Assembly (NCBI GenBank): GCA_964634355.1
Contig: CAZWIF010000004.1
Location: forward strand, 1-37,974
From: an uncultured Clostridium sp.
Lineage (GTDB): Bacteria; Bacillota; Clostridia; TANB77; CAG-508
DNA: 37,974 nt
Direction of reading: 5' to 3'
The position numbers were made by a program, and so were the translations under genes. Positions 1 through 37,974 of the stretch are shown in pieces; the stretch's first letter is position 1; each line of letters starts with the position of its first letter. The notes under the pieces are model-generated. The model did no database searches, was not told where the DNA came from, and saw only the letters and a list, made by a program, of their open reading frames with translations.

Positions 1-69
1 AAATTATTTACAAAAATAAAATTATATGATAAAACTTATATATAAATTGATGAAGGAGGGGCAATATAT

Positions 70-1794
70 ATGGAATATATAGAGAAATATGAACAATGGC
101 TGAATAATAAAATGTTTGACAAAAAAACTAGAGAAGAATTAGCAAGTATAAAAGATAATAAGGAAGAGATAAAAGATAGATTTTATAAAGATTTAGAATT
201 TGGAACAGGCGGATTGAGAGGAGTAATTGGAGCAGGAACTAATAGAATGAATTATTATACTGTTGGAAAAGCTACTCAAGGATTGGCAAATTTCATAATA
301 AAAGAGAATGGGCAGGGAAAAGGAGTAGCGATAGCATATGATTCAAGAAGAATGTCTCCTGAATTTGGAAAAAGAGCTGCCTTGATATTAAATGCTAATG
401 GAATTAAAACATATTTATTTGACTCATTAAGGCCAACTCCTGAATTATCTTTTACAGTTAGAGAATTAGGATGTATAGCAGGAATTGTTATAACTGCAAG
501 TCATAATCCTCCAGAATATAATGGATATAAAGTATATTGGGAAGACGGAGCTCAAATTACAGCTCCAAAGGATAAACAAATTATTACAGAAGTTAATAAT
601 ATCGAAGATTATGCTGACATAAAATTAATATCAGAAGAAGAAGCAACGAGAAAAGGCTTATTTAATATAATTGGAAAAGAAATTGACGATAGATATATGG
701 AGGAATTACATAAACTTGTATTAAATTCAGATGTTATAAAAGAAATGGCAAAAGATATAAAAATTGTTTATTCACCATTTCATGGAACTGGAAATATCCC
801 TGTTAGAAGAATTTTGCAAGAATTAGGTTTTGAAAAAGTATATGTTGTTCCTGAACAAGAATTACCAGATGGAGACTTTACAACTTTATCTTATCCAAAC
901 CCGGAGGATCCGAAAGCATTTGAACTAGCACTTAAATTAGCTAAAAAGGTAGACGCAGATATAGTTTTGGCAACAGATCCTGATGCAGATAGATTGGGTG
1001 TTTATGCTAAAGATACCAAAACTGGTGAATATAAATCTTTTACAGGAAATATGTCTGGACTTTTAATCGCTGAGTACGAATTAAGTCAAAAGAGAGAAAA
1101 AGGAATTCTACCTAAAAATGGAGCACTTATCAAAACTATAGTTTCTTCAAATATGGCAGACAAAATAGTTAAAGAATATAATATTGCATTGATTGAAGTA
1201 CTAACAGGATTTAAATATATAGGTGAACAGATAAAGTTGTTTGAACAAAATCATAAATATGAGTATTTATTTGGATATGAGGAAAGCTATGGATGTTTAG
1301 TAGGAACACATGCTAGGGACAAAGATGCAGTTGTAGCTGTAATGGCTCTTTGTGAAGCGGCAGCATTTTATAAGAAAAATGGATTAACCTTATGGGATCA
1401 AATGATAAATATATATGAAAAATATGGATATTATAAAGAAGATTTAGCAAGTATTACATTAAAAGGAGCAGATGGGGCTACAAAAATTCAGAATATGATG
1501 TCTGGACTTAGAAATGATCCACCAGTAAAAATTGGAGGATGGGATGTAATTGCTGTAAGAGATTATAGAATTCAAGAAAGAAAAGATACAAAAACAGGGG
1601 AAAAGACAAAGCTTGATTTGCCAGTATCAAATGTATTATATTATGAATTATCTGATGATGCATGGTGTTGTGTAAGGCCATCAGGAACTGAACCGAAAAT
1701 AAAATTCTACATAGGAGTTAGAGGAAAGAATTTAGAAGATTCAGAGAAAAAGGTTGAAACTTTAAAGAAAGAAATATTAAAATTAGTAGAATAG
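70..1794 (+). CDS. alpha-D-phosphohexomutase (phosphoglucomutase/phosphomannomutase, PgcA-like)
   Basis: 574-aa ORF with a GGAGGGG Shine-Dalgarno sequence (SD) upstream. It has the phosphoserine loop ITASHNPPEYNGYKVY, the Mg loop ATDPDADRLG, and the GYEESYG and RPSGTEPKIK loops typical of the family. Confidence 0.9.
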   Translation: MEYIEKYEQWLNNKMFDKKTREELASIKDNKEEIKDRFYKDLEFGTGGLRGVIGAGTNRMNYYTVGKATQGLANFIIKENGQGKGVAIAYDSRRMSPEFGKRAALILNANGIKTYLFDSLRPTPELSFTVRELGCIAGIVITASHNPPEYNGYKVYWEDGAQITAPKDKQIITEVNNIEDYADIKLISEEEATRKGLFNIIGKEIDDRYMEELHKLVLNSDVIKEMAKDIKIVYSPFHGTGNIPVRRILQELGFEKVYVVPEQELPDGDFTTLSYPNPEDPKAFELALKLAKKVDADIVLATDPDADRLGVYAKDTKTGEYKSFTGNMSGLLIAEYELSQKREKGILPKNGALIKTIVSSNMADKIVKEYNIALIEVLTGFKYIGEQIKLFEQNHKYEYLFGYEESYGCLVGTHARDKDAVVAVMALCEAAAFYKKNGLTLWDQMINIYEKYGYYKEDLASITLKGADGATKIQNMMSGLRNDPPVKIGGWDVIAVRDYRIQERKDTKTGEKTKLDLPVSNVLYYELSDDAWCCVRPSGTEPKIKFYIGVRGKNLEDSEKKVETLKKEILKLVE

Positions 1795-1805
1795 CACAGG
1801 AGATA

Positions 1806-1834
1806 TTTACAAAACTATAATAATATGTTATAAT
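1806..1834 (+). promoter_or_regulatory. candidate sigma-A promoter for manA
   Basis: TTTACA, 17 nt, TATAAT, with a TGn extended -10 (TGTTATAAT). Confidence 0.5.
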
Positions 1835-1873
1835 TTAATAAGTTATGTAAACAATTAGACCCAGAGGAGGAAA

Positions 1874-2821
1874 ATGATGGAACCAATCTTTTTTAAGCCA
1901 ACCTATAAACAAGTAGTATGGGGCGGAAACAATATAAAGAAATTTTTTAATAGAAATATAGAAGAAAATAATATAGGTGAAAGTTGGGAGCTATCTGCTC
2001 ATGCTAATGGATTAAGTCAAGTATTAAACGAATCATTTAATAATGAAAATTTATATGAATTATTTAATGATAAGAGTAAGAGAAAAGAGATATTTGGAAA
2101 TAAATGTTTGGAAATGGACAGATTTCCAATACTTGCAAAATTTATAGATGCACAAGACAATTTATCAATACAAGTTCATCCAAATGACGAATACGCAAAA
2201 AAATATGAAAATGATTCTGGGAAAAATGAAGTATGGTATATAATGGATTGTACAGATGATGCGAAAATAGTATATGGATTTAAAGATGAGATAAATCAAG
2301 AAAACCTAAGCAAAGCTGTAGATAATATAGAAGATAATGTAAAATATGTAAATGTGAAAAAAGGAGATTTTATATCAATACCTGCAGGAACTATCCATGC
2401 TATTTGTGGCGGAGTAATGATATGTGAAATTCAGCAGAGCAGTGATGTAACATATAGAGTATATGATTGGAATAGGACTGGTTTAGACGGAAAACCTAGA
2501 CAATTACATAAACAAAAAGCATTGGATGTAATTAATTTAAATAATAAGACAGAAATTTATAATTATTATAATTTAGATGATGAAGAAAATATATACAATT
2601 CAAATAATTTTAATATTGATATGTTAAATGTAAAAAATAATATTATAAAGACATCAAATGAAGAATCTTTTACAGCATATATAGTTATAGAAGGTAATGG
2701 GAGTGTAAAAACAAATAACTTTGAAAAAAACTTAGAAAGAGGAAGTGTATTCTTGATTCCAGCAAAATTAGGGACTTATACATTAGATGGCAATATGAAA
2801 TTAATGAAGGTATATTTATAA
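1874..2821 (+). CDS. manA: mannose-6-phosphate isomerase, class I
   Basis: 315-aa ORF preceded by a GAGGAGG SD. The cupin Zn-ligand blocks LSIQVHPNDEYA, NEVWYIM and GTIHAICGG match type I PMI. Confidence 0.9.
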   Translation: MMEPIFFKPTYKQVVWGGNNIKKFFNRNIEENNIGESWELSAHANGLSQVLNESFNNENLYELFNDKSKRKEIFGNKCLEMDRFPILAKFIDAQDNLSIQVHPNDEYAKKYENDSGKNEVWYIMDCTDDAKIVYGFKDEINQENLSKAVDNIEDNVKYVNVKKGDFISIPAGTIHAICGGVMICEIQQSSDVTYRVYDWNRTGLDGKPRQLHKQKALDVINLNNKTEIYNYYNLDDEENIYNSNNFNIDMLNVKNNIIKTSNEESFTAYIVIEGNGSVKTNNFEKNLERGSVFLIPAKLGTYTLDGNMKLMKVYL

Positions 2822-2834
2822 TATAAAATGTAAT

Positions 2835-2867
2835 ATGTAGGGGCACGGTGCACCGTGCCCTTTTGTA
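2835..2867. repeat. GC-rich palindromic element, copy 1 (core GGGCACGGTGCACCGTGCCC at 2841-2860), terminator-like, after manA
   Basis: Perfect 20-bp palindrome flanked by ATGTAG and TTTTGTAA, 20 nt after the manA stop. The core is identical to the copies at 10171 and 34199. Confidence 0.85.
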
Positions 2868-2990
2868 AATAAATATGATGAAAATAAATTATATAGATAC
2901 AAAAAGAGTTCTTGTATTTTTTAAAAATAATGGTATAATAAAAGAAAATTTTTAGAAGAATTATATAGAATAGAAAGGAAGAAATTTATT

Positions 2991-4124
2991 ATGAAAAAAG
3001 TAGCAATTTTAGCAAATGGTGGAGATGTAGCAGGCTTTAATGCTGTAATAAGAGGAATTGTTAAAACAGCAGAAAATCATGGAGTTGAATGTTATGGATA
3101 TATTGAAGGATATAAAGGGTTGTTAGAAAATAATTACATTAAACTTGATTCAGCTACTACAGCGTCAGGAATTTTGCATAAAGGAGGATCAATTATTGGA
3201 TCTTCAACAAATTCTAATGTATTCCATTATAAATCTGAAGAAGATGGAAAAATAGTATACAAAGATTTATCTGATATATGTGTTAAAAATTTCAAAGAGG
3301 CTGGATTTGAATGTCTATTTACATTAGGAGGAGATGGTACACAAAAGTCTGCAAGAGATTTATCATTAAAAGGAATACAGGTGATAGGTGTTCCAAAAAC
3401 AATAGATAATGATGTGGCTTGTACAGACATTACTTTTGGATATAATACAGCAGTATCAGTTGCAATGGAAGCTCTTGATAGGTTACATTCTACAGGAGAA
3501 ACACATCATAGAGTAATGGTACTAGAAGTAATGGGAAGATATGCTGGATGGATAGCACTAGAAGCTGCGATAGCCGGTGGAGGAGACGTTGCACTAATAC
3601 CAGAAATTCCATATGATTTAAATAAAGTGGCAGAAAAAATAAAAGAGAGGATAAAAGTAGGAAAAAGATTTAGTCTTGTAGTTGTAGCAGAAGGAGCTAT
3701 GCCAATAAATGGAAATATAACAATTAAAGGTACAAGAGATAATGGAGTAGGTGTTGATAATACAAAACTTGGTGGAGTTGGAGAAAGAGTAGCAAAGCAA
3801 CTAGAAAAATTAACAGGATTAGAGGCTAGAAATACAACATTAGGTTATATGCAAAGAGGAGGAACTCCTACAGCATATGATAGAGTACTTTCAACAAAAT
3901 ATGGTTCAAAAGCAATGGATTTAGCATTAGAAGGAAAGTTTGGAGTATTAGCTGTATTAAAAAATGGAAAATTAGATTCAGTAGCACTAGAAGATGTTGT
4001 GGGAAATAATAAAGAGATTGGTGCTGTATCTGGAAATACAGAAAACAGCAACATAAGAAGAGTTACAATGGACGATGATTTAGTAAAGACAGCAAGAAAT
4101 ATTGGAATTTCACTAGGAGATTAA
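2991..4124 (+). CDS. pfk: 6-phosphofructokinase (long form; phosphoryl donor ambiguous)
   Basis: 377 aa with NGGDVAGFNAVIRG, TLGGDGTQKSA, GVPKTIDNDV and MGRYAGWIAL, the PFK-A family signatures. Confidence 0.9.
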   Translation: MKKVAILANGGDVAGFNAVIRGIVKTAENHGVECYGYIEGYKGLLENNYIKLDSATTASGILHKGGSIIGSSTNSNVFHYKSEEDGKIVYKDLSDICVKNFKEAGFECLFTLGGDGTQKSARDLSLKGIQVIGVPKTIDNDVACTDITFGYNTAVSVAMEALDRLHSTGETHHRVMVLEVMGRYAGWIALEAAIAGGGDVALIPEIPYDLNKVAEKIKERIKVGKRFSLVVVAEGAMPINGNITIKGTRDNGVGVDNTKLGGVGERVAKQLEKLTGLEARNTTLGYMQRGGTPTAYDRVLSTKYGSKAMDLALEGKFGVLAVLKNGKLDSVALEDVVGNNKEIGAVSGNTENSNIRRVTMDDDLVKTARNIGISLGD

Positions 4125-4145
4125 TATATAAAAATATATATTTTT

Positions 4146-4170
4146 GGGGGGCACGGGACACCGTGCCCAT
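4146..4170. repeat. GC-rich palindromic element, copy 2 (core 4149-4168, loop variant GACA), after pfk
   Basis: GGGCACGG-GACA-CCGTGCCC has the same 8-bp arms as the other copies and differs only in the 4 central bases. It lies 25 nt after the pfk stop. Confidence 0.8.
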
Positions 4171-4193
4171 TGTGCCATATTTTTTGAGAGAAC

Positions 4194-4222
4194 TTGCGTA
4201 TCGTTAATGTTTGTGGTATACT
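4194..4222 (+). promoter_or_regulatory. candidate sigma-A promoter for argS
   Basis: TTGCGT, 17 nt, TATACT, with an extended -10 TGG, downstream of palindrome copy 2. Confidence 0.5.
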
Positions 4223-4308
4223 TGATATACATTATTATAGAAATTGAGGAAAGGGCATGCTGTACATTAAGCCCTTACAATAATTAAAACTAAGAAAGGA
4301 AATGTAAG

Positions 4309-6021
4309 ATGATTGATTTTAAAATAGAAATTGCAAAAATGATTAGTGAATGTACAGATATTAATGCTGAAGAATTAAATGCATACATAGAAATTCCACC
4401 AGAAGAAAATATGGGAGACTATGCATTTCCTTGTTTTAAACTAGCAAAATCTTTAAAAAAAGCACCACCAATTATAGCAAACGAGATAAAGGAGAATATA
4501 AAAATTAATGAGAAAATAATTAGCAAAATTGAAATTGTTGGAGGATATTTAAATTTTTATATTAATAAAAATACTCTGATAGAACAAGTTCTCACAGAAA
4601 TGGAGATTAAAAATTTAGAATATGGAAAATCTAATATAGGAGAAGGAAAAAATATAGTTATAGATTATTCAGCCCCAAATATTGCAAAACCTTTCCATAT
4701 AGGACACTTGCGCTCAACTGTAATAGGAGCTGCCTTGTATAATATTTACAAACATTTAGGGTATAATGTAATAGGAATAAATCATTTGGGAGATTATGGA
4801 ACACAATTTGGAAAAATGATAGAAGGATACAAATTGTGGGGAGATGAATATAATTTAAATGAGAATCCAATTGAGAAATTAACTGACATTTATGTTAGAA
4901 TCAATAATCTTTGCAAAGAAGATGAAAATGTACTTAATGAGTGTAGAGACAATTTTAAAAAATTAGAAGATGGAGACGAATATTGTACAAAATTATGGAA
5001 AACATTTAAAGAATTAAGTTTAAAGGAATTTCAGAAAGTATATGATTTACTAGGAACTAAATTTGATTCTTGGAATGGAGAGGCATTCTATACAGATAAA
5101 ATGCCAGAGGTTATGGAAAAGCTAGAAGAGTCAGGAAGATTAGAGGAATCAGATGGAGCGAAAATAGTGAATCTTGAAAAGGCAGGGATTACTACTCCAA
5201 TAATAATAGAAAAATCAAATGGCTCATCAACATATGCGACACGTGATTTAGCTGCTATTCTATATAGAGCCCGTACGTATGATTTTGATAAAGCACTATA
5301 TGTTACTTCATATGAACAAAACTTACATTTCAAACAGGTATTTGAGACAGCAAAATTACTTGGAATAGATAAAAAATATATAGATGGACTAAAACATGTT
5401 GCCTTCGGTATGGTATTACTAAAAACAGGAAAAATGTCAACAAGAGAAGGAAATATTATAAAGCTCGAAGAATTACTAAATGAAGCTATTTCAAGAGCAA
5501 AATCAATAATAGAGGAGAAAAATCCAAATCTTGAAAATAAAGAAGAAACAGCAAAAAAAGTTGGTATAGGTGCGGTTATATTTAATGATTTAGCTAATAG
5601 CAGAATAAAGGATGAAATATTTGATTGGGATGCAATTTTAAATTTTCAAGGTGAAACTGGACCATATATTCAATATATTTATGTTAGAACGAAAAGTATA
5701 TTGGATAGTATTGAAGAAATGCCTATAGTACAAGAAATTAATATAGAAGAATTACAAAGTGATGAAGCGATAAAAATTATAAAACTAATATATCAATTCG
5801 AAGATACATTGAAAAATGTAGTTATAAAAAATGAACCTTCAATTCTTTCAAGATATTTAATAAACCTTGCACAAGAGTATAGCTCATATTATAATTTAAA
5901 TAAGATTTTAGATGATGATACAGAAAAGAGACAAGCTAGACTTTATTTAACATATATGGTAGGAAATGTATTAAAAATTGGAGCAAATCTATTAGGAATA
6001 AAAATGCCAGAAAAAATGTAA
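4309..6021 (+). CDS. argS: arginine--tRNA ligase
   Basis: 570 aa. It has the class I HIGH motif (PFHIGHLRST), the ArgS-type KMSK variant (GKMSTREG) and a C-terminal anticodon-binding region. Confidence 0.95.
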   Translation: MIDFKIEIAKMISECTDINAEELNAYIEIPPEENMGDYAFPCFKLAKSLKKAPPIIANEIKENIKINEKIISKIEIVGGYLNFYINKNTLIEQVLTEMEIKNLEYGKSNIGEGKNIVIDYSAPNIAKPFHIGHLRSTVIGAALYNIYKHLGYNVIGINHLGDYGTQFGKMIEGYKLWGDEYNLNENPIEKLTDIYVRINNLCKEDENVLNECRDNFKKLEDGDEYCTKLWKTFKELSLKEFQKVYDLLGTKFDSWNGEAFYTDKMPEVMEKLEESGRLEESDGAKIVNLEKAGITTPIIIEKSNGSSTYATRDLAAILYRARTYDFDKALYVTSYEQNLHFKQVFETAKLLGIDKKYIDGLKHVAFGMVLLKTGKMSTREGNIIKLEELLNEAISRAKSIIEEKNPNLENKEETAKKVGIGAVIFNDLANSRIKDEIFDWDAILNFQGETGPYIQYIYVRTKSILDSIEEMPIVQEINIEELQSDEAIKIIKLIYQFEDTLKNVVIKNEPSILSRYLINLAQEYSSYYNLNKILDDDTEKRQARLYLTYMVGNVLKIGANLLGIKMPEKM

Positions 6022-6025
6022 AAAA

Positions 6026-7177
6026 ATGCAGAATTCAGTTGATAAAAAAATAGTTATAAGATATAATGTAAAAAATGTTAAAGGAATGAGTAAAACTATG
6101 GATAAGATAAACAATGAAAACAAAAAGGCGGCAAAACACGCAGAAACTAGTGTTAAGAAAAGAAAAAAGAACAAGATACTAAGGATTATTGTTAAAATAA
6201 TATTAGTATTAATAATAGCAATAATAATTATGTTAGGAGTTCTTGCAGGATATATATATAGTAAACTGTCTAAAATAGATTACCAAGGTGAGGCTCTAAA
6301 CAATGTTGAAGTAAATGAAGGAATAGAAAATACAGGATATTTGAATATTGCTTTGTTTGGAATAGATGCAAGGAGTAATGAGTATGATACAAATGCTGGA
6401 AGTGATTGTATACTGATAATTAGTATAAACAGAGAAACAAAGGAAGTGAAAATGGTTTCTGTATATAGAGACTCATATCTATCATATGAAAATGGAAAAT
6501 ATGATAAAATTACAGATATTTATAGACGTTATGGAGTGGAAACGGCATTAACTACTTTAAATAGAAATTTAGATTTGGATATCACAGAATATGTAACTGT
6601 AAATTTTGAAGTTGTAGTAGATGTGATAAATGCTGTTGGAGGAATAGAAATGGAAATAACTTCAGCAGATTTAAAATATATCAATCCATATATTACAGAG
6701 ATTATTAATGTTACTGGTACAAAATCTTCAAAATTAACCAAAACAGGAACATATACCTTGGATGGTGTACAAGCTTTAGCATATGCAAGGATAAGATATA
6801 TAGGAACAGATATAAATAGAACAGAAAGACAAAGAGAAGTTTTAATGAAAACTTTTGATAAGGTAAAACAAATGAATCTAACAACTATTAATAGCTTAAT
6901 TGATACTGTTTTGCCTGAAGTAGTTACAAGTTTAAGTAAAACAGAAATATTGTCATTAGCATCAGGAGCGCTACAGTACAATATTACAGGGAGTTCAGGT
7001 TTTCCTTATGAATGGACAGATTATCAACCATCAACTATATATTATCTTGCACCAGTAAACTTAGAGGCAAATGTTGTAACACTTCATGAAGAATTATTTA
7101 GCGAGGAAGATTATCAAGCGTCTGATGTTGTAAAAAATATTAGTGATACTTTGATTAAAAAAACAGGAATAAAGTAA
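6026..7177 (+). CDS. LytR-CpsA-Psr (LCP) family glycopolymer-to-cell-wall ligase
   Basis: A Lys-rich N terminus and a single TM helix (ILRIIVKIILVLIIAIIIMLGVLAGYIY) precede the extracellular LCP core (NIALFGIDARS ... DCILIISINRETKEVKMVSVYRDSY). The true start may be an internal ATG at 6086 or 6098. Confidence 0.85.
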   Translation: MQNSVDKKIVIRYNVKNVKGMSKTMDKINNENKKAAKHAETSVKKRKKNKILRIIVKIILVLIIAIIIMLGVLAGYIYSKLSKIDYQGEALNNVEVNEGIENTGYLNIALFGIDARSNEYDTNAGSDCILIISINRETKEVKMVSVYRDSYLSYENGKYDKITDIYRRYGVETALTTLNRNLDLDITEYVTVNFEVVVDVINAVGGIEMEITSADLKYINPYITEIINVTGTKSSKLTKTGTYTLDGVQALAYARIRYIGTDINRTERQREVLMKTFDKVKQMNLTTINSLIDTVLPEVVTSLSKTEILSLASGALQYNITGSSGFPYEWTDYQPSTIYYLAPVNLEANVVTLHEELFSEEDYQASDVVKNISDTLIKKTGIK

Positions 7178-7179
7178 TA

Positions 7180-7887
7180 ATGAATATAGGAGGAAAAACA
7201 GTGGAAATAAATGATACAACAACAATATGTATTAATAAAAAAACTGTTGATGTATGTATGAAGGCAAGTCGTATTAGTAAAATATCCAAAAGAATATTAG
7301 ATATATTAGCAGGTATTATTGGAATTATTATTTTAATGCCATTATCTATATGTATAAAAATTGCTAATATATTTTCGAAAGATAAAGGATCAATATTCTT
7401 TGTTCAAGATAGAATAGGAAAAAACGGAAAAATATTTAGAATGTATAAATATAGAACTATGATAGTAGGAGCAGAAGAAGAACTTGAAAAATTACTATCA
7501 GAGAATGAAGAAATGAGAAAAGAATATGAAGTAAATAAAAAAATTAAGGATGACCCAAGAATAACGAATATTGGAAAAATTTTAAGAAAGGCAAGCTTGG
7601 ATGAGTTTCCACAGTTTATTAATATACTAAAGGGAGAAATGAGCTTAGTTGGTCCTAGACCATATCTTGAAAGAGAAATAAAAGACATGGGAGATTCTTA
7701 TAATAAAATTATTCTATTAAAACCAGGATTAACAGGATTATGGCAAACTTCTGGAAGAAGTGATATAAACTTTAATGATAGAGTAAAACTAGATGTGGAA
7801 TATTATAACAACAATTCTTTTTGGGGAGATATAAAAATTATATTCAAAACAGTAACGACAGTATTAAATAGAAAAGGAGCAGTTTAA
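7180..7887 (+). CDS. small monotopic phosphoglycosyl transferase (bacterial sugar transferase, PglC/WbaP-C-terminal type); priming enzyme
   Basis: It has a re-entrant helix, FFVQDRIGKNGKIFRMYKYRTM and DEFPQFINILKGEMSLVGPRP. The likely real start is GTG 7201, 7 nt after an AGGAGG SD. Confidence 0.9.
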   Translation: MNIGGKTVEINDTTTICINKKTVDVCMKASRISKISKRILDILAGIIGIIILMPLSICIKIANIFSKDKGSIFFVQDRIGKNGKIFRMYKYRTMIVGAEEELEKLLSENEEMRKEYEVNKKIKDDPRITNIGKILRKASLDEFPQFINILKGEMSLVGPRPYLEREIKDMGDSYNKIILLKPGLTGLWQTSGRSDINFNDRVKLDVEYYNNNSFWGDIKIIFKTVTTVLNRKGAV

Positions 7888-7892
7888 TATAT

Positions 7893-7920
7893 AGACGACC
7901 TTAAAATTTTAAGGTCGTCT
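7893..7920. terminator. intrinsic (bidirectional-looking) terminator after the priming transferase
   Basis: AGACGACCTTAAAATTTTAAGGTCGTCT is a perfect palindrome 6 nt after the stop, embedded in ATATAT flanks and followed by T-rich sequence. Confidence 0.7.
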
Positions 7921-7980
7921 ATATATTTCATTTCATTAAAATTCTTTGTAAAATAATAGATAAAAAAATCTAAAAATAGG

Positions 7981-8010
7981 TTGACTTTTTAATAAGATTA
8001 TATATATAAT
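7981..8010 (+). promoter_or_regulatory. near-consensus sigma-A promoter for the manC-gmd glycan operon
   Basis: TTGACT, 18 nt, TATAAT, placed directly after the 7893-7920 terminator and about 35 nt before the manC SD. Confidence 0.65.
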
Positions 8011-8042
8011 ACAAGAGTATATTACATTTTAAGAAAAGGAGT

Positions 8043-9104
8043 ATGTATATGCTATGTTCACTAATTATGGCGGGGGGAAAAGGCACTAGATTTTGGCCAG
8101 AGTCTACGTCTAAAAAACCAAAACAGTTTTTGAGTTTGATAAGCGAAAAAACGATGATACAAATGACTGTTGAGAGAGTAAAAAAAATAATGAGTATAGA
8201 TAAAATTTTTATTGTAACAGCAGAAAGATATAAATGGTTAGTTTCAGAACAGATACCTGAATTACCAGAAAAAAATATAATAATAGAACCAATGGGAATG
8301 AATACAGCTCCATGTATTCTATTATCAACTTTGTATATAAGGCAGATATTTAAAGATGCAACTATTGCAGTATTATCTTCTGATGCAGCAATAGATGATA
8401 ATGATGCCTTTTGCAAAGATTTATTGTTAGGAGAAAAATTTATAGAAAAAGAAGAAAAAGATGCAATAGTTACTATAGGGATAACACCAAATAGACCAGA
8501 AATAGGATATGGATATATAAAATATCCATTAAATGAAAAGAATAAATTGATAAAAAAACCTATAAAAATTGAAAGATTTGTTGAAAAGCCAAATTTAGAA
8601 AAAGCAAAAGAGTATCTTGAAGCGGGTAACTATCTGTGGAACGCAGGTATTTTCATTTTTAATGCAGAAACAATATTAAGAGAATTTGAAAAGAGATGTA
8701 AAGATACATATAGGATTTTAAAAGATTTACCAGCTATAGATAATCCTAAATATATGGATAACTTGAAGGAAAGATATGCTTTGTGTGAATCCATATCTAT
8801 AGATTATGCAATTATGGAAAAGTCAAAGGCTGTTTATGTAATTCCAGGTGATTTTGGCTGGGATGATGTTGGAACATGGGCTGCTTTAAAAAGATATATA
8901 ATTCCAGATGAGGATAATAATTACATTAAAGGAAATGTGGATGTGTATGATTCAAAAGAAAATATTGTATATACAGGAAACAAGAAAGTCATTCTTTTGG
9001 GAATTGAAAACGTTTTTTGCATAAATTCAGAAGATGCTATAATAATAGGAAATAAGGAAAATTTATCAGAAGTTCATGAACTTAGAAAAAAATACGATTT
9101 TTAG
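8043..9104 (+). CDS. manC: mannose-1-phosphate guanylyltransferase (no PMI domain)
   Basis: N-terminal IMAGGKGTRFWPES nucleotidyltransferase signature. The likely start is ATG 8049, 8 nt after an AAGGAG SD. It follows a consensus promoter. Confidence 0.9.
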   Translation: MYMLCSLIMAGGKGTRFWPESTSKKPKQFLSLISEKTMIQMTVERVKKIMSIDKIFIVTAERYKWLVSEQIPELPEKNIIIEPMGMNTAPCILLSTLYIRQIFKDATIAVLSSDAAIDDNDAFCKDLLLGEKFIEKEEKDAIVTIGITPNRPEIGYGYIKYPLNEKNKLIKKPIKIERFVEKPNLEKAKEYLEAGNYLWNAGIFIFNAETILREFEKRCKDTYRILKDLPAIDNPKYMDNLKERYALCESISIDYAIMEKSKAVYVIPGDFGWDDVGTWAALKRYIIPDEDNNYIKGNVDVYDSKENIVYTGNKKVILLGIENVFCINSEDAIIIGNKENLSEVHELRKKYDF

Positions 9105-10133
<1,029 letters not shown>

Positions 10134-10164
10134 TCACATATAAATAATTTAATATATGGAAAAT

Positions 10165-10196
10165 ATGTAGGGGCACGGTGCACCGTGCCCTTGTAA
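10165..10196. repeat. GC-rich palindromic element, copy 3 (core 10171-10190), between gmd and the rmd-like gene
   Basis: The core and flanks (ATGTAG ... TTGTAA) are identical to copy 1. It sits in the only sizeable gap between manC and the fusion gene. Confidence 0.85.
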
Positions 10197-10241
10197 AAAT
10201 TTTTACAACATATGATAGAACCAGAAAGGAATTGATATAAA

Positions 10242-11159
10242 ATGAAAAAAGTATTAATTACAGGTGCAGGTGGATTTGTAGGAAAATATTTAATAGATAT
10301 ATTCAAAAAGGACAATTATGAGATTTTAGCATGTGATATTAATAAAAAAGAAAATTTTGATTCGGATATAAGATATGAAGATATGGACATATTAAACAAA
10401 AACATGATAAATCCAATATTAAAAGATTTCAAACCAGATTATCTAATTAATCTAGCTGCTATAAGTTCAGTAGGACTATCATGGAAAATACCTAATAAAA
10501 CAGTGGAAGTAAATGTAATAGGAACAATAAACCTATTAGAGGCAGTGCATACATATTGTCCAGATTGTAAAATACTTCTTATTGGTTCAAGTGAAGAGTA
10601 TATGATGAAAGATGTACCACTAAAAGAAACTGATGAAGTAAATGCAAACAATCCATATGGAATATCAAAGATTGCACAAGAAAATTTTGCAAAAATGTAT
10701 AAAGAAAAATATGGAATGAAGATTGTTTGTACTCGTTCATTTAATCATACAGGAGTCGGTCAACTAGATACATTTGCAATCCCAAGTTTCTGTAAACAGG
10801 TAGCTGAAATTGAGAAATCAGGAAAACCAGGTCCAATTGCCGTTGGGAATTTAACCGCATATAGAGATTTTTCAGATGTTAGAGACATTGTGAAGGTATA
10901 TAAGGCTCTATTAGAAAATGATACAGATGAGTTGATATATAATGTCGGTTCAGGGAATGCATATCAAATGCAAGAAATTTTAGAGTATATTGTTTCATTA
11001 TCAACACAAAAAATAGATATAGTTACAGACGTAGATAAAATAAGACCAGTGGATACACCATACATATGCTGTGATAACACGAAAATAAAGAAATATTTTG
11101 ATAACACAGATATCAAAAAAACAATTAAAGAATTATATGAATACTATCTAAAACAGTAA
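10242..11159 (+). CDS. rmd: GDP-4-keto-6-deoxy-D-mannose reductase-like short-chain dehydrogenase/reductase (SDR) (Rmd-like; GDP-D-rhamnose or GDP-6-deoxy-D-talose synthase)
   Basis: 305-aa extended SDR directly after gmd. It has VLITGAGGFVGKYL, GSSEEY and NPYGISK (YxxxK). The N terminus resembles Rmd rather than GDP-fucose synthase. Product stereochemistry cannot be read from the sequence. Confidence 0.65.
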   Translation: MKKVLITGAGGFVGKYLIDIFKKDNYEILACDINKKENFDSDIRYEDMDILNKNMINPILKDFKPDYLINLAAISSVGLSWKIPNKTVEVNVIGTINLLEAVHTYCPDCKILLIGSSEEYMMKDVPLKETDEVNANNPYGISKIAQENFAKMYKEKYGMKIVCTRSFNHTGVGQLDTFAIPSFCKQVAEIEKSGKPGPIAVGNLTAYRDFSDVRDIVKVYKALLENDTDELIYNVGSGNAYQMQEILEYIVSLSTQKIDIVTDVDKIRPVDTPYICCDNTKIKKYFDNTDIKKTIKELYEYYLKQ

Positions 11160-11217
11160 AAACAAAAATTAGAACATATTTGTAACTATAAAAATATTAG
11201 ATTATCAAAATGAAAGG

Positions 11218-12330
11218 ATGACATATATTATGAAAATTGCTATTGTACATGACTGGCTAACTAATATGGGAGGAGCAGAAAATTTAATAATAAACTTTCA
11301 TGAGATGTATCCAGAAGCACCTATATATACAAGCATTTATAACCCAGACAACCTTGATGATAGATTAAAAAACATAGATGTTAGAACTAGTTTCTTACAA
11401 AAGAAGAATAAAAAGATAACAAACCATAAAAAATATTATCCTTTTATGCCAATGGCTTTTGAAAGTATGGATTTAAATGAATATGACATTATTTTGAGTA
11501 GTAGTACATGTTGTGCTAAAGGAATTATACCACGACCTGATGCAATACATATATGCTATTGTAATACTCCAATGAGATATGCATGGGAAAAAAGAGATGA
11601 GTATGTAAAGAATTCAGGAAAGTTCAAGAAAAAACTTATAGGAATATTAACGCATTATATGAGAATTTGGGATGTTACATCAAGTAGTAGAGTAGATTAC
11701 TTTATTGCAAATTCTACTGCGGTTCAAGAAAGAATAAAAAAATATTATAGAAGGGATTCTGTAGTAATAAATCCTGCTGTTAGATGTAATTTATTTGATA
11801 TAAGTGATACAGATGGAGATTATTATTTAATAGTTTCAAGATTAGTTCCTTATAAAAGATTAGATTTAGCTGTACAAGCTTGCAAAGAATTGGGAAGAAA
11901 ACTCATAATTGCAGGGGAAGGAACTGAAAAGGAGAAACTACAAGAGATGGCGAGTGGTTGTAGTAATATTAAATTTCTTGGAAGACTTTCAGATGAAGAA
12001 GTAAAAAAATACATGTCAGAATGTAAAGCACTTCTCTTTCCTGGGGAAGAAGACTTTGGAATTACACCAGTAGAAGCAATGGCATGTGGAAGACCTGTAG
12101 TTGCATATGGTAGAGGAGGAACACTTGATACAGTTATTGATGGAAAAACAGGTGTATTATTTAAAGAACAAACAGTAGAAGATGTAAAAAATGCAATGTT
12201 GAAATTAGAGTGTACGGAGTTTGATAAGCAAACGCTAAGAAAACATGCTTTAAAGTTTGATGAGGCTGAGTTTAAAAGAAAAATTAAGCAATTTATTGAT
12301 GAAAAGGTAAAGGAAAAAAATATGATATGA
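11218..12330 (+). CDS. GT4-family (GT-B, retaining) glycosyltransferase
   Basis: N-terminal KIAIVHDWLTNMGGAENL and the E-x7-E motif in FPGEEDFGITPVEAMACGRPVV. The probable start is ATG 11230. Confidence 0.85.
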   Translation: MTYIMKIAIVHDWLTNMGGAENLIINFHEMYPEAPIYTSIYNPDNLDDRLKNIDVRTSFLQKKNKKITNHKKYYPFMPMAFESMDLNEYDIILSSSTCCAKGIIPRPDAIHICYCNTPMRYAWEKRDEYVKNSGKFKKKLIGILTHYMRIWDVTSSSRVDYFIANSTAVQERIKKYYRRDSVVINPAVRCNLFDISDTDGDYYLIVSRLVPYKRLDLAVQACKELGRKLIIAGEGTEKEKLQEMASGCSNIKFLGRLSDEEVKKYMSECKALLFPGEEDFGITPVEAMACGRPVVAYGRGGTLDTVIDGKTGVLFKEQTVEDVKNAMLKLECTEFDKQTLRKHALKFDEAEFKRKIKQFIDEKVKEKNMI

Positions 12331-12351
12331 TATAGAATAGAGGAGAAAATA

Positions 12352-13401
12352 ATGACAATTTACTTAAATGGTAAGTTTTTAACACAAAAAATAACTGGAG
12401 TTCAACGATATGCTAGAGAAGTAATAAAAACTATAGATAATATGAATTTAAAAGATGAAATAATATTATTAATACCTCAAAATGCAATAAATGATATGGA
12501 GCTAAAAAATATAAAAACTAAAAAAATAGGAAAATTAAGAGGAAGACTATGGGAACAAATTTCATTGCCTATATTTGTAAAAAAACAAAAGTCAAAAACA
12601 CTTTTAAATCTATGTAATATAGCTCCTGTATTACTACCAGGATACATAACATTACATGATATTTCATTTAAAACAAACTCACAACACTTAAACTGGAAAT
12701 TTGTTACATATTATAAAATAATTACTAGACTTAATATAAAGAGATATAAACATATATTTACTGTGAGTGAATTCTCAAAAAGTGAAATAATAAATAATTA
12801 TCATATAGATGAAAATAAGGTTACAGTAGCATACAATTCAGCAGAACACATTAATAGTGTAGTAGCAGATTATGAAATAATAAAAAAATTGGAATTAGAA
12901 AATAAAGAATTCTTATTTTCATTGGGTAGCAAGAGTCCGCATAAAAATTTTAAATTTGTAGAAAAGTGTGCTAAAAATAATCCCGATTTATTATTTGTTG
13001 TATCTGGAGATAATAATAGTAAAATTTTTAATGATGAAGAAGAAAACAATGAAATCAAGAATATAATTTATACGGGGAGATTAGATGATGGAGAGATTAA
13101 AGCTTTATATGCTAGATGTAAAGCTTTTATGTTTCCTTCTAAATACGAAGGATTTGGAATACCACCACTTGAAGCAATAGAATGTGGATGTAGAAATATT
13201 ATAGTTTCAGATATACCTGTATTGCATGAAATATATTCTGAAAATGTAAAATACCTAAATCTAAATGATGAAGAAAATGAAAGTAAAAAAATTAAAGATA
13301 AAATAAATGAGAAAATAATAGTAGATGAAAGCATAATAAAAAAATATACATGGGAAAATACAGCAGAGACAATTATAAATAATGTAGCAGAGGCAAAATA
13401 A
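12352..13401 (+). CDS. GT4-family glycosyltransferase
   Basis: N-terminal ITGVQRYAREV and the E-x7-E motif in PSKYEGFGIPPLEAIECG. GAGGAG SD upstream. Confidence 0.85.
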   Translation: MTIYLNGKFLTQKITGVQRYAREVIKTIDNMNLKDEIILLIPQNAINDMELKNIKTKKIGKLRGRLWEQISLPIFVKKQKSKTLLNLCNIAPVLLPGYITLHDISFKTNSQHLNWKFVTYYKIITRLNIKRYKHIFTVSEFSKSEIINNYHIDENKVTVAYNSAEHINSVVADYEIIKKLELENKEFLFSLGSKSPHKNFKFVEKCAKNNPDLLFVVSGDNNSKIFNDEEENNEIKNIIYTGRLDDGEIKALYARCKAFMFPSKYEGFGIPPLEAIECGCRNIIVSDIPVLHEIYSENVKYLNLNDEENESKKIKDKINEKIIVDESIIKKYTWENTAETIINNVAEAK

Positions 13402-13492
13402 AAATGATAATATCAGAAATTTACTTTTAAAAAAATTTAATAAGGAGAAGGTAAATAACTGGTAAAAAAATATAATAAGAGTTGTTTAGACA

Positions 13493-16093
13493 GTGATTGG
13501 AGGAGAAAAAGATAGAATGTGCATAACAGTTTTAGGAATAATAATAGTTATAGTATCAGTATTAGCCTTTTTTAGGAATGAAAAGTTTTTATTAAAAATG
13601 ACCATTTTTTTATCAGTATTTACAGCAGGTTCAATATTAAATACAGATATAACAAATGTTGCAATACAAATGTATAGAATACCAATGTTTTTATGGTGCT
13701 TAAAACAAGTAATAAATTTTATAAAATCAAAGCCAAAAATTAATTTACAAATTATTAAAGATATATTAAAGAATAATAAGATTTTTACCGCTTTATTAAT
13801 TTTTTCATGTACAATTATATTGAGTGGTGTTTGGTTATTTGTTTCAAAATCAAACTATACATATGAATTGTATTCAGAAGAATATGTTATAACTTTTAAT
13901 ATATCTATTTTTAAACAAATAATTGGAATATTAAAATATTTTGCATTTTGTATGATTTTATCTTTAACAATAAAAGATAAAAAAGAAATAAAAGAATTAT
14001 TAAAAACATTTGTAGCAGGATCAGTATTTGCTGTTATATGGGGATTCATACAATATATATTATATTATTTAGGAGTGGAATACCCTGCTTTTATATTTAA
14101 TAACAATAATTTATTCGATCAATGGTATACTCAAATCATGCATGGTGTAAAAAGAATATGTTCTATTGCGACAGAACCTTCAGTATTTTCATTAAACTTA
14201 TTAGGATTTTTACCAATTATATTGATTCCATGGTTGCTTAGAAAAGAGGATTATCTAAAAAAAGAATATAAATTATTAACTGTATTAGTTATAGCAACAA
14301 TAGTTTGTACTATTTTAACGACATCATCAACAGCCATTGTTGGATTAACTGTATTGATGGGTGTACTAATCATATACTTATTAATAAGCGGAATTAGAAA
14401 TAAAGAATTAGAAGAAAACAAAAAAATAATTACAAATATAGTATTGATTAGTATAGTTTCAATAATTATTGCACTTATATTAGCATATTGTGGAATGAAA
14501 ATTTATAATGTTAAATTAGTTCAAGTTGATGATTTATATAATGAGGAGAGATTATCAGATACATTAAAAGAAATGACAGTAGATAAACTATCAAGTGATT
14601 CAGGAATGGAAAGAACTAATAGGGAAATAGTAGGAATGAAAATATACATTCAATCACCAATATTTGGAGTTGGATTTGTTTCATACAGAACATATACCTT
14701 ATATACAAATATATTGGTAAATACAGGAATACTAGGATTTTTTGCATTAATATATCTATTATTTGTTGTTATTAAAAAATTAATAATAAATATGAAAAAA
14801 GACAAATGTATGGCTTTAATATTTTTATTAAGTATTTTGGGAATGAGTATAGTGTTTTTAATTAGTGTGCCTGATTTAATATATGTTTATTTTTGGGCTA
14901 TATTAGTATTAGCATACAAATATTTTGATGTAGCAGAAGATAATATAAATACGACTAAAAAAGAAAATTTAATTATAGGAATTGATGCAAGAGGATTAGA
15001 TAGGAATAAAGCAGGAATAGCAACATATATAGAACAAATTATAAAAAAAATAAACCAAGATGAAAAACAAAACAATACATACATTTTATATTCGAATAGA
15101 GAAATAAATATTGATGTAAATTTAAAGAAAAATATTATAACAAAAAATTATAAAAAACCTATTGGAACCTTATGGTTATATTTTATGCTACCAAGAATAT
15201 TAAAAAAAGATAAAGTGGATATATTTTGGGGGACTCAACATGTGCTTCCTGAAAGAAATAATTATACTGAAAATATAAAATATGTTCTAACAGTGCATGA
15301 TTTATCAAATCATAAGCTAAAAAACATAGGAGAATGGAAAAATGCAATAATTCAAAAGTCCTTCTTAAAAACAAGTTGTAAACATGCAGATACCATAATT
15401 GCAGTTTCGAAATCAACAAAACAGGATATTGTAGAATTATTTAACATACCAGAAGAAAAAATTAGAGTAGTGTATGAAGGTACGAATTTTGAAAAAAAGT
15501 GTAATTTAGAAGAAGAAAAAAATATATTAAAAAAATTTGATGTAGAAGATAGGAATTATTTATTATTTGTTAGTACTATAGAGCCAAGAAAAAATATTAT
15601 TACATTAATTAAAGCTTTTGAGTATCTAAAAGATAATGGACAAAGTAAATTAAAACTTATATTGGCTGGAGGTTTAGGCTGGAAGTATGAACCTATACTT
15701 GAAGCAATAAATACTTCAAAATACAAAAATGATATAAACCAAGCGGGATATATATCAAAAGAAGAAAAAGAATGTTTATTACACAATGCAAAAGCCTTTG
15801 TATATCCATCACTTTATGAAGGATTTGGACTGCCTATATTGGAAGCAATGGCAAATGAAGCAATAGTAGTAACAAGTAATATTTCATCTATTCCAGAAGT
15901 AGGAGGAGATGCTGCTCTATATTATAACAATGTAATGGATTATAAAGAATTAGCTACTGTAATTGAGAAAACGTTGAAAATGTCTGACAAAGAAAAAAAA
16001 GATAAAATAAAACTTGGACAAGAGCAAATAAAAAAATTCACTTGGGATAAATGTTCTAAAGAAACTTTAAAAACAATACTGGAAGATTGTTAA
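13493..16093 (+). CDS. fusion protein: N-terminal Wzy/O-antigen-ligase-like polytopic membrane domain plus C-terminal GT4 glycosyltransferase
   Basis: A single uninterrupted 866-aa frame. Residues 1 to about 485 form at least 10 hydrophobic helices and carry the Wzy_C-like block RTNREIVGMKIYIQSPIFGVGF. From about residue 494 (nt about 14970) runs a complete GT4 domain (IGIDARG ... VLTVHDL ... PSLYEGFGLPILEAM). The likely start is ATG 13517 after GGAGGAG. Confidence 0.8.
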   Translation: MIGGEKDRMCITVLGIIIVIVSVLAFFRNEKFLLKMTIFLSVFTAGSILNTDITNVAIQMYRIPMFLWCLKQVINFIKSKPKINLQIIKDILKNNKIFTALLIFSCTIILSGVWLFVSKSNYTYELYSEEYVITFNISIFKQIIGILKYFAFCMILSLTIKDKKEIKELLKTFVAGSVFAVIWGFIQYILYYLGVEYPAFIFNNNNLFDQWYTQIMHGVKRICSIATEPSVFSLNLLGFLPIILIPWLLRKEDYLKKEYKLLTVLVIATIVCTILTTSSTAIVGLTVLMGVLIIYLLISGIRNKELEENKKIITNIVLISIVSIIIALILAYCGMKIYNVKLVQVDDLYNEERLSDTLKEMTVDKLSSDSGMERTNREIVGMKIYIQSPIFGVGFVSYRTYTLYTNILVNTGILGFFALIYLLFVVIKKLIINMKKDKCMALIFLLSILGMSIVFLISVPDLIYVYFWAILVLAYKYFDVAEDNINTTKKENLIIGIDARGLDRNKAGIATYIEQIIKKINQDEKQNNTYILYSNREINIDVNLKKNIITKNYKKPIGTLWLYFMLPRILKKDKVDIFWGTQHVLPERNNYTENIKYVLTVHDLSNHKLKNIGEWKNAIIQKSFLKTSCKHADTIIAVSKSTKQDIVELFNIPEEKIRVVYEGTNFEKKCNLEEEKNILKKFDVEDRNYLLFVSTIEPRKNIITLIKAFEYLKDNGQSKLKLILAGGLGWKYEPILEAINTSKYKNDINQAGYISKEEKECLLHNAKAFVYPSLYEGFGLPILEAMANEAIVVTSNISSIPEVGGDAALYYNNVMDYKELATVIEKTLKMSDKEKKDKIKLGQEQIKKFTWDKCSKETLKTILEDC
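15566..15988 (+). repeat. 423-bp tract 100 percent identical to 16714-17136 (copy A, inside the fusion-gene GT domain)
   Basis: Base-by-base comparison at a constant offset of 1148 nt. The flanks on both sides are homologous but clearly diverged. Confidence 0.9.
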
Positions 16094-17244
16094 ATATTGG
16101 AGGAAATTTAATGAGAATAGGGATAGATGCTAGAAATATGTACAAAAATAAGGCTGGAATAGAAACATATATAGAACAAAATATAAGAATAATTAACGAA
16201 ATGGAAAAGGATACAAATGAATATATATTATATTCAAATATGCCAGTTAACTTAAACATAGATTTGAAAGAAAAAATAAAAATAAAAAACTATAATTGTA
16301 AATTAGGCTCTTTCTGGATGTATTTTAAAATTCCTAAGATATTAAAAGAGGATAATATTGATGTTTTTTGGGGACCGAGGCATTTATTACCAAGAAGAAA
16401 TAAATATTCAAAAAACATAAGATATGTTTTGACGGTACATGATTTAGCTATTCATAAATTAAATACAGTAGGTCAACTAAAAAACACAATAGTACAAAGA
16501 TTGTTCTTGAAAACAAGTTGCAAACATGCTGATGTAATAATGGCAGATTCGAAATCAACAAAACAAGACATTGTAGAATTATTTAACATACCTGAAGAAA
16601 AAATTGAGGTAGTTTATTTAGGAGCTAATTTTGCAAATGGATATAGTATAGAAAAAGAAGAAGAAGAAACAATATTAAGAAAGTTCAATGTAGAAGATAA
16701 GAATTACCTATTCTTTGTTAGTACTATAGAGCCAAGAAAAAATATTATTACATTAATTAAAGCTTTTGAGTATCTAAAAGATAATGGACAAAGTAAATTA
16801 AAACTTATATTGGCTGGAGGTTTAGGCTGGAAGTATGAACCTATACTTGAAGCAATAAATACTTCAAAATACAAAAATGATATAAACCAAGCGGGATATA
16901 TATCAAAAGAAGAAAAAGAATGTTTATTACACAATGCAAAAGCCTTTGTATATCCATCACTTTATGAAGGATTTGGACTGCCTATATTGGAAGCAATGGC
17001 AAATGAAGCAATAGTAGTAACAAGTAATATTTCATCTATTCCAGAAGTAGGAGGAGATGCTGCTCTATATTATAACAATGTAATGGATTATAAAGAATTA
17101 GCTACTGTAATTGAGAAAACGTTGAAAATGTCTGACGAAGAAAAAAAGGATAAAATAAAATTAGGACTAGAACAAACAAAAAAATTTACTTGGGAAAAAT
17201 GTGCAAAAGAGACATTACAAATTATAACTGAAAAAGTAGAGTAA
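16087..17244 (+). CDS. GT4-family glycosyltransferase, tandem paralog of the GT domain of the preceding fusion
   Basis: The likely start is ATG 16111, 7 nt after GGAGG (MRIGIDARNMYKNKAGIETY). E-x7-E motif. The C-terminal domain is identical to the upstream paralog over about 140 aa. Confidence 0.85.
   Translation: MLNIGGNLMRIGIDARNMYKNKAGIETYIEQNIRIINEMEKDTNEYILYSNMPVNLNIDLKEKIKIKNYNCKLGSFWMYFKIPKILKEDNIDVFWGPRHLLPRRNKYSKNIRYVLTVHDLAIHKLNTVGQLKNTIVQRLFLKTSCKHADVIMADSKSTKQDIVELFNIPEEKIEVVYLGANFANGYSIEKEEEETILRKFNVEDKNYLFFVSTIEPRKNIITLIKAFEYLKDNGQSKLKLILAGGLGWKYEPILEAINTSKYKNDINQAGYISKEEKECLLHNAKAFVYPSLYEGFGLPILEAMANEAIVVTSNISSIPEVGGDAALYYNNVMDYKELATVIEKTLKMSDEEKKDKIKLGLEQTKKFTWEKCAKETLQIITEKVE
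16714..17136 (+). repeat. 423-bp tract 100 percent identical to 15566-15988 (copy B, inside the stand-alone GT4 paralog)
   Basis: Same comparison as copy A. It encodes the donor-binding C-terminal Rossmann domain (FVSTIEPRKN ... KTLKMSD). Confidence 0.9.
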
Positions 17245-17272
17245 AAATTAAGTTGAAAGGAATAGAAATAAG

Positions 17273-18454
17273 ATGAAAAAAATTGGAATTGATTTTACAT
17301 ATATTAAAGATAATTCTGTAACAGGTGTAAGGAAACATGGGGAGGAAATTTTAAACGGTCTTATAAAGGCAAATGCAGATTATGAGATAGTCCTATTTGT
17401 GGAGGAAAGTTTAAAAGAGTCATTTGAAAGTAAATACCCAAATTATAAAATTGTTCCAATGAAATATTGGTTTAAAAACATAAAATATGTAAGAAGAATA
17501 AATATGACGAAAATAGGAACAGAAATAAAAGCAAAGAAGATGGAAAGAGAAAATTGTGACATCTTAATATATCCTTATACTTATAAATTAACTCCATTGA
17601 TAAAGAAACAAGAAAAAATAATTTCAATACTTGATTTAATACCATTAGATGAAATAAAAGACAAAGAATCTAGGATATATAATAAAATAAAAAAACAAAA
17701 TATAAAAATAATGAACCAATCTAAATATATAGTAACTATTTCAGAATATTCCAAGAAAAGATTGCAGGAGATAAATCCTGATTATAAAGGAGAAATATTT
17801 GTAATACCAAGTCCTGTTGAAAAACCTAAAAAAACTAATAAAAAAGTTTCAGATATAATAAATAAAGATATACCATATATATTTTCTATAAATTCATTTT
17901 TCAAGAATAAGAATCAAATAACATTAGTCAAGGCCTTTAATAGAATAAAAGATGAAATATCACATAGTTTAATTTTGGTAGGAAGACCGGAATTGGAGTC
18001 AGGGAAAAGTGGCTATAATGAAATTATAGATTATATAGAAAAAAATAATTTACAAGAAAGAGTACTTGTATTATCGCATATATCTGATGAAGATAGAAAT
18101 ACTTTGTTTTATAATACAGATTTATTTGTAACAACATCTTTAATGGAAGGATTTGGAAGGACACCAGTTGAAGCTGCATTATGTACAGTTCCTGTAATAT
18201 CAACAAAGACGACGTCACTACCTGAAGCGACAATGAATGAAGTATTTTATTATGAAAATGCAATTGATGATGAAGAACTAGCAAGGAAAATGCTAGAAGT
18301 ATTAAATAATAAACCATCAAAGGAAAGGCTAGACGAAATATCAAGAAAATTAGAAAAAGAATATAGTGAACAAAGAATAACAGGGATGTATATTAAATTG
18401 ATTAACCATATTTTGAAAGGAGAAGAAAATGCAAAGGACAAAACAATCAATTAA
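17273..18454 (+). CDS. GT4-family glycosyltransferase
   Basis: 393 aa with MKKIGIDFTY at the N terminus and E-x7-E in TSLMEGFGRTPVEAALC. Confidence 0.8.
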   Translation: MKKIGIDFTYIKDNSVTGVRKHGEEILNGLIKANADYEIVLFVEESLKESFESKYPNYKIVPMKYWFKNIKYVRRINMTKIGTEIKAKKMERENCDILIYPYTYKLTPLIKKQEKIISILDLIPLDEIKDKESRIYNKIKKQNIKIMNQSKYIVTISEYSKKRLQEINPDYKGEIFVIPSPVEKPKKTNKKVSDIINKDIPYIFSINSFFKNKNQITLVKAFNRIKDEISHSLILVGRPELESGKSGYNEIIDYIEKNNLQERVLVLSHISDEDRNTLFYNTDLFVTTSLMEGFGRTPVEAALCTVPVISTKTTSLPEATMNEVFYYENAIDDEELARKMLEVLNNKPSKERLDEISRKLEKEYSEQRITGMYIKLINHILKGEENAKDKTIN

Positions 18455-20003
18455 AAATGCAGGATTTTCACTCATTTGTCAAGTGGTACAATTATTAATA
18501 CAGATGGCAACAAGAATTGCTTTTATAAAAATAATAGGGCAAGAATATTTAGGATTAAATAGCTTATTTACAGATTTATTAGTAGCATTGCAATTAGTTG
18601 AATTAGGGATTGGTCCAGCTATTGCATATAGTTTATACAAACCATTAGCAGATAAAAACAAAGAAAAAATAAAATCATTAATGAATTTATTTAAAAAGGC
18701 ATATATAGCGATAGGAATACTTATATTAATTTTAGGTATTTGTTTTACACCTTTTTATAGATTCTTTATAAATGAAGTCCCTGATATATCAAATTTGGAT
18801 TTAATATATTTATTATTTGTATTTAATACAGCAATATCATATTTTTATTCATATTATAGAACATTAGTAATTAGTGATCAAAAAAAATATTTGGATATAT
18901 TAATACAAACTGGAATAACTTCAATGGTCTCTTTAGTTCAAATAGGAATTTTATTTATAACACATAATTACATATTATATATTATTGTACAAATAGTTGG
19001 AACATTTTTGATAAACTTTATTGCATCAAGGATAGCTTTAAAACAATATCCTTTCTTGAAAGAGAAGAAAGTTGAAAAACTTGACAAAGAGTCATATGGG
19101 GAAATTAAGAAAAATATTTTTGCAATGATTTTTCACAAGGTTGGAGGAATAATTCGAGATGCTACAGATAATATACTTATTTCAAAATATATTGGACTTG
19201 CTATTACTGGAGTATATTCTAATTATTCTATGATAACTAAAAATTTAAGTACTATAATTACTCAAATATTTGCTGCTGTTTTATCTAGCGTTGGAAATTT
19301 ACATGCTACTGCTGATAAAAAGTCACAAATGGAGGTCTTTGAGAAAATTAATTTTATGAATTTTTGGATTGCTTCTTTTTGTGCTTGTTGTTTTGGAGCA
19401 CTAATAAATTCTTTTATTCTAGTAATAGCTGATGAATCATATTTATTAGAATTTTATATAACAATATTAATAACAATAAAATTTTATTTAGAAATTATGA
19501 GAAAAACCCCTTGGATGTTTTGTGAAGCTGCAGGAATATATTGGGAAGGCAAGACAAAACCAATATGGGAAGTTATAGTTAATTTGGTATTATCAATAAT
19601 CCTAGTTAAAATAATAGGAATAGCAGGTATATTTTTAGGCACCATTATAACTATTTTATTGATAGATTTAACATTTGAACCATATCTTGCATTTAAATAT
19701 GTCTTAAAAGAAAAATTAAGCAAATATTATATTAAATATATAATATATTTAGGAGTAACGACACTTATGTTTATTGTCACTTGTTGGACATGTTCATTAG
19801 TGCCAGGAGTAGGAATTATATCATTTATAGCAAAAGGAATTGTTGCAGTAATTATAACAAATTTAGTTGTAATGGTAACAATGTTTAGAACAGAGGAATT
19901 CAAATATACAATTGAATTAGCCAAAAGATATATAGAACCATTTATTGCTAAAATAAAATACAGTGTTAAGAGTGGATTTAATAATGGAAAAGGAACAGCT
20001 TAA
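18429..20003 (+). CDS. wzx: Wzx-type oligosaccharide flippase (MOP superfamily polysaccharide biosynthesis protein)
   Basis: 524 aa with about 12-14 predicted TM helices and a typical N terminus (KNAGFSLICQVVQLLIQMATRIAFIKIIG). It overlaps the upstream GT by 26 nt and is followed by an intrinsic terminator. Confidence 0.8.
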   Translation: MQRTKQSIKNAGFSLICQVVQLLIQMATRIAFIKIIGQEYLGLNSLFTDLLVALQLVELGIGPAIAYSLYKPLADKNKEKIKSLMNLFKKAYIAIGILILILGICFTPFYRFFINEVPDISNLDLIYLLFVFNTAISYFYSYYRTLVISDQKKYLDILIQTGITSMVSLVQIGILFITHNYILYIIVQIVGTFLINFIASRIALKQYPFLKEKKVEKLDKESYGEIKKNIFAMIFHKVGGIIRDATDNILISKYIGLAITGVYSNYSMITKNLSTIITQIFAAVLSSVGNLHATADKKSQMEVFEKINFMNFWIASFCACCFGALINSFILVIADESYLLEFYITILITIKFYLEIMRKTPWMFCEAAGIYWEGKTKPIWEVIVNLVLSIILVKIIGIAGIFLGTIITILLIDLTFEPYLAFKYVLKEKLSKYYIKYIIYLGVTTLMFIVTCWTCSLVPGVGIISFIAKGIVAVIITNLVVMVTMFRTEEFKYTIELAKRYIEPFIAKIKYSVKSGFNNGKGTA

Positions 20004-20015
20004 GAGTATCAATAT

Positions 20016-20044
20016 GGGCGAGCCGCCTTGCGTTCGCCCTTTTT
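20016..20044 (+). terminator. intrinsic terminator after wzx
   Basis: A GGGCGA(G)-loop-(T)TCGCCC stem is followed by TTTTT, in the convergent gap between wzx and the MBOAT gene. Confidence 0.7.
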
Positions 20045-20095
20045 AACATTTGTAAATATTTCGCTACTAAAAGTTTATACTCACTTTAATCTAGA

Positions 20096-21526
20096 CTAAA
20101 ATCTAAAATATATGAAAGGACTATATGATGAGCCTGTCATATATAGAATTGCCAATAAAAATATTATTATTAATATAATAAATTCTATAATTTCTAATAT
20201 CCAAATATTATTGTCTTTTACTTTTTCACATATTTTATTTTTTATGAAGGATATAATAGGAGTTGAGAATATTATAGCAGCAATACAAAATGTTATATTC
20301 TCAACATTTAATATAGAATATATTGCTTCTAATCCATTAATATTAAATACAAACATACATTTTATATAATCAATAGCTATTGTTAAATTATCTGCTCTAA
20401 AGAATACCCAACCGATTAATATAATTACTAGTGTATATACTCTTTTTATTATGGTTGGCATTTTCTCAAGTATTTCTCCAAATTTTCCTCTCTCTAATAT
20501 TAGAAATATTCCATACCATAGTCCCCAAACTATAAAGTTCCAACTTGCTCCATGCCAAATTCCCGTTATTATAAATACTATTAATAAATTTCTATATGTT
20601 TTCCATTTTCCCTCTCTACTACCTCCTAGAGGTATATATATGTAATCCTTAAACCATGTTGATAATGATATGTGCCATCTTCTCCAGAATTCTTTAATTG
20701 ATTTTGATATATATGGATAATTAAAATTTTCAAGAAAATCAAAGCCAAACATTTTTCCAAGTCCTATTGCCATATCTGAATAGCCAGAAAAATCATGATA
20801 TATCTGTAATGCATATAATATTATTCCAACCCAAGCTATAATACTATTATTATAATATTCACTATTTTCAAATATAGTATCTGCAATATATCCTGCTGAA
20901 TTTGAAAGTAAAATCTTCTTAGAAAAACCTATTATAAATCTTTTTATTCCTGCATAAAATTTCTCAATAGTAACACTTCTATTATTTATTTGTTCATTTA
21001 TATCTGTATATCTTACTATTGGACCTGCTATCATTTGTGGAAATAGCATTATATATAAGGCTAAATCAATGATATTTTTTTGTGCTTCAACTTTATTTTT
21101 ATATACATCTATAACGTATGACAATATTTGAAATGTAAAAAATGATATTCCTATTGGTAATGTTATTGCTCTTACTTGAATATTTATATTAAAATTTAAG
21201 AAACCTAATAAGTTTAATAAATTTTCTAATATAAAGTTAAAATATTTATAATATACTAATACTCCTATATCTATTAAAAGTACTAATATGAATATTAATT
21301 TTTTACTTTTTTTATTATTTTCATATTTTGCTAATGCCAAACCTGCTACGTAATTTATAAATATTAACATAGCAAGTAACAATACATATGAGCCTCCACC
21401 CCAGGAATAACAAATAATAGAGGCAATTAATAGTAGTGCATTCTGATATTTTCTTTTTGCTAAGAAATATAGGCATAATGTTAGTGGTAAAAATATGAAC
21501 AAAAATACCGGTGTAGTAAATACCAT
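20096..21526 (-). CDS. MBOAT-family membrane O-acyltransferase (AlgI/DltB/PatA-like)
   Basis: 476-aa polytopic protein with FWRRWHISLSTWFKDYIYIPLGGS and the invariant-His block GIWHGASWNFIVWG. A strong SD (AGGAAGGAGA) lies upstream, 2 nt after the upstream stop. Confidence 0.9.
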   Translation of the reverse strand: MVFTTPVFLFIFLPLTLCLYFLAKRKYQNALLLIASIICYSWGGGSYVLLLAMLIFINYVAGLALAKYENNKKSKKLIFILVLLIDIGVLVYYKYFNFILENLLNLLGFLNFNINIQVRAITLPIGISFFTFQILSYVIDVYKNKVEAQKNIIDLALYIMLFPQMIAGPIVRYTDINEQINNRSVTIEKFYAGIKRFIIGFSKKILLSNSAGYIADTIFENSEYYNNSIIAWVGIILYALQIYHDFSGYSDMAIGLGKMFGFDFLENFNYPYISKSIKEFWRRWHISLSTWFKDYIYIPLGGSREGKWKTYRNLLIVFIITGIWHGASWNFIVWGLWYGIFLILERGKFGEILEKMPTIIKRVYTLVIILIGWVFFRADNLTIAIDYIKCMFVFNINGLEAIYSILNVENITFCIAAIIFSTPIISFIKNKICEKVKDNNIWILEIIEFIILIIIFLLAILYMTGSSYSPFIYFRF

Positions 21527-21528
21527 GC

Positions 21529-22758
21529 TTATTCTCCTTCCTTTGCTATTTCTGGAAAACCATATTCTTCTAAGTATTGTCTTAATATTTTAGGAAAACC
21601 TGCTCCCATATCATCTAGATATTCTTGATTTACTTCTAATATAATAATGTCTTTATCTCGTAAATATTCATCTAATATTTCTTTAGTTACATTATTATCG
21701 TCCATTTCTTCTTGTACAGTATTTCCATTTTTATCATAATGCCTTATAAATTGTCTGTAAAACATAAAGTCTATTTCTGAAAATATATTTTTGGTCATAG
21801 TCTCAGTTAAATGCCAACTAAAACTGCCTCCCTGCATAAATAATTTTTTATTTGGTATATTTCCATTTTCAAAATTTAATATTGTTTTATAATATATTTC
21901 TTCCTTATCTTTATTAAATATATTTAATAAAGAAAATAAATCCGAATCAGTCGATTGATCTTCAAATATATCATTAGAGGTTTGTATATCTACTATTTCA
22001 AAATTTCTTAAGTTTAGTGTAGAAGTATTATCTATATAATTAATAAATTCTCTTAATACGTATGAAGAAGCCGCATAACTCCAATGAATTCCCGTTTTAT
22101 AATACAAAGGTACCTTAATATTTTCTTCATTTTCTCTAAAAAATTTAGGAGAATCATAATACTTTATCCCTTCAGATTGTAATAATGGTACAAAGATATC
22201 ATAATTTCTTGTATATTCTGACACATTTTTAGCCATTTCATAGTATTTATCTGGTATATACTCTGAGCAAAATTCTGCTTTGCTTGGAGTTATTATTACA
22301 TAAAATTCTTTTCCATTATTATTGCAAATATCCTGTATAGCTTTAATATCTTTTACTAAATCATTTAAGTATTCCTCTGATACCACAGTATTAATTCCTA
22401 GATATTCATTTACATACAATTCTTCAAATAGATAATTTTCTTTTCCAATTATCGCATAACCTTGCTTAAAAATATCATATCTTAATTGATTATAGCATTT
22501 TATAAATATATTTCTATAAGGAAAATTTTCTGCATAGTATGTATCAAAATCTTTTTGATATTCCCCGTTTAAATAAGATTTAATTGAATAAATTGGCTCT
22601 GAAATTTCATCTGTTATTCCATAAAGTTGCTCATCTTTTACTACATGTAATAGTGAATTTAGATATGGAAAAGTAATTATAATCATAAAAATAATTATAA
22701 AAACAATTTTATATTTTTTACTATTTTTCATTTTTACTTTATTTCTCCTAATTATCAA
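21529..22758 (-). CDS. AlgX/AlgJ/PatB-like (DHHW-family) extracytoplasmic acyltransferase partner of the MBOAT
   Basis: N-terminal signal anchor (KYKIVFIIIFMIIITFPYL), an HW block (YYKTGIHWSYAAS) and a Ser block (MQGGSFSW). It sits immediately upstream of, and is coupled to, the MBOAT gene. The ORF-track start is TTG; ATG 22731 is an alternative. Confidence 0.65.
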   Translation of the reverse strand: MIIRRNKVKMKNSKKYKIVFIIIFMIIITFPYLNSLLHVVKDEQLYGITDEISEPIYSIKSYLNGEYQKDFDTYYAENFPYRNIFIKCYNQLRYDIFKQGYAIIGKENYLFEELYVNEYLGINTVVSEEYLNDLVKDIKAIQDICNNNGKEFYVIITPSKAEFCSEYIPDKYYEMAKNVSEYTRNYDIFVPLLQSEGIKYYDSPKFFRENEENIKVPLYYKTGIHWSYAASSYVLREFINYIDNTSTLNLRNFEIVDIQTSNDIFEDQSTDSDLFSLLNIFNKDKEEIYYKTILNFENGNIPNKKLFMQGGSFSWHLTETMTKNIFSEIDFMFYRQFIRHYDKNGNTVQEEMDDNNVTKEILDEYLRDKDIIILEVNQEYLDDMGAGFPKILRQYLEEYGFPEIAKEGE

Positions 22759-23133
22759 TATATATTATTATTTCGTCATTACCTTTATTATCTTTTAATA
22801 TAAAAAACTCTACTGCATTAATTCTCAAAAAGAAAAATCCTTGTAGTATTTATATTTCAGCTCTTAAATATAGTTAAATCAACGATTTTCAGAATTGCAA
22901 CTACAAACTTGTCATTTTTAATCATTCATATATTAGCATAACACGACAAAAAATGCAAGAGCATTTTTTACAGAGGCATTTCATCACATTTGTTACAAAA
23001 TTGTAGGCTTAATTTTTTGAAATTGTAAAATCAGAAAAAGAATCTATTGCTTTTTTGAAAATGATATGTTATATTGTCTAATATAATGAAATCAAAATAA
23101 TAAAAATATATATTTAGACAATAGGGAGGATTT

Positions 23134-24630
23134 ATGAAATATATTATAAATAAAAAGGTATTATTGCTTTTTATTGCTGTAATATTGTTTTTTATAGTTC
23201 TATTCATAGATTTTAATTATTACAAAAATTTATATATCTCTAGCAATTATATAGATATTAGTGAAGTTGAGAAAATTACTGAAGGTAGAGAAGAGTATGG
23301 AGACATTATAAATCTATATTATAAAGATAATGTAATACCTTATAACATAGATGAAAATTATTATTTGTTTCATGTAGCAAACAGTGAAGAATATAAAAAA
23401 ATATATTCTGATAATACTTTTAGTGCTAATATTATAAATCAAGAGGATGATAATACAATACATTTAATTATATATAATGATAATTATTATAAAATTACTA
23501 AAATTAAGCTTACAAATATTCCAGTTATATCAATCAATACAAATGAAACCATAGAAGAAAAAATGTATGGAGACATATACTTATATAGCTCAAATGAAAC
23601 ACTGAATACAACTAATATAATAAATTATAATTGTGAATTTCATATAAGAGGAGTATCAAGCCAAGGGGCACAAAAAAAATCTTATAAAATAAATCTGTTA
23701 ACGAGTAAAGGAAAGAAGCTTGAAATATCTATGCTAGGAATGGACAGTGATGATGATTGGATTTTAAATCCACTTTTTTCAGATGAATCTTACATAAGAG
23801 AAAAAATAGGATATGATATTTGGAATTCATTGAGTGATGAATTTAATCATACTCTAGAATATGTTGAATTAATAATAGATAATTCATATCAAGGAATATA
23901 TTGTTTACAAGAAGCAGTTGATTTAGATATTTTAGCAGCAGATAAGAATAACGATTTTTTTATATCTATAAAAAAATATCCTGACAATATAGAAAACAGT
24001 GTATTATTTGACGATTCGTATACTGAAGAATCAGAAATAATAGATGAATTTGAAATGGAAGAGGGACTTGAGAATAATTATAGCCTGAGAAGAAACCTAT
24101 TACGAGCATTTATGAATAAGAAAAACGGTATAGCGGAAAATAGTATAGAGTATGATTTGAAAAACAATGCAAATTACACTGTATTTATAAATTTGATATT
24201 AGCACCAGATAATATTTTTATAAACCAAAAAATATTATTTAGGAATATGGAAAATTATTATTTAATTCAAAAAACACCATGGGATTTAGATTTTTCAATG
24301 TTAAATAAGATTATGGCACAATCGGTGAAATATATATGGGACATTAATGTGATTTTGTGCGATGTAACATTATCAACTGAATATACTGAAAGCTATGAAT
24401 TTATGCAATATCAAAAAGAACAATATTTTAAAATCAGGGAGACAATATATAATGAGGAAACTTTAAATAATATGATAGATTCATATTGTAATTATTTAAA
24501 ACAAAGTGGGGCAGTTGAAAGAAACTGTGCAAAATGGGGTAATAATAACTTTGAAGAAGAATGTCAAGTGCTAAAAAATTTTTTCAAGGAGAGAATTGCT
24601 GTTTTAGATGACTACTATGGAGGTTTATAA
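23134..24630 (+). CDS. CotH-family atypical protein kinase with N-terminal signal anchor
   Basis: 498 aa. The N terminus (KYIINKK followed by VLLLFIAVILFFIVLFI) predicts an N-in/C-out anchor. CotH-like blocks are KKSYKINL, DDDWILNPLFSDESYIREKIGYDIW and KTPWDLDFS. GGGAGG SD upstream. Confidence 0.8.
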   Translation: MKYIINKKVLLLFIAVILFFIVLFIDFNYYKNLYISSNYIDISEVEKITEGREEYGDIINLYYKDNVIPYNIDENYYLFHVANSEEYKKIYSDNTFSANIINQEDDNTIHLIIYNDNYYKITKIKLTNIPVISINTNETIEEKMYGDIYLYSSNETLNTTNIINYNCEFHIRGVSSQGAQKKSYKINLLTSKGKKLEISMLGMDSDDDWILNPLFSDESYIREKIGYDIWNSLSDEFNHTLEYVELIIDNSYQGIYCLQEAVDLDILAADKNNDFFISIKKYPDNIENSVLFDDSYTEESEIIDEFEMEEGLENNYSLRRNLLRAFMNKKNGIAENSIEYDLKNNANYTVFINLILAPDNIFINQKILFRNMENYYLIQKTPWDLDFSMLNKIMAQSVKYIWDINVILCDVTLSTEYTESYEFMQYQKEQYFKIRETIYNEETLNNMIDSYCNYLKQSGAVERNCAKWGNNNFEEECQVLKNFFKERIAVLDDYYGGL

Positions 24631-25325
24631 TGGAGTATAGAAGAGAACTAAAATATATTGTGAAAAGTAGTGATTTAGCAATATTAGAACAACGAATGAA
24701 TACCGTAATGAAGTTGGACAAGAATGTATTTGATGGTAATGCTTATAATATTAGAAGCATTTACTTTGATAATTATTATAATGAATATTTTTATGATAAT
24801 GAGGATGGAGTTAATGAAAGATTAAAAATTAGAATGAGAATATATAATAGGTCGGATTCCATAATAAAATTAGAAATAAAATACAAGAATAATGGGGTAA
24901 CTAAAAAAGAAGCTTGTTGTATTAGTAGAGCTGTATGCGATAAATTAATTCGTGGTGAAAAATTAAACATAACTGATTGCAAAAACAACAAGGTGTTAAA
25001 TAAAATTTATATAGAAGAACACACGAAATTATTAAAGCCTAAGGTTATAGTAGAATACGAAAGAAGAGCATATGTTGATTATATTGGAAATGTTAGAATT
25101 ACATTCGATACCAATATTAGAGCATCCAAATACATAGATAGATTTTTTGAAGAGGATATTTATGCAGCACCAATATTAGAAACAGGTGCACATGTTCTCG
25201 AAGTAAAATATGATGAATTATTACCAGATTATATATCTGGCAGTATAGAATTAAATACTCTTGAACAAACAGCATTTTCAAAATATTATTTATCAAGATT
25301 GAGATTTGAGGAGGAGATAATATGA
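24630..25325 (+). CDS. VTC-domain protein (Vtc4-like polyphosphate polymerase / triphosphate-tunnel fold)
   Basis: 231 aa and soluble. YRRELKYIV, IRSIYFDNYY, RLKIRMRIY, LEIKYK and HVLEVKY resemble the basic tunnel strands of the VTC catalytic domain. Its start overlaps the CotH stop (TAATG). Confidence 0.75.
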   Translation: MEYRRELKYIVKSSDLAILEQRMNTVMKLDKNVFDGNAYNIRSIYFDNYYNEYFYDNEDGVNERLKIRMRIYNRSDSIIKLEIKYKNNGVTKKEACCISRAVCDKLIRGEKLNITDCKNNKVLNKIYIEEHTKLLKPKVIVEYERRAYVDYIGNVRITFDTNIRASKYIDRFFEEDIYAAPILETGAHVLEVKYDELLPDYISGSIELNTLEQTAFSKYYLSRLRFEEEII

Positions 25326-25993
25326 GTTTTAAAGATGTTATAAAAAGTTCAGTTTTAGAAGGTTTTTCTTCTGACATCACAACAACAAAAATTGTTATTA
25401 CATTAGTTTTTTCAGCGATAATAGGAATATTAATATATTTTGTTTATAAATACAAAACAAAATCAAGTTTTTATTCCAAGGATTTTAATATTGTTTTAGT
25501 TGGATTACCTGTTATAACAGCAGCAATAGTACTCGCAATGCAATCAAACATTGTCATTTCATTAGGTATGGTTGGTGCTCTATCAATAGTACGTTTTAGA
25601 AATGCAGTTAAAAGTTCAATGGATTTGTTATTCTTATTTTGGTCTATAAGTATTGGTATTATATGTGGTGCTGGAATTTATGAATTGGCTTTAATATTAT
25701 CATTTGTAATTGCAATATTATTAATTTTAAGTGACTATGTTCCATTGAAGAAACAATCATTATTACTAATTATTAATGGAAGCGATATCAATATTGAAGA
25801 AAATTTAATACCAAAATTAGAAAAATTAACTTCTTTTTATAAAATAAAATCAAGGAGTATACATAACAATCATGTTGATATGATAATTGAGATAAAGAGT
25901 AAAAAGGACTTTAAAATTGTTAAAGAATGTTCTGAAATTGAAAATGTTGAAAATGTAAGTCTATTATCTCATGATGGAGAAGAAAGATTATAA
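25322..25993 (+). CDS. DUF4956-family membrane protein
   Basis: 223 aa with about 4 TM helices and the family-typical block GMVGALSIVRFRNAVKSSMDLLFLFWSISIGIICGAG, then an about 80-aa soluble C-terminal domain. ATGA overlap with the VTC gene. Confidence 0.75.
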   Translation: MSFKDVIKSSVLEGFSSDITTTKIVITLVFSAIIGILIYFVYKYKTKSSFYSKDFNIVLVGLPVITAAIVLAMQSNIVISLGMVGALSIVRFRNAVKSSMDLLFLFWSISIGIICGAGIYELALILSFVIAILLILSDYVPLKKQSLLLIINGSDINIEENLIPKLEKLTSFYKIKSRSIHNNHVDMIIEIKSKKDFKIVKECSEIENVENVSLLSHDGEERL

Positions 25994-26041
25994 AAAAGTA
26001 TATTAATATCAAATAAGGTTACAATAAAAAAAGAGGTAAGT

Positions 26042-26887
26042 ATGAATTTGATATTAAAATTAATTGAATTTATAGTATATTCAATTTTAATAGTTTTAGT
26101 AACTAAATATTTTCTAATAAAAGCACTTAGAAAATTAGCAAGTGCGTTAGATTTAGATTCAAAAATAGTAGGAGACATTGCAGGTATTGCAACTTCTATG
26201 CCTGAACTTATAAGCGTCTTTTTTACATCTTTGCAAGGAATGTTTGTTACAGGAATATTTAATATTTTGAGTTCAAACATCATTAATGTTCTTCAATATA
26301 CTTTTTCAATATTGCTGAATAAAAACCAAAGAATGTTGAAAAATGAAGCATTGAAGGTAGATGTTTTAATGGTAATAATGACAATATTGTTACCATTATC
26401 TGTAGTCATTTTTAATATTGAACTTAACATTGGATTTATTCCTATATTTATTATGCTGTTTATTTTGTTTTATATAATTAATAGAAATGGTCATAAGATG
26501 TATTTATCAAATATAAAAACAGAGGAAACAATGGAAATAGAAGAAGAGAAAAGATGGAATAAAGGGAAGAAAAAGGTTGTAATAAAAAATGCAATTTATA
26601 TTGTTTTAATTGGTATAATACTCTTTATAATTGGAGAATTGTTAGGAAGAGTAGTGAGAGATTTAAGTTCAGTATTTAATATATCTGAGCTAATTATAGG
26701 AATTGCACTAGGATTTATAACAAGTTTACCTGAATTAATTACTTTCTTTGAATCACAAAAACATTCAAAGAAAGAGGAGAACGAAATGGCAGGAGTAGTT
26801 GAGGCTACTAATAATTTATTAACCTCAAATGTAATTAATTTATTTGTTGTTTTAACGATTGGAATACTTATAACAGCAATGATATAG
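26042..26887 (+). CDS. CaCA-superfamily cation/Ca2+ exchanger-like membrane protein (YrbG/NCX_Mj-like)
   Basis: 281 aa. Two alpha-repeat signatures are present: IVGDIAGIATSMPELISVF ... LSSNIINV and IGIALGFITSLPELITFF ... LTSNVINL. Confidence 0.7.
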   Translation: MNLILKLIEFIVYSILIVLVTKYFLIKALRKLASALDLDSKIVGDIAGIATSMPELISVFFTSLQGMFVTGIFNILSSNIINVLQYTFSILLNKNQRMLKNEALKVDVLMVIMTILLPLSVVIFNIELNIGFIPIFIMLFILFYIINRNGHKMYLSNIKTEETMEIEEEKRWNKGKKKVVIKNAIYIVLIGIILFIIGELLGRVVRDLSSVFNISELIIGIALGFITSLPELITFFESQKHSKKEENEMAGVVEATNNLLTSNVINLFVVLTIGILITAMI

Positions 26888-26914
26888 GAAGAAAATTATA
26901 ATTTTTTATAAATC

Positions 26915-26943
26915 TTGTATAATAAAAAAATTTTTGATATACT
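26915..26943 (+). promoter_or_regulatory. candidate promoter placing the transcription start within 1-3 nt of the priA ATG
   Basis: TTGTAT, 17 nt, TATACT. The -10 ends 9 nt before ATG 26953 and there is no SD in between. Confidence 0.4.
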
Positions 26944-26952
26944 ATATTCATT

Positions 26953-29178
26953 ATGGTAGTAGAAGTTATAATTAATAGTAATGTAAAAAATCTTAATAAA
27001 ATATTTGACTATAACGTGCCTATAGATTTAGAAGCCAATATTAAAATAGGTAGAAGAGTTCTAGTGCCTTTTGGAAATATGAAGAAATTACAAGAGGGGT
27101 TTATTATAGGCATAAAAGAGAAATCAGATTATGAAATAAAAGATATAGCTAGTGCACAAAGAGATGATTATATAGAAGAAGACAAAATCGACTTAGCAAA
27201 ACTTATGGCAAGAAAATACTTTTGCAATATTTCTGATTGTATAAAATTAATGTTACCTCCAGGAACCACTACTAAAAATTTTAATAATAGGGTTAGAGAA
27301 AAATCAGCTAGATTTGTATATCTATTAAAAACAGAGGAGGAAATAATTGAAGATATAGATAATAAGGTTATAAAATCAGATAAACAAAAAAGAATATTAA
27401 AGTTTTTGATAGACAACGATGAAGTTTCTACAGTAGATTTAGAAGCATTTACTGAAACAACAAGTGCGAATATAAAGACTTTAGAGAAGAAAGGATACAT
27501 AGAAGTTGTAGAAAAAAGTATAGAGAGAAATCCATTTGCCCATAAAAATATACAATCTACGAAAAGATTAGAATTAACAGATGAACAGAAAAATGCTTTT
27601 GATAAAGTATTATATAATATAAAGAGTAATGCTTTTGGAGAGTTTCTAATTTTTGGAGTAACAGGTTCAGGAAAGACAGAAGTGTATTTGCAATTAATAG
27701 AAGAGGTTTTAAAAAGGGACAAAACATCAATCGTTTTAGTACCAGAAATATCTTTAACTCCACAGATGGTGGATAGGTTTATTGCTAGATTTGGAGAAGA
27801 TAAGATAGCTGTATTACACAGTAAATTGTCTGTAGGGGAAAGATATGACCAATGGAAAAAAATAGAGTCAGAAAGTGTGAAAATAGTCATAGGTGCACGT
27901 TCAGCAATATTTGCACCTGTTAAGAATTTGGGGCTTATTATCATAGATGAAGAGCATGATTTATCTTATAAATCTGATAAAAATCCTAGATATAATGCAA
28001 AAGAAATTGCTAGATATCTAGCAAAGAGAGAAAATATACCACTGGTTCTAGGGAGTGCAACACCAGATATAAATTCATATTACAATGCAATACATAAAAA
28101 AACAACCTTGCTTACGCTAACAAAAAGAGCTAATAATTCTAGATTACCAAATGTTGAAATAATTGACTTAAAAGAAGAATTAGCCAATGGAAATAGGAGT
28201 ATGTTAAGTAGAAAATTATATTCAGCTATTGAGAATAATTTAAAGGATAAAAAACAAACAATATTGTTCCTTAATAGAAGAGGATATTCTACTTTTGTGA
28301 TGTGTAGAGATTGTGGCTATACTATAAAATGTAATAAATGTAATGTTAGTATGACTTATCATATTGACCAAAACAAGTTGAAATGCCATTATTGCGGGTA
28401 TGAGAGAAAGAATGTAACTATTTGTCCCGAATGTAAAAGTAAAAATATTAGATATTTTGGAACAGGAACAGAAAAATTAGAAGCAGAAATACATAAGATA
28501 TTCCCTATGGCATCAACAATAAGAATGGATGTAGACACAGTTAGTAAGAAAAATTCTCATGAAATGATTTTAGAAAAATTTAAAAATGAAAATATAAATA
28601 TATTAATTGGTACTCAAATGGTGGTAAAAGGACATCATTTTCCAAATGTTACATTAGTTGGAGTGATTGCTGCTGACAGTAGTCTATTTATAGATGACTA
28701 TAGAAGTAATGAAAGAACTTTTCAAATATTAACACAAGTAGCTGGAAGAGCTGGAAGAGAAGGAAATAATGGAGAGGTAATAATTCAAACATATAATCCA
28801 GACAATTTTGCAATTGAATGTTCTAAACTACAAAATTACAAAATGTTCTATGATGAAGAAATAAAATTTAGAGAAATGTTGAAATATCCTCCATTTTGCG
28901 ATATAATAAAAATCGAAGTCAATGATATTAGTAGAAATCAAGTTGCAAAAATAGCTACACAGATCTATAATAATTTACTAAAACAAAATGTTGATGAAAG
29001 AATGTTAATATATAAACCGATGCCGTCTCCAATAGACAAGGTAAAAAATAGGTATAGATGGAGAATTATTGCAAGATGTAAATTTTCTAATATCATTATA
29101 GATAGAATAAACAATAGTATTGAAGGCATTAGAAATACTAGAATTTTGATAGATGTTAATCCTAACAATATGATGTAG
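26953..29178 (+). CDS. priA: primosomal protein N' (replication restart helicase)
   Basis: 741 aa. It has Walker A GVTGSGKTEVY, DEEHD, and the Cys-rich Zn region CRDCGYTIKCNKCNVSMTYH..LKCHYCGY..CPECKS. No SD precedes the ATG. Confidence 0.95.
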   Translation: MVVEVIINSNVKNLNKIFDYNVPIDLEANIKIGRRVLVPFGNMKKLQEGFIIGIKEKSDYEIKDIASAQRDDYIEEDKIDLAKLMARKYFCNISDCIKLMLPPGTTTKNFNNRVREKSARFVYLLKTEEEIIEDIDNKVIKSDKQKRILKFLIDNDEVSTVDLEAFTETTSANIKTLEKKGYIEVVEKSIERNPFAHKNIQSTKRLELTDEQKNAFDKVLYNIKSNAFGEFLIFGVTGSGKTEVYLQLIEEVLKRDKTSIVLVPEISLTPQMVDRFIARFGEDKIAVLHSKLSVGERYDQWKKIESESVKIVIGARSAIFAPVKNLGLIIIDEEHDLSYKSDKNPRYNAKEIARYLAKRENIPLVLGSATPDINSYYNAIHKKTTLLTLTKRANNSRLPNVEIIDLKEELANGNRSMLSRKLYSAIENNLKDKKQTILFLNRRGYSTFVMCRDCGYTIKCNKCNVSMTYHIDQNKLKCHYCGYERKNVTICPECKSKNIRYFGTGTEKLEAEIHKIFPMASTIRMDVDTVSKKNSHEMILEKFKNENINILIGTQMVVKGHHFPNVTLVGVIAADSSLFIDDYRSNERTFQILTQVAGRAGREGNNGEVIIQTYNPDNFAIECSKLQNYKMFYDEEIKFREMLKYPPFCDIIKIEVNDISRNQVAKIATQIYNNLLKQNVDERMLIYKPMPSPIDKVKNRYRWRIIARCKFSNIIIDRINNSIEGIRNTRILIDVNPNNMM

Positions 29179-29207
29179 TAATTGAAAAAATGGCATAAGG
29201 TATAAAA

Positions 29208-29729
29208 TTGGAGAAAAATAAAAGGAAGGAGGAAAATGCTAGAATGGCAATTCGAAGTATCAGACAAGAAGGAGACGAAATTTTAAAGAAAAAATCAAAA
29301 GAAATAGACGTTGTAGATGACAAGATAAGGGAACTTATGAATGATATGGTAGAAACAATGCATAAATATGATGGAGTAGGTCTTGCCGCTGTTCAGGTAG
29401 GAATATTAAAGAGGGTGATAGTAATAGATTTATATGATGGAAAACCAATTTTAATACTTGCAAATCCAGTAATTTTAAAAACAAAAGGAAAACAAAAAGT
29501 TGAGGAGGGGTGTTTGAGTTTCCCCAATAAATTTGTACAAGTTGAAAGACCAAATGAAGTTACAGTAGAGGGAATAAACGAAAACGGAGATAAAGTAAAA
29601 ATTACAGCTACAGGATTACTTGCACAGGCGATTTCACATGAAGTAGATCATTTGAATGGAATAGTTTTGACAGATGTTATGTTACCAGGTACAATGCAAT
29701 ATATAGAACCAAATAATGGAAATAAATAA
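29208..29729 (+). CDS. def: peptide deformylase
   Basis: GVGLAAVQVG, EGCLSFP and HEVDHLNG motifs. The likely true start is ATG 29244 (MAIRSIRQEGDEIL). Confidence 0.95.
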   Translation: MEKNKRKEENARMAIRSIRQEGDEILKKKSKEIDVVDDKIRELMNDMVETMHKYDGVGLAAVQVGILKRVIVIDLYDGKPILILANPVILKTKGKQKVEEGCLSFPNKFVQVERPNEVTVEGINENGDKVKITATGLLAQAISHEVDHLNGIVLTDVMLPGTMQYIEPNNGNK

Positions 29730-29764
29730 GATAAAGTGAATATAATATAACAAAATATACAATT

Positions 29765-30601
29765 TTGAGTTGTAGGAAGAATGACGACTGTCTTCTTCTT
29801 GAAATCTGCAAGAATAAGAGGCAGAGAAATATGGTAATAGTAAAAAAATTTGGAGGAAAATTATTAAATACAAAAGAAAGGATATTTAATGTAGTAAATA
29901 TTTGCAAAGAAGATTATGAGAAAGGAAATGATATTATATTAGTTCTATCTGCAATAGGAGATAGAACAGATGAACTGATTGAAAATGCGAAAAGCATAAA
30001 TAGTGAAGGTATTCCAAAGAGAGAAATGGATATGTTGCTTTCAACTGGAGAACAAACAGCAGTGGCATTAGTATCAATGGCATTTGCAAAGGAGAATATA
30101 CCGACAATATCTTTGAATGCTTTTCAGGTACCAATACTTACAAATTCAGACTATAGTGATGCACAGATTGTAGATATTGGTACTGATAGAATAAATAAAG
30201 AATTATCTAAAAGAAAAATTGTAATTGTAACAGGATTTCAGGGAATTGACAGTGAGAATAATTTAACTACGCTAGGTAGAGGTGGCTCAGATACAACAGC
30301 AGTTGCAATTGCGGCTAAATTTGAAGCAGATAGTTGTGAGATTTATAAAGATGTAGATGGCGTATATAATAAAGACCCTAAGTCAAATAAAGAAGCCATA
30401 AAATATAGGAAGATAAGTTTTGATGAAATGTTGGCACTTTCAAACTCAGGAGCGAAAGTGTTACACAATAAATCAGTAGAGATAGCGAGAGAATATGATG
30501 TCCCTATATTAATTAAATCATTTTTCACAAATAAGACAGGAACAGTTATAGAAAATGAAAAAAAGGACGCTTCACTTTTTCAATGTATAATATGCAAATG
30601 A
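29765..30601 (+). CDS. aspartokinase catalytic (amino-acid kinase) domain only; ACT regulatory domains absent
   Basis: The likely start is ATG 29831 (MVIVKKFGG), giving 256 aa. Motifs present are LSAIGDRTDEL, STGEQTAVAL, VTGFQG, LGRGGSDTTAVAIA, IYKDVDGVYNKDPK and GAKVLHNKSVEIA. The ORF stops about 20 aa after GTVI, where the ACT domains normally begin. Confidence 0.8.
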   Translation: MSCRKNDDCLLLEICKNKRQRNMVIVKKFGGKLLNTKERIFNVVNICKEDYEKGNDIILVLSAIGDRTDELIENAKSINSEGIPKREMDMLLSTGEQTAVALVSMAFAKENIPTISLNAFQVPILTNSDYSDAQIVDIGTDRINKELSKRKIVIVTGFQGIDSENNLTTLGRGGSDTTAVAIAAKFEADSCEIYKDVDGVYNKDPKSNKEAIKYRKISFDEMLALSNSGAKVLHNKSVEIAREYDVPILIKSFFTNKTGTVIENEKKDASLFQCIICK

Positions 30602-30740
30602 GCAAAAACATTAACAAGATAAACGATAAAATTTTAAATATTGATATAGTGGGTCGCTCAAGTGAGCAACCATACAGGAAAATGCGATATGGCATAAATC
30701 GAAACAATTGTATGAAACAAAAATATTATAAATAAAATTT

Positions 30741-30768
30741 TAGGGGCTTGGGTCGAACCAGGCCCTTG
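30741..30768. repeat. divergent member of the same hairpin family (TAGGGGC ... GCCCTTGT flanks, different stem interior)
   Basis: TAGGGGCTTGGGTCGAACCAGGCCCTTG shares the outer TAGGGGC and GCCCTTGT with copies 1 and 3. The interior is replaced yet still pairs (8-bp stem including one G-U, 6-nt loop). Confidence 0.5.
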
Positions 30769-30811
30769 TTACAATTCACCCAGCAATCTTCATATGCTGT
30801 GAATTGTAACA
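30767..30811. other. 13-bp perfect-stem hairpin (TGTTACAATTCAC / GTGAATTGTAACA) in a non-coding spacer
   Basis: Arms at 30767-30779 and 30799-30811 enclose a 19-nt loop holding a small inner CAGC/GCTG pairing. T-rich sequence begins about 10 nt downstream. It may be a terminator or a structured RNA. Confidence 0.35.
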
Positions 30812-30848
30812 GGCTCTTAAATTTTTTATAAATTTTTTTATAAAGATA

Positions 30849-30877
30849 TTGACATTATATATAGATAAGAATATAAT
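30849..30877 (+). promoter_or_regulatory. perfect-consensus sigma-A promoter of the metalloregulator/ATPase operon
   Basis: TTGACA, 17 nt, TATAAT. Confidence 0.7.
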
Positions 30878-30879
30878 AA

Positions 30880-30903
30880 ATATATGAACAAATGCTCATA
30901 TAT
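30880..30903. promoter_or_regulatory. candidate ArsR/SmtB operator
   Basis: ATATATGAACAAATGCTCATATAT is an inverted repeat (outer 8 bp perfect, TGAACA / TGCTCA core) immediately downstream of the -10. This is the usual position and sequence style for SmtB/CzrA-type operators. Confidence 0.55.
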
Positions 30904-31293
30904 TTAAACGAAAGGAAACATAAAAATATGGAGAAAGAAATAAATGAAGAATTACAAGATTCGAATATTGTTAGATTAGATGTTATTGAAGAAGTAAAAA
31001 ACACGCTTCCAAATGATGATATGATTTTTGATTTGGCAGAATTATTTAAGATGTTTGCTGATTCTACACGAATGAAAATTATTTGTGCTTTAAAGGAAAA
31101 AGAATTATGTGTTGGAGAGATTGCATTTATAACCAACACAACACAAAGTGCTATATCACATCAATTAAGAATATTAAAACAATCCAAATTAGTTAAATAT
31201 AGAAAAGAAGGTAAAAGTGTATATTACAGCTTAGATGATGACCACGTAATTGAAATCTTGCTGAAAGGATGTGAACATATTGAAGAAATATAG
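30892..31293 (+). CDS. ArsR/SmtB-family metalloregulator with an alpha5 (CzrA/SmtB-type) metal site
   Basis: Winged helix (ELCVGEIAFITNTTQSAISHQLRILKQSKLV). The C-terminal D-x-H-x10-H-x2-E pattern lies in DDDHVIEILLKGCEHIEE. The likely start is ATG 30928. Confidence 0.9.
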   Translation: MLIYLNERKHKNMEKEINEELQDSNIVRLDVIEEVKNTLPNDDMIFDLAELFKMFADSTRMKIICALKEKELCVGEIAFITNTTQSAISHQLRILKQSKLVKYRKEGKSVYYSLDDDHVIEILLKGCEHIEEI

Positions 31294-33358
31294 ATTTGAT
31301 ATATTAGACTTAGATTGTGCAAATTGTGCCAAAGAGGTTGAAGAGGCAATCAATGAAATTGAAGGAATAAGCAATTGCATGGTAAACTTTGGAACTAGTA
31401 AAATTATATTGGAGTCAGAAATAGAAAATACGCTAGAGGAAATAAGAAAGGTTGCAGCTGTTGTTGAGCCAGATTGTACCATACAAGAAGAACATAGCGA
31501 TGAGGAGAAATCAGACGAAAAGAATTATGCATTATTAAGACTATTTATAGGAATTGTTTTTGCAGTTATTGGATTTTCAGATATAATACCAAATGTATAC
31601 ATATCAATAGGCTTAATAGTTATATCTTATGTGGTTCTATTATATAGAACATGTAAGAAAGCTATAAAACAAATAAAAGGTCATATTATAGATGAAAATA
31701 TGCTAATGGTTATATCTTGTGTAGGTGCATTTTTAGTTGGAGAAAGAGTAGAAGGACTAATGGTTATTCTATTATTTGAAATAGGGAAAATACTAGAGTC
31801 TAAAGCCATTTCAAAATCAAGAAAATCAATAAAAGAACTAATGGATATAAAACCAGAATATGCTAATTTAAAACTTAATGATGGAGATAGCAAGAGAGTA
31901 GAGCCACATGAAGTAAAAATAGGAGATATAATAGTTGTAAAAAAAGGCGAAAGGATTCCTTTAGATGGTATTGTAATAGCAGGAAATGCCTCATTAAATA
32001 CTTCCGCATTAACAGGAGAATCAAAATTATATGAAGTAAAGAAAGACGTGCCTGTCCTATCTGGAAGTATTAATGAAGAGGGACTAATAGATGTAAAAGT
32101 TACAGCTACATATGAAAATGGAACAGTAAACAGAATATTAGAATTGGTTGAGCAAGCAACCGATAAAAAGGCGAAGACTGAAACTTTTGTATCAAAAGCT
32201 GCAAAAATATATACTCCAATTATAATGGTATTAGCATTAGTTGTTGCGATATTTCTGCCAGTAATAGTATCAGAAATTAATTATTCGGAGAGTATATATA
32301 GAGCATTAACCTTCTTAGTAATTGCATGTCCGTGTTCTATAGCCATATCAGTTCCTTTATCATATTTCTCAGGCATAGGAAAAGCTTCTAAATCAGGTGT
32401 TTTAATAAAAGGAAGTGATTATTTAGATGGATTAAAAGATATAAATAATATAGTATTTGATAAAACAGGAACTATTACTACTGGAATATTTGAAGTTTCA
32501 CAGATTAGTAGTTTAGATAAAAAAATGTCAGAAAAAGAAGTTTTAAAATATGTGGCATTAGGAGAAAAATTTTCAAATCACCCATTGGCTCAATCAGTTG
32601 TTAAAAAATACGCTGAAGAACTAGATACAGCTGAAGTGGAAAATTTAAAGGAAATATCAGGGAAGGGAATTCAATATGAAATAGACACGAGAAAAGTAAA
32701 AATAGGAAATAAAAAATTTATAGAAGAAGATATAGAAGGAGAAATACCAAATATAAAGACAACAGGTACTATTATATATTTATCAATAGATAATGCTGTA
32801 AAAGGTGCAGTAATTTTAAATGATCAAGTTAAATCAAATGTCAAAAATGTAATTAAAAATCTAAGAAAACTAGGAATTAAAACTAGAATGTTTACTGGAG
32901 ATAAAAAAGATACTGCAGAAGAAATAGCTAAAAAGATAGGAATAGACGAAGTAAAATCACAAATGTTACCACAAGATAAATATGATGAACTTGAAAAAAT
33001 CATTAATCAAAATGAGAAAGGAAAGAAAGTAGCTTTTGTAGGAGATGGAATAAATGATAGTCCAGTCTTAGCAAGAGCAGACATAGGAATATCAATGGGA
33101 GGAGTTGGTGCATCATCTGCAATAGAGGCTTCAGATGTGGTACTAATGACAGATGAGATTGATAAAATTTTAACTGGAATAAAAATATCTAAAAAAACCA
33201 ATAGAATTATAAAACAAAATCTAATTTTTGCAATATCAGTAAAGGTGATTATATTAATACTTTCAGTATTTGGTATTTCAAACATGTGGCAAGCAGTATT
33301 TGCAGATGTTGGAACAACAATAATTACAATATTTAACACCTTAAGAATATTAAAATAA
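31271..33358 (+). CDS. P1B-2-type heavy-metal (Zn/Cd/Pb-class) translocating P-type ATPase
   Basis: N-terminal HMA domain (LDCANCAKEV). Also present: TGES, CPC-x4-S-x-P (ACPCSIAISVP), DKTGTIT, SNHPLA, GDGINDSPVLA and a TM8 ADVGTT (D-x-G) motif. The start is GTG 31271 or TTG 31280, overlapping the regulator gene. Confidence 0.93.
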   Translation: MNILKKYRFDILDLDCANCAKEVEEAINEIEGISNCMVNFGTSKIILESEIENTLEEIRKVAAVVEPDCTIQEEHSDEEKSDEKNYALLRLFIGIVFAVIGFSDIIPNVYISIGLIVISYVVLLYRTCKKAIKQIKGHIIDENMLMVISCVGAFLVGERVEGLMVILLFEIGKILESKAISKSRKSIKELMDIKPEYANLKLNDGDSKRVEPHEVKIGDIIVVKKGERIPLDGIVIAGNASLNTSALTGESKLYEVKKDVPVLSGSINEEGLIDVKVTATYENGTVNRILELVEQATDKKAKTETFVSKAAKIYTPIIMVLALVVAIFLPVIVSEINYSESIYRALTFLVIACPCSIAISVPLSYFSGIGKASKSGVLIKGSDYLDGLKDINNIVFDKTGTITTGIFEVSQISSLDKKMSEKEVLKYVALGEKFSNHPLAQSVVKKYAEELDTAEVENLKEISGKGIQYEIDTRKVKIGNKKFIEEDIEGEIPNIKTTGTIIYLSIDNAVKGAVILNDQVKSNVKNVIKNLRKLGIKTRMFTGDKKDTAEEIAKKIGIDEVKSQMLPQDKYDELEKIINQNEKGKKVAFVGDGINDSPVLARADIGISMGGVGASSAIEASDVVLMTDEIDKILTGIKISKKTNRIIKQNLIFAISVKVIILILSVFGISNMWQAVFADVGTTIITIFNTLRILK

Positions 33359-33365
33359 TCAATAT

Positions 33366-33400
33366 AAATGAACTCAGGGAAGTTCTTGAGTTCATTTTTA
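33366..33400 (+). terminator. intrinsic terminator after the P-type ATPase
   Basis: An 11-bp perfect stem (AAATGAACTCA / TGAGTTCATTT) with a 10-nt loop is followed by a T-rich run. Confidence 0.75.
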
Positions 33401-33417
33401 TATTTGAATAAAAAATC

Positions 33418-33431
33418 CGAAAAATTGTTTG
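33418..33431. promoter_or_regulatory. candidate SOS (Cheo-type) box overlapping the lexA -35
   Basis: CGAAAAATTGTTTG compared with the Gram-positive consensus CGAACnnnnGTTCG. Each half-site matches 4 of 5 positions with the correct 4-nt spacer. Confidence 0.45.
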
Positions 33432-33457
33432 ACAAATAAAAAAAGTTGTGATATCAT
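33429..33457 (+). promoter_or_regulatory. candidate sigma-A promoter of lexA
   Basis: TTGACA, 17 nt, TATCAT. Confidence 0.6.
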
Positions 33458-33480
33458 AATGCCAATGAAAAAGAAAAAAC

Positions 33481-34182
33481 ATGTTTGTTGATAGAAATAT
33501 CGGAACGGGGGTAATTATGAAAAGAAGAAAAAGTCCAGATGAATTAAATGCAAGAGAAAAAGCTATATTAAAATTTGTGGAAAAGGAAACAGAGGAAAAA
33601 GGCTATTCACCTTCTGTAAGAGAAATTGGTAAAAAAGTGGGGTTAAAATCAACAGCGACTGTTCATGGATATGTTAATAGATTAACAGAGCTTGGATATC
33701 TAAAAAAAGAAGATAAAAAGGGTAGAACATTGAGGTTAATAAAAAATGCTAAAGGTGAAGAAATTAGCAAAAAGAAAATTGAGCCAAAGGATTTTTATGG
33801 GGGAAGAGAATTAGTTGACGTTCCTGTTATTGGTAAAATCACTGCGGGTGAACCTATACTTGCTGTTGAAAATATTACTGATACATTTCCTATACCAATA
33901 GACTTTGTTGGAAATTCTGAAAGCTTTATGCTTACAGTTAGAGGAGAAAGCATGATTGAAGCTGGAATTTTAAATGGAGATTATATACTTGTAAGAAAAC
34001 AGAATAATGCAGAAAATGGAGAAATTGTTGTCGCTTTAATTGAAGACGAGGCAACTGTTAAAACTTTCTATAAAGAGAAAGACCATATAAGATTACAACC
34101 GGAAAATCAAACCATGGATCCAATAATAGTTCCTGATTGCCAAATATTAGGCAAAGTTATAGGAGTATTTAGAAAGATGTAA
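33481..34182 (+). CDS. lexA: LexA SOS repressor
   Basis: GYSPSVREIGKKVGLKSTATVHGYV helix-turn-helix, an Ala-Gly cleavage site in GKITAGEPILA, and the Ser/Lys dyad (RGESM, ATVKTF). The likely start is ATG 33517 after GGGGGT. Confidence 0.95.
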   Translation: MFVDRNIGTGVIMKRRKSPDELNAREKAILKFVEKETEEKGYSPSVREIGKKVGLKSTATVHGYVNRLTELGYLKKEDKKGRTLRLIKNAKGEEISKKKIEPKDFYGGRELVDVPVIGKITAGEPILAVENITDTFPIPIDFVGNSESFMLTVRGESMIEAGILNGDYILVRKQNNAENGEIVVALIEDEATVKTFYKEKDHIRLQPENQTMDPIIVPDCQILGKVIGVFRKM

Positions 34183-34195
34183 TATATTATACTTA

Positions 34196-34221
34196 AAGGG
34201 GCACGGTGCACCGTGCCCCTT
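34196..34221. repeat. GC-rich palindromic element, copy 4 (core 34199-34218, palindrome extended to 26 bp), after lexA
   Basis: AAGGGGCACGGTGCACCGTGCCCCTT lies 14 nt after the lexA stop. Confidence 0.85.
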
Positions 34222-34291
34222 ACATTGTAAATATTGCAATTTAGCGGACAAATGAGATTGCTTTTTATCCGTTGGTTAACAGGAAGGAATT

Positions 34292-36187
34292 ATGGTAAGT
34301 ATGAATAAAATATTGGAAAAAGTGAATACACCAGATGATTTAAAAAAATTGAATATAAAGGAAAAAGAGGAGCTAGCGACTGAAATTAGGGAAATGATAT
34401 TAGATGTAGTTTCGAAGAATGGTGGACATCTTGCATCTAATCTGGGAGTTACTGAACTTACAATAGCTTTACACAGTGTATTTAATATGCCAAAGGATAA
34501 GATTGTGTGGGATGTTGGACATCAGACTTATGTGCATAAGATTTTAACAGGCAGGAAAGATAAAATGTCAACATTGAGAAAACTAAATGGTATTTCAGGT
34601 TTTCCAAAGACTTCAGAGTCAGAATACGATAGTTTTGATACAGGGCATAGCAGTACATCAATATCTGTAGCACTAGGAATGGCAAGAGCAAGAGATTTAA
34701 AAAAAGAAGATTACAAAGTAATTGCAGTAATAGGAGATGGAGCCTTAACGGGAGGAATGGCACTTGAAGCATTAAATGATGCCGGTGCAGCCAAAAGTAA
34801 TTTGATTGTAATTTTAAATGATAATGAAATGAGTATTTCAAAAAATGTTGGGGGAATTCCAAGGTTATTAAGTAAAATAAGAACGAAGAAACTATATAAA
34901 ACTTCAAATGACTATATTAGAGATAATATTGAAAAAATACCTGTGATAGGAAAGCGCATAAGCCAAGTTATAAAAAGAATAAAAAGCAGTATTAAACAAT
35001 TGATAATTCCAAATATGTTTTTTGAAGATATTGGCTTTAGCTATCTGGGACCAGTGGATGGACATAATATAGCAGAGCTTGAAGACATAATGCAACGAAG
35101 TAAACAAATTGATGGTCCAATTTTAATACATGTTATTACCAAAAAAGGAAAAGGATATAAGATTGCTGAAGAAAATCCAGATGATTTTCATGCTACTGGT
35201 GGATTTGATATAGAAACAGGCAAGAGTAAGAAGAAAAAAGGTGAGGATTATTCGAAAATCTTTGGAAGAAAACTTTCTGAATTAGCAGAAAAGGATAGTA
35301 GTATAGTAGCAATAACAGCAGCAATGAAGGATGGAACTGGATTAAGTCATTTTGCAAGAGAGTTCCCTAGTAGATTTTTTGATGTTGGGATTGCAGAGCA
35401 ACATGCTTTGGGTTTTGCAGCGGGCCTTGCAAAAGCAGGGGCTATTCCGGTTATATCAATATATTCATCATTTTATCAAAGAGGCTATGACCAAGTAATT
35501 CATGATATTTGTATTCAAAAACTGGGGGTAGTAATGTGCGTTGATAGAGCAGGTATTGTCGGAAATGATGGAGAAACACATCAAGGTATATTAGATTTAT
35601 CTTTCTTTAATATAATTCCTAATTTGAATATTATGGCACCAAAGGATTTTAAAGAGTTGGAGGATATGCTAGAGTTTTCGGTGCAATTACATAGACCAGT
35701 TGTTATAAGATATCCTCGAGGTGGAGAAGGTCCGACAAAATTTGATAAACACGAAAGGATTGAATTGGGAAAAGCAGAGTTAATAAAAGAAGGAAAAGAT
35801 ATAACTATTGTTGCAATTGGAAAAATGGTAAGTAGAGCGTGTGAAGTCGGAAAAGAATTAGAAAAAGATAATATAGATGCAGAAATAATTAATGCTAGAT
35901 TTCTGAAACCTATAGATGAAGAGATGATTATTAATTCTATAAAAAAGACTAAAAAGGTAATTACAATAGAGGATAATATATTGAAAGGTGGGTTAGCAAG
36001 CAATATAAAAGAATTGATTTTTGATAATGGACTAAATGAAATATATGCAAAAAATTTTGGATATCCAAATGTTTTTGTAAAACACGGTTCGACTGATGAA
36101 ATTGAAAAGATATATGGATTAGATATTGGAAATATTGTAATGGAAACAAAGGAGTTAATAAAGAATGGGGAGAAGAAAAAAGAATAA
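34292..36187 (+). CDS. dxs: 1-deoxy-D-xylulose-5-phosphate synthase
   Basis: 631 aa with GGHLASNLGVTELTIALH, the TPP-binding GDGALTGGMALEALN, IAEQHA and a C-terminal transketolase domain. Confidence 0.95.
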   Translation: MVSMNKILEKVNTPDDLKKLNIKEKEELATEIREMILDVVSKNGGHLASNLGVTELTIALHSVFNMPKDKIVWDVGHQTYVHKILTGRKDKMSTLRKLNGISGFPKTSESEYDSFDTGHSSTSISVALGMARARDLKKEDYKVIAVIGDGALTGGMALEALNDAGAAKSNLIVILNDNEMSISKNVGGIPRLLSKIRTKKLYKTSNDYIRDNIEKIPVIGKRISQVIKRIKSSIKQLIIPNMFFEDIGFSYLGPVDGHNIAELEDIMQRSKQIDGPILIHVITKKGKGYKIAEENPDDFHATGGFDIETGKSKKKKGEDYSKIFGRKLSELAEKDSSIVAITAAMKDGTGLSHFAREFPSRFFDVGIAEQHALGFAAGLAKAGAIPVISIYSSFYQRGYDQVIHDICIQKLGVVMCVDRAGIVGNDGETHQGILDLSFFNIIPNLNIMAPKDFKELEDMLEFSVQLHRPVVIRYPRGGEGPTKFDKHERIELGKAELIKEGKDITIVAIGKMVSRACEVGKELEKDNIDAEIINARFLKPIDEEMIINSIKKTKKVITIEDNILKGGLASNIKELIFDNGLNEIYAKNFGYPNVFVKHGSTDEIEKIYGLDIGNIVMETKELIKNGEKKKE

Positions 36188-37203
36188 AAAAAGTAAAATA
36201 CTGAAGATTATATACTTAGTGTGCATTATAGCTGTATTTATTGCGGGTTTATATTACGAAAATGGATATACAGATGTTAATTCATTTGTTAATGATATGG
36301 CTAATGGTTTTATTAGAGTTTCAGAAACAATTGTTGGAGATGTAACTAATACTTTAAAGAATAATGAACAAGAAACAAGTGATAGTACAGAGACAACAGA
36401 AAGTAAAATAGTTTATGGAACTTTACAAATGCATACTATAGATGTAGGGCAACGGCGATAGTATACTGTTTATGCAAGCAGATAATGTTATGCTAATTGA
36501 TTGTGGAACAAAGAGCAAAGGAGGCACAGTTGTATCATATTTAAAAGAACTTGGAATAAGCAAAATAGATGTATTGATAGGAACTCACCCTCATGATGAT
36601 CATATGGGTGGAATGGCAGAAGTAATTAGAAATTTTGAAATAGGAACGGTATATGTACCAGATACATCTAAGAATACTATTACAACAAGTTGGTATTTAG
36701 ACTTTTTAGAGGCCGTTGATGAAAAAAATGTAAATTTAGTTTATCCAAAAGTTGGAGATACATTTGAATTGGGAGAAGCTGATGTACAAATACTAGCTCC
36801 AAATTCTAGTGAATATGAGGATTTAAACAATTATTCAATAGTAACGAGAATTACATATGGAGGTGTTAGTATTTTATCAGTAGGAGATGCTGAAAAAATA
36901 TCAGAAGATGAAATCTTGCAAAGTGAATTCAACGTTGAAGTGCAGATTTTAAAAGTGGGACATCATGGAAGTAATACTTCAAGTTCAGAGAAATTTATAG
37001 AAACAGTTAATCCACAATTTGCCATAATATCTTGCAAAAGGGGAAATACATATAATCATCCTACAAAATCAGTAATGGAATTGCTTGAAAAAAAAAATAT
37101 TACTGTATATAGGACAGATGAATCAGGAACTATTGTAATGATTACAGATGGAACTAATATAACATGGGACAAAGAACCAGGAGATTATCTGTCACGGAAG
37201 TGA
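36165..37203 (+). pseudogene. ComEC/Rec2-related MBL-fold metallo-hydrolase (secreted or anchored), split by a 1-nt frameshift
   Basis: The two track ORFs (36165-36461 and 36472-37203) join into one family-typical protein if the C at about 36453 is removed. The frame GTA GGG CAA [C] GGC GAT AGT ATA CTG then reads VGQGDSIL, restoring the conserved H.IDVGQGDS strand. The N-terminal TM anchor, THPHDDH, GDAE and VGHHGS are all intact. Confidence 0.8.
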
Positions 37204-37349
37204 ATTGTAAATTAAAACAGAAATAAAGTATTGAAAAAAAATAGGAAATATAGTAAAATAATATTAGAGTAAATAACATGCAAAGCCATGTTGAATATAA
37301 AAATATTTAGCCTCAGGGTATATGTCAATAAAACATAGGAAAGGATGTA

Positions 37350-37814
37350 ATGTTTATGGAGAGTGTAGGGGATTTTTTATGTGGGATTTTGATGACAATG
37401 TTTTGGATATTCAGATTAGTTGTCACAGCAGTATCATATTTGCAAATAGATTTTCCATTTGCGTCACTAAATACAAATATTGAGATAGCATTATGCTTTT
37501 TAACGTTAGTATGTATAATATGTGTGTTTAAAAGAGTTACTTTAGGAGGACTAGTCTACTGTGTTGCATATTGTGCATATTTTGGACCAGACTTATTTAT
37601 AAAAATACAAGAAGGAATAACAGATGAGACAATGTCACTTGTAATAGTGGATTTCTTAGCAATAGTATTAGCAGCAACTGTTTTACTAAATATTATTTGG
37701 AGTAAAACTAGAGTAGTATCTGCTAAAAAAGATGTAGAGTGGTTTTATCAAGGCAAAGATTATGATAGAAAATTGGATGAGCGTGCTGATAAAAATCAAT
37801 ATAGAATTTATTAA
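37350..37814 (+). CDS. hypothetical small membrane protein (about 4 TM helices)
   Basis: 154-aa ORF with an AAAGGA SD 4 nt upstream and hydrophobic segments. No recognisable family motif. Confidence 0.5.
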   Translation: MFMESVGDFLCGILMTMFWIFRLVVTAVSYLQIDFPFASLNTNIEIALCFLTLVCIICVFKRVTLGGLVYCVAYCAYFGPDLFIKIQEGITDETMSLVIVDFLAIVLAATVLLNIIWSKTRVVSAKKDVEWFYQGKDYDRKLDERADKNQYRIY

Positions 37815-37832
37815 TGTGAATTTAAGTGAATG

Positions 37833-37875
37833 TAGGAACGTTTCATATAAACAAGAGATGTTCCTATGTTTATTT
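37833..37875 (+). terminator. possible terminator after the small membrane protein gene
   Basis: A TAGGAAC ... GTTCCTA 7-bp stem with a long 20-nt loop is followed by TGTTTATTTTT. This one is weak. Confidence 0.35.
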
Positions 37876-37944
37876 TTCTGTTGAAAAATAAGTATTTTTT
37901 GAAAATGAGTTATTACATATTTTATATAAAATAAGGAGGTAGCA

Positions 37945-37974
37945 ATGAAGAAAATCGGTGATGAATATACTAAT
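37945..37974 (+). CDS. 5' end of an unidentified CDS, truncated by the window edge
   Basis: An ATG preceded by a strong AAGGAGG SD at 6-nt spacing. Only 10 codons (MKKIGDEYTN) are visible. Confidence 0.3.
   Translation, partial: MKKIGDEYTN

Follow-up and report, generated by a model that had tools for sequence, protein, structure and literature searches.

The closest described relatives of the genes analyzed here belong to published exopolysaccharide and pathogenicity loci. The genes cotH, polyphosphate polymerase (VTC) and DUF4956 form a set of accessory genes in the pel loci of Gram-positives, where regulation of Pel by CotH phosphorylation was proposed (Whitfield et al., 2020, PMC7112168), and the same set is found in S. 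intermedius as SIR_1594-1592 (PMC12345266, 2025). In artificial sputum medium, deletion of CotH or DUF4956 in S. intermedius led in each case to a loss of more than 50% of aggregation, whereas a VTC deletion was not reported to impair aggregation; loss of DUF4956 and loss of CotH shifted Pel levels in opposite directions (PMC12345266). As the VTC deletion differs from the other two, these data fit poorly with a simple linear pathway from VTC through DUF4956 to CotH. PPK-independent extracellular polyphosphate (polyP) does exist in Gram-positives: in the B. cereus group it is resistant to PPX and possibly end-modified, and B. cereus has no VTC4 homolog according to the authors (PMC13484657). 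The first-pass annotation of the present locus took the triad to be previously unnoticed, which is wrong, as it was described in 2010 (Lepp et al., PMC2879425), 2020 and 2025; its statement that it knew of no experimental function for the triad agrees with our literature search, which found no publication defining its biochemistry.

The analyzed window is the whole stretch of 37,974 nucleotides from a contig of an uncultured Clostridium sp. Its relevant features, assigned by Pfam except for the intergenic region, which follows from the gene layout, are:

6026..20003, + strand, Wzx/Wzy-type surface-glycan locus
20096..22758, - strand, MBOAT O-acyltransferase and AlgX/DHHW-like protein
22759..23133, no strand, divergent intergenic region of 375 bp between the AlgX-like gene (-) and cotH
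23134..24630, + strand, CotH-family kinase-like protein, 498 aa (CotH)
24630..25325, + strand, stand-alone VTC-domain triphosphate-tunnel enzyme, 231 aa, soluble (VTC)
25322..25993, + strand, DUF4956 membrane protein, 223 aa (DUF4956)
26042..26887, + strand, CaCA-superfamily cation exchanger, 281 aa, two alpha-repeats (Na_Ca_ex)

Direct reading of the sequence showed that the cotH stop and the VTC start share TAATG (24628-24632), and the VTC stop and the DUF4956 start share ATGA (25322-25325), which supports translational coupling of the three genes, while the CaCA gene follows on the same strand after a 48-bp gap. The first-pass annotation had described the four open reading frames, both overlaps and the gap correctly, as confirmed by the ORF list and the sequence; its four family assignments all score above the Pfam cut-offs, and the motifs that it quoted (DDDWILNP, PWDLDFS, ELKY, YFDN, RLKIRMRIY, LEIKYK, LEVKY, and two G-x-TS-x-PEL repeats) are present. 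No terminator-like sites were found in 22700-27100; however, there is none before priA either, and promoter-like sites in the same interval were at chance level (45 found, 41 +/- 7.6 expected), so that the missing terminator is weak evidence of coupling. The intergenic region 22759..23133, where no Rfam elements were found, is presumed from the layout to be the promoter region of the triad.

Conservation of the gene order was surveyed in 80 VTC loci, each from a different species, 46 of them with full flanks. VTC has DUF4956 as a direct neighbor in 45 of the 46 full-flank loci and CotH no more than three genes away in 36 (78%), which is far more than expected by chance and bears out the predicted conservation of the triad. 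Nineteen of 49 VTC-DUF4956 junctions overlap, and another 17 have spacers of 0-30 nt. VTC and DUF4956 are thus obligate partners and the invariant core of the set. The three genes are not strictly interdependent, as ten of the 46 pairs have no CotH nearby, and two CotH genes with T9SS-exported products have no VTC nearby.

The fourth gene behaves differently. Its product is a CaCA protein by Pfam (Na_Ca_ex, two stretches, 58.8 bits with a cut-off of 24.9, E 7.7e-16), scoring below the cut-off of TIGR00367 (78.4 vs. 179.65). The first-pass annotation made the exchanger a component of a four-gene system, serving as source or sink of the divalent counter-ion of exported polyP; its position 48 bp downstream in the same orientation, the lack of a predicted terminator, and the same arrangement on a second contig carrying an identical VTC protein speak for this. 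However, that contig is the only other one with CaCA next to the triad; none of the 80 species loci has a CaCA homolog at a distance of up to 10 kb from VTC, even at E<=10, nor is there one beside the triad in five closer relatives (L081-L090), and Na_Ca_ex is absent from the 25 most frequent neighbor families listed. Moreover, as the CaCA/priA boundary also lacks a terminator, the same argument would recruit priA. The neighborhood survey contradicts the four-gene system, which we regard as very improbable: CaCA is a local neighbor that does not belong to the conserved module, although it may be co-transcribed with the triad in the present genome.

The VTC protein matches its Pfam family with 133.2 bits (cut-off 23, E 1.4e-38), the family profile matches Vtc4 (3g3q, E 1.2e-5), and topology prediction yielded no hydrophobic segment, as expected for the soluble protein proposed initially. 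PolyP synthesis by Vtc4 requires nine residues that bind triphosphate/Mn (bioRxiv 10.1101/2023.01.27.525886). All nine are identical in the present protein, where K8, R68, R70, K84, Y143, R145, E191, S217, and K218 correspond to Vtc4 K200, R264, R266, K281, Y359, R361, E426, S457, and K458, respectively, and all are kept in 81 of 81 VTC homologs across species. Among them, the equivalent of K458 is replaced by I/L in the inactive paralogs Vtc2/3. With the AF2 model (pLDDT 91.5) as a query, the 13 best Foldseek matches were Vtc4/3/2, Vtc4 being the first (TMq up to 0.76, E 6.7e-14); every other TTM enzyme ranked lower. Both the alignment and the model thus indicate a true Vtc4-type tunnel enzyme with the full polyphosphate-polymerase catalytic set, in line with the Lys/Arg tunnel suggested earlier. 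Conservation alone is no proof of polymerase activity, as tunnel residues are common to TTM triphosphatases and cyclases.

The CotH protein (Pfam CotH, 97.7 bits, cut-off 23.8, E 1.2e-27) belongs to a family whose profile matches the B. cereus CotH structure (5jd9, E 3.3e-15), and retains the conserved positions KKSY, D359-x4-N364 and PW-D384-x-D386. Equivalents of the catalytic residues D228 and D251 of B. subtilis CotH (PMC7821199) are retained in 68-69 of 71 VTC-linked homologs. A single N-terminal hydrophobic segment (residues 9-27) follows a K-rich tail, the remainder being acidic; such a segment occurs in 68 of the 71 homologs, and the Bacteroidota relatives bear a T9SS export tag. CotH is therefore predicted to be membrane-anchored with an extracytoplasmic catalytic domain, which agrees with the outward orientation assumed at first.

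As initially described, DUF4956 (Pfam, 57.0 bits, cut-off 30.6, E 2.5e-15) combines membrane helices, four to five in number, with a small C-terminal domain, which has a beta-alpha-beta-beta-alpha-beta (ACT-like) layout. Its MgtC match is below the cut-off (19.6 vs. 31.4 bits), but weak matches of this kind occur in 17 of 21 family members. Profile and Foldseek searches revealed no significant structural relative: the AF2 model (pLDDT 70.7) yielded weak ACT/NikR-like matches confined to the C-terminal 80 or so residues. R91, R93, K97, and D101 show little or no variation among 78 homologs, and the family has an invariant motif of its own, SLGMVGALSIVRFRNAVK...DLLFLFWS. DUF4956 is a remote relative of MgtC whose C-terminal domain is ACT-like. 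The same searches revealed no similarity to the Vtc1-type (DUF202) channel of yeast VTC; a role as a polyP channel is suggested only by its adjacency to VTC.

These features also suit a regulatory module, in which no polymer is exported: DUF4956, together with VTC acting as an NTP/triphosphate hydrolase or sensor, would tune the cytoplasmic phosphate/ATP status or the glycan-synthesis machinery, and the exported CotH kinase would phosphorylate extracellular parts of this machinery or matrix proteins. The consistent MgtC matches and the ACT-like, ligand-binding-type domain point this way, MgtC being a regulator of ATP synthase and PhoR in works cited in PMC12345266; so do the phosphorylation proposal of Whitfield et al. 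and the S. intermedius phenotypes, whose opposite Pel changes, with no report of impaired aggregation on VTC deletion, look regulatory. However, VTC retains the polymerase-specific set, including the lysine lost in the non-catalytic Vtc2/3, and is nearer to Vtc4 than to any hydrolase TTM, while the exported kinase would still be left with no phosphodonor. We consider this explanation rather unlikely.

The genomic context points to the cell surface. The locus 6026..20003 encodes LCP, an initiating Bac_transf, GDP-mannose pyrophosphorylase, GDP-mannose dehydratase, an epimerase, five GT4 (one fused to Wzy_C) and a Wzx flippase (Pfam). Between it and the triad lies a predicted extracytoplasmic glycan O-acylation pair, MBOAT (1.4e-33) and the AlgX/DHHW-like protein (ALGX 1.2e-6, DHHW 3e-6). 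No pel-type families or DUF4832 glycoside hydrolase were found in the window by Pfam. In the five closer relatives the triad is embedded in GT4/Wzy/Wzx/MBOAT/Acyl_transf_3/Stealth loci, and a recurrent Lachnospiraceae operon has the order EamA-GtrB-LtaS-GDPD-GtrA-CotH-VTC-DUF4956-GT2-GT2-Bac_transf-LCP-GT2. The link to surface-glycan loci noticed in the first-pass annotation is thus recurrent. GT2 and GtrA are the commonest nearest neighbors of the module, but recognizable glycan genes stand right beside it in only about one third of distant loci. The window, the closer relatives and the Lachnospiraceae operon contradict the statement that the synteny is not found outside pel loci (PMC12345266). 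The triad itself is not new; in this genome and its close relatives, the glycan loci around it are of the Wzx/Wzy type and not pel loci.

Teichoic-acid-type neighbors (LtaS-like, GDPD, LCP) are frequent, which is compatible with polyP secretion for its own sake: VTC and DUF4956 would make polyP and place it on or outside the wall as a teichoic-acid-like anionic matrix or cation binder, and CotH would be an accessory for anchoring or capping it, or would act independently with another donor. The near-universal VTC-DUF4956 pair, with CotH missing near ten of 46, would be explained, and the extracellular PPX-resistant polyP of the B. cereus group is a precedent, although from an organism reported to have no VTC4 homolog. 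Against this version, the profile and Foldseek searches gave no sign of transport by DUF4956, CotH is linked in most loci and translationally coupled here, and the S. intermedius VTC deletion was not reported to aggregate less; we judge it unlikely.

Polymers outside the cytoplasm are usually modified by an enzyme in the cytoplasm, a relay in the membrane and a transferase on the outer side. Our leading interpretation, tentative and somewhat short of an even chance, is that cotH-VTC-DUF4956 is a widespread three-gene module of this kind, which travels with surface-glycopolymer loci and tailors or regulates the cell envelope. VTC, at the inner membrane face, would convert nucleoside triphosphate to a phosphoanhydride chain (poly- or oligophosphate), as its active site suggests. 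DUF4956, with its invariant R-F-R-x3-K motif, could hold VTC at the membrane and pass the product or phosphoryl groups outside, a role suggested by obligate adjacency and translational coupling. Outward-facing CotH might then use this donor to phosphorylate a surface glycopolymer or protein of the neighboring locus. The module reading is favored by the complete catalytic set with the K458 equivalent, the VTC-DUF4956 pairing, the linkage to CotH, the glycan context, the CotH and DUF4956 deletion effects in S. intermedius, and PPK-independent extracellular polyP in Gram-positives. It is weakened by the dissimilarity of DUF4956 to the Vtc1-type channel, its nearest family, MgtC, being known as a regulator and not a transporter, by the VTC deletion result and opposite Pel shifts in S. 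intermedius, by the sharing of tunnel residues with TTM enzymes of other chemistry, by the VTC-DUF4956 pairs and exported CotH genes that occur apart, and by the minority of distant loci with glycan genes right beside the module. Overall, the first-pass interpretation is partly supported, and the triad is a good experimental target.

The module can be compared with several known systems. First, the yeast VTC complex (Vtc4/Vtc3 or Vtc2/Vtc1; PDB 3g3q, 7ytj, 8i6v), a polyP polymerase with a membrane channel, has a homologous catalytic tunnel domain and likewise pairs the tunnel enzyme obligately with a membrane protein; however, the bacterial protein is a stand-alone domain of 231 aa, lacking SPX and fused TM helices, its beta-strand 1 has R-x-E-x-K instead of R-x-T-x-K, and any product would leave the cell rather than enter a vacuole. 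Second, DUF4956 resembles MgtC/SapB/YhiD in its architecture of several membrane helices and then a small ACT-like domain in the cytoplasm, but falls below the cut-offs of these families and has its own motif and an obligate VTC partner. Third, Bacillus spore-coat CotH (B. cereus 5jd9/5jda; B. subtilis) shares the Pfam CotH domain, the D228/D251 equivalents and the KKSY lysines, whereas the present protein is anchored in the membrane near its N-terminus, carries an additional N-terminal region of about 140 residues, is predicted to face outside, and is linked to VTC/DUF4956 and glycan genes instead of cotG/cotB. Bacillus CotH acts in the cytoplasm of the mother cell, with its supply of ATP. 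Fourth, in NELoc-2 of C. perfringens (Lepp et al., 2010, PMC2879425), every VTC-domain gene precedes one for a membrane protein of about 225 aa annotated as 'tubulin/FtsZ', and a 497-aa CotH and a glycosyltransferase are also encoded; this locus differs in the duplication of the VTC pair around a resolvase and in the order VTC-membrane-CotH. By its size and position the membrane protein is presumably DUF4956, and NELoc-2 thus probably represents the same module within a pathogenicity locus of a clostridium. Finally, the set of pel loci, with a CotH predicted to be exported and a DUF4956 described as an MgtC-like TM domain plus ACT, consists of the same three families, contiguous, in the same order cotH-VTC-DUF4956 and associated with an exopolysaccharide locus; in the present window, which has no pel genes or DUF4832, the triad instead adjoins a Wzx/Wzy-type locus for GDP-mannose-derived sugars and presumably has a divergent promoter region of its own.

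The region between positions 23134 and 26887 contains four genes. The gene calls coincide exactly with the reading frames proposed in the first-pass annotation, and the products score far over the Pfam cut-offs of the families to which it had assigned them:

23134-24630, CotH, 498 aa (Pfam CotH, 97.7 bits against a cut-off of 23.8)
24630-25325, VTC, 231 aa (Pfam VTC, 133.2 bits against a cut-off of 23)
25322-25993, DUF4956, 223 aa (Pfam DUF4956, 57.0 bits against a cut-off of 30.6)
26042-26887, CaCA cation exchanger, 281 aa (Pfam Na_Ca_ex, 58.8 bits, two repeat stretches)

The start/stop overlaps and the spacing described there are present in the raw sequence: TAATG at 24628-24632 joins the CotH and VTC genes, ATGA at 25322-25325 joins VTC and DUF4956, and the CaCA gene, preceded by a Shine-Dalgarno-like AAAGAGG, follows after a gap of 48 bp. 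The lack of a terminator is a weak argument, as the promoter/terminator scan of 22700-27100 found no terminator-like site even before priA, and promoter-like sites occurred at chance level. No riboswitch or other RNA element was found by Rfam in the window and the upstream intergenic region, and the PADLOC defence models had no match in the window. The G+C content is ~27%.

Gene-set conservation was surveyed using one genome per species. At least 573 VTC relatives were found, and the best 80 loci, mostly from Lachnospiraceae and Oscillospiraceae, plus one Bacteroidales MAG, were annotated with our own profiles. DUF4956 adjoins VTC in 45 of the 46 loci with full flanks, and CotH (including divergent, Pfam-confirmed CotH) is found at most three genes from VTC in 36 of them, and the gene order of the triad is conserved in relatives. 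The VTC-DUF4956 pair is the invariant core, and CotH is a frequent third member. VTC-DUF4956 junctions are overlapping in 19/49 cases and spaced by 0-30 nt in 17/49; fusions of VTC with DUF4956 or of CotH with VTC, which would point to physical coupling, were not seen among the best 120 matches per family and, for VTC, the best 150 of its 11,040 representatives. A Christensenellaceae locus (L036, OY762278.1, 8311-17654) has two complete triads within ~9 kb in opposite orientation, and two or three tandem CotH genes occur at loci L034, L019, L029, L040 and L055. The Bacteroidales MAG (L025) carries the full triad, in contrast to two Bacteroidota loci (L091, 7001-8713; L092, 263-1969) where neither VTC nor DUF4956 lies within 7 kb of the T9SS-tagged CotH gene; thus, exported CotH does not always accompany the VTC-DUF4956 pair.

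The exchanger, which the first-pass annotation had made a component of the system, does not share this conservation. The two alpha-repeats of the CaCA superfamily are visible in it (GIATSMPEL and GFITSLPEL), and its score against the YrbG-type calcium/sodium antiporter model TIGR00367 is 78.4 bits, under the cut-off of 179.65. The gene is absent from all of the best 80 VTC loci, even at E <= 10, and from five closer relatives (VTC identity 59-69%), recurring only on a contig that carries an identical VTC protein. A four-gene system is suggested by the 48-bp spacing but is highly improbable in view of these counts: CaCA is a local neighbour, outside the system.

By family, predicted fold and residues, the VTC protein is a bona fide Vtc4-type tunnel enzyme. 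Its residues 4-221 cover positions 2-229 of the 235-position PF09359 profile. Profiles were needed to reach solved structures, since single-sequence searches of PDB sequences with VTC, as with CotH, gave no match. A profile of 23 VTC homologs matched the yeast Vtc4 catalytic domain (3g3q, E = 1.2e-5), and a C-terminal sub-profile was too short to reach Vtc4. The Vtc4 residues that hold Mn-triphosphate and are needed for polyphosphate (polyP) synthesis are K200, R264, R266, K281, Y359, R361, E426, S457 and K458, and only the last of these is changed in Vtc2 and Vtc3, inactive paralogs that have I or L there (bioRxiv 10.1101/2023.01.27.525886). Pairwise alignment with 3g3q_A residues 11-282 (Vtc4 196-467, identity to the deposited chain confirmed) maps this set to K8, R68, R70, K84, Y143, R145, E191, S217 and K218, all identical. 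Up to residue 163 (the N-terminal two-thirds), where the hhalign alignment ends, the mapping is backed by HMMER and hhalign; the C-terminal residues are placed by global pairwise alignment to 3g3q, with LEVK and FSK as anchors. The full set of nine is kept in 81/81 homologs from 80 species. The AF2 model (pLDDT 91.5, pTM 0.88) retrieved Vtc4, Vtc3 and Vtc2 domains at Foldseek ranks 1-13 (E 6.7e-14 to 1.2e-10, TMq 0.63-0.76; Vtc4 heads the list), ahead of other triphosphate-tunnel (TTM) enzymes such as ygiF, archaeal TTM, CYTH cyclases and thiamine triphosphatase (TMq 0.43-0.58). Profile, residue and structure results thus bear out the tunnel likeness and the basic residues claimed from the raw sequence, and a hydropathy scan, which detected no hydrophobic segment, agrees with the soluble protein postulated there. 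Neither an SPX domain nor membrane helices are present, and Pfam finds no second domain. The family comprises 11,040 representatives at 50% identity (E <= 0.001), and the best 150 of them are 173-301 aa long, i.e., stand-alone domains.

The canonical TTM strand motif is E-x-E-x-K. Beta-strand 1 of VTC (residues 4-8, window 24630-24656) reads R-x-E-x-K in 81/81 homologs, between the TTM form and the R-x-T-x-K of Vtc4, with the first-position Arg as in Vtc4.

The case for an exported, catalytically competent CotH kinase domain is well supported. The hydropathy scan identified one N-terminal hydrophobic segment (residues 9-27) following a Lys-rich tail, the remainder being strongly acidic; this predicted anchor with a cytoplasmic tail agrees with the outward-facing topology suggested earlier. 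A profile of 27 CotH homologs matched the Bacillus cereus CotH kinase structure (5jd9, E = 3.3e-15), aligning D359-x4-N364 with D-G-F-V-H-N and W383-D384-x-D386 with W-D-Y-D. The D228Q and D251A mutants of B. subtilis CotH are inactive (PMC7821199), and D359 and D384 would be the equivalents of these aspartates, given a B. subtilis-B. cereus numbering offset of +4 that we infer. Among 71 VTC-adjacent CotH proteins, D359 is kept in 68, D384 in 69 and the N-terminal hydrophobic segment in 68. The nucleotide-binding lysines and catalytic aspartates of the CotH kinase family (PF08757) are present, and the relatives from Bacteroidota have a sorting domain of the T9SS type.

DUF4956 proteins are strongly conserved (70% mean column identity) and share the invariant stretch SLGMVGALSIVRFRNAVK...DLLFLFWSISIGIICGAG; R91 and R93 are kept in 78/78 homologs, K97 and D101 in 77/78. 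The hydropathy scan indicates four to five hydrophobic segments, and an AF2 model of moderate confidence (pLDDT 70.7) has five helices (21-139) followed by a C-terminal beta-alpha-beta-beta-alpha-beta domain, leaving the predicted number of transmembrane helices (four or five) and the topology uncertain. All 50 Foldseek matches listed had E > 0.001, with the C-terminal ~80 residues weakly resembling ACT and NikR-type domains, and the family profile had no match among PDB sequences. Scores of the window protein against MgtC models are low (19.6 bits for Pfam PF02308, cut-off 31.4; 18.4 for NCBIfam PRK09977, MgtC/SapB, threshold 214), and weak Pfam MgtC matches occur in 17/21 family members (best E = 1.8e-5). 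DUF4956 is a distant MgtC-like relative, not a member of the MgtC family; a 2025 study of Streptococcus intermedius likewise calls its DUF4956 protein MgtC-like (PMC12345266). The first-pass annotation had proposed a polyP channel. A membrane protein it is; however, a relation to the Vtc1/3/4-type transmembrane channel was not recovered, as the sole profile matches of the protein were to DUF4956 and, weakly, to MgtC, and no VTC chain was among the 50 Foldseek matches listed. The suggested channel role comes from gene association.

The surface-glycan locus noticed earlier beside the triad was recovered by Pfam, together with a second gene set between it and the triad:

6026-20003, + strand, Wzx/Wzy-type glycan locus upstream of the triad
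20096-22758, - strand, MBOAT and AlgX/DHHW-like SGNH protein, an extracytoplasmic O-acylation pair

The glycan locus encodes LCP, an initiating sugar transferase, GDP-mannose pyrophosphorylase, GDP-mannose dehydratase, an epimerase, five GT4 proteins (one a Wzy_C fusion) and a Wzx flippase. The fusion (13493-16093) is an 866-aa protein with a GT4 part and a membrane domain of the Wzy_C type (O-antigen polymerase/ligase-like). Comparison of all large ORFs with Pfam found no pel-type or DUF4832 families in the window. Housekeeping genes, among them priA and def, lie downstream of the triad. While fmt usually follows priA and def, here they are followed by a gene for a 278-aa amino-acid-kinase-family protein (29765-30601, Pfam AA_kinase 1.8e-50). 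At 30892-33358, genes for an ArsR-family regulator and an HMA-domain heavy-metal P-type ATPase overlap at the start of the latter; lexA, dxs and a metallo-beta-lactamase-fold gene come next, all ordinary housekeeping or metal-resistance functions.

The glycan setting recurs in other genomes. Four of the five closer relatives have enough flank for comparison (the fifth, L086, is a 4.6-kb contig); they keep the order cotH-VTC-DUF4956 and carry the triad within surface-glycan loci or at their 3' end, and these loci contain GT4, GT2, Wzy or O-antigen ligase, Wzx, Epimerase_2, MBOAT, Acyl_transf_3, Caps_synth and Stealth families. A recurrent Lachnospiraceae operon has the order EamA-EamA-GtrB-LtaS-like-GDPD-GtrA-CotH(-CotH)-VTC-DUF4956-GT2-GT2-Bac_transf-LCP-GT2, and the commonest families among 129 nearest neighbours (aggregate Pfam) are GT2 (17), GtrA (8), GDPD (4), dTDP-sugar epimerase (3) and GT4 (3). 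The link between the triad and surface glycopolymers is therefore recurrent, with about two-thirds of distant loci having no recognisable glycan genes immediately beside the module. The Lachnospiraceae operon, a teichoic-acid-like/wall-polysaccharide set found at L005, L019, L021, L023, L029, L040, L049, L055 and other loci, has no description in the literature that we could find. MBOAT (L081) or Acyl_transf_3 (L087/L088 and L089/L090) is also located near or beside the triad in closer relatives, and in this small sample two post-export tailoring modules may travel together. A Stealth-family (sugar-1-phosphate transferase) gene within the triad's glycan locus at L089 (9661-10468) fits a phosphate-containing surface polymer.

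From the family memberships, intact active sites, CotH export, conserved linkage and glycan context established here, we infer every chemical step of the following scheme. The cytoplasmic VTC enzyme would make a phosphoanhydride chain, the DUF4956 partner would keep it at the membrane and relay the product outward, and exported CotH would spend the relayed product on a surface glycopolymer or protein. Such a composite three-part envelope module has the most support of the readings considered, yet it is tentative, possible but somewhat doubtful. Several observations argue against it: the TTM residues are common to hydrolases and cyclases, 10 of the 46 VTC-DUF4956 pairs have no nearby CotH, exported CotH genes with no VTC nearby exist at two Bacteroidota loci, and the family that DUF4956 resembles consists of regulators, not channels. 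The last point would suit a regulatory module instead of polymer export; we consider such a regulatory module not very likely.

According to Whitfield et al. (2020), pel loci of streptococci, clostridia and bifidobacteria have an accessory gene group made up of cotH, a poly-phosphate polymerase gene, DUF4956 and DUF4832 (PMC7112168). In S. intermedius, SIR_1594 is a secreted CotH, SIR_1593 has a polyP polymerase domain, and SIR_1592 combines an MgtC transmembrane part with ACT; Pel rose on deletion of SIR_1592 and fell on deletion of SIR_1594, each deletion causing >50% aggregation loss in artificial sputum medium (PMC12345266). An aggregation defect was not among the effects reported for deletion of SIR_1593 (PMC12345266), which also speaks against the composite module. 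The authors of that study suggest that the genes act in 'phosphate metabolism' and write that they did not find the synteny beyond pel loci (PMC12345266), a statement contradicted by the window triad and the non-pel loci of its relatives. In Clostridium perfringens, NELoc-2 was listed with VTC-domain genes, adjoining ~225-aa membrane proteins and CotH (Lepp et al., 2010; PMC2879425). We found no literature that measures the activity of the triad or proposes explicit polyP synthesis and export for CotH; the 'VTC domain' of PMC6514570 is the unrelated Vms1 domain. The triad is thus already published, though biochemically uncharacterised, and forms no new category; what is new is the non-pel, Wzx/Wzy context. 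As for the first-pass annotation, its observation is confirmed and its interpretation partly supported.

Extracellular polyP that is PPK-independent and resistant to PPX has been reported for the B. cereus group in a 2026 preprint, whose authors state that B. cereus has no VTC4 homolog (PMC13484657). Secretion of polyP as an end in itself would suit the invariant VTC-DUF4956 core, with the frequent CotH on the other side, and seems to us rather unlikely. It is improbable that the triad represents a second, non-PPK bacterial polyP route, in which a stand-alone Vtc4-type polymerase would dock on an MgtC-like membrane protein that threads the chain outward, and CotH would use the chain instead of ATP; by analogy with the D-alanylation, O-acetylation and Gtr glycosylation relays, this would amount, with the same low probability, to a three-part extracytoplasmic phosphorylation relay acting on surface glycans or proteins. 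If the composite model holds, it would provide the first bacterial VTC-type polyP synthase, from a family of ~11,000 representatives (50% identity) concentrated in gut Clostridia; it would be timely, since PPK-independent extracellular polyP in Gram-positives has just been reported with no enzyme assigned (PMC13484657); and it would explain how exported kinases function where ATP is absent, adding a new kind of surface-glycan tailoring associated with loci for aggregation and virulence (S. intermedius pel, C. perfringens NELoc-2). Whether or not the model holds, the survey corrects the published pel-only view of the triad and drops CaCA from the system, and the triad remains a good experimental target.

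Compared with known systems, the triad shows both likeness and difference. The catalytic subunit of the yeast VTC complex carries an SPX domain and Vtc1-type transmembrane helices and assembles with Vtc1/2/3, whereas the window VTC has neither. Spore-coat CotH of Bacillus has no export signal and acts in the mother cell on CotB/CotG, while the window CotH has an N-terminal transmembrane anchor and is surrounded by glycan genes, not coat genes. Contiguous cotH, VTC and DUF4956 genes are shared with the pel accessory set; however, the window triad is not beside pelDEADAFG, has no DUF4832 hydrolase and adjoins a Wzx/Wzy-type locus. In its logic, the composite envelope module would be similar to other extracytoplasmic polymer modifications, such as D-alanylation, O-acetylation and Gtr glycosylation.
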